Shown here piece by piece: positions 1 through 64,000 of a stretch of DNA of 64,000 nucleotides (its first letter is position 1; every line of letters starts with the position of its first letter). The notes beneath the pieces were generated by a model. The model searched no databases and had not been told where the DNA came from. It saw only the letters and a program-made list of their open reading frames with translations. Position numbers and translations under genes: made by a program. This DNA comes from Vicinamibacteria bacterium (GTDB lineage: Bacteria > Acidobacteriota > Vicinamibacteria > Fen-336 > JAGNNV01), in contig JAIBCN010000138.1 in assembly GCA_019694155.1 (NCBI GenBank), forward strand, positions 1,832 to 65,831, written 5' to 3'.

Positions 1-357
<357 letters not shown>

Positions 358-368
358 TGGTTTTTCTC

Positions 369-2548
369 CTAGGAAGAAGTGGCGCTATCGCCCGCGGGCG
401 AGGCCAGCTTGGAAAGATCGGCGACTTCGTAGACGAGGTTCAGAAGTCTGGAAAGAAGAGCGAGACGGTTGGTCTTGAGAACGGGATCGTCCGCCATCAC
501 CATCACGCTCTTGAAGAAGGAATCGACCTCGCCCCGGACCGCAGCGACAGCCCTCAGTCGCGATGCCGGATCGGCCGCGGGCGCGCTTTCCGCCTTGACG
601 ATGGCCGCGTGCAGCAGGCCTTCCGCGCCTTCCACGAAAGCGGCCTGGTCCACCGCTCCCACCTTCGTGCCGGCGACGATGTTCTTCGCCCGCTTGAACG
701 CCTCGGCGAGCGCTGCGAACACCTCGCGCTGTTCGGAGCGTACGGCCGACAGCGCGTGGAGCCGCTTCGCCACGTCGCGAACGTCGGCGAGCGGGTCGAC
801 CCGGGCATCGAGCACCGCGTCGATTTCGTCGGAGGATCCCGCGTTCCGGGCCACCAGCACGCCGCGCAGACGATCGAGAAGGAACGCGCGGAGCGCGCTC
901 TGCAGTTCCTTCGTCGGCTTCGACACCGACGCGCCATACAGGCGGTGCCCGTCGGCCACGACGTCATCGAGATTCGGAGCCTTGCCGGTCCAGAAGTCCA
1001 GCAGGATGCGGATCACACCCTGCCCCGCGCGCCTCAGACCATAAGGATCGCTGCTCCCGGAAGGCGTGACTCCGATCCCCAGGTAGCCGATCAGGGTGTC
1101 GAGCTTGTCGACCAGAGCGACGAGGGCGAAGGTCTCGAGCGCCTCGCCGGACAGCCTTCCCGCGGGCGCCGCGTCCGGTTCGACCGCGACCGGGTGATAG
1201 TGCCAGCGGATCGCCTGCGCGATCCCGGCCGGCTCCGTGGCCTGGGCGTACAGGCCTCCCATCACGCCCTGCAGCTCCGGAAACTCGCGGACCATCAGGG
1301 TGACGAGATCGGCCTTGGCGAAGAGCGCGGCGCGCCCGGCCGCGGTGGTGATGTCCGCGGACAGGCCCACGTGCCCGGCCAGGTTGGTCGCGAGCAGCGA
1401 GATCCGCTCGGCCTTCTGCTTGTAAGTGCCGAGACCCTTGTGGAACGTGACCGCGGCGAGGTCGTCCACTCGGCTCTCGATGGTCCGCTTGCGGTCTTCG
1501 TTGTAGAAGAAGCGCGCGTCCTTCAGACGGGCGATGACCACCCGCTCCTGACCCTGAGCGGCATTGACCGCGCCCGCGTCGTCGCATCCGGAGATGGCCG
1601 CGAAACGAGGCGAACCGTCCTTGCCCCTAGGCAGGGTGATCGCCTTCTGGTGATGCGCGAGGACGGTCTCGAGCACCTCGTCGGGAAGATCCGCGAACTC
1701 GGGGGGAATGGACCCCACGACCACGGTCGGGTACTCCACGAGGTCGGCCCATTCCTGAACCAGATGCGCGGCCTCGCCTGCGACCTCGCCGCCCGCCGCC
1801 TCGACGTTCCACTTGATCCTGTCCCGCCGGCGAGCCGGATCGAGAATGACGAAGCGCGCGGCCAGGCCGGCGTCGAGTTCGGAGAAGGAACGCACATCGA
1901 AACCGCGATCCGACGCTCCACGGGGGTAGAAGCGGTGCCCCAACGATCGTCGGCCGGCCATGACGCGGGCCGCGCCTTTGGCGCCTCCGACCGCGTCGAA
2001 GATCGTGAGGGGAACCACCTCGCCGTCGAGAAGCGCCACCAGCCACTGAATGGGCCGGCCAAACTCGAAAGCGCCCCGGCCATCGTCCAGCCACGCGTCC
2101 CAGTTCATCCTCTTGGCGAAGTTGAACGAACGAAGAATGGCGGGGAGCGCGCCCGCGAGCACGTCGCCGGTGGGCCGGCCGACGATCTGCTTCGTGGCGC
2201 TCACATACAGGTCGCTCGAGCCCTCGGCCTTGGGCGCGAGCTTCAGAGCGTCGAGGGGGACGCCCTGCTTCTTCGCGAAGCCCTCGGCCGCCTTCGACCA
2301 GTTCCCCGCCGCGTCCTTCGCGATCTTCGCGGCCGGGCCCCACTCGACGACGGTGCGGTCTTCCTGGCGCTCGTTCACCTGCGCCACCAGAACGAGTCGC
2401 CGCGCGGTCCAGAAGACGCGGACCTCCTGAGGCGCGAGCTGCTCGTCGGCGGCGACCGCGGTGAACTTCGAGAGGAGCTGATCGGCGAGGCCCTTGAGCC
2501 AGGGCGCCGGCATCTCCTCGAAACCAATCTCGAAGAGGAACTCAGCCA
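369..2548 (-). CDS. glyS: glycine--tRNA ligase beta subunit
   Basis: [16 protein letters not shown]-terminus and length (~726 aa) are typical of GlyS. A GTG at 2546-2548 overlaps the glyQ stop (GTGGCTGA), suggesting translational coupling. The track ORF extends to an ATG at 2597 (alternative start). Confidence 0.85.
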
Positions 2549-3435
2549 CGGCGCGCCCCCGTTTCCTTCGCTTCCGCGGGCCACCGGTCTTCGACATAGG
2601 CCGCGGCCACCGCGCAGGCGAGCTTCCTGATCTGGAGCAGCATCGACGCGCGCTGGGTCACGGAGATCCCGCCGCGGGCGTCGAGGACGTTGAAGGCGTG
2701 CGAGGCGCGCAGGACCCAGTCGTAAGCGGCAAGCGACACCCGCGGGCCGGCGGTTTCGAGCAGCCGCTTCGCTTCCCCGAGCGAGCCGTCGAAGAGCTTC
2801 ATGTGCAGGTCGACATCGGCGAGTTCGAAGCTGTAGCGCGACAACTCGAACTCCTCCTCGTGGCGGACCTTCCGGTAGAGGACGCCCGCTCCCCACTCGA
2901 CGTCGAACATGTCCGCCTTGTCCTGGAGGTACATGGCGATGCGCTCGAGCCCGTAGGTGATCTCCGCGGAGATGGGCGAGAGATTCACGCCGCCCGCCTG
3001 CTGGAAGTACGTGAACTGCGTGATCTCCTGGCCGTCGAGGAGAACCTGCCACCCGATCCCCCACGCTCCGAGGGCCGGGGACTCCCAGTTGTCCTCTTCG
3101 AAGCGGACGTCGTGATCCGCGGGTTCGATGCCGAGAGCGCGGAGCGAATCGAGATAGAGATCCTGGACGTTCGCGGGAGCGGGCTTCAGGATGACCTGGT
3201 ACTGGTGGTGCTTGTAGACGCGATTCGGATTGTCGCCGTATCGGCCGTCGGTGGGCCGCCGCGAGGGCTGAACGTAGCCCACGCGCCAGGGCTCAGGCCC
3301 GAGGACGCGCAGGAACGTCTCGGGATGCATGGTCCCCGCCCCCACTTCCGCGTCCACGCCGAGCTGGATGAGACAGCCCTGCTTCTCCCAGAACGAGTTG
3401 AGCGTCGCGATGATCCCCTGGAGCGTGAGACTCAT
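2542..3435 (-). CDS. glyQ: glycine--tRNA ligase alpha subunit
   Basis: [21 protein letters not shown]...[19 protein letters not shown] is highly conserved GlyQ, 298 aa from the ATG at 3435. The longer track ORF (to 3819) is an upstream read-through of the frame. Confidence 0.9.
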
Positions 3436-4178
3436 GAGCGAAGGACGCTTTCGATGACGCGGGAGGAGTTCAAGGAGCGGCCGAGATGGGTCTCGATGAG
3501 TTCCCGGTGGAACCTCGCGATGGGGGCGAGGTCGATGCCTTCGGTCCGCTCCGCGAAGTTGGCGGGCGACAGCCGCAGGGCCGATCGAAGCAGCGCGCGC
3601 GAGTCCGAGTCCAGGATCTCCGCCCGCTTCGAGCCGCAGTTCGTGCAGACCACCCGGCCCGCCGAGCGATCGAAGGCGAGCCCCCCGGTCACCGACTGCC
3701 GGCAGTTGAGGCACCGGGCCAGAGAGGGATAGAGCCCGTGGAGCTTCAGCGTCCAGGCCTCCGCGTAGCGCATGACCGCGGTTCCGTTGGAGCCGCGCTG
3801 CTTGAGGGCGGTCACGCACGATCGGCCGAGGCGATAGGCGTCGTCGTCCCGGGCATCGGGGGGCAGGAAGGCTTCGAACAATTCGGCGCAGTATTCCAAC
3901 GCGAGGAGGCTTTCGAGATTGCTGTTCGGGGGTTCTGAGGAACGGAGGAGTTCGACCGTGCCGAGCCGGAAAAGTTCCGTCCCTTCACGACCGTACAACG
4001 CTGTACGCACTTCCGAAAGGGGCTGGAGCGACGACTGGTAACGGTCGCCGGGGCCGCGCGCGCCCTTCGCGACGGCCCTCAACTTCCCCCTGCTTCGGGT
4101 GAGGAGCACTACAACAACACTCATTTCCCCCAGCGGGAACGTCCGCAGGACCAGAGCGTCCGTGGTGAGAGGAGGCAT
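3432..4178 (-). CDS. recO: DNA repair protein RecO
   Basis: 248 aa with an N-terminal OB-fold region and a C-terminal CxxC...CxxC zinc motif (CLNCRQS...CTNCGS). Conserved recO-glyQ-glyS synteny; 4-nt overlap with the glyQ start. Confidence 0.8.
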
Positions 4179-4550
4179 TGTGACGGCGCCTTACGAGGTT
4201 TGACGAGCCCAAGTCTGCGAGCACCCATCGGCCCTTTCGAAGCAGGGCGAAACCTAACATGAAAGGCCCCGTTCTTCCTCCTCTTCCGGGCCTGACTTCA
4301 GCATTTTGAAGCCTCCCCGGGGGGCGGAGCCCGTCGTTTCCGGGCCGTCGTTCATTGAAGAGTGAAACTTTTCGAGGCCCTGCTCCATCCAAAGCCGCAA
4401 CGCCGGACGTAAACTGTCCGGCAAAGCCGTGGTCCAAAGGAGCCGGAGGTCGGCTCCGGACCGCACACCCATGGTCCCCTTTCAGGATTCGCGCCCGGCG
4501 ACGCGGGGAGTCGCATAGAAGCGGGTGCGTCCCTTGGAGTTAAGCAATCT

Positions 4551-5003
4551 ATGAAGCGTCGAGATTTCACCAAAGCAATCGCGGGCATCGCCGCCGGCGT
4601 CGTGGCCGGAACCAGGGCCTTCGCGGATGACAAGCAGAAGCCCGCGGAGAAGGCGAAGCAGCACGGCTGCGGCGGCAAGGACGGCTGCGGCGGCGAAAAG
4701 GGCAAGGCGGCGGCGGCCGGCGACAAGGCCAAGCACGCCTGCAAGGGAATGAACGAGTGCAAGGGCCAGGGCGCCTGCAAGACCGGCGATGCCGGCTGCG
4801 CGGGAAAGAACTCCTGCAAGGGCAAGGGCGGTTGCGCCACCGCGGCCAAGCACGACTGCAAGGGCAAGAACGAGTGCAAGGGCCAGGGCGGTTGCAAGAC
4901 CGGCGACAACAAGTGCGCCGGGAAGAACTCCTGCAAGGGCAAGGGCGGCTGTCAGGTGCCCGTCCAGCACGACGCCAAGCCCGCGGCTCCGGCCAAGAAG
5001 TAA
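4551..5003 (+). CDS. Cys-rich RiPP precursor peptide (bufferin-like, BUF_6/12Cys-type) with twin-arginine signal peptide
   Basis: MKRRDFTKAIAGIAAGVVAGTRAFA (RRxF Tat-like signal). The core carries 14 Cys in two 39-aa repeats H[AD]CKG[MK]NECKGQG[AG]CKTGD..CAGKNSCKGKGGC. GGAG sits 8 nt before the ATG. It lies immediately upstream of the DUF692/DUF2063 genes. Confidence 0.8.
   Translation: MKRRDFTKAIAGIAAGVVAGTRAFADDKQKPAEKAKQHGCGGKDGCGGEKGKAAAAGDKAKHACKGMNECKGQGACKTGDAGCAGKNSCKGKGGCATAAKHDCKGKNECKGQGGCKTGDNKCAGKNSCKGKGGCQVPVQHDAKPAAPAKK
4731..4964 (+). repeat. 117-nt (39-codon) in-frame tandem duplication inside the precursor core
   Basis: Two near-identical nucleotide copies starting at ~4740 and ~4857 (tgcaaggg..aacgagtgcaagggccagggcg..tgcaagaccggcga...aagaactcctgcaagggcaagggcgg). 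Confidence 0.7.
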
Positions 5004-5029
5004 CCCGGCTCTTTCAGCCGTTCGCACCG

Positions 5030-5060
5030 GCCGCGGGGCTTCTTCCCCGCGGCTTTTTTC
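5030..5060 (+). terminator. intrinsic terminator / attenuator between precursor and modification genes
   Basis: GCCGCGGGG-cttctt-CCCCGCGGC perfect 9-bp stem followed by TTTTTTC. Located 27 nt after the precursor stop and 21 nt before the DUF692 start. Confidence 0.55.
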
Positions 5061-5080
5061 TTCTACACTGGATTTCGATC

Positions 5081-5977
5081 ATGACCTCCCCCTCAGCAGG
5101 CAATCGCTTCGGCTTCAAGGACCTGGGCATCGGGATCGGACTTCGCACCGTCCACTATCCGCACATCCTGTCGACCTGGCCGAAGATCGACTGGTTCGAG
5201 GTCCTTTCCGAGAACTACATGGACACGGGAGGCCGGCCCGCCTACGTCCTGGACCAGGTTGTCGAGCGCTACCCGGTGGCGCTTCACGGCGTCTCCATGT
5301 CCATCGGCAGCACCGACCCGCTGAACCGCGAACACCTGCGCAAGCTCAAGGCCCTGGCCGAACGCACGAAGGCCCACTGGGTTTCCGATCACCTCTGCTG
5401 GACCGGCGTCCTCGGCCGCAATACGCACGACCTTCTCCCCATGCCGTACACGGAGGAGGCCCTCGCCCACACCATCAAGCGGGCGAAACAGGTGAGCGAG
5501 ATCCTGGAACGGCCCCTCGTCCTCGAGAACCCCTCCTCGTATGTCGAATTCACGGGCTCGTCGATGCCCGAATGGGTGTTCCTGGCCCGCCTGGCCGAAG
5601 AGGCCGACTGCGGCCTGCTCCTCGACGTGAACAACGTCTACGTCAGCTCCTTCAACCACCGCTTCGACCCTGTCGAGTACATCAACGCGATCCCCGCGGA
5701 CCGCGTCGTCCAGTACCACCTGGCGGGGCACACCAACAAGGGCACGCACATCATCGACACTCACTCCGATCACGCGATCGACGAAGTGTGGAACCTCTAC
5801 TCCCTCGCCTGCCGGCGCACCGGCCTGGTGGCGACCCTCTACGAATGGGACGACGACATTCCGGCCTTCGATGTGGTGCTCGCGGAAGCGCGGAAGGCGG
5901 ATGCCTTCCGGAAAGCCGTGAGCCCGAAGGGCGGGCGTCCGCGGACGACACGGCCCGTCCCCGTGAGCGCCGCCTGA
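5081..5977 (+). CDS. MNIO (multinuclear non-heme iron oxidase) DUF692 / MbnB-like RiPP maturase
   Basis: FGFKDLGIGIGLRTVHYPHI...VSDHLCWTG...LENPSSYV...LLDVNNVYVS is the characteristic DUF692 TIM-barrel family. ATG at 5081 is in the frame of track ORF 4757..5977. Confidence 0.9.
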   Translation: MTSPSAGNRFGFKDLGIGIGLRTVHYPHILSTWPKIDWFEVLSENYMDTGGRPAYVLDQVVERYPVALHGVSMSIGSTDPLNREHLRKLKALAERTKAHWVSDHLCWTGVLGRNTHDLLPMPYTEEALAHTIKRAKQVSEILERPLVLENPSSYVEFTGSSMPEWVFLARLAEEADCGLLLDVNNVYVSSFNHRFDPVEYINAIPADRVVQYHLAGHTNKGTHIIDTHSDHAIDEVWNLYSLACRRTGLVATLYEWDDDIPAFDVVLAEARKADAFRKAVSPKGGRPRTTRPVPVSAA

Positions 5978-5978
5978 C

Positions 5979-6833
5979 ATGCGTCTTTCAAGTCTCCAGC
6001 GCTGGATGCAGTCGGTGGTGGTGCATCCCGGCACCACGGAGCAGGCCCTGCGATCGCGGAACGCCGCCCTTCATCTGAAGCCGGCCAGGCTCGAGTCGGT
6101 GCTTCTCCCCTCGAAGACTCTGAGCGCGGCCGAGCGGATCGCCATCTATCAGGAGATGTACCCGTTGCGGATGCGCGACGCTCTCGCCGCCGACTACCCC
6201 GGCCTCGAGCACTTCCTCGGGAACCGCTTCTGGGACTTCGTGACCGCCTACACGAGCGCCCACCCCTCGAAGGGCTACACCCTGAATCGACTCGGCGACC
6301 ATGTGCCAGGGTTCCTCGCCCGTCAGAAGAAGCTCAAGCCCCGAGGATTCCTTGCGGACCTGGCGCGCCTGGAGCTCGCCATCACGGAGTGCTTCGATGC
6401 GCCTGAAGCCGGACTGCTGCGCGCCGAGGAGATCGAGCGAATCGAGCCGGCGCGGCTCTCGGGGATGAAGCTCCTGACCGCGCCTTCGCTGCGCCTCGTC
6501 GAACTCGAGTGGAACGCGGCCGACTACCTCGACACCATTCGCGACGAGGAGCATCGTCATCCCAAGGCCAGGCGCGCGCGCTCCTTTGCGGCCGTGGTGA
6601 GGCGACAGTACTCCGTGTATCGCTTCCCGCTGACGGAGCCCGAGTTCCTGGTGCTGTCGGACCTCCGGGACGGGCGATCGATCTCGAACGTCGTCGAACG
6701 GGCTCTTGGCCGTCGAGGCTCACGCCGGGCCTCGGCCGCGGATTTCCCAGGGTGGTTTCGACGCTGGACCTCAGAGGGCGCATTCTGCGGAGTTCGGCCT
6801 GCGCGAGGTTCCGCCTCAGTCAATGCCCATTAA
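5979..6833 (+). CDS. DUF2063 partner protein (MbnC/BufC-like) of the MNIO enzyme
   Basis: ATG overlaps the DUF692 stop (TGACATG). The N-terminal ~100 aa matches the DUF2063 family (LQRWMQSVVVHPG...AIYQEMYPLRMRDALAADYPGLEHFLG). Confidence 0.85.
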   Translation: MRLSSLQRWMQSVVVHPGTTEQALRSRNAALHLKPARLESVLLPSKTLSAAERIAIYQEMYPLRMRDALAADYPGLEHFLGNRFWDFVTAYTSAHPSKGYTLNRLGDHVPGFLARQKKLKPRGFLADLARLELAITECFDAPEAGLLRAEEIERIEPARLSGMKLLTAPSLRLVELEWNAADYLDTIRDEEHRHPKARRARSFAAVVRRQYSVYRFPLTEPEFLVLSDLRDGRSISNVVERALGRRGSRRASAADFPGWFRRWTSEGAFCGVRPARGSASVNAH

Positions 6834-6885
6834 TAGGTTGATAAAGAAGGATTTGTCGAGACGATAGCCTCATCGGAACTTGGAC

Positions 6886-6920
6886 TGCCTTGACATCGAG
6901 GCGCTAGTCTGGATACCATA
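6886..6920 (+). promoter_or_regulatory. AT-rich putative sigma70-like promoter upstream of the SPFH gene
   Basis: TTGACA at 6886-6891 followed by an AT-rich stretch (gatatcac), in an otherwise ~68% GC genome. GGAG lies 6 nt before the ATG at 6943. Confidence 0.3.
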
Positions 6921-6942
6921 GTGATATCACTTGGAGATCACT

Positions 6943-7821
6943 ATGACCCAGACCATCAGAACCGAAAAGGCCGTATCCACGCTTCCGGGGTTGCTCATGC
7001 TGCCCGTCCTGCTTGTCGCCGCCGCCGCCTTCTTCCGGTTCGGAGTCGCGGCCATCCAGGGCGGCGGACCCCTGGGAGGGGTGCTTTTCTTCCTGGGAGG
7101 GGTCATCTGCTGCTTCTGCCTGGGCGGCCTCTTCGTGGTGAATCCCAACGAGGCGCGAGTGCTCCAGCTCTTCGGCGACTACGTCGGCACCGTGAAGGAG
7201 GACGGCCTGCGCTGGGCGAATCCCTTCTATACCAAGCGATCGATCATGCTCCGCGTGCGCAACTTCGAGAGCGCCAAGCTCAAGGTCAACGATCACGACG
7301 GCAACCCCATCGAGATCGGCGCGGTCGTCGTCTGGAAGGTCGTGGACACCGCGGAGGCGTGCTTCGAAGTCGACAACTACGAGCACTACATGAACGTGCA
7401 GACCGAGGCGGCGATCCGCAACCTCGCGAGCCACTACCCCTACGACGCGCATATCGAAGGCGAGTTCTCCCTGCGCGGCAGCACCGACGAGGTCGCGGCC
7501 CGGCTCAAGACCGAGATCCAGGCGCGCCTGGAAAAGGCGGGCGTGCGCGTGATCGAGGCCCGCATCTCCCACCTCGCCTATGCGCCTGAAATCGCCTCCG
7601 CCATGCTGCGCCGCCAGCAGGCGGGCGCCATCATCGCGGCGCGCCAGCGCATCGTCGAGGGCGCCGTGGGCATGGTCGAGCAGGCGCTCGACCTGCTCCA
7701 GAAGTCCGATCGGGTGAAGCTCGACGAAGAGCGCAAGGCGGCGATGGTGAGCAATCTCCTCGTGGTTCTCTGCGCGGATCGCGAGGCCCAGCCAGTAGTC
7801 AACACCGGATCGATCTACTGA
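6943..7821 (+). CDS. SPFH/band-7 domain membrane protein
   Basis: N-terminal TM helix followed by an SPFH core ([63 protein letters not shown]) and a coiled-coil tail. Confidence 0.8.
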
Positions 7822-7824
7822 GGA

Positions 7825-8031
7825 ATGGCCGAGCGCAAGCCGTTTCTCCTGCGTCTCGACGAGAGGACCTTCCTCGCCCTGAAACGCTGGGCCGACGATG
7901 ATCTGCGCTCCATCAACTCCCAGGTCGAGTTCCTGCTCCGCCGTGCGCTGGAGCAGGCAGGCCGATTGAACCGCGAGGCCACGGAACCGGAAGCTCCGAA
8001 ACCGGAGACGGGCGGCGGCGACAAAATTTGA
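7825..8031 (+). CDS. small ribbon-helix-helix (Arc/CopG-like) protein
   Basis: 68 aa. KPFLLRLDERTFLALKRWADDDLRSINSQVEFLLRRALEQ fits an RHH beta-strand plus two helices. The start abuts the SPFH stop (TGAggaATG), i.e. coupled. Confidence 0.5.
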   Translation: MAERKPFLLRLDERTFLALKRWADDDLRSINSQVEFLLRRALEQAGRLNREATEPEAPKPETGGGDKI

Positions 8032-8055
8032 CGCGATGCGCTACCGCCCGTTAAA

Positions 8056-9087
8056 TTGCGGGTACCTGTGAAGTTCAACGACCTCGCGATCGAATCGATC
8101 GCTTACGAGCTTCCGCCCGTGGCGGTCTCCACCGAGCAATTGGTGCGCCGTCTCGATCCCGTGCTTCGCAGGTTCAAGATCCCGGTCGACGCGATGCTGC
8201 AGCTCACCGGCATCATCGAGCGTCGCTTCTGGCCGCGCGGTCATCCCATGCATCAGGCGGCCACGGACGTCGCCAAGCGCGCGATCCAGCGCGCCGGCAT
8301 CACTCCCGGACAGGTCGGTATCCTGATCAGCACCTCGGTCTCGAAGGATTATCTCGAGCCCTCGATGGCGAGCCTCGTGCACGGCGACCTCGGCCTCACC
8401 CAGGAGTGCCGCAACTTCGATCTCGCCAACGCCTGCCTGGGTTTCCTGAACGGAATCGAGGTCGCGGGCCGGATGATCGAATCGGGCGTCGCGGACTATG
8501 CGCTCCTCGTCGACGGTGAAAGCGCCGGCGACGTGGTGGAGGCGACGATCACGCGCCTGCAGGACCCGAACACCACCTTGCGCGATTTCTGGGAAGCCTT
8601 CGCGACCCTCACTCTCGGTTCCGCCGCGGTGGCCATGGTTCTCACCAAGGGCTCCCTCTCCCAGACCACGCACCGCGTGAACGGCTGCGTCTCGCTCGCC
8701 GACACCGCGAATTCCCGGCTGTGCATGGGCACCGCCGAGCGCATGGTCACCGACTCCACGCGCCTCCTCAAGGCGGGCGTCGTTCTCGCGCAGAAGACAT
8801 GGGGAGTCGCTTCCAATCAGCTGAACCGCTGGTCGGAGCAGGGCATCGGTCACTACATCTGCCATCAGGTGGGCGCCTCTCACATGCAGGCGCTCGTCGA
8901 GGCCCTCGGGATCAACTTCGCGAAGTGCGTCCTCTCCTACCCCACCCACGGCAACGTCGGCCCCGCCGCGGTGCCGCTCACCCTGGCTCTCGCCACGGAG
9001 TCGGGCCGGGTGAAGGAAGGCGATCACGTGGCGCTCATGGGCATCGGCTCGGGCCTCAACGTGACCATGATGAGCGTGACCTGGTAG
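8056..9087 (+). CDS. FabH-like thiolase / 3-oxoacyl-ACP synthase III family (OleA-like condensing enzyme)
   Basis: Cys-His-Asn triad motifs are present: NACLGF, ICHQVGASH and THGNVGPAAVPLTLA. The likely real start is the GTG at ~8068 (VKFNDL). Confidence 0.8.
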   Translation: MRVPVKFNDLAIESIAYELPPVAVSTEQLVRRLDPVLRRFKIPVDAMLQLTGIIERRFWPRGHPMHQAATDVAKRAIQRAGITPGQVGILISTSVSKDYLEPSMASLVHGDLGLTQECRNFDLANACLGFLNGIEVAGRMIESGVADYALLVDGESAGDVVEATITRLQDPNTTLRDFWEAFATLTLGSAAVAMVLTKGSLSQTTHRVNGCVSLADTANSRLCMGTAERMVTDSTRLLKAGVVLAQKTWGVASNQLNRWSEQGIGHYICHQVGASHMQALVEALGINFAKCVLSYPTHGNVGPAAVPLTLALATESGRVKEGDHVALMGIGSGLNVTMMSVTW

Positions 9088-9155
9088 GCCGGAGTCACCC
9101 CGAGGCGCCCTCCTCCGGATCTGCGGCCGCCACTCCCTAAGAAGGCACCTTCAAC

Positions 9156-10019
9156 GTGGCAACCCCGGCCTGGCGCGACCTCTTCCCCTTTGAAAGCCGG
9201 ACGCTCCAGGTTCCTTCGGGCCGCCTCCACTACGTCGATGAAGGCCCCCGCACCGCGGACCCCATCCTCTGCCTTCACGGAAACCCCACCTGGGCGTTTC
9301 ACTACCGGCGCCTGATCGCGGAAGCGCGGCCCTTCCATCGGGTGATCGCCTTCGACCACATGGGCATGGGCCTCTCCGATCGGCCGACGAACTTCGCCTA
9401 TACCCTCGAGGGTCATGTGAAGAACGCGGTCGCCTTCGTCGACGCGCTGGACCTGAAGAAGATCACTCTCGTGGTCCACGACTGGGGCGGCGCCATCGGC
9501 ATGGGTATGGCGCTTGCCCGGCCGGAGCGCATCGCGCGGATCACCGTGATGAACACCTCCGCCTTCTTCATCCCCCGGCTGCCGAAGCGCATCGCCATCT
9601 GCCGCGCCGGGGTTCTCGGTGAGTTCATCACCCGGGGCCTCAACGCCTTCGCCCGCGCCGCCACCACCATGACCACCTCCATCCCTCTCGCGCCCGAGGT
9701 GAAGGCCGGGTACCTGGCGCCCTACGCTTCGTGGCGGCGGCGGATCGGGATCTGGAATTTCGTCCGCGACATACCGATGGAGCCGGATCACCGCTCGCGC
9801 GCCACCCTCGCGAAGATCGACCTTGGCTTGAAGTCCCTCCAGAAGCCGGTGCAGATCCTCTGGGGTGAGCGCGACTGGTGCTTCACCCCTCAGTTCCGCG
9901 AGGAGTGGCAGGCCCGGTTCCCCCGCGCCTATGTTCACAAGTTCGATGACGCCGGCCATTACCTGATCGAAGACGAACCCGGTGGGGTGATCGCGCGGAT
10001 TCGCGACTTCGCGTCGTGA
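9156..10019 (+). CDS. alpha/beta hydrolase, haloalkane-dehalogenase-like (OleB-like)
   Basis: HGNPTWAFHYRRLI plus the nucleophile elbow HDWGGAIGMG is the HLD-family signature shared by OleB. Confidence 0.8.
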   Translation: MATPAWRDLFPFESRTLQVPSGRLHYVDEGPRTADPILCLHGNPTWAFHYRRLIAEARPFHRVIAFDHMGMGLSDRPTNFAYTLEGHVKNAVAFVDALDLKKITLVVHDWGGAIGMGMALARPERIARITVMNTSAFFIPRLPKRIAICRAGVLGEFITRGLNAFARAATTMTTSIPLAPEVKAGYLAPYASWRRRIGIWNFVRDIPMEPDHRSRATLAKIDLGLKSLQKPVQILWGERDWCFTPQFREEWQARFPRAYVHKFDDAGHYLIEDEPGGVIARIRDFAS

Positions 10020-11611
10020 ACGTCGCCGACCTGCTCGCGGACTCGGCCCGCAAGGCGCCGGATCGCGACGCCATCATTGCGCCGGACGGGCGGTCCGGCT
10101 GGACCCGGATCCGCTACGACGCGCTCGACGCCGCGGTCACCGCCCACGCACGCGCGCTGAGGTCGGGTGGAGTTTCACGCGGCGAACTCGTCCTGGTAAT
10201 GGTGCCGCCCGGCATATCCCTCATCACTCTCTTCTACGGAATCCTCCGCCTCGGCGCGGTGCCCGTGATGATCGACCCCGGAATGGGGATGCGCGCCTTC
10301 ATGAAATGCGTGGAAACCACGGGAGCCAGGACGCTCGTCGGCGTCCCCAAGGCCCACGTCGCGCGACTCGTGTTCCCTCGCCCGTTTTCGTCGATCGAGC
10401 GGAAGTTCGTGATCGGCTCATCGTTCCTGGGCGCCCTCGGCCGCGCGTTGAAGCCCGTGGACGCAGGCGGGCCCGAGGCGACGCCAGTTCGCGAGGATCT
10501 TGGGCGGGACGATCTGGCCGCCATCCTCTTCACCTCGGGCAGCACCGGGCCGGCGAAGGGCGCGCGCTACACCGTGGGCAACTTCTTCGCCCAGCGTGAC
10601 GCCTTGCAGGCTCTCTACGGGTTCCAGCCCGGCGAGGTGGATCTCGCCGCCTTCCCTCTCTTCTCGCTGTTCGACGCGGCCTTCGGGATGACGAGCGTCA
10701 TTCCCGACATCAACCCCGCGAAGCCTGCGGAGTGCCGGCCCGAAAAGATCGTCGAGGCCATTCGCGCGCATCGCGCTACCTCCGCGTTCGGATCCCCCGC
10801 CATCTGGTCGCGGGTCGCCCCGTGGTGCGCCGCCAATGGCGTCGTGCTCCATGGCCTCAAGCGCGTCCTCATGGCGGGAGCCCCCGTGCCCCTCAAGCTC
10901 GTTCGCGCCATGCGCCCGATCCTGCCCGAGGGCGGCGACGTCCATACGCCCTACGGGGCCACCGAGTCGCTGCCCGTCGCGACCATCTCCGGCCGCGAGG
11001 TCGAAGCCCTCGGCGCGGCGGTGGAGGCGGGCGCGGGCACCTGCGTGGGCCGCCCCGCGTCGACCATCGATCTGCGATTGATTCCGATCCGCGACGAGGC
11101 CGTCGCTTCGATCGAGAGCGAGCCCATGCTCGGCACAGGAGAGGTGGGCGAGATCTGCGTGCGCGGAGGCGTCGTCACCCGCGCTTATCACAACCGCGAG
11201 GAGGCGACGGCCGTCTCCAAGATCGGGGCGGGTGATCTCACCTGGCATCGCATGGGCGACCTTGGATACATCGATGCGGACGGACGCCTCTGGTTCTGCG
11301 GCCGGAAGGCAGAGGCCGTGTGGACCGCGGAAGGGCCGATCTTCACGGATCGGATCGAGTGCCGCTTCTCCGGCGAGCCGCGGTGGCCGCGCGTCGCGTT
11401 GGTTGGCGTGGGACCCAGAGGGCACGCTCGCCCGGTACTGGTGCTCGAGGGCGCGGACGACGAGGGGCTGCGGACCGAGGCGCGGCGGATCGGGGGAATC
11501 GCGGACTTGCGCTTCCACCCCCGTTTCCCCGTGGACCGCCGTCACAACGCGAAGATCCATCGGCTGGATCTCGCGAAATGGGCGGCCGCGGGAACGCCCA
11601 ATCTTCGATAG
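10016..11611 (+). CDS. AMP-dependent synthetase/ligase (OleC-like beta-lactone synthetase family)
   Basis: Adenylation motifs TSGSTGPAKG and YGATE. The GTG start overlaps the hydrolase stop (GTGA), i.e. coupled. 531 aa. Confidence 0.8.
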   Translation: MNVADLLADSARKAPDRDAIIAPDGRSGWTRIRYDALDAAVTAHARALRSGGVSRGELVLVMVPPGISLITLFYGILRLGAVPVMIDPGMGMRAFMKCVETTGARTLVGVPKAHVARLVFPRPFSSIERKFVIGSSFLGALGRALKPVDAGGPEATPVREDLGRDDLAAILFTSGSTGPAKGARYTVGNFFAQRDALQALYGFQPGEVDLAAFPLFSLFDAAFGMTSVIPDINPAKPAECRPEKIVEAIRAHRATSAFGSPAIWSRVAPWCAANGVVLHGLKRVLMAGAPVPLKLVRAMRPILPEGGDVHTPYGATESLPVATISGREVEALGAAVEAGAGTCVGRPASTIDLRLIPIRDEAVASIESEPMLGTGEVGEICVRGGVVTRAYHNREEATAVSKIGAGDLTWHRMGDLGYIDADGRLWFCGRKAEAVWTAEGPIFTDRIECRFSGEPRWPRVALVGVGPRGHARPVLVLEGADDEGLRTEARRIGGIADLRFHPRFPVDRRHNAKIHRLDLAKWAAAGTPNLR

Positions 11612-11647
11612 GCTCTCGGTCCTAAGACAGAAGGAGACCGGAACGTC

Positions 11648-12856
11648 GTGGCAAAGCCGCTCGAAGGTGTGCGCGTCCTTGAGATGGGCCAGTTGATGGC
11701 CGGTCCGTTCGCGGGAACCATCCTCGCCTACTACGGCGCCGAGGTCATCAAGATCGAGGCGCCGAAGACGGGAGACCCCGTCCGCACCTGGCGCGGCGTG
11801 GACAGCGACGGCACATCCACCTGGTGGCGGTCGCTCGGCCGCAACAAGAAGTGCATCACCGTCGACCTTCGCACCGACGAGGGACGGGCGCTGGCCCGCG
11901 AGCTCGCGTGGAAGTGCGACGTGGTGGTGGAGAACTTCAAGCCCGGCACCATGGAGAAGTGGAAGCTCGGACCCGAGGACATCAAGGCGAAGAACAAGGA
12001 CGTCATCTACTGCCGCGTTTCCGGCTACGGCCAGACCGGTCCCTATTCGCACAAGCCCGGCTACGCCTCGGTGTGCGAGGGTGTCGGCGGCTTCCGCTAC
12101 GTGAACGGCTTCCCCGACCGCCCGCCCTGCCGCCCCAACCTCTCGCTCGGCGACTCGCTCGCTGGCCTCCACGCCGCTCTCGGCATCGTGATGGCCCTCT
12201 ACAACCGTTCGGGGCGGGCGGGACGCGAGGGCGGAGGCTCCGGACAGGAGATCGACGTCGCGATCTACGAATCGGTCTTCAACATGATGGAGGCGGTGGT
12301 TCCCGAGTTCGACCGCCTCGGCATGGTGCGCGAGCGGGAGGGCAGCAAGCTCACGGGCATCGTGCCCACGAACACATACCGCTGCAAGGACGGCCTCTAC
12401 GTGATCATCGGCGGCAACGGCGATTCGATCTACAAGCGGCTCATGACCGCCGCGGGCCGCGACGACATGGCGAGCAACCCCGAGTACGCGACGAACGCCG
12501 ACCGGGTTCGCAACGAGCCCGCCGTCGACGCCGCGCTTTCGGAGTGGACGGCGACGCTCACCGCGGCGGAGGTGGTGGCGAAGCTCGAGGCGGCGCAGGT
12601 CCCGGTGGGGTCGATCTACACGGTGAAGGACATGCTCGACGACCCTCACTACCAGGCACGCGGCATGTTCGAGGAGGTCGAGGTCGGAGGCCGTCCCCTG
12701 AAGATCCCGGCGATGACTCCGAAGCTCTCCGGTACTCCGGGCGGGACCGCGTGGCCCGGACCCGAGGTCGGATCCCACAGCGTCGAGGTCCTGAAGTCGA
12801 TTCTCGGCAAGACCGACGCGGATATCGAGGCCCTCAAAGCCCATGGCACCATCTAG
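11648..12856 (+). CDS. family III CoA-transferase (CaiB/BaiF-like)
   Basis: VRVLEMGQLMAGPFAGTILAYYGAEVIKIE...DVVVENFKPG is the family III CoA-transferase N-terminus. AAGGAG lies upstream of the GTG. Confidence 0.85.
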   Translation: MAKPLEGVRVLEMGQLMAGPFAGTILAYYGAEVIKIEAPKTGDPVRTWRGVDSDGTSTWWRSLGRNKKCITVDLRTDEGRALARELAWKCDVVVENFKPGTMEKWKLGPEDIKAKNKDVIYCRVSGYGQTGPYSHKPGYASVCEGVGGFRYVNGFPDRPPCRPNLSLGDSLAGLHAALGIVMALYNRSGRAGREGGGSGQEIDVAIYESVFNMMEAVVPEFDRLGMVREREGSKLTGIVPTNTYRCKDGLYVIIGGNGDSIYKRLMTAAGRDDMASNPEYATNADRVRNEPAVDAALSEWTATLTAAEVVAKLEAAQVPVGSIYTVKDMLDDPHYQARGMFEEVEVGGRPLKIPAMTPKLSGTPGGTAWPGPEVGSHSVEVLKSILGKTDADIEALKAHGTI

Positions 12857-13508
12857 GAAACCGGCCTCATCGGCCGCCCCGATCTCTACTCTCGACCTGT
12901 ACCGCAGCCGCGGCCTCGGCTCGCGCGTGGGCTTCGGAACGCGCCCCGCCGTGGTGGTCGTCGACTACATCGTCGGATTCACCGATCCGAAATCGCCCCT
13001 CGCCGGCGACTTCTCCCGCGAGCTTCGCGCGACGAAGGCCCTTCTCGACGCCATGCGGCGGCGGCGGCTTCCCGTGTATTTCACGACCACCGCCTACGAC
13101 AAGGCCATGACCGAGGCCGGCGTCTTCGTGCGCAAAGTGCCGTCGCTCGCCGTGCTGCAGAGAGGTTCGCGCTGGGTGGCGATCGACCCTTCCCTCAAGC
13201 CGCGCAAGGGCGAAGTGATCATCGAGAAGCAATACGCGTCCGCCTTCTTCGGAACCCCACTCGCCTCGACGCTGCACGCGCAGGGTGTGGACACGCTGAT
13301 CGTCACGGGCTGCACGACCAGCGGATGCGTGCGCGCGACCGCGGTGGACGGGCTCCAGCACGGCCTAAGGGTCATCGTGCCCCGCGAGTGCGTGGGCGAC
13401 CGGGCGAGCGGGCCGCACGAGGCGAACCTCATCGACATCGACGGCAAGTACGGCGACGTCATGGCGGTGAAGGATGTGATCGCGCGGGTGAACGCGACCA
13501 CCGCCTAG
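12843..13508 (+). CDS. isochorismatase-family cysteine hydrolase
   Basis: AVVVVDYIVGF...LIVTGCTTSGCVRATAVDG carries the conserved catalytic Cys of the isochorismatase/CSHase fold. 14-nt overlap with the upstream gene. Confidence 0.8.
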   Translation: MAPSRKPASSAAPISTLDLYRSRGLGSRVGFGTRPAVVVVDYIVGFTDPKSPLAGDFSRELRATKALLDAMRRRRLPVYFTTTAYDKAMTEAGVFVRKVPSLAVLQRGSRWVAIDPSLKPRKGEVIIEKQYASAFFGTPLASTLHAQGVDTLIVTGCTTSGCVRATAVDGLQHGLRVIVPRECVGDRASGPHEANLIDIDGKYGDVMAVKDVIARVNATTA

Positions 13509-13522
13509 CCGGATTCCGCGGC

Positions 13523-14563
13523 TTACCCGCTCGCCGCGTCGTGGAGGAGGTCATCCCAGAGGATGACCCGGTTCGCCTGACCCGCCAGGCGCTGGCGGGC
13601 GTCGACCACCTTCGAGAAAAGGGCGAACGCGTCGAGGGGCCCGGCCGCGGCGCGCGCGAGGGCATCCGCAGCCGCCGTGTGCACCAGCCACTCGCGTCCC
13701 CCGCCCGCCTGGAGCACCGCGATGTCGCGCAGAAGCGAGGCGAAGAGGTGAAGTGTCTCGTCGCGGTCGGTTTCCCGGGCCCCGGCCATGGACGAGGCCG
13801 CGTAGGCCGACAGTTCCGCGTCCTTGGCGCCGCCGAAGCGCCGCAGGATGAGATCGCGGAGGTCGTCGAGGGGCGGGCGGCTCTGACGGGCGCGGGCCAG
13901 GCTGCCCCCCGAGGCCTGGGCCCGGAGCTTCGCCTCCGCCGGGTCGACGCCGTCCTCGATGAGGTGTTGCTCGATCAGTCCCTGGGGCACACCGGACAGC
14001 CGGATGGAGGCGCAGCGCGACCGGATGGTCGGCCGCAGAAAGGCAGGCGAGGACGAGGTGAGAAGCACCACCGCGCCCGCGGCCGGCTCCTCCAGGCTCT
14101 TGAGGAATGCGTTCGCCCCGCTCACGTTCATGCGCTCGGCATCGACGATCACGGCCACGCGTCTCTTCGCTTCCCAGGCCCGGCGCGTGAGCCACGCGCC
14201 CAGCAGGCGCATGTATTCGACGTCGATGATCTTCCCAACGCGCTCCTTCTTGTCCTTCGCCCGGTCCACGGCGTGGGCGCTCAACTCCTCGTCGATGCCC
14301 AGCACCTCGTCGCGGCCGATGATCACCACATCGGGGTGGATGTTCTCGGCACTCCTTCGGCAGTGCGAGCAGGACTCGCACGGGCCCTGACGAGGCGACT
14401 CGCACACCAGAGTGCGCGAAACCACCTCGGCGAGGGTTCTCTTCCCGACGCCTTGCAGGCCGTGGATGAGGGTCGCGTGATGCAGGCGCCCCTCGGTGAA
14501 CGAGCGCCACAGGCCCTCCCGGGCGAACTCATGCCCGAGCACGGTTGCGAAGGGCGCGCTCAC
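13523..14563 (-). CDS. holB: DNA polymerase III delta-prime subunit
   Basis: Walker-A-like GVGKRTLA, the zinc module CESCSHCR, and SRC (sensor) in RSRCASIRLSG. The GTG start at 14563 overlaps the tmk stop (GTGA). Confidence 0.8.
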   Translation of the reverse strand: MSAPFATVLGHEFAREGLWRSFTEGRLHHATLIHGLQGVGKRTLAEVVSRTLVCESPRQGPCESCSHCRRSAENIHPDVVIIGRDEVLGIDEELSAHAVDRAKDKKERVGKIIDVEYMRLLGAWLTRRAWEAKRRVAVIVDAERMNVSGANAFLKSLEEPAAGAVVLLTSSSPAFLRPTIRSRCASIRLSGVPQGLIEQHLIEDGVDPAEAKLRAQASGGSLARARQSRPPLDDLRDLILRRFGGAKDAELSAYAASSMAGARETDRDETLHLFASLLRDIAVLQAGGGREWLVHTAAADALARAAAGPLDAFALFSKVVDARQRLAGQANRVILWDDLLHDAASG

Positions 14564-15174
14564 GCGAGATCTCCGAACCGCTCCTTCACCCGCGCGGCGA
14601 TCCGGCCGGAGAGGGTCTTCACGTCGACCGCGCCGTCGAAGACCTCGAAACGGCACGGCTCGGCTTTCGCGAGCTCGAGAAAGGCCCGGCGCACCTTCTC
14701 GTGAAAGGCGGGAGCCTCGGCATCGAGACGATTGGACGCGCCGCGCTGCCGCAGGCGTTCGAGCGCCACCTCGACATCGAGGTCGATGAGGATGGTGAGG
14801 TCGGGAGTGAGGCCGCCGATGTGCCGGAACACCGAGGGGATGAGGTCCCCCACACCGCGGCCCACCGACTGGTAGGCAAGAGAGGAGTCCTGATACCGGT
14901 CCGAGATCACGATCCGCCTTTCCGCCAGGGCGGGCCTTATCACCTCATCCAGGTGCTGGGCGCGGTCGGCCAGAAAGAGAAGGGCCTCGACATCCGGAAT
15001 GGGAGTGGTGGTCGAATCGAGGAGGATCTCGCGCACCCTCCGCCCCAGGGGCGTGCCGCCGGGCTCCCGGGTGAGGAGCGCCCGATCGCCGAAATGGCGC
15101 GCGAGAGCTTCGGCCTGCGTGCTCTTGCCGCTGGCCTCGATGCCCTCGAACGTGATGAAGAGTCCCTGATCCAT
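14560..15174 (-). CDS. tmk: thymidylate kinase
   Basis: FITFEGIEASGKSTQ P-loop and DRY motif; 204 aa. Confidence 0.9.
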   Translation of the reverse strand: MDQGLFITFEGIEASGKSTQAEALARHFGDRALLTREPGGTPLGRRVREILLDSTTTPIPDVEALLFLADRAQHLDEVIRPALAERRIVISDRYQDSSLAYQSVGRGVGDLIPSVFRHIGGLTPDLTILIDLDVEVALERLRQRGASNRLDAEAPAFHEKVRRAFLELAKAEPCRFEVFDGAVDVKTLSGRIAARVKERFGDLA

Positions 15175-15225
15175 TCCAGCGCCTGCCCCTCGATTTCAGA
15201 CTCAGTTTACGTTTAGCGTGGGCCT

Positions 15226-16098
15226 GTGCGAATTCTGATCACCGGCGCCGGCGGTCTTCTCGGCGGACGTCTGGCCGCCCTGCTCTCGTCCGACCACGAG
15301 GTTACGGGTGTCGTTCGAGGCCAGTCCGCGCCCGAGGGAGTACGGTCGCTCGTCGCCGACCTCGCGGACCACGCATCGATCGCAACCATTTTCGAGGAGG
15401 CCCGTCCCGAGGCCGTCATCCACTGCGCGGCGCTCGCCGATGCCGAGATCTGCGAGCGAGAGCCCGAACGGGCGCGGCTCGAGAACCCGACGCTCACCAA
15501 GGGCCTCGCCGCCGTCTGTCGCGCGCGAGGGACGCGCCTCGTCACCCTCTCCACCGACCTCGTGTTCGATGGAGGCCGGGCCTTCTCGACCGAGTCCTCT
15601 CCCGCCCGGCCGCTCAACGAATACGGTCGCTCGAAACTTGCCGCGGAAGCGGAAACTCTCGAGGCCTCCGCCGATTTCGTGGTTCTGCGCATCGCCCTGG
15701 TGAGCGGCCAGGGTCATGGGTCGCGGCTGACCGCCACGGAGAGCGTGGCGAAGCGGCTGCGCAACGGCGAGTCGATCACCCTCTATGAGGACGAGTGGCG
15801 CACCCCCATAGACCCCGAGTCGGTGGCCGACGCGATCCGCGCCGTCCTGCGGCGTCCCGGCGCCGCCGGTACTTTCCACGTCGCGGGCGCCGAGCGCGTC
15901 ACCCGGGTGGAACTGGGAGAGCGGGTGGCGGCGGGGCTGAAGCTCGATGGCTCCCTCATCCGCCAGGCTTCCCAATCGGCGCATCGCGGCGCTCCGCGCC
16001 CCCGCGACACATCCCTCGACATCACGCGCGCCCGCGAGGAACTCGGCTGGACGCCGCGCTCGCTCGACCAGGCCCTTCGCGAAGGCCGCTCCGGCTAG
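15226..16098 (+). CDS. NAD(P)-dependent extended-SDR reductase, dTDP-4-dehydrorhamnose reductase (RfbD)-like
   Basis: MRILITGAGGLLGG Rossmann motif. ~290 aa, typical of the RfbD family. Confidence 0.75.
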   Translation: MRILITGAGGLLGGRLAALLSSDHEVTGVVRGQSAPEGVRSLVADLADHASIATIFEEARPEAVIHCAALADAEICEREPERARLENPTLTKGLAAVCRARGTRLVTLSTDLVFDGGRAFSTESSPARPLNEYGRSKLAAEAETLEASADFVVLRIALVSGQGHGSRLTATESVAKRLRNGESITLYEDEWRTPIDPESVADAIRAVLRRPGAAGTFHVAGAERVTRVELGERVAAGLKLDGSLIRQASQSAHRGAPRPRDTSLDITRAREELGWTPRSLDQALREGRSG

Positions 16099-16898
16099 GC
16101 CGTCTTCTGCGGCCCCTTGAAGGTGAGGGCCAGGCGGCACAGCATTAACTCGTCACCGTCCTTGATCGGGTGGAGGACGTTGTTGTCCAGCTTCTCCCCC
16201 GCCACGAACGTGCCGTTCATGGTGCCGATCTCCTCGGCGATGAAGAAGCCGCCGTTCTTGATGACCAGCCGGGCATGGCGCCGGGAGATATTCCTCGCCT
16301 GGTCCTCGTTGGTGAGGTCGACGTCAGGGGCCGTGCCTGTCACCGAATCGAAGCGGCCCAGGAGAACCTCGTTCTTGTAGACCGGGAACACGTTGCCGGA
16401 AGCCTTCGAGATGAAGTAGGCGAGCGCCTCGGACGGCGGCAGGGGCGGCACGGGGACCGAAGGCAGCGAAATCGAGGTGTTCACGGCGGCGCCCACCGTG
16501 GCCGGCGAATCCGCCATCTGCTTGCCCAGAGTCTCGATCTGCTTCACCATTTCGCGAAGCCGGATCGAATACTTGCGGAGCATGCGGAAGGCGATCTCGG
16601 GGTTCGACTTGATCATGTCGCCGAAGGTGTCGCCCGAGATGACGATCAGGTCCCCGCCCTCGGCCATTTCCGCGGTGGCGGAGCGAGGCATGCGCTCGAG
16701 AACCGCCATTTCGCCGAAGAAGTCGCCCTTCTCGAGGACGGCGAGAGTCACATCCTTGTTGGCCCCGGTCCGCTTCTTGATGGCGACCCGGCCGGACTGG
16801 ATGATGTACATGTCCTCGCCCGCATCACCTTCACGGAACAGGACTTTCCCCGCAGGAAAGTGGGACAGAAAGCGTGCGAACGGGTTCTTTTCAGCCAT
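16095..16898 (-). CDS. cyclic-nucleotide-binding domain / FHA domain fusion protein
   Basis: N-terminal cNMP-binding beta-barrel (FREGDAGEDMYIIQSGRV...GDFFGEMAV). C-terminal FHA (LLGRFDSVTGTAPDVDL...ISRRHARLVIKNGGFFIAEEIGTMNGTFV). Confidence 0.75.
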   Translation of the reverse strand: MAEKNPFARFLSHFPAGKVLFREGDAGEDMYIIQSGRVAIKKRTGANKDVTLAVLEKGDFFGEMAVLERMPRSATAEMAEGGDLIVISGDTFGDMIKSNPEIAFRMLRKYSIRLREMVKQIETLGKQMADSPATVGAAVNTSISLPSVPVPPLPPSEALAYFISKASGNVFPVYKNEVLLGRFDSVTGTAPDVDLTNEDQARNISRRHARLVIKNGGFFIAEEIGTMNGTFVAGEKLDNNVLHPIKDGDELMLCRLALTFKGPQKTA

Positions 16899-16943
16899 CT
16901 TCTACGTGAGCCGGGAGCTTATCAGAAGGCGAAACCGCCCTGC

Positions 16944-18938
16944 TTACCGCGCGTTCGCCAGCTGATCGGCCACGTAGAGCCACTGTCGCCAGGAGGACGC
17001 GAGGAAGAGCGCGACGCCCCCGAGGAGGGCGCCCACGCGGAGGATGCCGCCGCGCCGCCAGGCGACAATGAGCGCGGTCCCGGAGAGGAGGGCCGCGAGG
17101 GGCGTCACGAAAAGGGTCTCGTGCCCGTAGCGAAAAACGTCCGGGATTCGCGCGCGGAGCAGAATGAGAACGAGGTAGGCGATCCCCCAGGCCTGCACCA
17201 CCTTCGAACGGCGCACGGCCGCCCCCCCGAACCAGAGCCCGGCGACCGCGAGCGTCGTGTACGGCCAGCCGAAAAAGGTGTCGGTCCTCTCGACGAGCAG
17301 GGCCCAGAAACTCTCCACCGGGTACTCCGAGGACGCCGGGCCTCCGGCTGCACCGCTCAAACCCAGGATCCGGCCGCCTAGCGAGAAGACATCACCCACG
17401 AAGTGCCGGTAGTAGAGCAGGAAGGCGGCGAAAGCGGCGCCCGCCTCGGAAAGGCCGAGGCCCAGAGCCGAAGGAAGGCCGGAGCGGCCGGCGAGCAGGA
17501 ACAGGCCCACGAGGACGCCCATGAACACGGCCTCGTTCACGACACCCGAGGTGTAGGCGAGGTGCCCGAGGAGAAGAGCCGCCATCAGCTGCGGTACGGG
17601 CTTGCCGGAGCGCGCCTCGCCGCGAGTCATCAGCGTCGCCACGGCCAGCAGGACCAGAAGGTCGAGCACGTGGCCGAAGAGCGCGGGCAGCAGCGCGAAA
17701 CTCAGGCGCGACGTATACGTGGGGATCACGCAGAGCGCCAGCGCCGCGAGCGGCGGCAGCGAGAGTCTCGCCGCAAGGGCGCCCGCGAGGAGAATCGGAA
17801 GCACCGAGACCAGGCTCGAGAGAGCCTTCATCGCGGTCTCGACCTCGTCGGTGGACAGATCGAACGCGGCGGCGAGGAGAGCGAAAGGGGTGTGGAACAT
17901 CACCGCGTAGGGCAGGGACGAGAGACGCCCCATGACCGGCTTGGTCCAGGCCTTCTGCGCGCTCAGGGCATCGGCCGGATGGAGAAAAAAGGATGGGCCT
18001 TCCTCGCGGATCGCCTCCGCCACCCGGGTGTGCGTGAGGAGGTCGGGGTAATAGAAGTCGGGATGCGAAACGAGCGCGAGCCGGACGAGCAGGGTCAGGA
18101 GAGCGGCGGAGACAAGGGCGATGGCCGTTCCTTTCTCGATGAGGAGACGCCGTTCGAGCCATGCACGCCCGGCGAAGAGCGCCAGGGTGGCGAGGACCAG
18201 CATCTCGGGCGAGAGATGGGTTTGTCTCCACGCCCCGAACAGGTCCTGATTCGCACGCGCGGCGAAGGCCGAGGCCGCGAGCAGGCTCGAGACTCCCGCT
18301 ACCAGAGGCGGCGACCCGAGGACCAGCAGGCCCGCGAAAAGGAGGCTCACGGTCAGCACGGGCCGCAACGCCGCTCTCCCGTTTAGATGGAAAGGCTCTC
18401 CGCCTCTGGCCTCGAGCGAGAGGGTGTCCATCTTCAGGCCCATGTTCCGCCGCTCGTGGGAGTCCGTCCTGATCGCCACCGCGAGCGGGCCCTCGACCGA
18501 AGCGGCGGTGAGCGTGGTGACGCGGATCTCGCCTCCACGCGCGCGGAAGGTCCCGGCGGGGGCGCCGGCGATGCTCACGTCGACCACCGCCTCCTCGCCG
18601 AATACGCGGGCGTAGCGAAGGGTGGCGCTCACCTCCGAACCCGCGGCCGTGAAGGGGAGATCGACGCGCGCATCGTAGGTCGTCCAGTGCCAGCCCACCT
18701 TCTCCTCGACATCGCTCCTCGCCTCGAATCCCGAGACGAAAGGCGCATCGCCGGGCCCGAGGTTCAAGGCGACCTGCCGAGTCGATCCGCCGAAGGATGC
18801 CCCCGCCGCGACCAAGGCCGCGAGGGCGCCCACGGCCCAGCCCGCAAGGCCGCTACGAGCCACAGGAAAAGGCGCGGCGCATCGGCGGGAAGAGGGCTTC
18901 GAAGGCGATCTCGTTGCCGCGCGCGTTCCAGTGGCCAT
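16944..18938 (-). CDS. polytopic membrane protein with N-terminal periplasmic domain (putative GT-C-type glycosyltransferase)
   Basis: ~190-aa soluble N-terminal region followed by >10 predicted TM helices. No catalytic motif recognised. The start is uncertain (86-nt overlap with the upstream ORF). Confidence 0.55.
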   Translation of the reverse strand: MATGTRAATRSPSKPSSRRCAAPFPVARSGLAGWAVGALAALVAAGASFGGSTRQVALNLGPGDAPFVSGFEARSDVEEKVGWHWTTYDARVDLPFTAAGSEVSATLRYARVFGEEAVVDVSIAGAPAGTFRARGGEIRVTTLTAASVEGPLAVAIRTDSHERRNMGLKMDTLSLEARGGEPFHLNGRAALRPVLTVSLLFAGLLVLGSPPLVAGVSSLLAASAFAARANQDLFGAWRQTHLSPEMLVLATLALFAGRAWLERRLLIEKGTAIALVSAALLTLLVRLALVSHPDFYYPDLLTHTRVAEAIREEGPSFFLHPADALSAQKAWTKPVMGRLSSLPYAVMFHTPFALLAAAFDLSTDEVETAMKALSSLVSVLPILLAGALAARLSLPPLAALALCVIPTYTSRLSFALLPALFGHVLDLLVLLAVATLMTRGEARSGKPVPQLMAALLLGHLAYTSGVVNEAVFMGVLVGLFLLAGRSGLPSALGLGLSEAGAAFAAFLLYYRHFVGDVFSLGGRILGLSGAAGGPASSEYPVESFWALLVERTDTFFGWPYTTLAVAGLWFGGAAVRRSKVVQAWGIAYLVLILLRARIPDVFRYGHETLFVTPLAALLSGTALIVAWRRGGILRVGALLGGVALFLASSWRQWLYVADQLANAR

Positions 18939-20055
18939 CCAGGCGGAGATAGGCGGAGGGCCCCGTCTTCTCCGCGGCCTGAAAGGCGGCGCCCGCCTCG
19001 ACCATGGGGATGTCGAGCGACGTGAGGAGCGACTGCAAGCGCGATCTCACCGCGTCCCGGCTCCATGTCCTTCCGGGGCCGTAGCGCCGCTCCACGAACG
19101 TCCACGCCTCGTCGTTCACCTCGAAGCGGGCCGGCACGTAGAACACGGTGAAGCCGGCGCCTTCGCTCCGGACATCATCGCGGAAGCGCCGGAAGATGGC
19201 CTCCGTCCGCTTCCACATCTCCTCCACGAGCGAGCGCTCATGGTCGCCTTGAGGCGCGAAAGGCAGGTACTCCGTCGGCGGCTCGCCCGATAGGGCGGGA
19301 ACGAGACCGTACGCGGCGAGCGACCTCGACCAGTCGGGACGGCTCCGCTGCAGACGGGCCGCCGCGAACTGCCAGAGGACGGAGCCATGGAATGAGGGCG
19401 TGCGCCGCCTCTCGGGCGAGCGCTCCTCCCTTCCCCCCGGCCGTCTCCGATCGGCCTCGGGAAGCACGAGCTGGAGTGTCCTGTCCTTCTCGACGAAGAT
19501 GGGCTTCCCCCGATTCGCCGTGCCCATCCGGTCGATGTTGAACTGGAGATCGTTGTAGTAGAAGAGGACCACGACCTCGCTCGGGTGGTACTTGCGGATC
19601 TCCTCGAGGAAATAGATCCACTCCTGGTCGGTTGAATACCCGGGCCCGCCCGCGTTCAGCACGTCGACCTGGCAGGACTTCAGGGCCGCGGCGAGACGGC
19701 CGCGCAGCGTCTGCGGCTCCTCGGCGTAGTAGCCGTGCGCGAACGAATCCCCCATGATGGCGAGGCGGCGCGCTCCCGGCGCGGCCTCGTAGGGAATTTC
19801 GGGACCTCGAAGCCCAAGGCTGTTGATCGAGATCGTGACCTCGAAATCCTCGCGGCGGATCCGCTGCGACCCGTTCGCGCGCGTCCGCCATCCAAGAGTC
19901 GGGGAGATCTCCGAGATCGGAGTTCCTTCCGCCGGCGCGGCCGCGCCCGGCCGCAGGATCACTCGGGCCGCGCCCTCGGCGAAAGCGAGGGAGAGGGCGG
20001 TCGAGAAGGTCGCGAGAAGAAGGCGGGAGCGCCACTCTCCGTCGCGACGACTCAT
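18853..20055 (-). CDS. SGNH/GDSL hydrolase, AlgX/AlgJ-like
   Basis: GDSFAHG block I and a C-terminal DGHWN motif. Confidence 0.7.
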   Translation of the reverse strand: MSRRDGEWRSRLLLATFSTALSLAFAEGAARVILRPGAAAPAEGTPISEISPTLGWRTRANGSQRIRREDFEVTISINSLGLRGPEIPYEAAPGARRLAIMGDSFAHGYYAEEPQTLRGRLAAALKSCQVDVLNAGGPGYSTDQEWIYFLEEIRKYHPSEVVVLFYYNDLQFNIDRMGTANRGKPIFVEKDRTLQLVLPEADRRRPGGREERSPERRRTPSFHGSVLWQFAAARLQRSRPDWSRSLAAYGLVPALSGEPPTEYLPFAPQGDHERSLVEEMWKRTEAIFRRFRDDVRSEGAGFTVFYVPARFEVNDEAWTFVERRYGPGRTWSRDAVRSRLQSLLTSLDIPMVEAGAAFQAAEKTGPSAYLRLDGHWNARGNEIAFEALFPPMRRAFSCGS

Positions 20056-21423
20056 GCCGCCTGGGTCTGGAGAACCGCGCGCTTCTCAACCTCGCGCAGC
20101 AGGGTCTGCAGGAAGGTCTCGTAGCGATGGGTGATCGGCTTGAGCGCGGTCAGCGAATTGCACTTGAGGATCTCGACGAAGAACTGCTCGAAGGCCGACC
20201 AGTCGCGGTACATCAGGTGCCGGAGCTGCCGGTCGTAGAACTTCGCGGTGCCCTCGCGCAAGGCCACCGCGGTCACTTCGTCGCCTCGCGCGTAGAAGTC
20301 GCGAACGGAGCGCAGCAGGTTCTCGAGCGCCTTCTTGAGGGCGAGCGAACGCTCTTTCTTGGTGACGAAGTCGGTGAAGACTCCGACTCCGGTCAGGCTG
20401 GCATCGAGGCTCGAGGCGAGCTGCACCACGGACTGCTGGAAGCAGTCCTTGAGGATGCCATGCGCGTTCTCGATGCGTGCGCGGACGTTGTCGGACGACT
20501 GGGCGGCGGAGAGGTCGGCGAGCTCGACGCGGACCACCTTGTTGATGTCGATGGGCATGCAGTACGCGATGGAGTCGCAGGCGTCGCGCACCGCGCTGCC
20601 GTGGGGCAGGGCTACGAGAGCCCGCTTCTCGATGTAGGAGACGAGCTGGCGAGCCTCGGAGATCACGAGGGAGAAGACGCAGGCCGCGGTCTTGACGCGC
20701 TCATCGGGCAGGCCGTCCGGGTCGGCGAAGTCGAGGTACTTGAGCATGCGGAACAGCTCGAGGAAGACGCGCGCCACCGGGTTTCGCTCGTTGGGATCCT
20801 CGAGACCGCGAATGAGGCCCGCGATCTCCGGGCTCGTCACCTTGTCGAACATCGGCTTGAACTTCTTGTCGAGCAGGGCGGCAAGCGGCGGGTTGCGCCG
20901 AAGCTCGCGCGAGAAGATGCGCCCCACCGACTCGAAGATCTGCAGCGGCGTGCGCTGCGCCCGCAGCGACTCGGCGATCAGGAGGCGGACATCCTCGAGC
21001 GTGCCGCGCAGCACCAGCAGGCCCGCCTCGGGCCGGGCGTCGCGGAGCAGCCGCTCGAAGTAAGGATCGGCGCTTTCCGACTCACGGACGAAGCCATCGA
21101 CGTAGCGCTTGAACTGAGCCTCGTCCACCCGGTCGCGCGGCAGCAGCTGCGAGCAGAGCTGACCGACCCGGAGCAGGCAAAGATCCACGACGGTCAGCTC
21201 GGCCGACCAGTCCCGGTAGGGCAGCTCATTGATCTGCTCGTCGGAGAGGGCGTGGTGGGCGGGCTTGAAGAACCGGTCGAGGGCCCGCAGCCACATCTCG
21301 AGCTCGAACAGCTCTTTCTTGCGGCCGGAATCCCCCGCTCCTTCCATCCAGGCGCGAACCTGGGTGCGGAGGTAGTCCGACCCCATCCGGGCCTGTCGAT
21401 CCGTGCGTTCGGTCTCTTCCATG
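20052..21423 (-). CDS. hypothetical protein
   Basis: Long ORF with no recognised domain. Start chosen at ATG (MEETER) with a GGGGAAG upstream; the track ORF extends to 21704. Confidence 0.5.
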
Positions 21424-21482
21424 CTTCCCCGGCTGATTGTATCGAAGCTCAGGACTCCCTTGTCGATTAGACTCCCGAAACA

Positions 21483-21659
21483 ATGGCTTTCGAAGACTCG
21501 CGCGAAAAGATGGGCCTCGTCTCCGAACTCTGGGCTTTCATGAAGGTCCGGAAGAAGTGGTGGCTCGGTCCGATCGTGGTGATGCTGGTGCTGCTCGGCC
21601 TGCTGATCGTCCTGACCCAGGGCACGGCGGTGGCCCCGTTCATCTACACCCTGTTCTAG
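21483..21659 (+). CDS. 58-aa single-TM membrane protein (DUF5989/SxtK-like family), not in ORF track
   Basis: MAFEDSREKMGLVSELWAFMKVRKKWWLGPIVVMLVLLGLLIVLTQGTAVAPFIYTLF. The RKKWWL...APFIYTLF pattern is conserved in a widespread small-protein family. Divergent from the 20052..21423 gene. Confidence 0.5.
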   Translation: MAFEDSREKMGLVSELWAFMKVRKKWWLGPIVVMLVLLGLLIVLTQGTAVAPFIYTLF

Positions 21660-21874
21660 CGGAGGCCGCCCAAGTCCAGGCGGTCTCTCGTTGCTCAGCT
21701 CCACGCCCCCGCGCTCCGGGCGGCGTTCCTGCGAGCTTCTGGTATCGCCGCGGGACCCGAACGAAGCGCTGAAGCGCGCTCACCGAAGCCCGGCGGGCTC
21801 CATGTTCGAACCTGCCTGACTCACTCGGGAAATCCGAACGTCGTGAAGAACCCGCCGAACCCAGGCCCGGCGGA

Positions 21875-21920
21875 TAAAAAGGGAGCGTTCAAAGGGGGCC
21901 GGACCAGTGTCCGACCCCCC
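21875..21920 (-). terminator. putative intrinsic terminator of the TonB-receptor gene
   Basis: On the minus strand, GGGGGUCGGAC-acug-GUCCGGCCCCC (11-bp stem with one G-U pair), then UUUG....CUUUUUA. Confidence 0.35.
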
Positions 21921-21927
21921 TGGACTC

Positions 21928-24483
21928 CTAGAACGTGAAGCGGGTGTCCAGAGTCACGGAGCGACGGAGGATGTCGCCGTAGACGTGCTGCTGGATCTTC
22001 TTGTCGGCCAGGTTCGTGCCCTTCAGGGTGGTGACGATCTTGCCGTTGTTCCACTTCACGCCGAAGTTGGCGTTGATCATGGTGAACGCCTCGGTGTAGC
22101 CGTGGAAGGGCTGCGAGAGAACGTCGGTCCACAGGGCCTTGTCCTGGTAGTTGGCCTGGACCGTACCAACGAAGCGAGCGTAGTTCCAGTTGAGACTCGC
22201 GTTCAGCCGGTTCTTCGCGGGCAGGGACAGTTCGCTGTCCAGGTACGGGATCTGGCCGGCGTCGGCGGTAAGGGCCTTGGGCCGCTTCTGGTAGGAGTAG
22301 TTGGCGGTGAGCGACCACTCGTTGTTGAACCGGTGATCGAGGGACAACTCGAGACCGTCCTGTTGAAGCGGGCCCAGGTTCAGGTAGGTGGTCACAGTTC
22401 GCGGGAACACGAATGACCGGCCAACGAGAGGGGAGATCTGATTCAAGAACCCAAGGAGCGCGCCGGGAACAGGCACTCCGGTGACCGTGATCCCCATGAG
22501 CGCCGGCACATTGGCAGTCGTGTACACGTCGAAGGGCGGCACACCGCGAGGGTACAGACGATCGAGTTCCGGGGAAGTGCCGGGAACGATGGTCGAGAAG
22601 TTGATGTTGTTGTCGGTCTTGTTCCGATAAACCGCTATCCCGATCGTCGTCTTGTCGTTGAACGTCCCCGTGTATGCGGCCTCAAATGCCGTCACCGACT
22701 CTTCCTTCAGGTTCGGGTTTCCCACATTCTTCACTCTCAGGAGGAAGGGCGTGGTCAGCGCGGGTCGCACGGAGGCCGGGGCCAAGGGCGCGAGCGCGCC
22801 CAGGGCGCGAAGATCCACGGGCGTCGGGTTGAAGATGTCCTGTTCGAGGTAGTTATTGATCGCGGAGGGCGACCGGAAGGCCTTGTTGAAGGAGAAGCGC
22901 AGCGACTGGTCGTTCGCCGGCTTGAACATGACGGTAGCGCGCGGCGAGAAGACCGCCTTGTCGATGTTCCCGAACTTGTCCACGCGCCCGCCCACGGTGA
23001 GGCGGAACTTGTCCTTGAAGTACTCCTCCTGGATGTAGCCGCCGAATTCGTTGCGGTCTTTGGCGTTTGGCGCGAGGGTAATGTCGAACTGGTTGCGGCG
23101 CGCGTTGCCGCCGTAGGAGAGAACGTTGTTCTCCTTGATGATCTTGGAATGACCGACCTCGAAGTCGTAGGTCTGCGTCTTGAAGTTGAGCTTCACCTGG
23201 CCCAGGGTCTCCGGGTCCACGAGGAGCAGGTTCGGGGCCTCCACGTCGAGGAGATTGGCGAACCCGGCCACCTTGAAAGCACCCTTGGTGTAGCCCACCC
23301 GCCCGTAGCTCATGTACGAGCCGCTCTGGATGTTGAAGGGCCCAATGCCGGTATGAATGAGCCCAGTGGTGCCGGAGTACCCTGCCGAGTAGGTCACCCG
23401 GCCGCCGTTGGCCATGTCCTGATCCAGGCGCGCGTCGAACTTCGGCTGCTTGGTTCCGTCGTTCTGGAAGTTACCGGTGCCCGCGCCGTCGACGGGGTAC
23501 GGAGCGCCGCCTACGCAGTTGGCGCCCACGCCAGTCGCCACGTTGCAGACCGGGTTCGAGATGCGGGGATCAGCGATCACCGGGACTCGGCCGGTCGGAC
23601 GAGAGTAGGCATCGGACTTCGCATAGCCCGCCGAGATGCGAGTAGACCACTTGTCGTTGATGGCACGCGCGAAGGAGATCCCTCCCCCAAAGGAGTAGTG
23701 ATCGGATGTGCCCTCGCGCGATCCTCCCTTGGTCCCGAAGCTTCCGCCGGTGAGATAAACGGTCGTGCTCGGATTCTCGCGCGGCGTCTTGGTCAAAATG
23801 TTCACGACGCCCGTCAGAGCGTTGGCGCCCCAGACTGCCGAGGCCGGACCGCGGACCACTTCGATCTGCTTGATGTCCGAGGGGTTGCTCGGAACGAGGT
23901 CCCAAAGCACCAGGCCGAAGAAGTCCAGGTAGATCGACCGGCCGTCGAGGAGCACGAGGGTTGAGGTGGCGAGGGTGGACGTGCCCTGGCGCATGCTGAG
24001 GTTCACGTCGCGGGCGGAGGTCTGAATCACGTTCACGCCGGGGACATTTCGCAGAATATCGCCGAAGTTCTGGCTGGGAGCGGTCGTCAGGGTCGCCGGA
24101 GCGACTACCGACATGGTGACCGGCGCGTTGGCGAGGGTCGTCTCCACTTTCGAGGCGGAAACGATGACCGTCTCGCCCATCCCCGCGATCTTCAGGGACA
24201 CCGTGATCGCGGCGCCGGCCGCCACGCCGTCCTGATGATGGGTGGCGAAGCCCGGCATCGAGACCGTGACCTTGTAAGGCCCGTTCCCGGCGGGGACCAC
24301 GCTGAACTTGCCGTTCGATCCCGCGAAGCCCGTCTTGCTCCCGCCGGATCCGGCGACAACCACGGTGGCGCCGGGAAGGCTTCCGCCCGTCTCGTCGGTA
24401 ACCGCGCCGGTTATGGCCGCGCCTTGTGCAAAGACCGATACGGCCAGGAACATAACCGCTGCCGCGGCGAGAATCTTTCTCAT
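21928..24483 (-). CDS. TonB-dependent receptor with N-terminal carboxypeptidase-regulatory-like domain
   Basis: Signal peptide MRKILAAAAVMFLAVSVFA. CarbopepD_reg-like beta-sandwich (ITGAVTDETGGSLPGATVVV), plug (TonB box region) and a 22-strand barrel with a C-terminal TF. Confidence 0.85.
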   Translation of the reverse strand: MRKILAAAAVMFLAVSVFAQGAAITGAVTDETGGSLPGATVVVAGSGGSKTGFAGSNGKFSVVPAGNGPYKVTVSMPGFATHHQDGVAAGAAITVSLKIAGMGETVIVSASKVETTLANAPVTMSVVAPATLTTAPSQNFGDILRNVPGVNVIQTSARDVNLSMRQGTSTLATSTLVLLDGRSIYLDFFGLVLWDLVPSNPSDIKQIEVVRGPASAVWGANALTGVVNILTKTPRENPSTTVYLTGGSFGTKGGSREGTSDHYSFGGGISFARAINDKWSTRISAGYAKSDAYSRPTGRVPVIADPRISNPVCNVATGVGANCVGGAPYPVDGAGTGNFQNDGTKQPKFDARLDQDMANGGRVTYSAGYSGTTGLIHTGIGPFNIQSGSYMSYGRVGYTKGAFKVAGFANLLDVEAPNLLLVDPETLGQVKLNFKTQTYDFEVGHSKIIKENNVLSYGGNARRNQFDITLAPNAKDRNEFGGYIQEEYFKDKFRLTVGGRVDKFGNIDKAVFSPRATVMFKPANDQSLRFSFNKAFRSPSAINNYLEQDIFNPTPVDLRALGALAPLAPASVRPALTTPFLLRVKNVGNPNLKEESVTAFEAAYTGTFNDKTTIGIAVYRNKTDNNINFSTIVPGTSPELDRLYPRGVPPFDVYTTANVPALMGITVTGVPVPGALLGFLNQISPLVGRSFVFPRTVTTYLNLGPLQQDGLELSLDHRFNNEWSLTANYSYQKRPKALTADAGQIPYLDSELSLPAKNRLNASLNWNYARFVGTVQANYQDKALWTDVLSQPFHGYTEAFTMINANFGVKWNNGKIVTTLKGTNLADKKIQQHVYGDILRRSVTLDTRFTF

Positions 24484-24589
24484 AACTCCTCGTGAGATCT
24501 GTTTAGGCCCGGGGACGATCCCCAACGCTTTTGGTTGCGACTGTCATACCACAATTCGCTGACGGTTGGATCCGGCAAATCGTGCGAGG

Positions 24590-26011
24590 TCAGTCGCGCA
24601 AGGCGCCGAGCAGCTTCTCGTGGATGCCGCCGAAGCCGCCGTTCGACAGGACCAGAACGTGGTCGCCTTCGCGAAGCCGCCCGCGGAGGTCCGCCACGAT
24701 CTCGTCCACGGCGCGGATGAATCGCGCGCGCCCGCCCTCGCGGTTGATGGACGCGACGAGGGTTTCCTCGCTGATTCTCTGGGCCTCGGGGACCTTTCCC
24801 GGCAGATGGGCGGCCGCGATCACGACCTCATCGGCGGCCGCAAAGGCGCGGGCGAAGTCCCCTTCGAATACCTTCGTGCGCGACGTGTAGGACCTCGGCT
24901 CGAAGATCGTCACCACCCGCTCGCCCGTTGCGATCCGGGACCGGAGCGCGGCCATGGTCTCGCGCACGGCGGTCGGGTGATGGGCGAAGTCGTCATAGAC
25001 GGTGATGCCGCGAGCCTGACCCCGGACTTCCAGGCGCCTCTTGACGCCGCGGAATGCCGCGAAGGCCGCGACGATCCGGTCGAAGGGCACGCCGGCCTCG
25101 AGGGCCGCGATGGTGGCCGCGAGGGCGTTGCGCACGTTGTGGTTTCCCGACGCGCTCATGGCGATGCGGCCGACCGGCCCGCCGTCGTGCGTGACCTCGA
25201 ACGACGCGCCCTGGGCCGAGAGGACGACATCCCGCGCCTGCCATGAAGCGGCCGCCATGTTCCCAAGCGCGAAGGTGGCGACGCGGGATTTCGCGCGGCC
25301 CAGGATCTCGACGAGACCCGGGCTCTCGACGCCCGCGATGAGAAGACCCCGGCGCGGGATCACGCTCATCAGCCGCGTGAAGGCGAGCTGCACCGCGGCG
25401 AGATCCGCGTAGATGTCCGCGTGGTCGAACTCGAGGTTGCCGATGATCGCGATGTCCGGGAGATAGTGGACAAACTTCGGGCGCGTGTCGAAGAACGCCG
25501 AGTCGTACTCGTCTCCCTCGACCACGAAATGACGGCCCGACCCGAGGCCGTAGCTCGTCCCGAGGTCGAGGCTCACACCGCCGATCAGGAAGGAGGGGTC
25601 GAAGCCCGCGTGCCGGAGGATGTGGGTCAGCATCGACGTGGTCGTGGTCTTGCCGTGGGTTCCCGCGACCACCAGAGAGACGCGATCGCGCAGAAACTCG
25701 TCGGCGAGGAGCGCCGCCTGCGAGGTGTACCTCCGCTTCGCATCGAGGACGGCCTCCACCTCGGGATTGCCCCGAGAGAGCGCATTGCCGATCACCACCA
25801 GGTCGGCGTCCTTCGGCACGTTCGACTCCGCGTAGGGCGAGGCCACGGGCACGCCCATGCGCGCGAGTTCGTCGGACATCGGCGGGTAGACATCCTGGTC
25901 GGAGCCCGTCACCTCGTGCCCTTTCGCCTTGAGCAGACCGGCGAGGGACGCGGTCGCGGTGCCGCAGACTCCGGAGATGTGGATTTTCACGGGCCGTCCG
26001 ACGCTATTCAT
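24590..26011 (-). CDS. mpl: UDP-N-acetylmuramate:L-alanyl-gamma-D-glutamyl-meso-DAP ligase (murein peptide ligase)
   Basis: IHISGVCGTATASLAGLL and GTHGKTTTTSM are Mur-ligase motifs. Length and the ldcA/nagZ context fit. Confidence 0.85.
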   Translation of the reverse strand: MNSVGRPVKIHISGVCGTATASLAGLLKAKGHEVTGSDQDVYPPMSDELARMGVPVASPYAESNVPKDADLVVIGNALSRGNPEVEAVLDAKRRYTSQAALLADEFLRDRVSLVVAGTHGKTTTTSMLTHILRHAGFDPSFLIGGVSLDLGTSYGLGSGRHFVVEGDEYDSAFFDTRPKFVHYLPDIAIIGNLEFDHADIYADLAAVQLAFTRLMSVIPRRGLLIAGVESPGLVEILGRAKSRVATFALGNMAAASWQARDVVLSAQGASFEVTHDGGPVGRIAMSASGNHNVRNALAATIAALEAGVPFDRIVAAFAAFRGVKRRLEVRGQARGITVYDDFAHHPTAVRETMAALRSRIATGERVVTIFEPRSYTSRTKVFEGDFARAFAAADEVVIAAAHLPGKVPEAQRISEETLVASINREGGRARFIRAVDEIVADLRGRLREGDHVLVLSNGGFGGIHEKLLGALRD

Positions 26012-26972
26012 CCATCTCGATCACCATGTCCTCGGTCACGCCGAGTTCGGTGAGATGCAGCCGGCCCGCGAGATTCGGGGTGGGCAAGGGCGGCCCGCCC
26101 TGATGCGGCTCCTCGGGGGCGAGAAGCACCTTTGTCCCGAGCGGAAGAGTGAGGACCGGCTGGTCGCAGTGTCCCATGGGCAGACCGATCGCCACCGGGC
26201 CCTCGAAGCCCTTGAGGGCGTCGAGAAGCACCTCCTCGAGGGTGAAGCCATCATCCTCGGCGGCCTCGCATTTCGCCATGGTCCCGAAGATGATCCCCTG
26301 CACATCCCGGAGCGACTGCGAGTCGCGCAACTGGGTGAGCATGCGGTGGAGCTTGTAGGGCGGCTCCCCCACGTCCTCGATGAGGAGAATCGAGCGGCCG
26401 GTCCAGGGAAGCGCCCACTCCGTTCCCGCGAGCGAGGCGAGCAGGGACAGACAGCCGCCCGAGAGGACTCCCTCCGCCTGTCCCGGCTTGAGAAAGCGCA
26501 CGGGAATCGAATGCTCGGTGCGAACGCCGGTGACCTCTCCGATGAAGCTGTTGAGGTCGAGGCCATCGTTCGCCATCTCGACGCCGACCATGGGCCCGTG
26601 GAAGGTGACCCAGCCGTTGCGCTGGAGCCAGGCGTGGATGGCGGTGACATCCGAGTAACCGCAGAACACTCGCGGCTCGACCCGGGCCGCTTCGAGCCAG
26701 GGCAGGAGCGATGTCGCTCCTTCCCCGCCGCGCGCGCAGATCACGCCGTGGATCTCGGGGTCGGTGAGCGACCAGATGAGATCGGCGAGCCTCTCGTCGT
26801 CGAGACCCGCCTGGTGCAGATTCCGCTTGAACAGGTTCTCGCCCGCCACGGGCTCAAACCCCATGCCGCGCAGGCAATCGAGACCCGCCTCGACCCGGGA
26901 CTTCACCACTCGCCCCGCGGGTGCAATCACGGCCACGCGCGAACCGGGCCCGAGCGCCTTCGGACGGATCAC
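26004..26972 (-). CDS. ldcA: LD-carboxypeptidase (muramoyltetrapeptide carboxypeptidase)
   Basis: S66 family: GYSDVTAIH (Ser nucleophile) and a C-terminal His/Glu region. 322 aa. Confidence 0.85.
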   Translation of the reverse strand: MIRPKALGPGSRVAVIAPAGRVVKSRVEAGLDCLRGMGFEPVAGENLFKRNLHQAGLDDERLADLIWSLTDPEIHGVICARGGEGATSLLPWLEAARVEPRVFCGYSDVTAIHAWLQRNGWVTFHGPMVGVEMANDGLDLNSFIGEVTGVRTEHSIPVRFLKPGQAEGVLSGGCLSLLASLAGTEWALPWTGRSILLIEDVGEPPYKLHRMLTQLRDSQSLRDVQGIIFGTMAKCEAAEDDGFTLEEVLLDALKGFEGPVAIGLPMGHCDQPVLTLPLGTKVLLAPEEPHQGGPPLPTPNLAGRLHLTELGVTEDMVIEMDE

Positions 26973-28066
26973 AGGGATACCCCGGCGATCTCCGCGGCAA
27001 GGAGCCTGGACTCGGTCCTCCCCGCGGCGGCGATGGCCGCCTTCGCAGTGGGTTCGACGTAGGGCAGCGCGTACTTGTCGATCATGGAGTCGATCCTCAG
27101 CAGAGAGTCGTCGATGTCCTTCCGTCGCAGCTCCCCGCTCTCCTCCGCCCTGATCAGGGCCTCGATCACCGCCACCTGCGCCTCCTCATGTTCGCACACC
27201 GGCAGCACATCGCAGCCTGCCTTCGCGGCGAGAACCGCGGAAATCGCGTATGGCCAGTTCGCGGACACCGCCTTCATCTCGAGGTCGTCGGCCACGATGA
27301 CGCCCTTGTAGCCGAGCTCGTCGCGCAGCAGTGTGGTGACCACCTTTGGCGACAAGGTCGCCGGGACCTTCTCGTCCAGCTCGCGGACCACGATGTGCGC
27401 GGTCATGATTGTCGCTACGTTCGCGGCGATCGCCTTCTTGAAAGGCCGAAGCTCGATGTCTTCGAGGCGCGACCGCGAATGCTCGACCACGGGCAGGTCC
27501 AGATGCGAGTCCTTGTCGGTGTCGCCATGGCCCGGGAAGTGCTTCGCGCAGGCCGCCACACCCGCTCCCTGCATGGCTTCGATGAAGGCGACGGCGAGCC
27601 TGCCCACCTGCTCGGGATCGCGCGAGAACGACCGGTCCCCGATGATGGGGTTGTTCGGATTGGTGTCGACATCGACCACCGGCGCGAAATCGAGGCCGAT
27701 GCCGCAGGCCTTGAGTTCCGCGGCGATCGCCTCGGCCATGCGGCGGGTCAGTTTCTCGGAGTCGAGATCGCCCAGACGGCGGATGGGCGGCCACACCGTC
27801 CAGGGCGCCCGAAGCCTCTGGACTCGTCCGCCCTCCTGGTCGATGGCGATGAGCAGGGGCCGCGCATAGCCCGCATCGAGCGCGAGGCTCTGGAGTTCGC
27901 GCACGAGGTCCGCCACCTGCGCGGGGCTGTCGACGTTTCGCTTGAAGAGGATCAGCGACTGGACGCGGAAGTCACGGATCAGCCGCTTCGCATGATCGTT
28001 CGCGATGTGGCCGTCGAATCCGGCCATGACCCGGCCGCCGGCCCGGAAGATTCGGTCTTTGCTCAT
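26969..28066 (-). CDS. nagZ: beta-N-acetylhexosaminidase
   Basis: GH3 NagZ motifs: KHFPGHGDTDKDSH and IVADDLEM. Confidence 0.85.
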   Translation of the reverse strand: MSKDRIFRAGGRVMAGFDGHIANDHAKRLIRDFRVQSLILFKRNVDSPAQVADLVRELQSLALDAGYARPLLIAIDQEGGRVQRLRAPWTVWPPIRRLGDLDSEKLTRRMAEAIAAELKACGIGLDFAPVVDVDTNPNNPIIGDRSFSRDPEQVGRLAVAFIEAMQGAGVAACAKHFPGHGDTDKDSHLDLPVVEHSRSRLEDIELRPFKKAIAANVATIMTAHIVVRELDEKVPATLSPKVVTTLLRDELGYKGVIVADDLEMKAVSANWPYAISAVLAAKAGCDVLPVCEHEEAQVAVIEALIRAEESGELRRKDIDDSLLRIDSMIDKYALPYVEPTAKAAIAAAGRTESRLLAAEIAGVSL

Positions 28067-28083
28067 CGTGCCTTAACCGGGGC

Positions 28084-28536
28084 TCAGGCGAGCCGCGCTT
28101 TGACGGCGTCACTCACCTTCTTGCCGTCGACGATCTTTCCCGTTTCCTTGAGGGCGGCGAGGGCGGCCTTCATGACCGCGCCCATGTCCTTCGCGGTGGG
28201 GGAACCGAGGGCGGACGCGGCCTTGTCCACTTCCGCCTTGATCTCGTCGTCGGTGGCCGAGGCGGGCAGGAAGGCCTTGAGAATCGCGAGTTCGGCCTGC
28301 TCCTTCTCGACGAGTTCGGTGCGGCCCGCCTTCGAGAACTGGTCGATCGAGTCCTGCCTCTGCTTGGCCAGGCTCTCGACGACCTTCTGGGCTTCGGCCT
28401 CGTCGAGGGGGGCGCGCTTGTCGATCTCCTTCTTCTTGAGTTCGGATTTGAGGAGGCGCAGCGTCTCCACGCGCGGCTGGTCCTTCGCCTTCATCGCCGA
28501 AACCGTATCGGCGGTCACTTTCTCCAGGATGGTCAT
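28084..28536 (-). CDS. GatB/YqeY domain protein
   Basis: 150 aa with the YqeY-like helical pattern (AMKAKDQPRVETLRLLKSELKKKEID...ILKAFLP). Confidence 0.8.
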   Translation of the reverse strand: MTILEKVTADTVSAMKAKDQPRVETLRLLKSELKKKEIDKRAPLDEAEAQKVVESLAKQRQDSIDQFSKAGRTELVEKEQAELAILKAFLPASATDDEIKAEVDKAASALGSPTAKDMGAVMKAALAALKETGKIVDGKKVSDAVKARLA

Positions 28537-28702
28537 GGCCGGAGGTTATCAAGGCGCGCCCCCTCCGGTCCCCGGCCCCCGGACCGGGATGGGTCATTGG
28601 GACCATTGCCACGCAGGGCGTCTCCGGGTCTACACTTCGAGTCGCGGTGGCCCGCGCGACCACCGGAGGCTGGTTTTGGGCGTCTCGAGAAAGGCCCGGA
28701 AG

Positions 28703-31700
28703 ATGGGCGAGGTTTCACTCACGCGACGTGTGGCGGCCGGAGCCGCCATTGCGGCGACCGTCGCCGGCGCGTTGACCCTCGGCAGGTGGTGGGTAGCGGG
28801 CTGGCAACGATCCGACTTCTCCCCCGATTTCGGCGGCCCCATGGCGCCCCTCGCGGCGATTCTCGTTCTCGTCCTCGGCGGCGCGACCGCCCTTCACGCC
28901 CTTTGGCCGGCCACGCAGTTCATCCGGAGGCTGGGTCTTGCGGCGATCTCCGCAACGCTCGTTGGCGCCCTTCTCGCCGCAACGCAGGCCACATTGCTGA
29001 GCCCGGCCTGGACCCAATGGAAGAAGGGCTCCCCCGATTTTCTGGGCTTCCTTCCCGTCGGCAACATGTCCATCCTCACCATCGCCTCCCTGCTCCTCGC
29101 CGCCGCGGGGCTCATGGCGGCCCTCGACGTTGTGCCCCAGAACCCGGGATCGTGGTGGCGGTGGGTTCCTGCCCCGGTCGGACTGGGGCTCAGCGGGGCC
29201 GTGGGGCTGCTCTATGCGTCAGGCGGCCTCCTCGTCGACGGGACCAGGATCGTCCCCATGGCGTTGACTACCGCCGTCGTGCTCGCGCCGCTACACCTGG
29301 CCCTGCTGCTGCTGGGGCCTCTGGGCGACGTCATTTCCCGGATCAGGGCCCATCACGCGGGCCCCCTGCCCGCCCTCGCCCGGTCCTTCAACGCCCGGCT
29401 CGCCGCCGCCGGCGGAGTCATCGGCCTTCTCATTCTCCTCGCCGGCATCCTCTATGTGCGGCGGGAGCAGGCGAACACCCGCATGGTGATGTTCGAACAG
29501 CTCGACGCCATCACGCGCTTGAAGGCGGCGCAGGTGAGTGCTTGGAGGGGCGAACGGATGGCCGAGGCCATCTTCCTGCGCAACACCCCTGGTGTGGCGA
29601 AGGACATCTCGGCCCTGGTCGATCGCCCCGCCGACGGGGCCGCGCGGCAGGCCGCACTGGGCTGGCTCGCCGGCATCAAGGGCGGCGAGCGTTATCAGTC
29701 GATTCGCGTCTTCGAACCTTCGGGCCGCCTGCTTCTGTCGCTCCCCGCCACCGCGTCCCCTTCGGCGCCGGAGGCGCTCAACCGGGCGCTCTCCAGATCG
29801 GAGATCGTCTTCACGGACATTCATAGAAACACCGATGACCCGTCCACCCATTTCGACCTCGTTGTCCCCATCGTTCCCCCGCCTGCCGCCAGGCGAGGAC
29901 CGGCCGGCAAGGCGGTCGCCGCGATCGTGCTTCGCCTCGATCCCCGTCAGTCCCTGTTTCCGCTCGTCGAAACCTGGCCGGTCCATACTCAGACAGGCGA
30001 GGTACTGCTCGTCCATCATCAGAGCGGGACGGTCTCATACCTGAACCGGCCGGATGTCCCGGCCCGTCTTGCGACCGAAGCGATGCCGGGCGCCGCGGGC
30101 GGCCTGCCGCCCGACCATACGGACGGCGCCCGCGAAGCACGTGACTACCGCGGTGTGCTCGTATTGGAGGCGGTTCAGAGGATCCCCCAGTCCCCGTGGA
30201 TCCTCATCGCCAAGATCGATCGCGCGGAGGCATTCGCGCCCACCCGGGGACAGGTTGCGCAGACGGCGCTGCTCGTCGCTCTGCTTCTCGTCTCCATGGC
30301 CCTGGTCTTCGCCTTCGTGGCGCGCGAGCGGCAGACCCTCTTCCTGAGGCGGGCCCTCGCGGCCGAGCGTCAGGGAACCACCCTCGCCCAGCGGCTGGCG
30401 CTCGTCACCGAGAACGCGAACGACGTCATCTTCCTCTTCGACCCCGCCATGCGGATCGTCGAAGTCAACGAGCGCGTGACTTCCATGCACGGATGGACGC
30501 CGGCCGAAATGAAGGCCATGACCCTCCTCGATCTGCACGCTCCGGACGCGCGGCTGCCGTGCAGTGAGGCCTTTGCCCGCGTCTCCAAGGGTGCGGGCGA
30601 GGTCCTCGAAACCGTTCATCGCCGGAAGGATGGCTCCAGCCTCCCCGTGGAGATCAGCGCGCGGCCCGTGACTCTGGGGGGCGAGAAATATCAGCTCGCG
30701 ATCGTACGGGACATCACACAACGGAAGGCGCATGAAGCGGAGATTCAAAGGCTCAATCGGCTCTATGCCGCGCTGAGCCAGGTCAACGAGACCATCGTTC
30801 GCGCCACCCAACGCGACGAGTTCCTGAACGATGTCTGCGACCGACTGGTCAAACACGGCGGCTTTCCCATGGCCTGGATCGCCTGGACCGACCCCGCCAC
30901 CGGGTCCATCAGCCCGGTGGCGCAATCGGGCGACCGGGATGGCCACCTGGATCGGGTGCGGGCGCGATCCGCGACAAGCACCGGCCCGGCGGGGCGAGCC
31001 ATCGCGACGAACCGGCCCTTCTCCTGCGCGGACCATCGCGACGAACCGGCGGTGCTGGAATGGCACTCGTTCCTGAAAGAAGCCGGTTTCTCGGCAGCGC
31101 TCGCCGTGCCCATCCGAATCTCCGGATCCGCGGTCGGCGCCCTCACCGTCTACACCGCGGAAGAAGACACCTTTGGGGCGCAGGAGACAGAACTCATCGA
31201 AGAGGTTGCGGCGGACATCGCTTTCGGTCTCGAGGCCCTCGACGTCCAGAAGCGACGGCGAGATGCGGAGAGCGCGCTGCGCGAGAGTGAAGAACGCCTG
31301 CGCCTGGCGCTTGCCGCGGCGCAGCAGGGCCTGTTCGACCTGGATCTGCGCACGGGCAAGGCGGTGGTGAGTCCCGATTACGCCACCATGCTCGGCTACG
31401 ATCCGGAGACCTTCACCGAAACCAACCAGGCCTGGCTCGACCGGCTGCACCCGGACGATCGCGAGGCCGTCGGCGCCGCGTTCAGCGAATACATGGACGG
31501 CCGGCGGCCCGACTACCGGATCGAGTTCCGGCAGCGCACGGCCAGCGGGGCCTACAAGTGGATCCTCTCGCTCGGGCGAGTGGTGGAGCGCGCCCCGGAC
31601 GGCACGCCCCTGCGCATGCTCGGCACCCACACCGACATCACGGAACGCAAGACCCACGAAGCCGAGATCCTGGCCGGGCAGGCCCGGCTGACCGCAACCC

Positions 31701-32698
31701 TCGACGCGATCCCCGACCTGATGTTCGAACTCGGCCTCGACGGCCGCTACTACGCCTTCCACTCTCCGAACACGGACCTCCTTGCCGCTCCACCCGAAGC
31801 GCTCATCGGCCGTACGGTCGCTGAACTCCTCCCCCCGCTGGCCGCCGCCGTCGTGCTCGAAGCCCTGAACGAAGCGAATGCGGTCGGCCGCTCTCTCGGA
31901 AGTCAGTTCGAACTGGACCTGCCCGTGGGCCGTCGGTGGTTCGAGCTTTCGGTGTCCCGCGCCCATGTGGAACCCGGACAGGGTCCGCGCTTCATCGTCC
32001 TCTCCCGCGACATCACGGAGCGCAAGAATGCCGAACAGGCGATGAAGGCGTCCCTTCGCGAAAAGGAGGCCCTGCTGAAGGAGGTCCATCACCGGGTAAA
32101 GAACAACCTCCAGGTCATCACGAGCCTCCTGCGCCTGGAGACCGGGCGGAGCAGCGACCAGGGCACGAAGCTCGTTCTTCGGGAGATGCAGGGCCGCATT
32201 CGCTCCATGGCCCTCCTCCACGAGACCCTGTACCGAAGCGGGAATTTCGCGCAGGTCGACCTCGCGGCCTACCTGCGGCAGCTCGCCACCCAGCTCTTCC
32301 GAGGGCAGAACGCGGATCCCGCGCGAATCGACCTGGCGCTGGATCTCGCACCCACGCTGCTCGCCATCGACCAGGCCATCCCCTGCGGCCTCATCGTGAA
32401 CGAGCTCGTCACGAACGCCATGAAGTACGCATTCTCCGACGGGCGCAAGGGAGAGATCCGGATCGTCGCCGGCTCGCAGGGCGGGCTCATTCGCCTGGTG
32501 GTGAGCGACAATGGCCGGGGCCTGCCTCCCGACTTCGACGCGCGGCGCGACGCGTCCCTGGGCCTTCAGCTCGTGGCCGACCTGGCGAGACAGCTCACCG
32601 GCGACCTCGACGTGCAGCCCTCTCCGGCCGTTTTCACCATTACGTTCCCCGCGGATCTGCGCCGTCCGACCGTGGAGATCACCCGCCCGCCCGCCTGA
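28703..32698 (+). CDS. multi-domain sensor histidine kinase (polytopic membrane sensor, PAS, GAF, PAS, PAS, HisKA_2, HATPase_c)
   Basis: ATG at 28703 (MGEVSLTRRV), giving 1331 aa. ~7-8 TM helices plus an extracytoplasmic segment, three PAS blocks (DITQRK, DITERK, DITERK), a GAF, HHRVKNNLQVITSLL (HisKA_2 H-box), and G-boxes DNGRGLP..GLGL. The upstream part of track ORF 26921..32698 is antisense to nagZ/ldcA. Confidence 0.8.
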   Translation: MGEVSLTRRVAAGAAIAATVAGALTLGRWWVAGWQRSDFSPDFGGPMAPLAAILVLVLGGATALHALWPATQFIRRLGLAAISATLVGALLAATQATLLSPAWTQWKKGSPDFLGFLPVGNMSILTIASLLLAAAGLMAALDVVPQNPGSWWRWVPAPVGLGLSGAVGLLYASGGLLVDGTRIVPMALTTAVVLAPLHLALLLLGPLGDVISRIRAHHAGPLPALARSFNARLAAAGGVIGLLILLAGILYVRREQANTRMVMFEQLDAITRLKAAQVSAWRGERMAEAIFLRNTPGVAKDISALVDRPADGAARQAALGWLAGIKGGERYQSIRVFEPSGRLLLSLPATASPSAPEALNRALSRSEIVFTDIHRNTDDPSTHFDLVVPIVPPPAARRGPAGKAVAAIVLRLDPRQSLFPLVETWPVHTQTGEVLLVHHQSGTVSYLNRPDVPARLATEAMPGAAGGLPPDHTDGAREARDYRGVLVLEAVQRIPQSPWILIAKIDRAEAFAPTRGQVAQTALLVALLLVSMALVFAFVARERQTLFLRRALAAERQGTTLAQRLALVTENANDVIFLFDPAMRIVEVNERVTSMHGWTPAEMKAMTLLDLHAPDARLPCSEAFARVSKGAGEVLETVHRRKDGSSLPVEISARPVTLGGEKYQLAIVRDITQRKAHEAEIQRLNRLYAALSQVNETIVRATQRDEFLNDVCDRLVKHGGFPMAWIAWTDPATGSISPVAQSGDRDGHLDRVRARSATSTGPAGRAIATNRPFSCADHRDEPAVLEWHSFLKEAGFSAALAVPIRISGSAVGALTVYTAEEDTFGAQETELIEEVAADIAFGLEALDVQKRRRDAESALRESEERLRLALAAAQQGLFDLDLRTGKAVVSPDYATMLGYDPETFTETNQAWLDRLHPDDREAVGAAFSEYMDGRRPDYRIEFRQRTASGAYKWILSLGRVVERAPDGTPLRMLGTHTDITERKTHEAEILAGQARLTATLDAIPDLMFELGLDGRYYAFHSPNTDLLAAPPEALIGRTVAELLPPLAAAVVLEALNEANAVGRSLGSQFELDLPVGRRWFELSVSRAHVEPGQGPRFIVLSRDITERKNAEQAMKASLREKEALLKEVHHRVKNNLQVITSLLRLETGRSSDQGTKLVLREMQGRIRSMALLHETLYRSGNFAQVDLAAYLRQLATQLFRGQNADPARIDLALDLAPTLLAIDQAIPCGLIVNELVTNAMKYAFSDGRKGEIRIVAGSQGGLIRLVVSDNGRGLPPDFDARRDASLGLQLVADLARQLTGDLDVQPSPAVFTITFPADLRRPTVEITRPPA

Positions 32699-33622
32699 TC
32701 ACCGAGCCATCGCGGCCCCGGCGGCCCCGCGCAGAGCCCGCGCCTCGGCGACGAGTTCGGCGACGGCATCGGACAAGGCGGAGTCCTGGGACTGGGCGGG
32801 GTAAGGGGCAGCTCCCGCGGCGCGGGCATCTTCAGGATCGCCGAGACCCGCTTCACGGAACCGGCACAGCCGTTCGATCACGAGATCGCGAATCTCGACC
32901 GCGTTCGTGACCCCTTCGAAGACGCCCAGGTGGAGCGATGCTTCCTCGCCGTGACCCTTGGCCCCGGCCACGGGGTCGCCCCCGCCCGCGGAGCGCACGC
33001 ACACGTCGGCGAGACCGAGGAAGCGCTGAAGGGGCCCCTGGCGGATCTCCACCTGCTGGATGTTGGCGAAGCTCATGGTCGACTCCTGCAGCCTGAGGAT
33101 TCCCGTGCGGATCCTGAGGCTCCGGTCGGTGACGATGTACCAGTGCTGCTCGAATTCGAGCCGGACGATCGCGTAGGTGATGACCATCTGAAGCAGGAAG
33201 ATCAAGATACCGACGAACTCGATGAACTCGATGAGGGGAACCACATACGAGGGAGTTCTGGCCGCGACCCTGGCGATCGCCCGCTCCTGAGCCCGGCGAC
33301 GTTCCTCGCGGGTGCGGGGCCTCGGAGAAGGAGATGCTTCGGGTGTTTCGGAAGGAGCGTCGATGGTCGGCGAGGGAACGGGCGAGGCGGCGCGTTCACG
33401 TGCCCGGTCCAGGCCGGCCTCCAGCGCGCTCAGAAAGACGAGGGAAAAGCCGATGCCGATGAGCGCACCGGCCTGGCCGAAGTACCAGCGCAGAACACGC
33501 AGGCGGTAGTGATTGAGCCCCGCGCGGAAGACCCGCACCGAGCCCGGCGCTCCCTGCGGCGGCTCAGGTTCATGAGGGACGCGCATCAGGCGCAGGACGC
33601 GCGCCTTCACCCATTCAAACAT
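32699..33622 (-). CDS. YdbT-like bacterial PH (bPH_2) domain membrane protein
   Basis: Likely start MFEWVKARV (8-nt overlap with the upstream stop). TM hairpin plus bPH_2-like C-terminal region. Confidence 0.65.
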   Translation of the reverse strand: MFEWVKARVLRLMRVPHEPEPPQGAPGSVRVFRAGLNHYRLRVLRWYFGQAGALIGIGFSLVFLSALEAGLDRARERAASPVPSPTIDAPSETPEASPSPRPRTREERRRAQERAIARVAARTPSYVVPLIEFIEFVGILIFLLQMVITYAIVRLEFEQHWYIVTDRSLRIRTGILRLQESTMSFANIQQVEIRQGPLQRFLGLADVCVRSAGGGDPVAGAKGHGEEASLHLGVFEGVTNAVEIRDLVIERLCRFREAGLGDPEDARAAGAAPYPAQSQDSALSDAVAELVAEARALRGAAGAAMAR

Positions 33623-34169
33623 GGGGGCGCCCCTCCTTCCCCGGCTCGCGGGCCTCCAGGATCCGCCGGGTCTCGCGGATCTCCCGCGCCACTTCGAGAA
33701 GCGCCGCCACGAGGTCGGGCGAACCTGCCGGCGAAGCCGGGGACGCCGCCGCCTTCGGCGCATGCGACGGGTCCGACACCCCGCGCATTCTCGAATAGAG
33801 GAAGTCCCGCACCAGCTCGAATTCCTTGATGCCCTCGATGGTCATCTCCGCGCCGGAGTTGCCGCTCGCCGTCTGCACGAGGATCCGCCCGAGCCCGAGC
33901 CAGCGCTCGATGAGGTTCGAGCGCAGGTGGATGTCCTGGATGCGCGCGTAGTTGATGATGGTCTCGCGCCGGAAGAGGATGCCCCAGCTCATCGAAAGCC
34001 CCTCGGCGGTGAACTTGTAGCGAAGGGTGTGGTACTTGAACCAGAGAACGAGGGCGGCGAAGGGGAAGAGAATGAGGAATGCGAGCGACGAAATGAGGTA
34101 GTAGGTCCACAGATCCTTGTGGGGCTTCTCTATGGCGAGGACCGTGGCCTCAGCTTGAGGGTTCGTCAT
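33615..34169 (-). CDS. YdbS-like bacterial PH (bPH_2) domain membrane protein
   Basis: 184 aa. Two TMs (YYLISSLAFLILFPFAALVLWF) followed by a PH-like domain (RYKFTAEGLSMSWGILFRRETIINYARIQDIHL). Confidence 0.7.
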   Translation of the reverse strand: MTNPQAEATVLAIEKPHKDLWTYYLISSLAFLILFPFAALVLWFKYHTLRYKFTAEGLSMSWGILFRRETIINYARIQDIHLRSNLIERWLGLGRILVQTASGNSGAEMTIEGIKEFELVRDFLYSRMRGVSDPSHAPKAAASPASPAGSPDLVAALLEVAREIRETRRILEAREPGKEGRPHV

Positions 34170-35151
34170 GGGGGGTCACCATACCAAGCAGCCGCTCCAC
34201 CGCCGCGACCGCCTGTGCGAAACGCTGCGCGTAGCCGCCCGAGAGCCTTGCCACCGGAGTCCGTCCCTTCGCGAGCTGTTCCGCGAATCGCTGGTCCATC
34301 CATTCCCGGATGTGCTCGCCGTCCCGCAGCCCGTCCTGCACGAAAGGGACATCGGGAGCGGTCAGGAGGTAGAGATCGACCTTGTCGCGCGCGCCCACCG
34401 CATCGACGCGGGGATCGCGGACGCCGCGATAGCGCTCGTGCCAGGTGCCGGTGGCGAATGCGTTCGTGTCCGCGAAGAGAACCCGGTTCGCGCGGCGGGC
34501 CGCGGCCTCCTCCCTCTTCTGCTGTTCCAGGGCGATCTCCAGGAACTCGTCGGGCGACCAGGACGGCGGCGCATCGCCCGGGGTCCACCTTCCGATCTTC
34601 CGCTCCCAGTGCTCGCGCGCGAACTCGGGAACCCATTCGGTCCGGAACCGCTCCGCGAGCAGCCCGGCGAGCGTCGTCTTCCCCGTCGACTCGGCGCCGA
34701 TCACGACCACGCGCTTCGCGTACCACGCGCGCACGCAGGGCTCGAGAAAGTCGAGGTGGTCGAGCGGCGCCGCGCGGATTCGCGTGGCGGAGATGGGAAC
34801 CACCCGGCGCTCGCGGTCGACCATGACGTGGCGGGCGCCGAGAAGCCGGGCGAACTCCGGGCCGTAGTCCTCGCTGCTGAAAACCACGTCCGGGGCGAAG
34901 CCCAGATAGCGAAGAGTGAACTCCGCCCACTCGCGGCTGTCGTCCTCCAGTTCGTCCGGCACCAGATCGATCTCGCAGTCGGGATGGATCTCCTCGAGCC
35001 AGGCTTTGCGAACCTCGCCCGGGATGGTCTGCGAGGGATGATGGGGAACCATCACGATCAGACGATCGACCTGCCGCCGCGCCTCGTCGATCAGGTACTT
35101 GTGCCCCCGGTGCGGGGGATAGAACTTCCCGACGATGAAGCCGAGCGTCAT
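34150..35151 (-). CDS. nadR: NadR-type NMN adenylyltransferase / ribosylnicotinamide kinase (no HTH)
   Basis: N-terminal (H/T)IGH-like nucleotidyltransferase (GKFYPPHRGHKYLI) and a C-terminal P-loop kinase (GAESTGKTTLAGLLAERF). Confidence 0.75.
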   Translation of the reverse strand: MTLGFIVGKFYPPHRGHKYLIDEARRQVDRLIVMVPHHPSQTIPGEVRKAWLEEIHPDCEIDLVPDELEDDSREWAEFTLRYLGFAPDVVFSSEDYGPEFARLLGARHVMVDRERRVVPISATRIRAAPLDHLDFLEPCVRAWYAKRVVVIGAESTGKTTLAGLLAERFRTEWVPEFAREHWERKIGRWTPGDAPPSWSPDEFLEIALEQQKREEAAARRANRVLFADTNAFATGTWHERYRGVRDPRVDAVGARDKVDLYLLTAPDVPFVQDGLRDGEHIREWMDQRFAEQLAKGRTPVARLSGGYAQRFAQAVAAVERLLGMVTPHDEPSS

Positions 35152-35783
35152 GACCGGCCTCCCGCTGCGGCTGCCTGCCGTTGCCGGCTTTCGTAGGCGT
35201 CACGCCACCCGAGGAGGCCGAGCACCGCCATGATCAGGAAGACCGCGTAGAGCATCGCGGTGAGGTTCAGGCCCCGGGAGACGTAGAGCGGTATGTAGAT
35301 CGCGTCGGCCACGATCCAGATATGCCAGTTCTCGAGGCGCTTCCGGTTGAGAAGCCACTGCGCCCCCAGGCTCAGGGACGTGGTGAGGGCGTCCCAGAAC
35401 GAGGACGAGCCGCCCACGAAATGCAGTGTCTTCCACAAGAGAAGGGTGCTCAGCAGCACCGCTCCGGCCACGAGCCGCAACTCGGAGGAACCGGCGCGGC
35501 TCACGCGCAGAGCGGTGTGTCGCTCGCCGCCGAAGAGCCAGAGGTACCAGCCCATGACGCCGAGGATGCAGTACACGACGTTGAGGGAGGCGTCACCGTA
35601 GAGCCGCGACTGGAAGAACACGACGCTGTAGCCGGCGGTGTTGACGATGCCGATCGGGAAGTTCCAGACACTCTCCTTCACGGTCAGCCACACCGCCACG
35701 GCGCCGGTCGCGAAGGAGACCGCTTCGAGCGCTGAGGCCCGGCCGGTCGCCGCCGTGAAGACCGCGAGCGCGGTCACCCCCAT
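35148..35783 (-). CDS. pnuC: nicotinamide riboside transporter PnuC
   Basis: C-terminal 211 aa of track ORF 35148..36350. The multi-TM segment with WLxxKEsvWNFPIGivNTAGYsvvFF and the W..NRKRLENW motif is characteristic of PnuC. The exact start (35783 vs GTG/TTG slightly upstream) is uncertain. Confidence 0.7.
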   Translation of the reverse strand: MGVTALAVFTAATGRASALEAVSFATGAVAVWLTVKESVWNFPIGIVNTAGYSVVFFQSRLYGDASLNVVYCILGVMGWYLWLFGGERHTALRVSRAGSSELRLVAGAVLLSTLLLWKTLHFVGGSSSFWDALTTSLSLGAQWLLNRKRLENWHIWIVADAIYIPLYVSRGLNLTAMLYAVFLIMAVLGLLGWRDAYESRQRQAAAAGGRS

Positions 35784-35839
35784 CGTGAGAGCCGCGAGGA
35801 CCGCGGTGTCGCTGCGCCGCGAGGGAGTGGGGGTGTCGC

Positions 35840-36397
35840 TCAACGCGCCTGCAACCGCCCCTGCCGAATGCCCTCGTGCTCGAGCACGGCCCCAAGCGCC
35901 GCGCTCGACCACTCGGCTCTGGGCAGGGACTCGAGGTCGAGGAACGGCGTCTTGCTGGCCGCGAGAAGGGCCAGGACCTTGCGATCGATTTCCCGCACGA
36001 ACACGACGTCGGTGTCGCGGAAGCCGTCGTCCTGGGCCTCGGATAGAACAGGCACGCGAATGAGGAGGTCGTAGGTCTTCATCCACATCTCCACGAACTT
36101 CTCGACGGCGAGGTCGCGGCCGCAGGCCAGGAAGAAGTACGCGTAGTTGTCGAGGGCGGCGCGGTCGCACACCACCACATCGGAGTGCGAGGAGGCGCGA
36201 ATCTCTTCCGCGACCTGGGTGGTGAGGATCCAGAGCTGGGCCTCGCGCGACGTCTTGCGATTGACGGGCAGGGGCGAATGACGCGCCACTTCCTTCACCA
36301 TGTCCACGTTCACACCCCGGCGCTTCAACTGCGCGGCCAGATCGAAACAAAGCGTCGTCTTCCCCACCCCGTGCGAACCCACAAAAGCGATCTTCAT
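35840..36397 (-). CDS. AAA/P-loop ATPase (NadR-kinase-like, AAA_28-type)
   Basis: MKIAFVGSHGVGKTTL Walker A. ~185 aa, in a NAD-salvage gene context. Confidence 0.7.
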   Translation of the reverse strand: MKIAFVGSHGVGKTTLCFDLAAQLKRRGVNVDMVKEVARHSPLPVNRKTSREAQLWILTTQVAEEIRASSHSDVVVCDRAALDNYAYFFLACGRDLAVEKFVEMWMKTYDLLIRVPVLSEAQDDGFRDTDVVFVREIDRKVLALLAASKTPFLDLESLPRAEWSSAALGAVLEHEGIRQGRLQAR

Positions 36398-36475
36398 GCG
36401 AGCGGTACTTTAATGGCCGCGCCCCCGCCCGAGCTGCGGCTCGGCGCCAGGCGCCGCCCGGCTATCATCGAGGGG

Positions 36476-36796
36476 ATGGCCGACCTGTACGAGCCGTACG
36501 AAAAGCTGATACCCATTGAGGTGCTCGGGAAGCGCTTCGAGGTGCCCGAGAACAACATCCTCCTGCGGCAGCTCCAGTTCGTGGCTCCCGATGTCGGCAC
36601 GGGCGGCTATTGCTGGAACGCGGAGTGCCGCTACTGCGAGATCAAGTACGAGGTCGAGGGCCGGACCATGACCGGGCTCGCCTGCCGGGTGAAAGCGATG
36701 CCGAACTTCAAGGTGACGAAGCTCGCCCCCGAGCTGAAGTACAACATCTCCGAGGCGCTGCGGAACGCTCCGCCCGTGGAGCCCGACAAGGCCTAG
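36476..36796 (+). CDS. hypothetical small Cys-containing protein
   Basis: ATG at 36476 preceded by GAGGGG. CWNAECRYCEI motif. An alternative ATG at 36403 would leave only 6 nt to the divergent gene. Confidence 0.4.
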   Translation: MADLYEPYEKLIPIEVLGKRFEVPENNILLRQLQFVAPDVGTGGYCWNAECRYCEIKYEVEGRTMTGLACRVKAMPNFKVTKLAPELKYNISEALRNAPPVEPDKA

Positions 36797-37482
36797 TCCA
36801 GCGAGGCCTCGACGAGCTTCCCCTCCTGCAGGCGCAGGATCCGGTCGCTGCGCCTCGCGAGCGTTTCGTTGTGTGTGGCCCAGAGGATCGCGATGCCCCG
36901 CTCCCGGGCCACGGTGTGGAGCTCCTCGAACAGTGCCGACGCCGTGCGCGGGTCCAGATTCCCGGTCGGCTCGTCGGCCAGGAGCACACGGGGGTCGCCC
37001 ACCAGGGCGCGCGCCACCGCGACGCGCTGCTGCTCTCCGCCCGAAAGCGCGTCGGGGGCGTGATGGAGCCGCGCGGCAAGGCCGAAGCGCTCGAGGAGCG
37101 CGCGCGAGGCCTCGGCGGCCGACGCATCCGGAACCCCGCGCAGCCGGAGCTTCATGGCCACGTTCTCGATCGCGGTGAACTCGGGGAGAAGGTGGTGGAA
37201 CTGGAAGACGAAGCCGATCCCCTCGTTGCGCATCCGCGCCCGCCCCGCGGCGTTCACCGCGAAGAGCGACGTGCCCTCGAGGAGCGCCTCTCCGCGGTCG
37301 GGCGCGTCGAGCGACCCAAGGACGTTGAGGAGCGTCGACTTCCCCACTCCCGAAGCTCCGAGGAGAGCCACAACTTCGCCCCTGGCGACGCCGAGATCCA
37401 CGCCGCGCAGGACATCGACGGGGCCGAGAGGCCCCTGGTAGGACTTCCAGATGTCGCGCGCCTGAAGCACCATCCCGCTCAT
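36793..37482 (-). CDS. lolD: lipoprotein-releasing system ATP-binding protein
   Basis: Start MSGMVLQARDIWKSY overlaps the lolC/E stop (ATGA). Walker A GASGVGKST, signature LSGGEQQR, Walker B LLADEPTGNLD. Confidence 0.85.
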   Translation of the reverse strand: MSGMVLQARDIWKSYQGPLGPVDVLRGVDLGVARGEVVALLGASGVGKSTLLNVLGSLDAPDRGEALLEGTSLFAVNAAGRARMRNEGIGFVFQFHHLLPEFTAIENVAMKLRLRGVPDASAAEASRALLERFGLAARLHHAPDALSGGEQQRVAVARALVGDPRVLLADEPTGNLDPRTASALFEELHTVARERGIAILWATHNETLARRSDRILRLQEGKLVEASLD

Positions 37483-38714
37483 TCGGACCTCAGGCCCTCG
37501 GTGGGCAGAAGCGAGGCGGCCCTGCCGGCGGGGTACAGCGTCGCGATAAGGCTCACGAGAAGAGACCCCGCCACCACCATGGCCGCGTCCTGAGGCAGCA
37601 GCTTGAAGGGAAGGTACGCCACCTGGTACACGTCGGCGGGAATCCTGATGATCTGGTAGCGGTCGAGCACCAGGCACGCGAGCGTCCCCGCCCCCGCGCC
37701 GAGAGCCGTCCCCAAAGCTCCGAGGACGGCGCCCTGCCAGACGAACACGCGGCGGATCAGCTCCCGCGTGGCTCCAAGCGACATGAGCACCGCGATGCTG
37801 CGGCGCTTCTCGGTGACCATGATGATCAGGGTGGCCACGATGTTGAGGGCGGCCACCGCCATGATCAGGCCGATGGTGAGAGCGATGGCGATCTTCTCGA
37901 GCTGGAGCGCTTCGAAGAGGCTCCGGTTGGTCTCGATCCAGTCGGTGGTGACATAGCCCGAGCCCACCGCCCGCACGATCTCGGTCTGCGCGGCGTCGAC
38001 GGCGTACATGTCCTTGAGCCGGGCCTCGACCATGACCGAGCCCGAGCCCGAGGGCGCGAGCAGCCGCTCCGCCTCCAGAAGCGAGATCCAGGCCCAGCCG
38101 GCATCGAACTCGTACAAGCCGGTCTTCGCGATGCCCGCCACCCGGAACTTGGCGAGAAGCGGCATCTGCCCGAAGGGCGTCAGCCGTCCGCGGGGGATGG
38201 TGAGCGTCACGATGTCGCTCTGCCCCACGGCCAGAGAGGTCGCGATCTCCCGCCCGAGCACGATCCCCGGGAAGCCCTGACCATGCGGAGGAAGATCCTC
38301 GAGCGAGCCTTCGATCACCTGCCGCGGAAGGTCGGTGACTTCGCCTTCCGCGCCGCTGATGCCCTTGATGGTGGCGACTCTCTGGGACGAGGGTGACGAG
38401 ATCAGGGCCTGGCCGTAGAACGAGGGGGCGGCGCCGAGCACGCCGGGGAGCTTCGCCACCTTCGCCGCCACGCCGGTGGGGTCCTCGAAGAGTTCTCCCC
38501 GTGATTTGAAGACGGAGACGTGTGCGGTGGCCCCGAGGATGCGTCCGCGTATCTCGCCCTGCAGCCCGGTCATCAGGCCGAGGGCGATGAAGAGCGCCAT
38601 CACGCCAACCGCGATGCCGAGAACGGCGATGGTCGCGATGACCGTGAGAAATCCCCCGCCCTGTCGCTTGAGCAGGTAGCGAAGAGCGATGGAAAGATCC
38701 AGGGGGATGCGCAC
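37479..38714 (-). CDS. lolE: lipoprotein-releasing system permease (FtsX-family, LolC/LolE)
   Basis: 411 aa. N-terminal TM, large periplasmic loop and three C-terminal TMs. LRYLLKRQGG start is typical. Confidence 0.85.
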   Translation of the reverse strand: MRIPLDLSIALRYLLKRQGGGFLTVIATIAVLGIAVGVMALFIALGLMTGLQGEIRGRILGATAHVSVFKSRGELFEDPTGVAAKVAKLPGVLGAAPSFYGQALISSPSSQRVATIKGISGAEGEVTDLPRQVIEGSLEDLPPHGQGFPGIVLGREIATSLAVGQSDIVTLTIPRGRLTPFGQMPLLAKFRVAGIAKTGLYEFDAGWAWISLLEAERLLAPSGSGSVMVEARLKDMYAVDAAQTEIVRAVGSGYVTTDWIETNRSLFEALQLEKIAIALTIGLIMAVAALNIVATLIIMVTEKRRSIAVLMSLGATRELIRRVFVWQGAVLGALGTALGAGAGTLACLVLDRYQIIRIPADVYQVAYLPFKLLPQDAAMVVAGSLLVSLIATLYPAGRAASLLPTEGLRSE

Positions 38715-38720
38715 TCAGTC

Positions 38721-39473
38721 TCAGCGCTTCGACTTCTTCTTGCGCTTCTTGTCCTTTTTCGACTTCTTCGACTTCTTGTCCTTCTTGGACTTCTTGCCCT
38801 TCTTGTCCTTCTTCGGCTTCTTCGCCCCCTTGTCGTCGGGCGGCGCCGGGGAGGCCGCCGGCCTGGAAGAGACGGCCGGCCTGGGCTCGATCGCTTTCGC
38901 GGCCGGCCGGGCTACGGCCTTCGGCCGCGCCGCTGTGGGCAGGCCCTTCTTCCGCGGCTTCGGGCTAGGCTTCGGGCTGGGTTTGGGCGCGGACGGTGGA
39001 GGAGGTGGCGGCATGCTCGCCATGGCTTCCTGACCGCGACGCATCATCTCTTCGGCCGTCAGCTCTTCCTTGCGGGTGGCGATGGCCCACGTATGACCGA
39101 AGGGGTCTTCCACCATGCCGTAACGGTCGCCCCAGAACTGGTCGCCCACCGGCATCACGACCTTGGCGCCCGCGGCCACGGCCCGCGCGAAGACCGCGTC
39201 CACGTCCTCGACCCACAAATGCATGGTGACGGTCGTGCCCTTGAGTTCGCTCGGCGACTTCACCGGGCCCCACCCGGGCATGGCGTCGGCAAGGTAGATC
39301 CTCGAACCGGCGATCTTGAGATCGGCGTAGCCGACGAGGTCCTCACCCATCGGCATCATCAGGGCCACCTCCGCCCCGAATGCCGCCTGATAGAACTCAA
39401 TCGCCTTCTTCGCGCCGCGAATGGACAAATGAGGAACGACGGTGCTCACACCTTCGGGAATCGGCTGAACCAT
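38721..39473 (-). CDS. VOC-family (glyoxalase/PhnB-like) protein with C-terminal Pro/Lys-rich tail
   Basis: N-terminal ~140 aa is VOC-like (VVPHLSIRGAKKAIEFYQAAFGAE...FWGDRYGMVEDPFGHTWAIAT). The C-terminus is PPPPPPSAPKPSPKPSPKP...KKPKKDKKGKKSKKDKKSKKSKKDKKRKKKSKR. Confidence 0.75.
   Translation of the reverse strand: MVQPIPEGVSTVVPHLSIRGAKKAIEFYQAAFGAEVALMMPMGEDLVGYADLKIAGSRIYLADAMPGWGPVKSPSELKGTTVTMHLWVEDVDAVFARAVAAGAKVVMPVGDQFWGDRYGMVEDPFGHTWAIATRKEELTAEEMMRRGQEAMASMPPPPPPSAPKPSPKPSPKPRKKGLPTAARPKAVARPAAKAIEPRPAVSSRPAASPAPPDDKGAKKPKKDKKGKKSKKDKKSKKSKKDKKRKKKSKR
38730..38830 (-). repeat. degenerate GACTTCTTn tandem repeat encoding the poly-lysine tail
   Basis: Plus-strand cttcttcttgcgcttcttgtcctttttcgacttcttcgacttcttgtccttcttggacttcttgcccttcttgtccttcttcggcttcttc. 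Confidence 0.6.
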
Positions 39474-39516
39474 GGGGACCCTCCTGACGGGAACCGAGCG
39501 CGAATCTTAGCGCGGC

Positions 39517-41181
<1,665 letters not shown>

Positions 41182-41556
41182 GGATACCGTTCACGAAGGA
41201 CGAGGAGTCGGCTTCGCCGTACCGCTTCGAGATCTCGATGGCCTCGTCGATGATGACGGCGGAGGGGGTCTGGTCCTCGAACTTGAGTTCGTAAGCCCCG
41301 AGGCGCAATACGTTGCGCTCGATCGCGGCGAGGCGGCCGAGTTCCCAGTTGGTCATGACGCTCGTGATGTCCGCGTCGATGCCTTCCCGCTCGCGCTCGG
41401 TTCCGATGAAGAGACGCTCGGCCATGGCGCGCACCGCGGTGGTGCCGTTGCGCATGGTCCAGAAATCCTCGATCACGCGCTCGGGCGCTTCATTCGACCA
41501 TTCCCGCTGATACAGCATCTGCATCGCGCACACCCGGGCCTTGGAACGTTGGCCCA

Positions 41557-42054
41557 CTACTTCTTCCTCCTGGCGGAGGCGGGGGTGGCCGTCAGTTTCC
41601 GAATGAGCAGGGCGGCGTCGATGGCCGCGGCCGCCGCTTCCCGGCCCTTGTTGTGGCGGCCGGGCTTCGACCTCGCGATGGCGTGCGCGGGCTTGGTGAC
41701 GGTGAGGACGCCAAAGGCCACGGGCACCCCGGTGGTGAGACTCGCCTGCATGATGCCGCGGGCCGACTCGCGGGCGATGTGGTCGTAGTGGTCGGTCTCG
41801 CCCTTGATCACAGCACCCAGGGCCACGATTGCGTCGTAGCGGCCGGTCAAGGCCGCGGTCTGGGCGATGAGCGGCAGCTCGAAGGCGCCGGGGACGATCT
41901 GCACTTCCGCCGAGGCTCCGACTTCGGCGGTGTACTCGAGGGCGCCCAGGGAAAGCCCGGCCACCACGGAGTCGTTGAAGTGGGACTGCAGGATCAGAAT
42001 GCGCAGCCCGCGGCCGTTTCCCGGGCCGGCGAGTGCGATGGGAGGAGTCTTCAC
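41557..42054 (-). CDS. ribH: 6,7-dimethyl-8-ribityllumazine synthase
   Basis: 165 aa. GAFELPLIAQ and ALGAVIKGETDHYDHIA motifs. Confidence 0.9.
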   Translation of the reverse strand: MKTPPIALAGPGNGRGLRILILQSHFNDSVVAGLSLGALEYTAEVGASAEVQIVPGAFELPLIAQTAALTGRYDAIVALGAVIKGETDHYDHIARESARGIMQASLTTGVPVAFGVLTVTKPAHAIARSKPGRHNKGREAAAAAIDAALLIRKLTATPASARRKK

Positions 42055-42836
42055 TTGCCCACGAACTTCGCGGGGCGCTTCTCCAGGAACGCGCTCGTGC
42101 CCTCGGCCATGTCCGACGTGGACGCAAGCACCCCGAAGAGAGTGGCCTCGTGGTCCTGGGCGTCCTCAAACGACATGTCGAGCCCGGCATTCACCGCGTC
42201 GATGGCGTACTGGAGCGACAGCGGCGCGTTCGCGAGCATCTTCTTCATGAGGCCCATGGCTTCGTTCAGGAGCGCCTCTTTCGCGACCACGCGGTTCACG
42301 AGGCCGATCCGCAGCGCCTCCTCCGCGCCGACCATCTCGCCCGAGAGCAGGATCTCGAGGGCTCTTCCCCGTCCCACCAGACGAGGGAGCCGCTGGGTCC
42401 CGCCGTAGCCGCAGATCAGGCCGAGCTTCACCTCTGGCGTGCCCAGGCGGGCGTTGTCCGAGGCAATGCGGATGTGGCAGGCGAGGGCGAGCTCACAGCC
42501 CCCGCCGAGCGCGAAGCCGTTCACGGCCGCGATCACCGGACCGCGGAAGCGCTCGAGGCGATCGAAGACGCGCTGGCCGCGAAGGGCCAGGGCGCGAGCC
42601 TCGATGGGCGTCGCCTTCGCGAGTTCGGAGATATCGGCGCCGGCCACGAAGGCCTTCTCGCCGGATCCCGTAACGATAAGGCCGCGAACCGAGGCATCGG
42701 CGTCGAGTTCCGCGATCGCCGCGTCCAGTTCGCCGATGACCTGGGCGTTCAGGGCATTGAGCTTGTCGGGACGGTTGACGGTGATGACGGCGATGCCGTC
42801 ATCCTTCCGGTCGACGATAAGAGTGGTGTAGGCCAT
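42051..42836 (-). CDS. crt: enoyl-CoA hydratase (crotonase family)
   Basis: VAGADISE oxyanion region and LGLICGYGGTQRLPRLVG. Confidence 0.85.
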   Translation of the reverse strand: MAYTTLIVDRKDDGIAVITVNRPDKLNALNAQVIGELDAAIAELDADASVRGLIVTGSGEKAFVAGADISELAKATPIEARALALRGQRVFDRLERFRGPVIAAVNGFALGGGCELALACHIRIASDNARLGTPEVKLGLICGYGGTQRLPRLVGRGRALEILLSGEMVGAEEALRIGLVNRVVAKEALLNEAMGLMKKMLANAPLSLQYAIDAVNAGLDMSFEDAQDHEATLFGVLASTSDMAEGTSAFLEKRPAKFVGK

Positions 42837-42842
42837 CGCCTT

Positions 42843-43730
42843 CTAGACCAGGCCCTTCGTCGGGGTGGGCGGATTCGTCGAGTAATCGTAGAAGCCCTTC
42901 CCCGACTTCTTGCCGTACATTCCCGCCTGCACCATGCGCTTGAGCAGGGTGGGCGGAGCGTAGCGGGCTTCCTTGAACTCGTCGAACATGATGTTCGCGA
43001 TGTAGTAGGTGGTCTCGATGCCGACAAAGTCGAGCAGCGTGAACGGGCCCATGGGGTAACCGCAGCCGAGCTTCATGGCTTCGTCGATGTCCTGGACCGA
43101 CCCGACACCCTGTTCGAGGGCGCGGATGGCGTCGACCATGTAGGGGACGAGCAGGCGGTTCACGATGAAGCCGGGCTTGTCGGTGGCCCGGACCACGGTC
43201 TTGCCGATGCCCGTGCCGAACGCGCACATGGCCTCGAAGACCTCGGGACTGGTCAGGGTGCCGCGGACGACTTCGACGAGCTTCATGAGCGGAACGGGGT
43301 TGAAGAAGTGCAGGCCCACGAAACGGTCGGCCCGTCCCGAGCCCGCGGCCATCTCGGTAATGGAGAGCGACGACGTATTGGAGGCGAAGATCGTGTCCTT
43401 GCCGCAGATCTTGTTGAGGGCGCCGAAGGTCTCGTGCTTGAGCGCGATGTTCTCGACCACTGCCTCGATGATGATGTCGCACGAGGCGAGGTCCTCGAGC
43501 TTCGTGGTGCCCTTGAGACGGCCCATGACTTCGGCCTTCTTCTCCGCGGTCATCCTGGCCTTCTCGACCGCCTTGCCCAGGAACTTGTCGATGGAACCGA
43601 GGCCCTTGGCGAGGACGGCGTCGTTCACCTCGCGGACGATGACGTTGTGGCCGGCTTCCGCGCAGACCTGCGCGATGCCCGAGCCCATGAGACCGCAGCC
43701 CACGACTCCAACTGTTTTGATATCTGACAT
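42843..43730 (-). CDS. hbd: 3-hydroxybutyryl-CoA / 3-hydroxyacyl-CoA dehydrogenase
   Basis: VGVVGCGLMGSGIAQV Rossmann motif. C-terminal domain with FIVNRLL. Confidence 0.9.
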   Translation of the reverse strand: MSDIKTVGVVGCGLMGSGIAQVCAEAGHNVIVREVNDAVLAKGLGSIDKFLGKAVEKARMTAEKKAEVMGRLKGTTKLEDLASCDIIIEAVVENIALKHETFGALNKICGKDTIFASNTSSLSITEMAAGSGRADRFVGLHFFNPVPLMKLVEVVRGTLTSPEVFEAMCAFGTGIGKTVVRATDKPGFIVNRLLVPYMVDAIRALEQGVGSVQDIDEAMKLGCGYPMGPFTLLDFVGIETTYYIANIMFDEFKEARYAPPTLLKRMVQAGMYGKKSGKGFYDYSTNPPTPTKGLV

Positions 43731-43792
43731 GGTTTTCTTTCTTTATCTGGATCCCGGCTTTCGCCGCGATGTGCAGGGCGTTTCCAGTCGCT

Positions 43793-44932
43793 TTAGCCCT
43801 GCACACTCTCGATGATCATGGCGATCCCCTGGCCGCCGCCGATGCAGGCGGTGGCGAGGCCATAGCGGCCCTTGCGGCGGCGCAGCTCGAGGGCCACGGT
43901 GAGGAGAATGCGAGTGCCCGAGGCTCCCAGGGGATGGCCGAGGGCGATGGCGCCGCCATTGACGTTGACCTTGTTGCGATCGAGGCCGAGCTCCTTCTCC
44001 ACCGCCAGGTACTGGCCCGCGAAGGCCTCGTTCACTTCGACGAGGTCGATGTCCTCGAGCTTCAACCCGGCATCCGCGAGCGCCTTACGTGAGGCCGGCG
44101 CGGGGCCGATGCCCATGATCTCGGGCGGCACGCCCGCGACCGCCCAGGAGACGACGCGGGCGATTGGCTTGCCGTGGCCGCGCGACTTCGAGGCCGACAG
44201 AACCAGGGCGGCCGCGCCATCGACGATGCCGCTGGCATTGCCCGCGGTCACCATGCCGTCCTTGCCGAAGGCGGGACGGAGTCCCGCGAGCGACTCGAGT
44301 GTGGTATCGGCGCGCATGTGGTCGTCGTCCTTGATGGCGACCATGTTCTTGCCCTTCTTGACTTCGACGGGGACGATCTCCTCGTCGAAGACGCCACGGG
44401 CCTTCGCGGCCGCCGCGGTCTGCTGCGAGCGCAGCGAGAACTCGTCCATGGCCTTGCGATCGATTCCGTACTTGGCCGCGAGCTTCTCCGCGGTCTGGGC
44501 CATGTAGAGGCCGCAGTGGGTGTCCAGAAGGGCCACCATGAGGCTGTCCTCGAGCGCCCCCTGGCCGAGCTTGAATCCGTCGCGCGCGCCCCGGATGACG
44601 TGCGGGGCCTGGGTCATGTTCTCGGTCCCGCCCGCCACCGTCACCTCGGCTTCGCCGAGGAGCATGAGCTGGGAGGCCGAGATCACCGACTGAATGCCCG
44701 AGCCGCAGAGCCGATTGACGGTGAGGGCCGGCGTCTCGATGGGAAGGCCGGCCTTGAGGGCCGAGTGCCGCGCGCCGTACATGGCGTCCGCCGATGTCTG
44801 CATGGCATTGCCCATCACCACCTGCTCCACTTCGGCCGCGGGGACGCCCGACCGTTCGAGCGCCGCCTTGATCGCGTAGGCGCCCAGCTGGTTCGCGCCC
44901 GTGTCCTTGAAGTGGCCGACGTACTCGGCCAT
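43793..44932 (-). CDS. acetyl-CoA C-acetyltransferase (thiolase II)
   Basis: NRLCGSGIQ (Cys), GHPLGASG and CIGGGQG motifs. Thiolase-like residues (DIFILGGARTA) are encoded just upstream of the first canonical start (see findings). Confidence 0.85.
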   Translation of the reverse strand: MAEYVGHFKDTGANQLGAYAIKAALERSGVPAAEVEQVVMGNAMQTSADAMYGARHSALKAGLPIETPALTVNRLCGSGIQSVISASQLMLLGEAEVTVAGGTENMTQAPHVIRGARDGFKLGQGALEDSLMVALLDTHCGLYMAQTAEKLAAKYGIDRKAMDEFSLRSQQTAAAAKARGVFDEEIVPVEVKKGKNMVAIKDDDHMRADTTLESLAGLRPAFGKDGMVTAGNASGIVDGAAALVLSASKSRGHGKPIARVVSWAVAGVPPEIMGIGPAPASRKALADAGLKLEDIDLVEVNEAFAGQYLAVEKELGLDRNKVNVNGGAIALGHPLGASGTRILLTVALELRRRKGRYGLATACIGGGQGIAMIIESVQG

Positions 44933-45069
44933 GGCTGTTCGCGCGCCGCCCAGGATGAAGATGTCTTTCGTGGCTTTGATGGTGGGGCTCCTTGTGGATG
45001 TTTTCGCGGGTGATTCTACCTCGCGGCCCCTTGACGCCCCCGGAATTGCGGGCGTAGCGTGCGATCAAG

Positions 45070-46125
45070 ATGACCTTCATTTCCAGTTCACGCGCACTCA
45101 TTTTCAGCGCGGTCGCGACCGCGCTCCTCGCGGCCTGCACCGCGGGCGTCGCGCCCACCGTCACCCCCTCGCTCTCCACCACCGCGATCCCCGCGGCGTC
45201 GGACACCGTGTTCGTCGTTTCCGACGCCTGGTCGCCCCGGCCGGGCGCGGCGCTGGAGCTCTTCTCGATCGGCTCCGGCTCGCAACCCACCCGGCTCACC
45301 ACCTGCACCGGGTGCCAGACCCTGAGCGCGACACCTTCCCTCGACCGCAACCGCGTGGCTGCGCGCCGGGTCACTGCCGACACGAACCGTGATGGACGCT
45401 TCGACGAACTCGACCGGGTGAGCCTCCTGCTCGTGAACCTCGCCCGTCAGATCGAGGGTCCCTTCCTTCCGGAAGGCTGGACCACGAATGGCGTCGACTG
45501 GTCCGCGGACGGCACTTTTCTAGTGCACACCTCGTCCCCCGACGGCAGTCCCGAAGGGCTCTACACCATCGACGCGAACGCCACGAACAATCAGCTGATC
45601 ATCAGCGACCCGGGCGTGCGCCTGCGCGGCGCGCGACTCAGCCCGGCCATGAACCGAGCAGCCTACGAGCGCATCGCCTCCACCGGCGTGGGCAAGAGCG
45701 AGATCTGGATCGGCAACTCGCAGGTGAACCAGGCCAGGGTCACCGAGGGGGGACCCACGGGCGATCAGCTCCCGAACTCCCTCTACCTCGTTGGCTCCGA
45801 CGCGGGACCCGACTATTCCCCGGACGGCGCGAACCTCGCCTTCCGCCGATTGACCTCCACCGCCATTTCCGCCGGCACGTGGGACATCCTGATCGTGCCC
45901 ATCACCGGCGGCGCGCCGAGGGTCATCGCCTCCGGCCCGCAGTTCCGCTCCGACCCCGACTGGAGCAAGGACGGCATCGTGTTCTCGGAATCGAACCCGG
46001 CGACGGGCGGCATGGACGTCGTGGTGATCGACCCCACGACGGGCGCCCGCAAGGTTCTGCAGTCCTTCGCGAGCGGCTACCGGGTCGTGGCCCCCCGCTG
46101 GATCGCGGGGATCACCGGCGGCTAG
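45070..46125 (+). CDS. lipoprotein with TolB-like beta-propeller (PD40 repeats)
   Basis: Signal peptide plus lipobox LLAACTAG. Repeated DxSPDG(T/A) motifs: DWSADGTFLV, DYSPDGANLAF, DWSKDGIVF. Confidence 0.65.
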   Translation: MTFISSSRALIFSAVATALLAACTAGVAPTVTPSLSTTAIPAASDTVFVVSDAWSPRPGAALELFSIGSGSQPTRLTTCTGCQTLSATPSLDRNRVAARRVTADTNRDGRFDELDRVSLLLVNLARQIEGPFLPEGWTTNGVDWSADGTFLVHTSSPDGSPEGLYTIDANATNNQLIISDPGVRLRGARLSPAMNRAAYERIASTGVGKSEIWIGNSQVNQARVTEGGPTGDQLPNSLYLVGSDAGPDYSPDGANLAFRRLTSTAISAGTWDILIVPITGGAPRVIASGPQFRSDPDWSKDGIVFSESNPATGGMDVVVIDPTTGARKVLQSFASGYRVVAPRWIAGITGG

Positions 46126-48098
46126 ACGAACATCTTCGGGTCGTAGGCGGCGATCCGCCCCATCACCGCGGAGGCCGCCACCGTGAGGGGCGAAGCGAGG
46201 TACAACGCTCCGGGGCCGGAGCGGTTCTGGTAGTTGCGGTTGATGGCGGAGACCGTCACCTGCTGCTTGTTCTCGGAAATCCCGGGACCGCAGCCGATGC
46301 AGGCGCCGCACCCCGGCTTGATCACCTTCACCCCGGTCTTCGCGAAGACGTCGAGGTAACCTCTGGCGGTCGCGTAGGCCTCCACCGACTCCGACCCGAA
46401 CTGGATGAAGAAATTCACGTTCTCGGCCACGCGCCGGCCGGAGGCGAGGGCCGCCGACATCACCCGCGCGTACATGTCGAGGTCCTCCTCCTTCCCCGCC
46501 GTGCAGGACCCGCCGTACGCGATGTCGATCCGGACCTCCCCGATGTCGCGGATGAGGGCGCCGTTCGTGGGATCGGATGAGATTCCCTTCGCGGCGTCCC
46601 CCGGCGTCGCCACCATCGGCTCGATCGCCGACAGATCCACGACGTGGACGCCGCCCGTGTATTCAGCGCCCGGGTCGGGGCCGACGAGCTGCGAGCGCAG
46701 CCGCGCGGCGTCCGTGCCCGGCCGGTGCGCCACGATCCAGTCGACCGTCGAAGCATCGCCTTCGAAAACGCCGGCCTTGGCCGCGCACTCCGTGGCCATG
46801 TTGGCCATGGTGGCGCGCTCATCGGGTGAAAGGGCGGCAAGCCCCGGCCCGCCGAATTCCATCACGAGATCAAGGGTCTTCCCCGGCTTCGCGTATTCCT
46901 TGAGGATGAAGAGCATCACGTCCTTCGCGGTCACTCCCGGGCGAAGCGCGCCGCGGAGTTCGAAACGGATGGAGCCCGGGGTTTCGATGAAGGTGATCCC
47001 CGAGTAGACGAGAGCCGCGTACTCGGTCGCGCCCACGCCGTAGGCAAGCGAATTGAGCGATCCGCCCATGCAGGTGTGGGAGTCGGTGGCCTGGATGAAA
47101 TCGCCCGGCTCGATCATCTTCTCGCGCGCCACGGTGTGGCAGATGCCGGGCGAGACGCCGTTCGTGGCGAGGAACGCGCGGACGCCCGTCGCGGCCTGGA
47201 AAGCGCGCTGCCGCTCGCTCTGTTCGAGGAGCTTGGGGCGGAACTTCGCGTAGGTCGGCATGTCCTGCGCGTACAGCATGTGATCCTCGAACACCGCGAA
47301 CTTCGACGGGTTCTTGAGCTTGTAGCCCTCGCCATACTCCTCGGTGAGGAAGTAGTGGACCTGGGCCGAGGTGAAGTCGTGAGAGAAGCCCCCGTCCACA
47401 TTCACCGCCACCGCGTCGCCGGGCCTGATGGCGGCGGGCTTTTCGGGGGTGGCGATCCGGGAATGGAGGATCTTCTCGGCGATGGTCATGGGCCGGGCCG
47501 GGGTCTTGGGAACGGGCAGCGCCGCCTCGCCCCTCGCCACCGCGCGCGTAAACGCGAACAGACCGCCCGCCTGGATGATGAGGCGCGTCACGGGGTCGCG
47601 GCCGGTCATGAAAGCCTCGATCGGCACTTCCTCCCCCGCCTGGAGGCGCAGGAGCACGTCGTGCCCCGCCATGAGGACGCCGGAGTTGATGTTGTTCCGG
47701 GCGTGGATGGGCGCGAAACCGTCGGCGATGGCGATCCGGATCCCCGCGTACTTCTCGGCCTGCACGGCCTGCTCACGCGATGAGCCGACGCCTTTCCGCT
47801 TGCCGGAGACGATCACCTCGAAGTTGCCGTCCTTGAGGGCGCCGTCCCAGAACAGGCGCTCCCCGTTCACGGTGATTCCGGCGTAGGCGCTTCGGGCCTG
47901 GGCGTCCGGCCGATAGTCGAAGCAGGCCCAGGCGGGCGCCATGGCGTCGGTGTTGATGTCGTCCATCAGGTCCTCGACCCGGAGGTCCTTCATCTGGAGA
48001 TTCAGTTCGCCTTTGAGCTGGCGGCGGACGGTCTCGGGATCCTTCGTGAGGAAGAGAACGCGCTTGCCCGGGGTGAGTCGGACGGTCGTGTCGGCCAT
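46122..48098 (-). CDS. aconitase-family hydratase with N-terminal swivel (LeuD/AcnB domain-4-like) and C-terminal catalytic domains
   Basis: Residues 60-200 are swivel-like (VIVSGKRKGVGSSREQAVQAEKYAGIRIAIADGFAPIHARNNINSG). Residues 200-658 are the aconitase catalytic region (ATDSHTCMGG, GGSCTAGKEED, PGCGACIGCGPG Fe-S ligand regions). No AcnB HEAT domain. Confidence 0.8.
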   Translation of the reverse strand: MADTTVRLTPGKRVLFLTKDPETVRRQLKGELNLQMKDLRVEDLMDDINTDAMAPAWACFDYRPDAQARSAYAGITVNGERLFWDGALKDGNFEVIVSGKRKGVGSSREQAVQAEKYAGIRIAIADGFAPIHARNNINSGVLMAGHDVLLRLQAGEEVPIEAFMTGRDPVTRLIIQAGGLFAFTRAVARGEAALPVPKTPARPMTIAEKILHSRIATPEKPAAIRPGDAVAVNVDGGFSHDFTSAQVHYFLTEEYGEGYKLKNPSKFAVFEDHMLYAQDMPTYAKFRPKLLEQSERQRAFQAATGVRAFLATNGVSPGICHTVAREKMIEPGDFIQATDSHTCMGGSLNSLAYGVGATEYAALVYSGITFIETPGSIRFELRGALRPGVTAKDVMLFILKEYAKPGKTLDLVMEFGGPGLAALSPDERATMANMATECAAKAGVFEGDASTVDWIVAHRPGTDAARLRSQLVGPDPGAEYTGGVHVVDLSAIEPMVATPGDAAKGISSDPTNGALIRDIGEVRIDIAYGGSCTAGKEEDLDMYARVMSAALASGRRVAENVNFFIQFGSESVEAYATARGYLDVFAKTGVKVIKPGCGACIGCGPGISENKQQVTVSAINRNYQNRSGPGALYLASPLTVAASAVMGRIAAYDPKMFV

Positions 48099-48132
48099 GA
48101 GCGGGATGCTACTTGCCCCGCCGCGCGGACGG

Positions 48133-49230
48133 CTAGCTCCTGGGCTTGAGGCGCTCCACGATGGCGGCCGCCGCTTCCCGAGTGCCGAGCGTGCCCCCGA
48201 TATCGACCGTCGTCTGCCCCGCCCTGACCGCCTCGAGAACGGCCGCGTCGATGCGCGCCGCCTCTTCCTTCCAGCCGAGATGCGCGAGCATCAGCGCGGC
48301 GGTGGCGATGGCGCCGATGGGATTCGCGATGTTCTTTCCCGCGATGGGGGGCGAGGAACCGTGCACGGGTTCGAAGAGAGAGATCTTCCCCGGATGAATG
48401 TTCCCCGAGGCGGCCATCCCCAGGCCGCCCTGGAGGCCCGCCGCGATGTCGGTGACGATGTCGCCGAACATGTTCGAGGTGACGATCACCTCGAACTGCC
48501 TCGGGTCGCGGACGAGCTGCAGGGAGAGATTGTCCACGTACATGTGCGAGGCGGTGATCTCGGGAAAGCCGGCCTTGACCTCCTTGAACACCCGCTGCCA
48601 GAGGTCGTGCGCGTGGATGAGGACGTTCGACTTGTCCGACATCAGGACCTTCTTCCGCCCCGTGGCGCGGGCGTACTCGAAGGCGTGGCGGATGATCCGC
48701 TCGACGCCCTTGCGCGTGTTGAGGTCGATGTCGGTCGCGACTTCGTCGGGGGTTCCCTTCTTGAAGTTGCCCCCCATCATCACGTAGAGGCCCTCGGTAT
48801 TCTCCCGGAACACCACGAAATCCACGTCCTTCGGTTCCACGCCCTTGAGCGGACAGAGCCGCGCGTCGAGAAGCTTCACCGGCCGGTGGTTCACGTACAG
48901 GTCCAGGCCGAAGCGCATGCCCAGCAGGATGTCCGCCGCGTGCCGGTTGTCGGGGACGCGGGGGTCACCCATGGCCCCGAGCAGGATGGCGTCGAAGTTC
49001 TCGGCCAGCATCTTCAGGCCGTCCGCGGGCAGGCTGACGCCGGTCTTCAGGTAGGCGTCGGCGCTCCAGTCGAAGGGGGTGAGCGTGATCCTCTTTCCCG
49101 AAGCCGCGGCCACCGCCTCGATCGCCGCGCAGGCTTCGCGGATCACCTCGACGCCGATCCCGTCCCCGGGGACGACCGCGATCCGAAGATCCTTCAAGGG
49201 GGCTCCTAGCGAACGAAGTGCATGATCCAC
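48133..49230 (-). CDS. isocitrate/isopropylmalate dehydrogenase family protein (NAD-IDH or LeuB-like)
   Basis: LRIAVVPGDGIGVEV, RENTEGLY and NMFGDIVTDIAAGLQGGLGMAASGNI signatures. Confidence 0.85.
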   Translation of the reverse strand: MDHALRSLGAPLKDLRIAVVPGDGIGVEVIREACAAIEAVAAASGKRITLTPFDWSADAYLKTGVSLPADGLKMLAENFDAILLGAMGDPRVPDNRHAADILLGMRFGLDLYVNHRPVKLLDARLCPLKGVEPKDVDFVVFRENTEGLYVMMGGNFKKGTPDEVATDIDLNTRKGVERIIRHAFEYARATGRKKVLMSDKSNVLIHAHDLWQRVFKEVKAGFPEITASHMYVDNLSLQLVRDPRQFEVIVTSNMFGDIVTDIAAGLQGGLGMAASGNIHPGKISLFEPVHGSSPPIAGKNIANPIGAIATAALMLAHLGWKEEAARIDAAVLEAVRAGQTTVDIGGTLGTREAAAAIVERLKPRS

Positions 49231-49385
49231 GAGCCCACGATCGTGGAACCGACGAAGGCCGCGAACATCTTGAGCGCGGACACCGCCCGTTCGCGCGGCG
49301 TGTTCTCGGAGAGCGTCCCCATGGCCGCCGAGGTGAAGCCCGAGAAGATGAGGAGAGCCACCAGATGCGACTCGAGGAAAGCCAC

Positions 49386-49757
49386 TTACTTCTTCCTCCC
49401 GGCCGCGATGTCGAAGGCGTCGAGGGCGACCAGGATGTTCAGGAGCCCCGCCACCTCCGTGAAGGTGCTGCCGTATTCGAAGGTCGAGCGCGTGATGAGA
49501 GAAGGATCCTGCCCGAGGTCGAGCAGGCGGGCCAGAAAGTAGGGCGCTCCCACCACCACCTGCGCGGTCGAGCGGACTACGGCGAGGGGGTCATCGAAGC
49601 CGACGTGGAACTGGAGCCTCGCGCCGTACAGGACGCCGAAGCAGAAGAGGCCGAGGATGGAGATGAAGTAGACGGCCGCGCGGCCGCGGGACTTCACGAG
49701 AACGTGGCCGGCGCCGGGCATGAGGAGACCGGCGAGGCCGGCGATCCAGGGAAACAA
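49386..49757 (-). CDS. small multi-TM membrane protein
   Basis: 123 aa, mostly hydrophobic helices (MFPWIAGLAGLLMPGAGHVLV..). Confidence 0.45.
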   Translation of the reverse strand: MFPWIAGLAGLLMPGAGHVLVKSRGRAAVYFISILGLFCFGVLYGARLQFHVGFDDPLAVVRSTAQVVVGAPYFLARLLDLGQDPSLITRSTFEYGSTFTEVAGLLNILVALDAFDIAAGRKK

Positions 49758-49760
49758 GCG

Positions 49761-50078
49761 CTACTCTTCCGGCGTCTCGTCGAGCGTGCCCATGTCGCCT
49801 TCCTTGTGCATGTACTTGATCGCATGCTTCATCAGAAGGAGATTGGGAGCACCGCGGCGGTGCAGTTTGATGGCGCTCTCGTCGTACCACTCGATCACGC
49901 CCATCAGTCTTTCCCCGTCGAGGGTCACCACCACCATGGGCGTCTTGCCGGCCATCTGCTTGACGTAGTAGAAGGCCTCGGCCGCGGTTTCCACCGGCGG
50001 TGCTTTCTTCCGCTTGTCGGACGCCGCCTGACGGGCAGCCGACATGTCGGGACGGATCAGTTTGCGGTTGATCGACAT
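49761..50078 (-). CDS. hfq: RNA chaperone Hfq (Sm-like), with N-terminal extension
   Basis: Sm1 VVVTLDGERLMGVIEWYDESAIKL and Sm2 LLMKHAIKY align with Hfq [25 protein letters not shown] / YKHAIST. Confidence 0.6.
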   Translation of the reverse strand: MSINRKLIRPDMSAARQAASDKRKKAPPVETAAEAFYYVKQMAGKTPMVVVTLDGERLMGVIEWYDESAIKLHRRGAPNLLLMKHAIKYMHKEGDMGTLDETPEE

Positions 50079-50182
50079 GGCGAAGCGAGTCTAGCAGCGA
50101 GGCCCAGCCCTCAACTATCAGCCCCTTTTCCCTGCCGTCACCCCGGGCGCGCAGCGTCCCCTCAGGGGACGAAGGCCGGGGC

Positions 50183-51409
50183 CTAGCGCGAGCGGTCCGT
50201 ATCGCTGCCGCGACCGGACTTCGCGGCGTGGAGCGCTTTCACCGCGTCCAGGATCGCGTTCGCGATCTTCCTCTTGGGCGCCTTCTCCACCTTCTCCGCA
50301 CGGCCGTCGGCGAAGAGGAGGTGCACTTCATTCTCGTCCGCGGAGAAGCCGATGTCGGTGCGCGAGACGTCGTTCGCGACGAACAGATCCGCGTTCTTGC
50401 GCTTCAGCTTGTCCCCGGCGTAGGCGAGAACATCGTTCGTCTCCGCGGCGAAGCCCACGAGGACCTGGTCGGCTCGCTTCGCCTTCCCGAGGCCCGCAAG
50501 AATGTCGTCGGTCCGCACGAGCGAGATCGAAACCTCAAAGGCGTCCTTCTTGATCTTGCGATCCGAAGGCGCCGCCGCGCGATAGTCGGCGACCGCGGCG
50601 GCCATGATCACCACGTCCGCCTCGGCCATGCGGCTGTCCATCGCCGACTTCATCTCCATCGCGGATTCCACCGGGAGCACGGTGACGCCCGGGGGCTTCG
50701 TAAGCGCCACCGGCCCGGAGACAAGGGTCACCGACGCGCCGCGCGCGCGGGCCGCCTCCACCACCGCATAGCCCATCTTCCCGGACGACCGGTTGGAGAT
50801 GAACCGCACCGGGTCGAGCTTCTCCTGGGTAGGTCCCGCACTCACGAGAATGCGAAGCCGCGCCAGGTCCTTGCGCGCATCGAGGACCTTCAGCACCGCC
50901 TCCACGATCTCGGGCGGCTCGGCCAGGCGCCCCTCGCCCACCCAGCCGCAGGCGAGGTCGCCGCTCGACGGCTCTACGACGTGCATGCCGCGCTTGCGCA
51001 GGATCTCGAGGTTGCCCTGAACCGGCGCAGAATGCCACATGTTCACGTTCATGGCCGGGGCGATGAGAACCGGGCCGGTGAACGCGAGGGCCGTGGTGGA
51101 GAGCGCGTCGTCGGCGACGCCTTGCGCGAGCTTCGCGATGACGTTCGCGGTGCAGGGCGCGATCACGAAGACATCCGCTTCGTCCGCGTACTCGATGTGG
51201 AGGATCGAGCCTTGCTCCCCGAGCGGTCGGGCGTCGGTGAGGACGGGAGCCTTCGAGAGGGTTTCGAAGGTGAGGGGCCCCACGAACTCGGTGGCCGTCC
51301 GGGTCATCACCACGCGGACGCGGTGACCCGCCTTGTCGAAAAGCCTCAGGACCTCACAGGCTTTGTAGGCCGCGATTCCACCGGTGACCCCGAGAAGAAT
51401 GCTGGCCAT
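50183..51409 (-). CDS. coaBC: bifunctional phosphopantothenoylcysteine decarboxylase / phosphopantothenate--cysteine ligase
   Basis: N-terminal flavoprotein ([25 protein letters not shown]) and a C-terminal CoaB domain (SNRSSGKMG). Confidence 0.9.
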
Positions 51410-51416
51410 GAACGGC

Positions 51417-51629
51417 TCAGTCGATGTTGGTGACGCGCGGAACCTCGGCCTTCATCTCCCAGGAGACGGCGCCCGCGAGCACTTCCTCGATGGCTACCCG
51501 GGTGGGCTTGTAGCTCGTCGTGAGAACGCGGGGCTTCGCTCCCGCCTGAAGCTGCTTCGCGCGCTGGGCGGCCACGATGATGAAGCGGAACTTGCTGTCG
51601 ATTTCTTTGGGGAGGATGAGATGCTTCAT
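51417..51629 (-). CDS. rpoZ: DNA-directed RNA polymerase subunit omega
   Basis: 70 aa. SKFRFIIVAAQRAKQL is the conserved RpoZ helix. The gmk-rpoZ synteny fits. Confidence 0.8.
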   Translation of the reverse strand: MKHLILPKEIDSKFRFIIVAAQRAKQLQAGAKPRVLTTSYKPTRVAIEEVLAGAVSWEMKAEVPRVTNID

Positions 51630-51775
51630 TGAGCCTGTCGTTTGATAGAGGTCTTTGGCGGTTGGTTCTTTCGTTCGGGAGCCCTGACCCTGGAGCCACA
51701 GGGTGAGCCCGAACCTCGGCGAGTTGGGAAGTATAGCGGATCGAGCCGTTTGGAGCCCAAACGCCGCGGGCAGCG

Positions 51776-52348
51776 TCAGACCGCCTTCTTCGCGTGCTCC
51801 GCGGCGATGATGGCCTTCACCTCGTTCACGGCGGTGTCCAGGTCGTCGTTCACCACCTGGTGCTGGAACTCCCCCGCCCGCCCGAGCTCGATCTCGGCGT
51901 TCCTGATCCTCACCGCCAGCGACTCCTCGGAATCGGTGCCCCGGCCCTTCAGACGGGCCTTCAGGACCTCCAGAGACGGCGGCCTCAGGAAGATCGTGAG
52001 GGCCGAGGGATGCGACTTCACCACCTGCTCGGCCCCCTGAACGTCGATATCGAGCACGAGGTCGCGGGAGAGAGCGCGGGCGCGGTCCAGTTCGCCGCGC
52101 GTCGTTCCATAGAGATTGCCGTGCACTTCCGCCCACTCGAGGAACGCGCTCTGGGCGACGAGGGCGCGGAACCTCTCGCGGTCCACGAAGAAATACTCGC
52201 GGCCGTTCTCTTCGCCCGGTCGCGGCGGGCGCGTGGTGTGGGAGATGGAGAAGAGCAGCCCCGGCACTTCCGCGAACACGCGCTTCAAGACGGTGGACTT
52301 GCCGCCGCCCGAGGGGGCCGCGATCACGATCAGCAGCGGCTCTCTCAT
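51776..52348 (-). CDS. gmk: guanylate kinase
   Basis: AAPSGGGKST P-loop, SHTTRPPRPGEENGREYFF. 190 aa. Confidence 0.9.
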   Translation of the reverse strand: MREPLLIVIAAPSGGGKSTVLKRVFAEVPGLLFSISHTTRPPRPGEENGREYFFVDRERFRALVAQSAFLEWAEVHGNLYGTTRGELDRARALSRDLVLDIDVQGAEQVVKSHPSALTIFLRPPSLEVLKARLKGRGTDSEESLAVRIRNAEIELGRAGEFQHQVVNDDLDTAVNEVKAIIAAEHAKKAV

Positions 52349-54204
52349 ACCGCCGGATCGGCCCGGAACTGGAGATCGTGGAGCCGCGCGTAGATGCCGT
52401 TTCTGGCAAGCAACTCGTCGTGCGTGCCCTCTTCCCGGATCTCGCCCTTCTCGAGGACGAGAATGCGGTCGGCTCGCCGCACGGTGGCGAGCCGGTGCGC
52501 CACCACCAGGGTGGTCCGGCCCTTCATGAGGTTGAACAGGGCCTGCTGGACGAGGCTCTCCGACTCGGTATCGAGCGCGGAGGTGGCCTCATCGAGGATG
52601 AGGATCGGCGGGTCCTTGAGAATGGCGCGCGCGATGGCGATGCGCTGCTTCTGGCCGCCGGACAGCCGCGAGCCTCTCTCCCCGATCACGGTGTCGTAGC
52701 GCCGCGGCAGGTCGAGGATGAAGTCGTGGGCGAAGGCGGCGCGCGCCGCGCTCTCCACGAGCGTCCCCTCGACGCCGGACAGGCCGTAGGCGATGTTCGC
52801 GCGCACGGTGTCGTTGAAGAGGATCGTCTCCTGCTTCACGAGGCCGATCTGACGGCGCAGGCTGGCGACGGTCACGTCGCGGATGTCGATGCCGTCCACG
52901 CTGACCGAGCCCCCGGTCACGTCGTAGAAGCGCGGCAGCAGGTTGAGAAGCGAGGTCTTGCCCGAGCCGCTCATGCCGACGATCGCGACCACCTCACCCC
53001 TGCGCGCCTTGAGGGAAGCCCCCACCAGGACCGGCCCCGACGACTTGTCGTACTGGAAGGAGACGTTCTTGTACTCCACCTCCTCCTTGAAGGGCGGCAG
53101 GGGCTTCGCCCCCGGGGCATCCTTGATCTCCCGGTGCGTGTCGAGAAGCGCGAAGGACCGCTCGGCCGCGGCGAGGGCTCCCTGAAGCGCCGCGTTGACC
53201 TTCGAGAGACGCTTGATGGGTGTGTAGAGCGCGAAGAGCCCGGCCAGGAACGACGTGAAGGACCCGACCGTCATGTGCCCCTTCGAGATGGCCCAGGTGC
53301 CGTAGCCGAGAACCACCACCACGGAAACGCCGCCCACCGCTTCCATGAAGGGAGGAAGGAAGGCCGTGGTCCGGGTCATGCGAAGGGTGACGCCCTGCAG
53401 CCGCTCGAGCGCCTTCTCGAAACGCGCCTTCTCGAAGGTCTCCATGCCGAAGGCCTTGACCACGCGGAAGCCCGAGAAGGTCTCCTGCAGGATGTTCGCG
53501 ATGTCCTTCCACCTCCGCATCGAACTCTCGTTCGACGAGCGCAACCTCCGGCCGAGGCGGATGAGGGGGGTGAAGGCCAGCGGCATCAGGACGAGAGCGA
53601 TGAGGGCCAGGCGCCAGTCGTGGTAGAAGAGCAGGAGGACGAGGCCGATGACGGTGAGGCCCTCCTTCAATAGGTCCCCCGCGATCTCTCCAAGCGCCGT
53701 CTGGATCCGCTCCACGTCGCTCGTAAGGTGGCTCATCAACGACCCCGTGGTCCGCTTCGCGAAGAAGTCGAAAGACTGGTCGAGGATGTGCGCGTAGACC
53801 GCGCGCCGCAGATCGAAAATCGCCTTCTGCCCGGCCTCGGAGAGGAGGGTGGTCGAGAAGTAGGCGCCGAGCCCCTTGAGGGCGTAAAGGCTGACGATGG
53901 CGATCGCCACCTCGCGGAACCGGCTGTTGCTGATCAGGACATCGTCGAAGATGAGCTTAATCATGTACACGAGGGCCGCGTTCGACAGGCCGTACAGGAC
54001 GGTGGCGAGCCAGCCCATGAAGATCAGCGCCCGGTGCGGCTTCGCGTAGGCGAGGAGACGGCGCGCGACCTGGAGCGAACTCGCCTTCGGTGTGCCAAGG
54101 GCGGCCGAAGGCCCGGAGCCGGCGTCTAACGTACCGATGTCTCCATCCGCGGGCCCGCTGTCCCGGGGCGCGTCGGAAGACGATCGAGAAAGGAGTTCAG
54201 TCAA
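52345..54204 (-). CDS. msbA: ABC transporter permease/ATP-binding protein, MsbA-like lipid exporter
   Basis: Six-TM domain plus NBD (GMSGSGKTS, LSGGQKQRIAIARA, ILILDEATSALD). 4-nt overlap with gmk. Confidence 0.85.
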   Translation of the reverse strand: MTELLSRSSSDAPRDSGPADGDIGTLDAGSGPSAALGTPKASSLQVARRLLAYAKPHRALIFMGWLATVLYGLSNAALVYMIKLIFDDVLISNSRFREVAIAIVSLYALKGLGAYFSTTLLSEAGQKAIFDLRRAVYAHILDQSFDFFAKRTTGSLMSHLTSDVERIQTALGEIAGDLLKEGLTVIGLVLLLFYHDWRLALIALVLMPLAFTPLIRLGRRLRSSNESSMRRWKDIANILQETFSGFRVVKAFGMETFEKARFEKALERLQGVTLRMTRTTAFLPPFMEAVGGVSVVVVLGYGTWAISKGHMTVGSFTSFLAGLFALYTPIKRLSKVNAALQGALAAAERSFALLDTHREIKDAPGAKPLPPFKEEVEYKNVSFQYDKSSGPVLVGASLKARRGEVVAIVGMSGSGKTSLLNLLPRFYDVTGGSVSVDGIDIRDVTVASLRRQIGLVKQETILFNDTVRANIAYGLSGVEGTLVESAARAAFAHDFILDLPRRYDTVIGERGSRLSGGQKQRIAIARAILKDPPILILDEATSALDTESESLVQQALFNLMKGRTTLVVAHRLATVRRADRILVLEKGEIREEGTHDELLARNGIYARLHDLQFRADPAV

Positions 54205-54272
54205 TGCAGGAGAGCCGGAGCCTCGGGAGTTTAGTTGGGGACGCAGTTTTTCCTGCTACGATCTTTTCCCGG

Positions 54273-54746
54273 ATGAAACTCGCTCAACTCGGGGTGGCAG
54301 CCCTCGCTCTGGCGCTGCCCTCCTGCTACGACTTCCATACCGTCGGCCCCGAGGACCCGCCCCCTCTCGCCCTGCCCCAGACGGTGTCCGTCGCCATCTC
54401 CTACCTGCAGCCTCTCGGGTGCGTGCCGCCCGGCTCGAACTGCGGCGGGCCGGTCACCTTCTATGGAAGCTGGATGCCCATTGGTTCCTACGTGACGCTG
54501 CAGCAGACGGCCGCCCATACCTGGACGGCTACGGTGCCGAACGTCCCCTTCAACTACCCGGGCGTCGATCCCTATCGGGTCTACGCGGTGGACCCGTACC
54601 TCCATGACACGCTGACGGGCGGCGTAGTCGCCTTCGATCGCCTGACCGTGGGCGGCGAGAGAATCGTGAAGGTGGAGAACGGCGGGGGCACCCGCGAACA
54701 GGGACTCATCTTCATCGACGCGAACGGGAAGGGCCGAACGCCCTGA
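54273..54746 (+). CDS. hypothetical lipoprotein
   Basis: MKLAQLGVAALALALPSC signal peptide plus lipobox; 157 aa. Confidence 0.55.
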   Translation: MKLAQLGVAALALALPSCYDFHTVGPEDPPPLALPQTVSVAISYLQPLGCVPPGSNCGGPVTFYGSWMPIGSYVTLQQTAAHTWTATVPNVPFNYPGVDPYRVYAVDPYLHDTLTGGVVAFDRLTVGGERIVKVENGGGTREQGLIFIDANGKGRTP

Positions 54747-54758
54747 CCGCTTCGGTCG

Positions 54759-56081
54759 CTAGCGGCGGCGCTTGAAGATGGCCGCCGCCCGCACGGCGGA
54801 AGCGGCGACCTGGGCGTCCTTGTCCCTGGCCAGAGGTTCGATGGCCGCTGCCGCATCCACGACACCCGCGGTGGACAGGGCGTCGCACAGCCCCGCCCGG
54901 ATCTTCGGGTCGGTTTCGCGCAGGTAATCGAGCGCCTCGGGCAGGGCGCGGCCGCCCAGTTCCTCGAGGTAGGCGCGCGACTGGCGCGCCCGCTCCTTGG
55001 AGCCGGCGAGGCCCAGGACGACGGTATCGATGAAGGGTCGATCGCCGAAAAGGAAGAGGGCGAAGGCATAGGCCGCGCGCAACTCCTCGTTCTTCTCGCG
55101 CTGGAAGTCGCGCTTGAAGCGCCCCTCGTTTCCCTTCTCGTTGAGGCGGGCGAGGGCTTCGATGGCCGGACGGCGCTTGCGCGCGTCCGACTGCAGGGCC
55201 AGGCGCTGGAAGAGGGGGCGATCCTGAGCCAGGGCGATCTGGGCCAGCGAATTGAGGGCCAGAATGCCCTCTTCCGACTCGGCATTCGCCTCGAAATAGC
55301 GGCGCAGGTCGGGGGCGGCGTCCACCACCTTCAGACGCCCGAGGCCTTCGATGGCCCGGCGCCGGACCGTGGTCGAGGTGTCGCGGAGCAAGGGAGCGAG
55401 GGCCTCCCCGTCCGCCGAGGTCCCGACCTTCACGATGGCGGTGACCGCGGCCGCGCGCACCGCGGGCACGGAGTCGCCGGTGGCCGCCGCGAGATCGACC
55501 GCAACCTCGGTGCCGCCCAGGATGCCGATGGCCTCCGCGGCCGACTCGCGCACGCCCATGTCGGAGTCCTTGAGGCGCGCGGCGAGCGAGCGATAGACCT
55601 CGAAGTCCACCGCGGACACGAGCAGCGGCTCGGGCTTGTCGCGTCCGTCCGAGAAGATCGAGAGGAAGCGCGACATCCCCGGACGGTCGCGATGGGTGTA
55701 GATCTCGACCACGCCGTCGATCGCCTCCGACCGCACCCGGGCCTGGGAGTCTCCCAGGAACACCACCATGGAGGGCACGCCCGCGAGATCCCGCAGGGAC
55801 GCGATGGCGCGGAGGACGGCCACCCGCACGTCGATGTCGGGGTCGCGAACGAGAGCGGCGAGGCGGGGCAGGGCGTCGGGGGCCTTCGACTTGCCGAGGT
55901 CGGAAGCGGCTTTGCGGCGAACACTGGGAGTGGCGCTGGTGAGGCCGTCCACCGGAGTCTCCCTGGGAGCCTGAGCCAGGAAGGCCGCCCGTGCGTCCAA
56001 AGAGGGAAGGGCGAGAAGGCAACACGCCGCGCCCAGGACCCCGCCCCGAATCAAAGACCCCGGTCTGCCCGTCTGTTTCAT
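54759..56081 (-). CDS. HEAT-repeat (PBS-lyase-like) secreted protein
   Basis: Start MKQTGRPGS with a signal peptide. Repeated DxxVRxxAxxALGxLxD units. Confidence 0.7.
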   Translation of the reverse strand: MKQTGRPGSLIRGGVLGAACCLLALPSLDARAAFLAQAPRETPVDGLTSATPSVRRKAASDLGKSKAPDALPRLAALVRDPDIDVRVAVLRAIASLRDLAGVPSMVVFLGDSQARVRSEAIDGVVEIYTHRDRPGMSRFLSIFSDGRDKPEPLLVSAVDFEVYRSLAARLKDSDMGVRESAAEAIGILGGTEVAVDLAAATGDSVPAVRAAAVTAIVKVGTSADGEALAPLLRDTSTTVRRRAIEGLGRLKVVDAAPDLRRYFEANAESEEGILALNSLAQIALAQDRPLFQRLALQSDARKRRPAIEALARLNEKGNEGRFKRDFQREKNEELRAAYAFALFLFGDRPFIDTVVLGLAGSKERARQSRAYLEELGGRALPEALDYLRETDPKIRAGLCDALSTAGVVDAAAAIEPLARDKDAQVAASAVRAAAIFKRRR

Positions 56082-56177
56082 GTTTTCCTCCCGATCGAGT
56101 CGACGGCCCGAGGATATCGGAGGTCGGCATCGCGCCCGCACCTCCACACGAACGCAGGCGTGTAGGAGAATGGAGAG

Positions 56178-58055
56178 ATGTTGAGACTCGCAGCCGGGCT
56201 TGTTGCCCTCGCCGCCGCGGCGAATCCCGCGGCCCCGCAGGCCGCGGCGAACGCCGCGTCCTCCGTGGCGACCCTCGCCAGGGTGCCGTCGGACGTGCCG
56301 CTCTTCCCGCTCGAGAACCTCAAGCCGGGAATGAAGGGCGTCGGCCGCACCGTCTTCGCCAATCAGAAGCTCGAGTCGTTCGAGGTAGAGATCATCGGCG
56401 CCCTGGAAAACTCCGCGCCCCGCCAGACCATGGTGATGGCCCGCCTCACCGGCGGCCCTCTCGCCAACACGGGTGTGATCGCGGGGATGAGCGGGTCGCC
56501 CGTGTACATCGACGGGAAACTCCTCGGCGCGGTGGCGTTCGGTTTCGGGTTCTCGAAGGAAGCGATCGCGGGCATCACGCCCTACGTCGAGATGACCGGT
56601 TTCTCCCGCATGAACGACATCATGCTGCGCGCGTCCGCCGCTCCGGAAAGCGATGTCCTGCGGCCGATTCCCCTGCGCATGTCCGGCCTGCCCATGCCCG
56701 TGGACGGCGCCACCCTGATCTCGAAGTTCGTGGGCGCGCTCGAAACCGCGGGGACGAACGCCCGCTCCTCCATGGGGGTCGCGGGCCTTTCACCCCTTCC
56801 CATTCCCCTCTCCATGTCGGGCCTTTCCGGCGCCGCTTTCGACGCGGCCCGAGGCCTCTTCTCGAAGATGGGTTTCTCACCGCTGCAGGTCCCGGCGAAA
56901 GGCGTCGCCCCCGGACCGCTGCCGCCTCTCGAGCCCGGCGGCCCCGTCGCGGTTTCGCTGATCCAGGGCGATTTCGATTTCTCGGCGGTGGGTACGGTCA
57001 CCCACATCGACAAGGATGCGGTGTACGCCTTCGGCCATCCCTTCTTCGGCATCGGGCCCATCGACTTCCCCATGAGGCGCGCCTGGGTGTACGACGTCTT
57101 CCCGAGCCTCAACCAGTCGTTCAAGATCGCGAGCGCCCACGACACCATCGGCCGGTTCCAGCAGGACCGCGCCACCGGCATCTCGGGAAAGCTCGGCGCG
57201 GGTCCGCGGATGATCCCGGTAAAGGTGTCCTTGCAGAACCGTCCCGGCATGAAGCAGGACTACTCCTTCTCCGTGGTGCAAGACGACCTCTTCACGCCTC
57301 TCACCGTGTACGCGAGCGTGCTCTCCGTCCTGCAGGGTCAGGAGCGCGTGGCCGGCCCGTCGACGGTCACCCTCGACGCCACCGTGAACTTCTCCAGCAT
57401 CCCCGCCCTGCGCCTGCAGGACCAGTTCGCGGACGGCCAGCCGGGAGCGATGGCCGCGGGCCTCGTGGGCTCCGCCATCTCCTTCGTGATGAACAACGAG
57501 TTCCGGCGGGTCAGCCTGGAATCGGTGACCGTGAATCTGACCGCGAAGGAAGCGCAGGAAACCGCGGCCATCGACCGGGCCTGGCTCGAGCGCGACGGCC
57601 CCGTGCGGCCGGGCGCCGTCGTCCCCATGAAGGTGGCGCTGCGCACCTTCCGCGGCGAGGAAGTCATCGTGCCCATCCCCGTGGAGGTGCCCCTCGGAAC
57701 CGCACCCGGACGCTACGTGGTCTTCGTCTCCGATGGCGCGGCGCTTTCCCAGGCCGAGCAGCGCGAGATGCGCCAGGCCTTCATCCCCAAGAACCTCGAC
57801 CAGATCGTGCGCGCCGTGAACTCCATCCGCAAGAGCACGCAGATCTACGTGAGGCTCCAGCGCTTCGAGGAGGGCGCGGCGATTTCCGGCACCCTCCTTC
57901 CCGGGCTGCCGCCTTCGATGATGCAGGTGCTCGGCGCGAGCGAAGGCGGCGAGCCGGTGGTGCGCACAGCCACCACGGTGGTGTGGGACGGTGCTGTGGC
58001 CGTCGATTATTCCGTAAAGGGCTCCCGGTTCCTGGCCCTTCAGATTGAGCGTTGA
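56178..58055 (+). CDS. secreted peptidase S55 (SpoIVB-like) family protein
   Basis: Signal peptide. GVIAGMSGSPVYIDGKLLGAVAFGF matches the SpoIVB catalytic-Ser block GMSGSPI..GK..GAV. Confidence 0.6.
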   Translation: MLRLAAGLVALAAAANPAAPQAAANAASSVATLARVPSDVPLFPLENLKPGMKGVGRTVFANQKLESFEVEIIGALENSAPRQTMVMARLTGGPLANTGVIAGMSGSPVYIDGKLLGAVAFGFGFSKEAIAGITPYVEMTGFSRMNDIMLRASAAPESDVLRPIPLRMSGLPMPVDGATLISKFVGALETAGTNARSSMGVAGLSPLPIPLSMSGLSGAAFDAARGLFSKMGFSPLQVPAKGVAPGPLPPLEPGGPVAVSLIQGDFDFSAVGTVTHIDKDAVYAFGHPFFGIGPIDFPMRRAWVYDVFPSLNQSFKIASAHDTIGRFQQDRATGISGKLGAGPRMIPVKVSLQNRPGMKQDYSFSVVQDDLFTPLTVYASVLSVLQGQERVAGPSTVTLDATVNFSSIPALRLQDQFADGQPGAMAAGLVGSAISFVMNNEFRRVSLESVTVNLTAKEAQETAAIDRAWLERDGPVRPGAVVPMKVALRTFRGEEVIVPIPVEVPLGTAPGRYVVFVSDGAALSQAEQREMRQAFIPKNLDQIVRAVNSIRKSTQIYVRLQRFEEGAAISGTLLPGLPPSMMQVLGASEGGEPVVRTATTVVWDGAVAVDYSVKGSRFLALQIER

Positions 58056-58066
58056 ACAAGGATTTC

Positions 58067-60229
58067 ATGCCCTCTAGATTCCGTGTCTCCCTGGCCCTCG
58101 CCCTCCTCGGGGCCTCCGCTTTCGCGGTGCAGCCGCAGTTCCTCCGTCTCACCACCATGCGTGACTTCATGGACGGAGAGATCGAAGGCCTGTCCATCGA
58201 TTCGAACGGACGCCTGTCCCTCGCCCCCGCGGTGACCGCCGGCCCCGACCTCGGCTCGCCCGTGGTGTGGGCGATCGCGGTCGACAGCCAGGGCGTGCTC
58301 TACGCGGGTACCGGAAACGACGGCAAGGTGCTGAAGGTCGAGAACCGAACCACCCAGACCTTCTTCGACGCGGCGGAAGCGGAGGTTCAGGCCCTGGCCT
58401 TTGGGCCCGACGGACGGCTCTTCGCGGCCACCAACCCCGAGGGCAAGGTCTACGCCATCGACAAGGCGGGCAAGAGCAGCGTCTTCTTCGACCCGGAAGA
58501 GCGTTACATCTGGACCCTCGCCTTCGACGCTCAGGGCCGGCTGTGGGTGGGCACGGGCGGCGAAGGCCGCATCTACCGCGTGGATGCGAAGGGTCAGAGC
58601 ACCACGATCCTGACCAGCCAGGACGCGCACATCACCTCACTCGCGGTGGGTCCTTCGGGCGTCTTCGCGGGCAGTTCTCCGTCGGGCCTCGTCTACTCGA
58701 TCGACGCCAAAGACAACGTGCGCGTTCTCTACGACTCGACCTATCGCGAAGTGAAGGCGATCCTGCCCCTGCCGAACGGCTCGGCCTACGTTGCCCTCGT
58801 GGATGGCCGCTCGGAGATTCCGGCGCCCCGGCCCACGCCATCGCCATCCCCCGCGGCCTCGCCGGGCGCGGAAGGTGCCGTCACCACGTCGACCTCGATC
58901 GAGGTCTTCGCCTTCCCCACCGCACCCGCCGGCCCCGCGGCGCCTCGCGGCGGTTCCGGCCCCGCACGGGGGGCCATCTTCCTGGTCACCTCGCTCGGCG
59001 ACGCCGATCAGCTCTGGACCGGCGACGAGTCGCCCTTCTTCCTCTTCAAGCGAAACGACGCGATTCTCTTCGGCACGGGGTCGAGGGGCCGGGTCTACGA
59101 GGTGCGCGACGACCGCACCTACACCCTGGTGCGCACGGTGCCCCAGGAGCAGCTCACCGCGGCGGCGACGCTGCCCTCGGGCGAGATGGCGATCGCCTCC
59201 TCGAACCCGGGCAAGCTCTCCTACCTTTCCACCAAGCGCGAAGCCAAGGGCACGTTCACCTCCGCGGCCCGCGACTTCGACAATGTCGCGCAGGTGGGCG
59301 CCCTGGAGGTGAGCACTCCATCCCCATCGGTCGCCTACGAGATCCGCACGGGAAACGCGGCCGTGCCCGACACGACCTGGAGCAACTGGGAGCCGGTGAC
59401 TCCGGGGAAGGCCCCGGCCCGCTCGCCGCAGGCGCGCTTCGCGCAGATCCGCGCCACGCTGAGCGGCGGCACGGACAGCCCATCGCTCTCCTGGCTGCAG
59501 CTCGCCTACGTGCAGCGCAACATCCGCCCCCTGGTGCGGGAACTGACCCTGTATCCGGCGGGCGATGCCTTCCAGAAGTCCGGCAGCAGCGGCTCGGCCG
59601 AATCGGATATCGCCGGACTGGACAGCGGCGCTCCGGAGATCAAGCCTCTGCCCTCGACGAGCGGCCGCTCCACCGACTCGGCCGTTCTCGGCCGGAAGGT
59701 CTTCTTCAAGTCGCTCCGCACGCTGACCTGGCGAGCCGAGGATCTGAACGGCGACACTCTCAAGTACGACGTGCTGTACCGCCCGGAGAGCGCCACCACC
59801 TTCACGCGCCTGCGCGAGGGCATCGAGGATCCGATCTTCACCTGGGACACCGCCACCGTGCCCTCCGGCCGATACGTCTTCCGCGTGATCGCGAAGGACC
59901 AGGCGAGCAACCCCGAAGGCCGCGGCCTCTCCTACGAGAAGGACAGCGAAGCTTTCGACGTCGACAACGAGCCGCCCACCATCACCGCCACCATCGCGGC
60001 AGGCCTCGTCAAGGTCGTGGTGACCGACGCCATGAGCCCGGTGCGAAAGGCAGAGTGGGCGAAGGAAGCCGGCGCCTGGACCGACCTCGTGGCGGCGGAC
60101 GGCCTCGCCGACTCGCGCGAGGAAACATTCGAGTTCAGGCTGGAAGGCTCCCCCACCGCCATCGTGATCCGCGCCACGGATTCGTTCGGCAACGTGGCGG
60201 TAACGCGCGTGCCGGTCGGCCGGAAGTAG
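58067..60229 (+). CDS. secreted beta-propeller repeat protein with C-terminal Ig/FN3-like domains
   Basis: Signal peptide MPSRFRVSLALALLGASAFA. Repeated GxLYAGTGNDGKV / GRLFAATNPEGKVY / GRLWVGTGGEGRIY blades. A TTG at 58052 overlaps the upstream stop. Confidence 0.6.
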   Translation: MPSRFRVSLALALLGASAFAVQPQFLRLTTMRDFMDGEIEGLSIDSNGRLSLAPAVTAGPDLGSPVVWAIAVDSQGVLYAGTGNDGKVLKVENRTTQTFFDAAEAEVQALAFGPDGRLFAATNPEGKVYAIDKAGKSSVFFDPEERYIWTLAFDAQGRLWVGTGGEGRIYRVDAKGQSTTILTSQDAHITSLAVGPSGVFAGSSPSGLVYSIDAKDNVRVLYDSTYREVKAILPLPNGSAYVALVDGRSEIPAPRPTPSPSPAASPGAEGAVTTSTSIEVFAFPTAPAGPAAPRGGSGPARGAIFLVTSLGDADQLWTGDESPFFLFKRNDAILFGTGSRGRVYEVRDDRTYTLVRTVPQEQLTAAATLPSGEMAIASSNPGKLSYLSTKREAKGTFTSAARDFDNVAQVGALEVSTPSPSVAYEIRTGNAAVPDTTWSNWEPVTPGKAPARSPQARFAQIRATLSGGTDSPSLSWLQLAYVQRNIRPLVRELTLYPAGDAFQKSGSSGSAESDIAGLDSGAPEIKPLPSTSGRSTDSAVLGRKVFFKSLRTLTWRAEDLNGDTLKYDVLYRPESATTFTRLREGIEDPIFTWDTATVPSGRYVFRVIAKDQASNPEGRGLSYEKDSEAFDVDNEPPTITATIAAGLVKVVVTDAMSPVRKAEWAKEAGAWTDLVAADGLADSREETFEFRLEGSPTAIVIRATDSFGNVAVTRVPVGRK

Positions 60230-60293
60230 CGGACCCGGAGTTCGAAACAGCCGCGGGCCGATTGAGCCCGTCGGCCAAACCCCCCGAAACAGC

Positions 60294-60323
60294 CGGCGGG
60301 AGGCGGGGTATCGCCTCCCGCCG
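60294..60323 (+). terminator. perfect 12-bp GC hairpin downstream of the propeller gene (no U-tract)
   Basis: CGGCGGGAGGCG-gggtat-CGCCTCCCGCCG. Confidence 0.35.
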
Positions 60324-60530
60324 CGGAGCCGCCCCGGAGCCTTCTCCGAACTCGACAACCCACCTAGCTCCGTCAGCCCGGTCGTACAATTCGGATACAG
60401 ACCGTGCAGACACAGAACTTTCCGCCGCACGCATGCCAGGAGGCCACCCCGACTAGGTCGCCGGCTGGGTTGGTTTCTCGTCCTTCGGCAGAACTGTCCA
60501 TACAGTGTTAGCCAGACCGCGAGGAGGGCG

Positions 60531-61001
60531 ATGACCGGCACTTGGCATGACTATGATTCTCTGGCCGAGCAGAGCTTGGAATACACCAACGCCTGCATCA
60601 AGCGGCTCGAGACTGTCTTCGGCGTCGGCCATCAGGAACGGTTCGACATCGACCTGCTTGGAGGCACCCTCACCTTCTCGTCGGGCGGCACACCGCGGGT
60701 GCTAGCTGCCTGTCGGCCGGCGGGGTCGCTCTCGCATACGTCGAACACATGGCTATGGGCATGGGCAAACTTCAATCTGCCCCCAAGAATGCGAGGCGTC
60801 TCCAAGAAGGCTCGCTTGGTTGGAAAGAAAGAGAGCTACCCTCGCCTTGTGGAACCGAAATGGCCGGCGGAAGAGGATGATGCTTGGGAGGTCACCGCTA
60901 TTCTTACGTACCTTGCAAAGGCCGACGGCGCCTACCGATGCCCAACGAAGAAGGGCGATTGGTTCGTGGTGCTGAGCGAGGTGACTCATGTGGCTGGCTA
61001 A
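60531..61001 (+). CDS. cassette ORF 1: conserved hypothetical (WLWAWANFN motif; possibly DUF6882-like)
   Basis: ATG with GAGGAGGG RBS 20 nt after the R'-like box. 156 aa. Its stop TAA is embedded in GGCTAACAAC. Confidence 0.6.
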   Translation: MTGTWHDYDSLAEQSLEYTNACIKRLETVFGVGHQERFDIDLLGGTLTFSSGGTPRVLAACRPAGSLSHTSNTWLWAWANFNLPPRMRGVSKKARLVGKKESYPRLVEPKWPAEEDDAWEVTAILTYLAKADGAYRCPTKKGDWFVVLSEVTHVAG

Positions 61002-61106
61002 CAACGGGTTGCAACCGACAAGGTCCGCAAGGAGTGGCCCCTTCGCCCTTCGCTCGTGGGGCCAGTCGTTGAGGGCGGCCCTTGCGGCTGAACCCGGGTG
61101 TTGGAC
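60996..61106 (+). repeat. attC-like site 1
   Basis: The head gctaacaacgggttgcaaccgacaaggtccgcaagg is an imperfect reverse complement of the tail cccttgcggctgaacccgggtgttggac. R'' is GGCTAAC and R' is GTTGGAC. Confidence 0.5.
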
Positions 61107-61124
61107 GGGCGAACGGGGGCTATC

Positions 61125-61646
61125 GTGAACCGGGCCGTAGCCACGCTCGCGGCTTTCCTCGCACTGGCAGGCGGGCGTGAGCGACAGCAGTGGCGCGTCG
61201 ACCTTCATGGAGCAGGCCCAATTCGAGTCGGGATGACCCTGCGAGAGGTGCGCAAGGCAGTCCGCGACCCAAAGGCGAGGATTCTCGATCTTGATCAGAA
61301 ACCCACAGAGACGGGCTGCGCATATTTGGAGAGCTCGAAGGTGCCCGCTGGCATGGGTGTGATGTTCCTCCACGGACTTGTGGCGAGGGTAGACGTCTTC
61401 GAGCCGGGAATCGCAACGGTGGATGGTGCAACCGTGGGGGACACCGAGGACCGAATCAAGCAGCTCTACCCCGGCCTTCTGGTGGAGCCACACTTCTACA
61501 ACCCTGAAGGAGGCCACTATCTAAGACGGTCAGGGAGAGGCGCCGATGCAGACTACGAAATCCTCTTTGAGACGGATGGTGGCCGAGTGTCTATGTTCCG
61601 CGCTGGCACTTCAGAAGGCGTCACGTTGGTGGAGGGGTGTGCCTAG
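61125..61646 (+). CDS. cassette ORF 2: secreted hypothetical protein
   Basis: Likely GTG start (VNRAVATLAAFLALAGG signal peptide). The track start at 61098 is the GTG of the R' box. Confidence 0.5.
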   Translation: MNRAVATLAAFLALAGGRERQQWRVDLHGAGPIRVGMTLREVRKAVRDPKARILDLDQKPTETGCAYLESSKVPAGMGVMFLHGLVARVDVFEPGIATVDGATVGDTEDRIKQLYPGLLVEPHFYNPEGGHYLRRSGRGADADYEILFETDGGRVSMFRAGTSEGVTLVEGCA

Positions 61647-61653
61647 TGGCGCC

Positions 61654-61752
61654 GTCCAACAACGGCTTGCACCAGACAAAGGGCGCTCGGAGCGGCCGCT
61701 TCGCGGCCGATCATCTTGAGGCGCCCTTTGCAGGTGACGCACGGTGTTAGGC
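61654..61752 (+). repeat. attC-like site 2
   Basis: R'' GTCCAAC (61654-61660) and R' GTTAGGC (61746-61752). A 10-bp inverted repeat caaagggcgc / gcgccctttg flanks a GC-rich centre containing gcggccgc. Head and rc(tail) align over ~33 nt. Confidence 0.55.
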
Positions 61753-61768
61753 AGGCAGAGAGGGGCGA

Positions 61769-62380
61769 ATGGGAGACGACACTAAGCCACTAGTCTTCAT
61801 AGTCGAGTCCCTTGGACTTGAGGACGAGAAGGAGGCGAGGTCTGAGGGACAGGTCTTGCAGCGCATCCTGCGCATGAGCGGGAAGGAGACTACCTACTTC
61901 TACATCCGAACCCGGAAGGAGCTTGAGAAATTCGCGAAGACGTTCGGCGCCAGTCGCTATCGCTACCTTCATCTCTCCTGCCACGCCAACAAGACGCTAA
62001 TGGCAACGACGCTCGACAGAATCAGCTTCGCGGATCTGGGGGACATTCTTCGTCCCCATTTAGGGAAGCGACGAGTATTCCTATCGGCCTGTGAAATGGG
62101 GACGAAGGAGCTGGCTCTCGCACTCCTGAAGGACTCCGGCTGCTATTCCGTGATTGGACCAGCAGAGGCCGTAGAGTTCGGTGATGCCGCGCTCTTATGG
62201 TCTTCCTTCTATCACCTCATGTTTAAGAGGAATCACGCCGCGATGCAGCGGAAGTGGATCACCGCTCACTTGCAAGACACCGCCAACCTCTTTCAAGTCT
62301 CGATGAACTACTTTTCCTTGGGTGCCAAGGGGAAGTTGCTTCACAAGGCGATAGAGCCCAAAAACAACCAGGCTCCCTAA
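61769..62380 (+). CDS. cassette ORF 3: minimal caspase/CHAT-like (clan CD) Cys-His peptidase-fold protein
   Basis: Beta-strand LVFIVESL, His block YRYLHLSCHANK, and Cys block RRVFLSACEMGT (compare caspase KLFFIQACRG and CHAT VLSACET). 203 aa. GAGAGGGG RBS. Confidence 0.55.
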   Translation: MGDDTKPLVFIVESLGLEDEKEARSEGQVLQRILRMSGKETTYFYIRTRKELEKFAKTFGASRYRYLHLSCHANKTLMATTLDRISFADLGDILRPHLGKRRVFLSACEMGTKELALALLKDSGCYSVIGPAEAVEFGDAALLWSSFYHLMFKRNHAAMQRKWITAHLQDTANLFQVSMNYFSLGAKGKLLHKAIEPKNNQAP

Positions 62381-62461
62381 CAAAGAATTTGAACGGACCA
62401 CGCAGACGGCCGTGGGCCCTCGCCGCTCAATTCAGCGTTATCCGGGCCGTAGGTGTTGAAA
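62375..62461 (+). repeat. attC-like site 3 (more degenerate)
   Basis: R'' CCCTAAC overlapping the stop; R' GTTGAAA at 62455-62461 preceded by the conserved GGTG. Confidence 0.4.
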
Positions 62462-62470
62462 GAGGTTCCA

Positions 62471-63106
62471 ATGATCAATATGCCCTATGAACCGCCCAGC
62501 GTTCTGAGCAATGCCTACAACTGCCCGCACTGTCACGCGTATGCCAGTGTGCTCGCGGCGGCCGTGCGCTTTACGCCCATGAACGTCGACTTGGCGCCGT
62601 TCAAGATTCATAGGTGCAGTCGCTGCGGCAAGTTCACCTTGTGGCACGAGATCACGATGATCCACCCGCCTGCGTTGACGTCGCCTCCTCCCAACGCCGA
62701 CATGCCGGTAACCGTTCTCGCCGACTATGAGGAGGCGCGCGGCATAGCCGCACGCTCTCCGCGCGGCGCCGCAGCGCTTTTGCGCCCGGTCATCCAGAAG
62801 CTATGCACGCATCTCGGCGTTGATGGCGGGAATCTGAATGCTGCGATTGGTGAGCTCGTGAGGAAGGGTCTTCCAGCGCGCGTCCAGCAAGCTCTTGATG
62901 TGGTGCGCGTCGTCGGAAACAAGGCTGTGCATCCTGGCCAGATTGATCTCAAAGATGATGTCGAGACGGCCAACGCCCTATTTGGACTTGTCAATGTAGT
63001 TGCAGAAGTGATGATCACGCAGCCGAAAGTCATTGAAACCCTCTATGGCGCTTTGCCAGAGGGAGCCAAAGAAGCCATTGAGAGGCGCGATCGGGAAACC
63101 CCATGA
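62471..63106 (+). CDS. cassette ORF 4: zinc-ribbon + DUF4145 domain protein
   Basis: N-terminal CPHCHAYASV...CSRCGKFTLWH (Cys4). C-terminal DUF4145-like helices (ARSPRGAAALLRPVIQKLCTHLG...LDVVRVVGNKAVHPGQIDLKDDVETANALFGLVNVVAEVM). ATG with GAAAGAGG RBS. Confidence 0.65.
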   Translation: MINMPYEPPSVLSNAYNCPHCHAYASVLAAAVRFTPMNVDLAPFKIHRCSRCGKFTLWHEITMIHPPALTSPPPNADMPVTVLADYEEARGIAARSPRGAAALLRPVIQKLCTHLGVDGGNLNAAIGELVRKGLPARVQQALDVVRVVGNKAVHPGQIDLKDDVETANALFGLVNVVAEVMITQPKVIETLYGALPEGAKEAIERRDRETP

Positions 63107-63328
63107 ACACGCAGCCGGATAACAAAGAATTGGAGCGGGCGAGGGAACCTGCCTCGATAATGTAGACACTTCCACTTAACAATGGAGGTGCACGATCGCG
63201 GCACGATCGAGTCGAAAACGTCTTCCCGGTAGCAGCCTGGATTTCAGGCTGAAGCCGGGCATTGGGCTGGCCGTTCGCAAAGCGAGCACAGCAGGCGTGG
63301 CAGAATGGCGGGGAGAGGTGACGGGCTC

Positions 63329-63733
63329 ATGATCATTGGTGCACACTCGATCATCTACAGCAAGGACCCAGAGGCCGACCGCGTATTTCTCCGCGACGTG
63401 CTGAAGCTTCCCAATGTCGATGTGGGCGACGGTTGGTTGATCTTCGGGCTGCCGCCAGCCGAACTGGCCGTGCACCCATCGGAGAAGAACGACGTGCACG
63501 AGTTCTACCTCATGTGCGCAGACATCCAGGACTTCGCCGCGGAGGTCAAGAAGCGCGGGGCGACCTGCGGTCCGATCCTCAACCGAGGATGGGGTCTGCT
63601 TACGCAATTGAGTCTCCCGGGGGGCGGGAAGCTGGGCGTCTATGAACCGCGTCACGCGCGACCGAAGCCGGTGATGGTGCCGCGGACGCCGGCCACAAGG
63701 CGGGCGCCCAAGGGCAAGACTGGCCGCAGGTAG
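63329..63733 (+). CDS. VOC-family (glyoxalase/bleomycin-resistance-like) small protein
   Basis: MIIGAHSIIYSKDPEADRVFLRDVL...LIFGLPPAELAVHPSEKNDVHEFYLMCADIQ is a beta-alpha-beta-beta-beta VOC module. Cassette membership is uncertain (no clear R' box upstream). Confidence 0.6.
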   Translation: MIIGAHSIIYSKDPEADRVFLRDVLKLPNVDVGDGWLIFGLPPAELAVHPSEKNDVHEFYLMCADIQDFAAEVKKRGATCGPILNRGWGLLTQLSLPGGGKLGVYEPRHARPKPVMVPRTPATRRAPKGKTGRR

Positions 63734-64000
63734 GTCAAACCACAGGCCGCCTCCAAGGGAGAGACCTCGGCGATGTCTACGCGTGGCCTGGATCGGGCGG
63801 GGAGAAAGCGAGCACACTCCGCGAGGGAAGCTGCTGGGGCGCGCCAGACCGCTGCACCGCGAGATTGCTTCGGCCCGTTACGAAACGGATGGGGGCCTCG
63901 CAATGACGGTGGGGGGTTTTCCACCTCGATTGGGGTGCCTGCAGAGGGTGCTTGGGCTTCATCTTGAGGCATCGCAACAACCAGTGATTAAGGGAATTTC

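Follow-up and report, generated by a model that had tools for sequence, protein, structure and literature searches.

The bufABC locus lies in a metagenome-assembled genome of the Vicinamibacteria (Acidobacteriota), from a soil Acidobacterium, and was analyzed within a contiguous 64-kb stretch of DNA (hereafter, the window). Positions 4551-6833 of the window carry three genes that we assign to a bufferin-2-type bufABC operon, whose product would be a "Cys-Lys" captophorin; we put the probability of this family assignment, together with the general mechanism proposed below, at roughly 0.8. The precursor gene, the MNIO gene, the DUF2063 gene, and a hairpin with a T-run between the first two were all found where the original prediction had placed them (Table 1).

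Table 1. Coordinates of genes and sequence features at the bufABC locus (positions in the window)
Feature	Position	Strand	Details
Candidate promoter	4363-4394	+	Boxes TGAAACT (4363-4369) and ATCCAAAG (4387-4394); 17 nt between GAAACTT and TCCAAA
Conserved 5' leader element	4465-4550	+	From alignments and RNAalifold
bufA2-type precursor gene	4551-5003	+	150 aa, 14 Cys, begins MKRRDFTKAIAGIAAGVVAGTRAFA; NF050166 match
Signal peptide, Tat-like	4551-4625	+	Residues 1-25: MK-RR-D-F-T-K, h-region AIAGIAAGVVAGT, c-region R-AFA; predicted cleavage after AFA
Optional Cys-pair prelude HGCGGKDGCGG	4662-4694	+	Residues 38-48 (Cys40, Cys46), between signal peptide and first 6-Cys domain
6-Cys domain, repeat 1	4728-4844	+	Residues 60-98; direct DNA repeat
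6-Cys domain, repeat 2	4845-4961	+	Residues 99-137; direct DNA repeat; 12-Cys alignment
Intrinsic-terminator-like hairpin	5029-5064	+	GC-rich 10-bp stem with 6-nt loop (5029-5054), then TTTTTTCTTCT
bufB, MNIO (DUF692) maturase	5081-5977	+	298 aa, no signal peptide; NF050167, PF05114
bufC, DUF2063 partner	5979-6833	+	284 aa, start 1 nt past bufB stop codon, no signal peptide
SPFH/Band_7 gene	6931-7821		
Weak RHH gene	7825-8031		RHH_5 19.8 bits, below gathering score 26

The gene identities and their family membership are directly supported by curated HMMs. The precursor exceeds the cut-off of NF050166 (BufA2) by a narrow margin (62.6 bits against 60, in four matched stretches), with some clear homologs falling slightly below that cut-off, and BufB exceeds the cut-off of NF050167 (MNIO_BufB; 359.8 bits against 310), which bears out the original prediction of a bufferin-type MNIO RiPP cluster and speaks against an MNIO from outside the bufferin clade. 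BufB further matches Pfam PF05114 (MbnB_TglH_ChrH; E = 1.8e-107), with the HvfB, ApyH, MbnB, and ChrH models all below their respective cut-offs, and among solved structures it is closest to 3BWW (E = 2e-43). In PME-type 1 partner proteins, a DUF2063 domain is joined by an RRE-like C-terminal domain; BufC matches Pfam DUF2063 in its N-terminal part with 50.3 bits (gathering score, 27.2) and, weakly, the HvfC model (21.5 bits against 142); sequence and profile searches of solved structures gave no relevant match for BufC. Among the 80 genome loci whose BufB proteins are closest, mainly from Acidobacteriota, Planctomycetota, and Polyangiaceae, most repeat the order bufA-bufB-bufC, and a BufC homolog adjoins bufB in 77 of the 82 loci fetched.

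The lack of a DoxX gene had been put forward as a departure from known bufferins, with the SPFH and RHH genes present "instead." While no DoxX gene follows bufC in the window, this is no departure from the family: of the 40 related loci with a downstream ORF scanned, a single one has DoxX after bufC, and the founding Caulobacter buf2 operon is already without it (PMC11626156). The SPFH and RHH genes are confined to the five closest Vicinamibacteria loci and missing from the otherwise syntenic locus L004, so we rejected them as functional replacements of DoxX; they are unrelated, lineage-specific neighbors. A promoter-like site (6890-6919) precedes the SPFH gene.

Upstream of bufA, a sigma-70 scan returned no site. 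The candidate promoter is tentatively described as ECF-type-like, with boxes that we take to resemble the RpoE-type consensus and that are kept, around a variable spacer, in seven Vicinamibacteria loci. In Caulobacter, both buf1 and buf2 are under the ECF sigma factor SigF (PMC11626156). The 5' leader contains (i) an invariant GUCCCC, (ii) a nested stem in which GCGCCCG/CGGGUGC surrounds GCGAC/GUCGC with a GGGGA loop, (iii) a near-palindrome (consensus CGCTTCGAAGCG, CGCATAGAAGCG in the window), and (iv) a Shine-Dalgarno GGAG at 4536-4539. RNAalifold predicts 30 pairs in this leader, eight of them with compensatory changes. Matches to a leader covariance model (R1) are confined to seven close relatives, which are its own training loci, and Rfam gave no match on 4150-5120.

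Precursor architecture and proposed maturation

The 14 Cys of the precursor occupy residues 40, 46, 64, 70, 76, 83, 89, 95, 103, 109, 115, 122, 128, and 134. The two 39-aa repeats, with six Cys each, are identical at 31 of 39 residues, and the underlying direct DNA repeat spans 108 nt with a period of 117 nt and 87% identity (4727-4834 against 4844-4951). In an alignment of 60 homologs, the 12 core Cys are invariant, and the HGCGGKDGCGG prelude is an insertion relative to most sequences. The mature peptide, taken to begin with the DD that follows AFA, comprises 125 aa, including 27 Lys, 26 Gly, 19 Ala, and 14 Cys but no Arg, and a Pfam search gave no DUF2282 match. The 14 Cys, the two repeats, the CGG prelude, and the Lys/Gly-rich core are thus all present as originally described; neither the duplication nor the prelude, however, sets the precursor apart from its family. 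Members of BUF_6/12Cys have, by definition, 6 or 12 Cys, and ∼10% of them already have duplicated 6-Cys domains (PMC12452194), so duplication is not a departure; likewise, ∼25 of the 334 family members, spread over several lineages, have a CGGxxGCG prelude motif.

Bufferin 2 of Caulobacter vibrioides (bufA2B2C2) resembles the locus in its order of precursor, MNIO, and DUF2063 partner without DoxX, and in a 6-Cys domain that has Cys-Lys motifs and is preceded by a cleavable N-terminal signal peptide. In the Caulobacter peptide, which is copper-induced and protective against copper, the four central Cys are each shifted by -4 Da, and CysI and CysVI form a disulfide (PMC11626156); further, 5-thiooxazoles are installed by all characterized MNIO-PME1 systems (PMC13097082). 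By analogy, the chemistry expected at our locus would be alike, with central-Cys 5-thiooxazoles and one disulfide per domain. The locus differs from C. vibrioides bufferin 2 in its duplicated domain (12 core Cys), in the extra Cys pair of CGGKDGCGG, in a twin-arginine-like signal in place of the reported Sec signal, and in its host (Acidobacteriota rather than Pseudomonadota).

Bufferin 1 (DUF2282; bufABCD, with DoxX and SigF/NrsF) similarly pairs MNIO and DUF2063 maturation with a signal-bearing, periplasmic, copper-buffering peptide, whereas our precursor is not a DUF2282 protein, has 12-14 Cys rather than four, and is accompanied neither by DoxX nor by adjacent sigma/anti-sigma genes. Oxazolin, fontiphorin, and gonophorin (EGKCG "Lys-Cys" captophorins; HvfABC, FonABC) also combine an MNIO-PME1 pair with a Cys-rich secreted peptide, and they carry 5-thiooxazoles and are copper-related (PMC13097082). 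Unlike the HvfABC systems, our locus encodes a precursor without EGKCG repeats and a BufB that reaches only 250.1 bits with the HvfB model (cut-off, 360). Moreover, BufB has YEWDDD (residues 254-259) where 3BWW has LERDFN, which puts an Asp after the catalytic Asp, at the position of Phe in the Lys-Cys enzymes; this Asp occupies what has been described in Cys-Lys MNIOs as the substrate-Lys site. In methanobactin biosynthesis (MbnABC), a DUF692/MNIO enzyme likewise modifies Cys of a copper-binding RiPP; there, however, the leader is not a signal peptide, the chemistry is of the oxazolone-thioamide type, and dedicated export and uptake genes are present, whereas our BufB scores 51.6 bits with the MbnB model (cut-off, 325) and is partnered by DUF2063 rather than MbnC.

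We infer from these characterized relatives that the 150-aa precursor would be synthesized in the cytoplasm, and that BufB and BufC would oxidize the central Cys of each 6-Cys domain to 5-thiooxazoles, four per domain and ∼8 in total if Caulobacter Buf2 is a guide. The 25-residue signal peptide would then drive export, with cleavage after AFA; a disulfide would link the first Cys of each domain to the last once the peptide has been exported; and the released Lys/Gly-rich peptide of ∼12 kDa would buffer periplasmic copper. The hairpin and T-run after bufA would result in more precursor mRNA than enzyme mRNA.

Twin-arginine-like signal of the precursor

The precursor N-terminus, K-R-R-D-F-T-K followed by 13 uncharged residues and R-AFA, fits the Tat consensus, in which (S/T)-R-R-x-F-L-K precedes an h-region of weak hydrophobicity and in many cases a basic c-region, and the only Arg residues of the precursor are R3, R4, and R22. 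As the only ORF of at least 80 aa in the 64-kb window (six frames, all start codons) that matched our Tat-motif test, the precursor is unlikely to owe its twin-arginine motif to chance. While the original prediction of a Tat-like signal holds at the sequence level, the signal is not peculiar to this locus: 85 of the 120 closest homologs combine RR-x-F-x-K, a short h-region of Gly/Ala, and a basic c-region; RR-x-F-x-K is found in 47 of 141 diverse representatives (50% identity), and RR in all 50 group-1 sequences of one alignment (A2). Judged by these motifs, much of the Buf2 family shares a Tat-like signal. The uncharged run of the RR-type signals is short, with a median of 15 residues, and no clear trend linked the number of Cys to a Tat-type signal among the homologs examined.

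In searches against NCBIfam, 50 isolated N-termini mainly, though not solely, matched Tat-signal families (formate_TAT, 15; TAT_signal_seq, 5; and Csp1 "TAT_Cys_rich," 4), with all Tat matches weak and far below the cut-offs, and Pfam TAT_signal matched neither the precursor nor eight test sequences, even at E <= 10. The Csp1 copper storage proteins, which are Cys-rich, copper-binding, and exported by Tat through a twin-arginine signal, are functional analogs only, in that the four weak matches run through the signal region, the mature part is without homology, and Csp1, a four-helix bundle in which unmodified thiolates bind Cu(I), does not belong to the RiPPs. Searches by tblastn with approximate E. 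coli TatA and TatC queries found no tatA or tatC either in the window or at the 82 fetched loci, which cover too small a fraction of the genomes for this to be informative, and a full-text literature search found no paper that links Tat to bufferins, MNIO, or DUF692 precursors.

Tat export is strictly post-translational and would therefore leave time for cytoplasmic maturation ahead of export. On the strength of its signal, we consider it probable that the precursor is exported by Tat. The balance tips slightly toward a wider use, in which a large Buf2 branch, to which the present locus belongs along with many Acidobacteriota and a Planctomycetota subfamily that has a Tat motif plus a lipobox, may use Tat after cytoplasmic maturation. 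The export of a metal-loaded peptide, which had also been suggested, is pure speculation.

Alternative readings of export, maturation, and the hairpin

The same bufferin-2 cluster could instead rely on Sec, with RR-x-F-x-K supplying charge to a Sec n-region or serving as part of a leader recognized by BufB/BufC. Bufferin signal peptides have all been described as Sec-dependent, and that of BufA1, to which experimental export evidence in the published bufferin work is confined, was shown to work in export (PMC11626156, PMC12452194). Moreover, at 25 aa the signal is short, with an h-region whose hydrophobicity is close to that of non-RR relatives (2.24 for RR-type and 2.30 for non-RR signals; p = 0.04, a weak separation of Tat and Sec classes); further, an AlphaFold2 model built from the 60-sequence alignment (pLDDT 47, pTM 0.16; low confidence) predicts a disordered core, unlike a classic folded Tat cargo. 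Charge alone would suffice for a Sec n-region, yet these otherwise Lys-using proteins have RR at the dibasic site in 188 cases, against 21 for KK (11), RK (6), and KR (4) combined. The 60-sequence alignment likewise shows conservation of F at +2 and of K/R at +4, and K or R ends the uncharged run in 74% of RR-type signals. As for leader recognition, preliminary evidence of the bufferin authors does put the signal peptide within the BufBC recognition sequence, but where precursors carry KKGD or lipobox signals in place of RR, BufB and BufC are just as similar, so the enzymes do not need RR for recognition. Sec export is, on balance, rather unlikely, and we retain Tat as the preferred route.

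A reading that dispenses with maturation altogether would make the precursor an unmodified periplasmic protein, Cys-rich and metallothionein-like, whose thiolates bind metal, with the adjacent DUF692 and DUF2063 genes acting on another target. The core is indeed abundant in Cys, Lys, and Gly, a metallothionein-like role was raised for six-Cys peptides in an Antarctic metagenome paper (PMC8692599), and the MNIO gene does not adjoin a sizeable share of Buf2 precursor genes. However, we hold this to be highly improbable, since both the BufA2 and the BufB curated equivalogs were passed, a BufA match occurs in 75 of the 82 fetched loci with a Buf2-like gene immediately 5' of bufB in most, the homologous Caulobacter 6-Cys peptide carries a modification at four Cys, and the Buf1 phenotype in Caulobacter requires bufA, bufB, and bufC together. 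Returning to the operon as a RiPP cluster, its strong hairpin with a T-run between precursor and enzymes is real, as originally noted, and probably acts as a leaky terminator or a 3' stabilizer that sets the precursor-to-enzyme ratio. The 85-nt spacer has a folding energy of -28.9 kcal/mol, with z = -2.98 relative to dinucleotide-shuffled sequences, and hairpins of at least 8 bp recur in 48 of 62 related spacers (median z, -3.2), with stem sequences that vary between lineages. Because a T-rich tail follows only 21-26 of the 62 hairpins, it is uncertain whether they terminate transcription or stabilize mRNA. The hairpin could thus be a 3' stem-loop that shields the bufA part of the message from exonucleases, whether or not a full-length bufABC mRNA is processed, or a terminator of a monocistronic bufA, with bufBC under its own promoter, and the gap of ∼20 nt to the bufB start, without an obvious Shine-Dalgarno, would fit such a role. 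We regard these options as possible but doubtful: the window and its closest relatives have 5-8 T within 10 nt after the stem, which is the classic intrinsic-terminator form, and a promoter scan found no promoter-like site between 5003 and 5081. In any case, attenuator, stabilizer, and monocistronic terminator would all leave precursor message in excess.

Significance for the bufferin family

As a gene cluster, bufABC is ordinary for bufferin 2 and adds little; its sole unusual point is the Tat-type-looking signal of the precursor, which many relatives share, and its useful by-product lies at the family level. At that level, the hairpin that recurs after bufA adds a second, though minor, regulatory feature. 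The searchable literature calls MNIO precursors Sec-dependent and makes no mention of Tat, and many relatives of this precursor carry a conserved twin-arginine motif. If the motif is functional, (i) the export step would need revision for part of the bufferin family, (ii) the order of maturation before export would have a mechanism, and (iii) the choice of host and signal peptide would matter in heterologous production. Tat-using Buf2 bufferins, if confirmed, would be the first RiPPs on the Tat pathway, as far as our literature search showed, and would answer the question raised by the bufferin authors of how premature Sec export before modification is avoided. Sister lineages with KKGD or a lipobox in place of RR would then represent natural experiments in export-route switching.

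The bufABC cluster and its predicted product

The layout put forward in the original prediction, with a 14-Cys precursor of 150 aa, an enzyme pair, and a hairpin, is borne out by the ORF map and the sequence. Its reading as a bufferin-type cluster is also right, as the curated BufA2 and BufB models were both passed. The precursor (bufA product) scored 62.6 bits (cut-off, 60) against NCBIfam NF050166, "BufA2 family periplasmic bufferin-type metallophore," and the MNIO (DUF692) enzyme BufB reached 359.8 bits (cut-off, 310) against NF050167, "MNIO family bufferin maturase." The enzyme, which was checked for a position outside the bufferin clade, thus falls inside it, and it scored under the NCBIfam cut-offs of the HvfB, ApyH, MbnB, and ChrH models.

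Features of the bufABC region
Feature	Position	Strand	Remarks
recO, glyQ, glyS	upstream of cluster	opposite	
Conserved boxes (candidate promoter)	TGAAACT, 4363-4369; ATCCAAAG, 4387-4394		spacer variable among seven loci
Conserved ~90-nt leader element	4465-4553		just ahead of bufA start codon; shared by seven loci
bufA (precursor)	4551-5003	+	150 aa, begins MKRRDFTKAIAGIAAGVVAGTRAFA; 14 Cys
GC-rich hairpin, 10 bp	5029-5054		followed by TTTTTTCTTCT; between precursor and bufB
bufB (enzyme)	5081-5977	+	298 aa
bufC (third protein)	5979-6833	+	284 aa; begins 1 nt past bufB stop codon
Promoter-like site	6890-6919		ahead of SPFH gene
SPFH/Band_7 membrane protein and 68-aa RHH-like protein	6931-8031		tightly coupled two-gene unit, downstream of cluster
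KAS III-like, hydrolase, AMP-ligase, CoA-transferase, and isochorismatase-family genes	8056-11611		downstream of cluster

BufB also matched Pfam MbnB_TglH_ChrH (E = 1.8e-107), and its nearest solved structure is 3BWW (E = 2e-43), with which its YEWDDD segment aligns at LERDFN, placing an Asp after the catalytic Asp. In MNIOs whose substrates are of the "Cys-Lys" kind, BufA2 among them, this site is an Asp; in EGKCG enzymes it is a Phe (PMC13097082). The third protein, BufC, scored 50.3 bits against Pfam DUF2063 (gathering score, 27.2); sequence and profile searches of solved structures returned no match for it, and its DUF2063 half alone is verified. The BufB and BufC sequences are identical to NCBI entries MBX7185936.1 and MBX7185937.1 from a Vicinamibacteria MAG, annotated merely as "DUF692 domain-containing" and "DNA-binding domain-containing." No entry in a collection of 15 billion proteins is identical to the precursor, although the adjoining BufB and BufC do have NCBI entries, and in the deposited annotation the precursor gene was probably left uncalled or called from another start.

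Twelve of the 14 precursor cysteines lie within two 39-aa repeats that are identical at 31 residues (at the DNA level, a 108-nt direct repeat with a period of 117 nt and 87% identity), and the other two, Cys40 and Cys46, belong to HGCGGKDGCGG, a segment that separates the signal peptide from repeat 1. Predicted cleavage between AFA and DD would release a 125-aa peptide containing 27 Lys, 26 Gly, 19 Ala, 14 Cys, and no Arg; the only arginines of the precursor (R3, R4, and R22) are all within the signal peptide.

BufB and BufC lack signal peptides, so modification would take place in the cytoplasm. In Caulobacter Buf2, the founding member of the bufferin 2 family, CysI and CysVI are unmodified and probably form a disulfide, and each of the four central cysteines loses 4 Da, becoming a 5-thiooxazole (PMC11626156); an Illinois study contends that 5-thiooxazole installation and copper binding are common to all MNIO-PME1 systems (PMC13097082). 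By analogy, about eight thiooxazoles and two disulfides would be expected in the window precursor, and the mature peptide would buffer periplasmic copper, as the Caulobacter phenotype suggests (PMC11626156).

Cysteine modules and gene neighborhood

Two features had been proposed to set this locus apart from its family, namely the duplicated, Cys-enriched core and the replacement of DoxX by SPFH and RHH genes, and neither proves to be a departure. The family name BUF_6/12Cys already denotes six or twelve cysteines (PMC11626156), and 12-Cys forms, which are duplicated 6-Cys domains, make up ~10% of Buf2 precursors (PMC12452194). The additional CGGxxGCG pair is an optional module: of 334 family members, roughly 25 carry it, spread over several lineages and combined with various signal types. 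DoxX, for its part, is absent from the founding Caulobacter buf2 operon and dispensable even in buf1, the DUF2282 bufferin operon that carries it (PMC11626156). Vicinamibacteria MAGs, at 85-92% identity, head the list of the 80 genome loci nearest to the window by BufB; when the ORF 3' of bufC was compared with Pfam in 40 related loci, DoxX was found in one. A three-gene bufABC is the norm in the clade of the window locus.

The genes around the window cluster are of housekeeping or lipid type. SPFH and RHH genes lie 3' of bufC in only the five closest loci (L001, L003, L005, L006, and L007) and are missing from L004, where the same KAS III gene directly follows bufC; a promoter-like site also precedes the SPFH gene in the window. 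We therefore rejected the pair as cluster members and regard them as neighbors, an insertion that in some Vicinamibacteria separates bufC from the KAS III gene. Farther downstream, a conserved run of KAS III-like, alpha/beta hydrolase, AMP-binding, CoA-transferase, and isochorismatase-family genes (positions 4185-9595 in L001) may constitute a small lipid or secondary-metabolite pathway unrelated to the bufferin cluster.

Two further arrangements were observed among the related loci. The Vicinamibacteria MAG SOY_65_metabat_89 carries two bufABC loci (L004 and L008), with BufB proteins 88% and 85% identical to that of the window and RR-type, 12-Cys precursors; SPFH/RHH genes are present at neither. 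In four Planctomycetota loci (L050, L062, L064, and L074), a Buf2-like gene lies ~1.6 kb 3' of bufB instead of 5', and in L050 and L074 bufC follows another ~1.8 kb past it, an order unlike the canonical A-B-C.

Candidate control elements around bufA

A hairpin that favors precursor over enzyme message is familiar from lantibiotic operons. The bufA-bufB spacer of the window has a folding energy of -28.9 kcal/mol (z = -2.98), and 62 related spacers have a median z of -3.2, with 81% under -2. Shortly past the bufA stop codon, 48 of these 62 have a hairpin (minimum, 8 bp), and 21-26 of the 62 have a T-rich tail; the form is kept while the stem sequences vary by lineage (e.g., GGCCGCGGGG..., AGAGGCCACGGC..., and GACGGCCGCGGG...). 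This recurrence speaks for a conserved function, lifting precursor message above the level of enzyme message, which could operate through partial termination or 3' stabilization.

Upstream of bufA, seven Vicinamibacteria loci were compared (the window, L001, L003, L004, L005, L007, and L008). The conserved boxes, with 17 nt before TCCAAA in the window, resemble ECF-type promoters. Caulobacter buf operons are under SigF regulation (PMC11626156), a precedent that putative ECF control of the window bufA would fit. The leader element contains a nested stem, invariant GUCCCC and GGGGA, a CGCTTCGAAGCG palindrome, and a Shine-Dalgarno sequence; base pairing between GUCCCC and GGGGA, or with the GGAG of the Shine-Dalgarno sequence, is possible. 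An Rfam search returned no family for the element, and matches to a covariance model of it were confined to those seven close loci.

A twin-arginine-like signal across the Buf2 family

The predicted twin-arginine (Tat)-like signal is present by sequence, but it is not peculiar to this locus. A motif test (RR-x-[FL]-x-[KR], then at least 12 uncharged residues) was passed by 85 of the 120 closest precursor homologs and, in a set of 141 further representatives (50% identity), by 47, of which 24 also have a lipobox. Among window ORFs of at least 80 aa, with six frames and every start codon considered, the precursor is the sole match. An alignment of 60 sequences shows both arginines and the Phe at +2 in each of the 50 RR-type signals, usually with Lys at +4, and over all collected sequences the dibasic site reads RR in 188, KK in 11, RK in 6, and KR in 4; the mature parts of these proteins are extremely rich in Lys. 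RR-type signals have a short uncharged run (median, 15 versus 21 residues), which in 74% of them ends in Lys or Arg. Isolated 38-aa N-termini gave weak matches, mostly to Tat-signal families (formate_TAT, 15/50; TAT_signal_seq, 5/50; the Tat-exported Csp1 copper storage family, 4/50; HmcB, 4/50). Moreover, RR-, KKGD-, and lipoprotein-type precursors are served by equally similar BufB/BufC pairs, which argues for RR as an export feature rather than one of enzyme recognition. Counting against Tat are the nearly equal h-region hydrophobicity of the RR-type and non-RR classes and the lack of a match to Pfam TAT_signal. The Tat-like signal is a genuine and widespread Buf2-family feature, the Tat route itself being a prediction.

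Related precursors carry other signals as well. A 12-Cys sister group to the RR type in the same alignment has MKKGDLTxKAIGLAxAGVLAGS in place of MxRRxFxK, with a longer, more Leu-rich uncharged stretch (L016, L019, L021-L023, L025, L026, L028, L030, L032, L033, and L075; precursors P0030, P0054, and others); in this group, evolution appears to have exchanged an RR-type signal for a non-RR one, with equally similar BufB and BufC serving it. A Buf2-like subfamily with about 10 Cys, from Planctomycetota and some Acidobacteriota, has a conserved LNRRDFxKLTxAAxGG signal (L042, L047, L048, L050, L052-L054, L056, L058, L059, L061, L064, L068, L073, L074, L078, and L080). Most members end in an amphipathic tail (W.KAR..FE..MKKAGK.FGPAP). 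In several, the signal is followed by a lipobox (GC), and these look by sequence like Tat lipoproteins.

The two bufferin papers (PMC11626156 and PMC12452194) refer to Sec throughout, with neither "Tat" nor "twin-arginine" in the main text or searched supplement; the 2025 survey, based on SignalP 6, reported 16% lipoprotein signals (PMC12452194). Full-text searches for a link between twin-arginine export and bufferins, MNIOs, or DUF692, in which not all journals were covered, returned nothing relevant. We thus did not find a Tat-like signal reported in bufferins, which, at that coverage, falls short of "never reported." The significance of our analysis rests on this family-level Tat question, not on the window cluster. 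The bufferin authors asked how a precursor escapes Sec export until it has been modified; Tat export, being post-translational, would be one answer for the RR-type branch.

Follow-up and report, generated by a model that had tools for sequence, protein, structure and literature searches.

An oleABC-type locus without an adjacent oleD in a lineage of Vicinamibacteria

Three consecutive genes resembling oleA, oleB and oleC, followed by two genes of other families and by no oleD, raise the question of whether such a locus encodes head-to-head olefin biosynthesis, how keto-reduction would then be supplied, and whether the two additional genes take part. The window, the 64-kb stretch of DNA analysed here, stems from the metagenome-assembled genome of a soil acidobacterium (Vicinamibacteria, Acidobacteriota); the nearest homologues of its OleC carry the name Vicinamibacteria. 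We conclude that the locus is probably an ole operon for head-to-head olefins, belonging to a lineage of Vicinamibacteria in which oleD was lost or separated from the operon by a rearrangement precisely at the oleC/oleD junction and keto-reduction is supplied in trans.

Gene layout and identity of the ole-like genes

The locus and its surroundings comprise the following features.

7825..8031, plus strand: small ORF, 68 aa, weakly ribbon-helix-helix/Arc-like (Pfam RHH_5, E 7e-4; Arc, E 0.056; both sub-threshold)
8028..8057, plus strand: putative sigma-70-like promoter motif, TTGACG-18-TAAATT (consensus scan)
8068..9087 (ORF 8056-9087), plus strand: oleA, OleA-like thiolase, 339 aa (OleA structure and NF006720 scores)
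9156..10019, plus strand: oleB, haloalkane-dehalogenase-like beta-lactone decarboxylase homologue, 287 aa (Abhydrolase_1, haloalkane-dehalogenase models, motifs)
10016..11611, plus strand: oleC, olefin beta-lactone synthetase homologue, 531 aa (PRK09274 and OlefBLtnSyn models)
11648..12856, plus strand: family III (CaiB/BaiF) CoA-transferase, 402 aa (CoA_transf_3, 403 bits)
12843..13508, plus strand: isochorismatase-fold cysteine amidohydrolase, 221 aa (Isochorismatase, 124 bits)
13523-14656, minus strand: holB (DNA_pol3_delta2, 134 bits; holB TIGR00678)
14560-15174, minus strand: tmk (dTMP kinase TIGR00041, 176 bits)
15226..16098, plus strand: RmlD/MAT2B-family extended SDR, 290 aa, divergent from tmk (RmlD_sub_bind, 179 bits)

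The five co-directional ORFs from oleA to the amidohydrolase gene were confirmed and have a coding-type GC3 of 0.86-0.90. Their arrangement is not due to chance, because the gene order recurs in 20 further loci of related organisms. As the sequence-only reading had pointed out, oleB and oleC are translationally coupled, the oleB stop and the oleC start overlapping by 4 nt as GTGA (10016-10019). The CoA-transferase gene has its own ribosome-binding site (GAAGGAG), starts 36 nt past the oleC stop and overlaps the amidohydrolase gene by 14 nt. The stop codons of the amidohydrolase gene and holB converge at a distance of 14 nt, and the ole operon is bounded downstream by convergent holB-tmk.

At the upstream end, oleA almost certainly starts with the GTG at 8068 and not at 8056, the former being the point where the family profile sets in and the start that yields the 339-aa product on record. 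The putative promoter ends 11 nt 5' of this start and is a pattern match, the scan having yielded 2 sites compared with 0.7 expected in shuffled sequences. The 68-aa ORF directly upstream of oleA may encode a regulator; gene calls of 64-68 aa occupy the equivalent position in clade loci L001, L003 and L086.

Judged by family scores, conserved catalytic motifs and synteny with canonical clusters, the products of 8068-9087, 9156-10019 and 10016-11611 are orthologues of OleA, OleB and OleC, as had been proposed, and not FabH or FAAL. The thiolase scored 289 bits against the Xanthomonas campestris OleA structures (3ROW and others) versus 86 bits for the best FabH. On NF006720 it reached 419 bits (cut-off 285), whereas its scores on the FabH models all lie under cut-off (TIGR00747, 113 bits, cut-off 292; NF006829, 120 bits, cut-off 249). 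The catalytic Cys/His/Asn and the partner-subunit glutamate are kept as in canonical OleA (C123, H265, N295 and E97 in the numbering of the 339-aa product), E97 in the EP element being the equivalent of Glu117, and the OleA signature EPxx[AS]x16DxxNACL (PMC7158056) is present. Both the OleA-specific glutamate and the placement relative to FabH, which the sequence-only reading had singled out as diagnostic, thus side with OleA.

The OleB homologue scored 108 bits on Abhydrolase_1 and 145-155 bits on haloalkane-dehalogenase models, all under cut-off, a pattern also seen for the canonical OleB of the sister-lineage locus L004. Its best PDB match is 8OOH/8CKP, deposited as 'alpha/beta fold hydrolase'. 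Like canonical OleB it keeps HGNPTW together with all three motifs of the expected catalytic Asp-His-Asp, namely HDWGG (Asp nucleophile), WGERDW (acid) and GHY (His).

The ligase likewise sides with OleC and not with FAAL or fatty-acyl-CoA ligases. It scored 551 bits on PRK09274 (cut-off 478), and 477 and 377 bits on OlefBLtnSynXan and OlefBLtnSynShew, both under their strict lineage-specific cut-offs, as is the case for the canonical L004 OleC (620, 543 and 440 bits on the three models). By comparison, it reached at most 161 bits on acyl-CoA ligase models outside the OleC-containing PRK09274 family and at most 74 bits against PDB ligases. With its core ANL motifs intact, it is a predicted ANL-superfamily beta-lactone synthetase. 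More generally, the proteins of canonical Vicinamibacteria oleABCD clusters match the identical models with similar scores.

The trio is under strong purifying selection (dN/dS 0.03 for oleA, 0.09 for oleB and 0.13 for oleC, at dS ~0.7-1.2), which indicates that oleABC is still functional. Positions invariant in the canonical proteins are largely kept in the window (46/48 in OleA, 54/59 in OleB and 103/110 in OleC). Replacements at such positions in the clade comprise H187V, R434A and F34Y in OleC and the clade-fixed S47A, C71M, A198G and A274E in OleB; those in OleC could signal a changed reaction.

The missing oleD and the reduction step

That OleD is not adjacent had already been recognised. 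A tblastn search of the entire 64-kb window with two canonical OleD proteins retrieved no homologue, the matches being at chance level (E >= 0.09). None of the 21 clade loci, a set that includes 15 GTDB species representatives, has oleD after oleC; the gene 3' of oleC is the CoA-transferase gene in 15 and convergent holB directly in 6. Outside the clade, oleD lies immediately after oleC in 55 of 67 oleC loci and within 7.5 kb in 5 more. In the window and the 21 clade loci, we found no NADPH-dependent 2-alkyl-3-ketoalkanoate reductase of the 3beta-HSD-type extended SDR class in or near the cluster, and the absence of oleD from the ole locus is a fixed trait of the clade.

The upstream recO-oleA linkage is common to the clade and to L005, which keeps oleD, and this places the break at the oleC/oleD junction. 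A canonical Vicinamibacteria OleD had no orphan group among its best 120 relatives that could represent an unlinked clade OleD; two candidates on long contigs were checked, and both lie within canonical oleABCD clusters. In the literature, OleD is regarded as an essential enzyme and a component of the OleBCD complex. The stem branch of the clade is faster in OleB and OleC than in OleA, which fits adaptation after OleD loss, since these two proteins partner OleD in that complex (PMC7158056).

Following the established Ole pathway, OleA would join two fatty acyl-CoAs into a 2-alkyl-3-ketoalkanoic acid, and the conversion of this product to the 3-hydroxy acid would fall to an NAD(P)H-dependent reductase with its gene elsewhere. 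OleC would then close the beta-lactone using ATP, and OleB would decarboxylate it to a long-chain cis-olefin destined for the membrane. For this reductase, whose presence elsewhere in the genome we assume, an unlinked OleD and another SDR are candidates, and conceivably also the RmlD-like enzyme nearby.

The last of these options had been put forward from the sequence, the RfbD-like SDR at 15226-16098 being named as the nearest OleD candidate. Carried further, it would amount to non-orthologous displacement, with the RmlD/MAT2B-family enzyme having taken over the OleD step and the locus encoding a complete four-enzyme pathway. The SDR is indeed the nearest one and the sole reductase near the operon, and all clade loci of sufficient length show it 3.6 kb downstream; it keeps the TGxxGxxG and YxxxK motifs. 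On rmlD TIGR01214 it scores 158 bits, below the equivalog cut-off of 224, and no rml sugar genes (rmlABC) lie near it, its neighbours being tmk, holB and a cNMP/FHA protein. It thus shares the substrate-binding domain and the SDR motifs of the dTDP-4-dehydrorhamnose reductase RmlD/MAT2B family, to which it belongs at the Pfam level only, but differs from RmlD itself in both score and gene context.

The evidence nevertheless leans against its acting as an OleD stand-in. The gene is a separate, divergently transcribed unit, cut off from the ole operon by the minus-strand, convergent holB and tmk. The same block of holB-tmk and RmlD-like gene is also found in the distant lineage L087 (Tmk 52% and HolB 37% identity), where ole genes do not accompany it, and the adjacency of the SDR to holB-tmk therefore predates, and is independent of, ole. 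With 59% amino-acid identity and a dN/dS of 0.24, it is the least conserved and fastest-evolving gene of the neighbourhood, in contrast to the tightly constrained OleA, OleB and OleC. It also represents an extended-SDR subfamily other than that of OleD: it scores 37 bits on the OleD model, compared with 370 for a true OleD, and its best PDB matches are 2GGS and MAT2B, the nearest structure to OleD itself being the 3beta-HSD-type NSDHL. We regard the SDR as a weak candidate for the missing activity and such a displacement as improbable.

A truly changed pathway, in which the 2-alkyl-3-keto acid made by OleA would in the absence of a reductase end as a long-chain ketone or other lipid, with OleB and OleC in a modified role, has a similarly low probability. 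It would agree with the lack of OleD in the window, in the clade loci and as an orphan group among the best 120 relatives, with the clade-fixed replacements (H187V and R434A in OleC and all four in OleB) and with the accelerated OleB/OleC stem branch. That OleA alone yields ketones is known already, its beta-keto acid product undergoing spontaneous decarboxylation (bioRxiv 10.1101/856955). However, all catalytic motifs of OleB (Asp-His-Asp and HGNPTW) have survived, as have the core ANL motifs in OleC, and oleB and oleC are still translationally coupled and under strong purifying selection. The simplest explanation of these features is that the beta-lactone chemistry, for which a 3-hydroxy acid is required, has not changed.

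Stated more broadly, this widespread soil lineage might condense lipids head-to-head without an OleD-type reductase, either having recruited another reductase class (for example the neighbouring RmlD/MAT2B-type SDR) or having OleB and OleC with altered chemistry (H187V and R434A in OleC) that leads to a non-classical product. We hold this broader proposal to be rather unlikely, and continue to favour an ole operon whose keto-reduction is supplied in trans.

The CoA-transferase and amidohydrolase genes

The family assignments made from the sequence for the two genes after the trio were borne out. The transferase covers positions 1-365 of the 366 in the CoA_transf_3 profile, without reaching substrate-specific equivalog cut-offs; its nearest structures are 4ED9 and succinate-hydroxymethylglutarate CoA-transferase. 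The predicted amidohydrolase scored 228 bits against N-carbamoylsarcosine amidohydrolase (26ST), followed by 4L07/4L08, 3OT4 and 1NBA. It is closest to N-carbamoylsarcosine and maleamate amidases, and its segment 'tgcttsgcvratavd' aligns to the conserved Cys-containing GCxTxxCV region.

The suggestion that the five genes at 8056-13508 together encode a single variant pathway for a lipid or beta-lactone, with the transferase and the hydrolase acting on Ole intermediates, has largely been refuted and is in our estimate very improbable. The shared orientation, the 36-nt gap after oleC and the 14-nt overlap make co-transcription likely, both genes are present in 14 of the 21 clade loci (L019 has the transferase alone and L094 ends inside it), and both are under purifying selection (dN/dS 0.085 for the transferase and 0.12 for the amidohydrolase). 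Against this stands their distribution: the transferase is missing from 6 of the 21 loci, namely the basal L003, L086 and L018, where oleC abuts holB and leaves no room for the pair, and L012, L013 and L020. The closest relatives of the transferase outside the clade (71-73% identity) do not lie beside ole genes, and the pair recurs without ole context in L096, L105, L154 and L171, in L096 beside hydantoinase A/B. The similarity of the hydrolase to N-carbamoylsarcosine amidohydrolase, a small-amide enzyme, also speaks against a role in the Ole pathway.

By its distribution and family matches, the pair is a later accessory insertion between oleC and holB that lies outside the ole pathway, and would form an independent small-molecule catabolic module. 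Both genes strongly match the families of N-carbamoylsarcosine/maleamate amidohydrolases and of family III CoA-transferases (SUGCT/YfdE-like). They differ from the arrangement beside hydantoinase genes in being lodged 3' of oleC, and neither reaches an NCBIfam equivalog cut-off.

Comparison with known ole systems

The alternative that the trio is an acyl-activation module of FabH (KAS III) and a fatty-acyl-AMP/CoA ligase, unrelated to Ole chemistry, has next to no probability: it agrees with the public annotation ('3-oxoacyl-ACP synthase III' and 'fatty acid CoA ligase family protein') but is refuted by the family scores of thiolase and ligase and by the position of the sister-lineage orthologues in canonical oleABCD clusters. 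The window OleA has the thiolase fold and Cys-His-Asn triad in common with FabH, from which it is set apart by scores far below the FabH cut-offs, by the OleA-specific glutamate and by the OleA signature.

The closest counterparts are the canonical oleABCD clusters of X. campestris, Shewanella oneidensis, Micrococcus luteus and the sister Vicinamibacteria loci L004, L088 and L090. They contain orthologous OleA, OleB and OleC in the same order, and have the oleB/oleC overlap, the catalytic motifs and NCBIfam matches of similar score in common with the present locus. In contrast to them, there is no oleD after oleC or within ~50 kb, in a clade of at least 15 species. Among the published ole contexts, which are oleABCD interrupted by 0-3 genes, fused oleBC and oleACD lacking oleB (PMC7064751), there is no oleABC without oleD.

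The combination of OleA-type condensation and an OleC-type beta-lactone synthetase is also found in the oleACD-type clusters for lipstatin (lstABCD) and nocardiolactone (nltABCD) (bioRxiv 10.1101/856955). These clusters lack OleB and keep OleD, the opposite of the pattern seen here, where OleB is intact and OleD absent, and they use heterodimeric OleA pairs. From the single OleA and intact OleB of the present locus, the expected end product would be an olefin and not a beta-lactone. On the reading that we favour, the locus therefore represents a known olefin system in variant form, with no oleD at the ole locus across the whole lineage.

Gene organization and identity of the OleABC trio

The region 8056-13508 contains five co-directional ORFs with a coding-type codon composition (GC3 of 0.86-0.90). 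Pfam and NCBIfam assigned them to a FabH-fold thiolase, a haloalkane-dehalogenase-like alpha/beta hydrolase, an AMP-binding enzyme, a family III CoA-transferase and an isochorismatase-fold hydrolase.

Features of the ole region and other genes in the window (coordinates, strand, description)
4551-6833, +, bufferin-type RiPP operon: small precursor-like ORF, MNIO maturase, DUF2063/HvfC-like partner
6931-8031, +, Band7/SPFH membrane-scaffold gene and 68-aa weakly RHH/Arc-like ORF, immediately 5′ of oleA and co-directional with it
8068-9087, +, oleA (thiolase)
9156-10019, +, oleB (hydrolase)
10016-11611, +, oleC (ligase)
11648-12856, +, CoA-transferase
12843-13508, +, isochorismatase-fold hydrolase
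13523-15174, -, holB and tmk
15226-16098, +, RmlD-type extended SDR, divergent from tmk
about 28600-32698, +, large multi-PAS/GAF sensor histidine kinase, HisKA_2/HWE type
42051-44932, -, thiolase, 3-hydroxyacyl-CoA dehydrogenase and enoyl-CoA hydratase trio (beta-oxidation or butyrate type), unlinked to ole

The start codon of oleA is most likely GTG at 8068 rather than TTG at 8056, because the family profile begins there and public assemblies contain the 339-aa form. A promoter-like element, TTGACG-18-TAAATT, is located directly 5′ of the thiolase start, at the end of the small weakly RHH-like ORF. The oleB stop and the oleC start share GTGA (10016-10019), in agreement with the translational coupling proposed in a sequence-only reading of this DNA. 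The CoA-transferase gene begins 36 nt 3′ of oleC, has its own ribosome-binding site (GAAGGAG) and overlaps the isochorismatase-fold hydrolase gene by 14 nt; between the operon end and the holB stop codon lie 14 nt, holB being convergent and on the minus strand together with tmk.

The Band7/SPFH gene and the 68-aa ORF are conserved in most loci of the OleD-less clade described below, and were not called beside oleA in those canonical (oleABCD-type) clusters for which gene tables were available (L004, L005 and L088-L090). They may be co-regulated with the ole operon or may be its regulators. The bufferin-type operon, situated between recO and the ole region, is likewise conserved in most clade loci; its MNIO maturase scored 358 bits on the BufB model NF050167, above the cut-off of 310, and the true start of the annotated ORF (4757-5977) is probably later. 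The histidine kinase must also start later than the listed 1925-aa ORF, because the 5′ end of that ORF overlaps minus-strand genes; this region displays a strongly negative AT skew.

The thiolase aligned to the crystal-structure sequences of Xanthomonas campestris OleA with 289 bits (E 4e-85), compared to 86 bits for the best FabH, and scored far under the cut-offs of the FabH models. The catalytic Cys, His and Asn residues are conserved in the alignment with OleA, the OleA-specific glutamate contributed by the partner subunit (Glu117 of OleA) has its counterpart in the 'EP' motif, and the OleA search signature EPxx[AS]x(14,18)DxxNACL (PMC7158056) is present. The ligase passed the cut-off of PRK09274 (551 versus 478 bits); two models of olefin beta-lactone synthetase gave 477 and 377 bits, and other acyl-CoA ligase models at most 161 bits. 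The hydrolase follows the HLD pattern, with HGNPTW and a complete OleB-type Asp-His-Asp triad formed by the HDWGG nucleophile, the WGERDW acid and the GHY histidine. L004, a canonical Vicinamibacteria oleABCD locus, gave the same model matches with similar scores, and there too the lineage-specific OleC and OleD models remained sub-cut-off; such scores of the window proteins are therefore no argument against membership. No OleB, OleC or OleD structure was found in the PDB. Taken together, these scores and motifs confirm the earlier assignment of the trio to OleA, OleB and OleC. The alternative of a FabH/FAAL-type acyl-activation module is ruled out by the family-model and PDB scores.

Absence of a linked oleD across a Vicinamibacteria clade

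OleD is treated as obligatory in the Ole pathway and in the OleBCD enzyme complex. The sequence-only reading had seen no OleD beside the trio, and tblastn with two canonical OleD proteins indeed revealed no homologue in the 64-kb window. The nearest relatives of the window OleC carry the name Vicinamibacteria (Acidobacteriota), and one of them, on a 76-kb NCBI contig, is 100% identical. Scanning GTDB with one genome per species yielded 15 species with an OleC 75-84% identical to that of the window; with the window itself and five metagenome-contig loci, they make up a clade of 21 loci. Downstream of oleC we found the CoA-transferase gene in 15 of the 21 and convergent holB directly in the other six (L003, L012, L013, L018, L020 and L086). 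None of the 21 has oleD after oleC, and no OleD homologue was detected in flanks extending up to 10 kb in both directions. Among the 67 non-clade loci (OleC identity of 55% or less), oleD is directly 3′ of oleC in 55 and within 0.5-7.5 kb in 5 more; the remaining 7 lack oleA and oleB as well. Sister Vicinamibacteria lineages (L004, L021, L024 and L088-L090) contain ordinary oleABCD clusters. Locus L005 has the glyS-glyQ-recO upstream neighbourhood in common with the window yet retains oleD, which therefore places the break exactly at the oleC/oleD junction.

Two further gene arrangements were observed in these comparisons. In L005 (7740-21608 of a 5.1-Mb contig), PUFA-synthase-type (pfa-like) megasynthase genes start within ~400 nt 3′ of the recO...oleABCD stretch, an adjacency reminiscent of the Pfa-Ole association in Shewanella. 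In many loci of Verrucomicrobiota and Planctomycetota (including L025, L030, L034-L038 and L040-L047), oleC-oleD is present with no detectable oleA or oleB up to 10 kb upstream; the latter genes are either dispersed or too divergent for the tblastn thresholds used.

Within the clade, dN/dS is 0.03 for oleA, 0.09 for oleB and 0.13 for oleC against a high synonymous background (dS about 0.7-1.2), values that match or beat those of the housekeeping neighbours tmk (0.10), recO (0.11) and holB (0.20). Judged from these sequences, the oleABC genes of the clade are still in use. The 97% conservation of OleA is no peculiarity of the OleD-less clade: the canonical pair L088/L024 shows 96% for OleA and 86% for OleC. 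Of the positions that are at least 95% invariant among canonical proteins, the clade keeps 46 of 48 in OleA, 54 of 59 in OleB and 103 of 110 in OleC. Clade-wide replacements at such positions are S47A, C71M, A198G and A274E in OleB, and F34Y, H187V (ten residues past the STGPAKG loop) and R434A (within GRKAE-R-V) in OleC. Identity to the outgroup is lower in the clade than in canonical Vicinamibacteria for OleB (51% versus 59%) and OleC (47% versus 53%), and hardly affected for OleA (62% versus 65%). It is OleB and OleC that associate with OleD in the published OleBCD complex (PMC7158056); their divergence, with OleA hardly affected, would fit an adjustment after OleD loss, although it is only suggestive.

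The reduction step and the genes downstream of oleC

Canonical Vicinamibacteria OleD was searched against a set of 5.8 billion proteins, and the best 120 hits (at least 56% identity) were clustered together with 59 OleDs of known context. No orphan OleD group of the clade was apparent among these 120 hits: each sizeable group has a context-known canonical member or contigs sized like those of canonical OleC hits. The two inspected candidates on long contigs, P0139 and P0128, both lie within ordinary oleABCD clusters, and the contigs of the best 120 hits include no long contig of the clade (589, 221, 102, 86 and 76 kb). The search thus argues mildly against an orthologous, unlinked oleD in the clade. 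A scan of the rest of the window for further SDRs and reductases yielded only an unlinked beta-oxidation-type 3-hydroxyacyl-CoA dehydrogenase (42.8 kb).

Gene identity, motif conservation, selection and clade-wide architecture come from the data; from the established pathway (PMC7064751, PMC7158056, bioRxiv 10.1101/856955) we infer the individual steps, what is produced and where the reduction comes from. OleA would condense two acyl-CoAs head-to-head to a 2-alkyl-3-keto acid, which a reductase encoded elsewhere would convert to the 3-hydroxy acid; OleC would adenylate the latter and close the beta-lactone, and OleB would decarboxylate the beta-lactone to a cis-olefin. The Ole biochemistry of the clade is probably conventional, with one step outsourced. 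That the clade employs a different reductase class, or an altered OleB/OleC chemistry, is conceivable but rather improbable.

Still less likely is that the RmlD-like SDR, to which the sequence-only reading had pointed as the nearest candidate, substitutes for OleD. It keeps the SDR motifs, scores under the rmlD equivalog cut-off, and occurs 3′ of tmk wherever a clade locus extends that far. However, nothing specific favours the substitute role. The distant locus L087 (Tmk 52% and HolB 37% identical) also has this holB-tmk|RmlD-like block, and there the far side of holB is occupied by nitrite-reductase and other genes, not by ole genes; the SDR therefore belongs to the tmk/holB neighbourhood, to which oleABC became juxtaposed. 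The contigs of a further RmlD-like relative, P0325, stop at holB. No other gene of the region is as weakly conserved as the SDR (59% identity, dN/dS 0.24), which reaches 37 bits on the OleD model compared to 370 for true OleD, its nearest structures being RmlD and MAT2B, whereas that of OleD is the 3beta-HSD-type NSDHL.

A five-gene variant pathway, in which the trio would act with the CoA-transferase and the cysteine hydrolase, is rejected by synteny, the OleABC tree and the transferase contexts. In a neighbour-joining tree of concatenated OleABC, computed without bootstrap values, the OleD-less clade is monophyletic with a long stem. Members without the pair (L003/L086, then L018) branch off first, L019 carries the transferase alone, and both genes occur in most crown members; acquisition of the pair therefore postdates the loss of oleD, and the basal lineages do without it. 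The nearest non-clade relatives of the transferase (71-73% identity) are not beside ole genes, and the pair turns up in L096, L105, L154 and L171 with no ole genes accompanying it. The closest of these copies (L096, 5971-13003) adjoins hydantoinase A and B genes, a context that suggests an N-carbamoyl or hydantoin-type catabolic module. The isochorismatase-fold hydrolase matched N-carbamoylsarcosine amidohydrolase with 228 bits, followed by other isochorismatase-family hydrolases; the closest relatives of the transferase are 4ED9, succinate-hydroxymethylglutarate CoA-transferase and YfdE. By these matches the pair, although probably co-transcribed with oleC, resembles a module for the catabolism of small acids and small amides, situated 3′ of oleC and outside Ole chemistry.

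Comparison with known ole systems

Our literature search found no paper tying ole genes to Acidobacteria or Vicinamibacteria, and the present data would extend ole-type hydrocarbon biosynthesis to Acidobacteriota. In at least 15 species of these abundant soil bacteria, OleA, OleB and OleC are under strong selection with no linked OleD; the clade thus forms a natural experiment on the outsourcing or replacement of the reductase step. Such loci would escape automated cluster callers that have an oleD requirement or a +/-5 kb rule, and the adjacent CoA-transferase and amidase should not be taken as pathway genes. Published ole contexts comprise oleABCD with 0-3 intervening genes, oleBC fusions, and oleACD without oleB, the latter being the beta-lactone natural-product type (PMC7064751). 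The oleABC arrangement with clade-wide loss of oleD differs from all of these.
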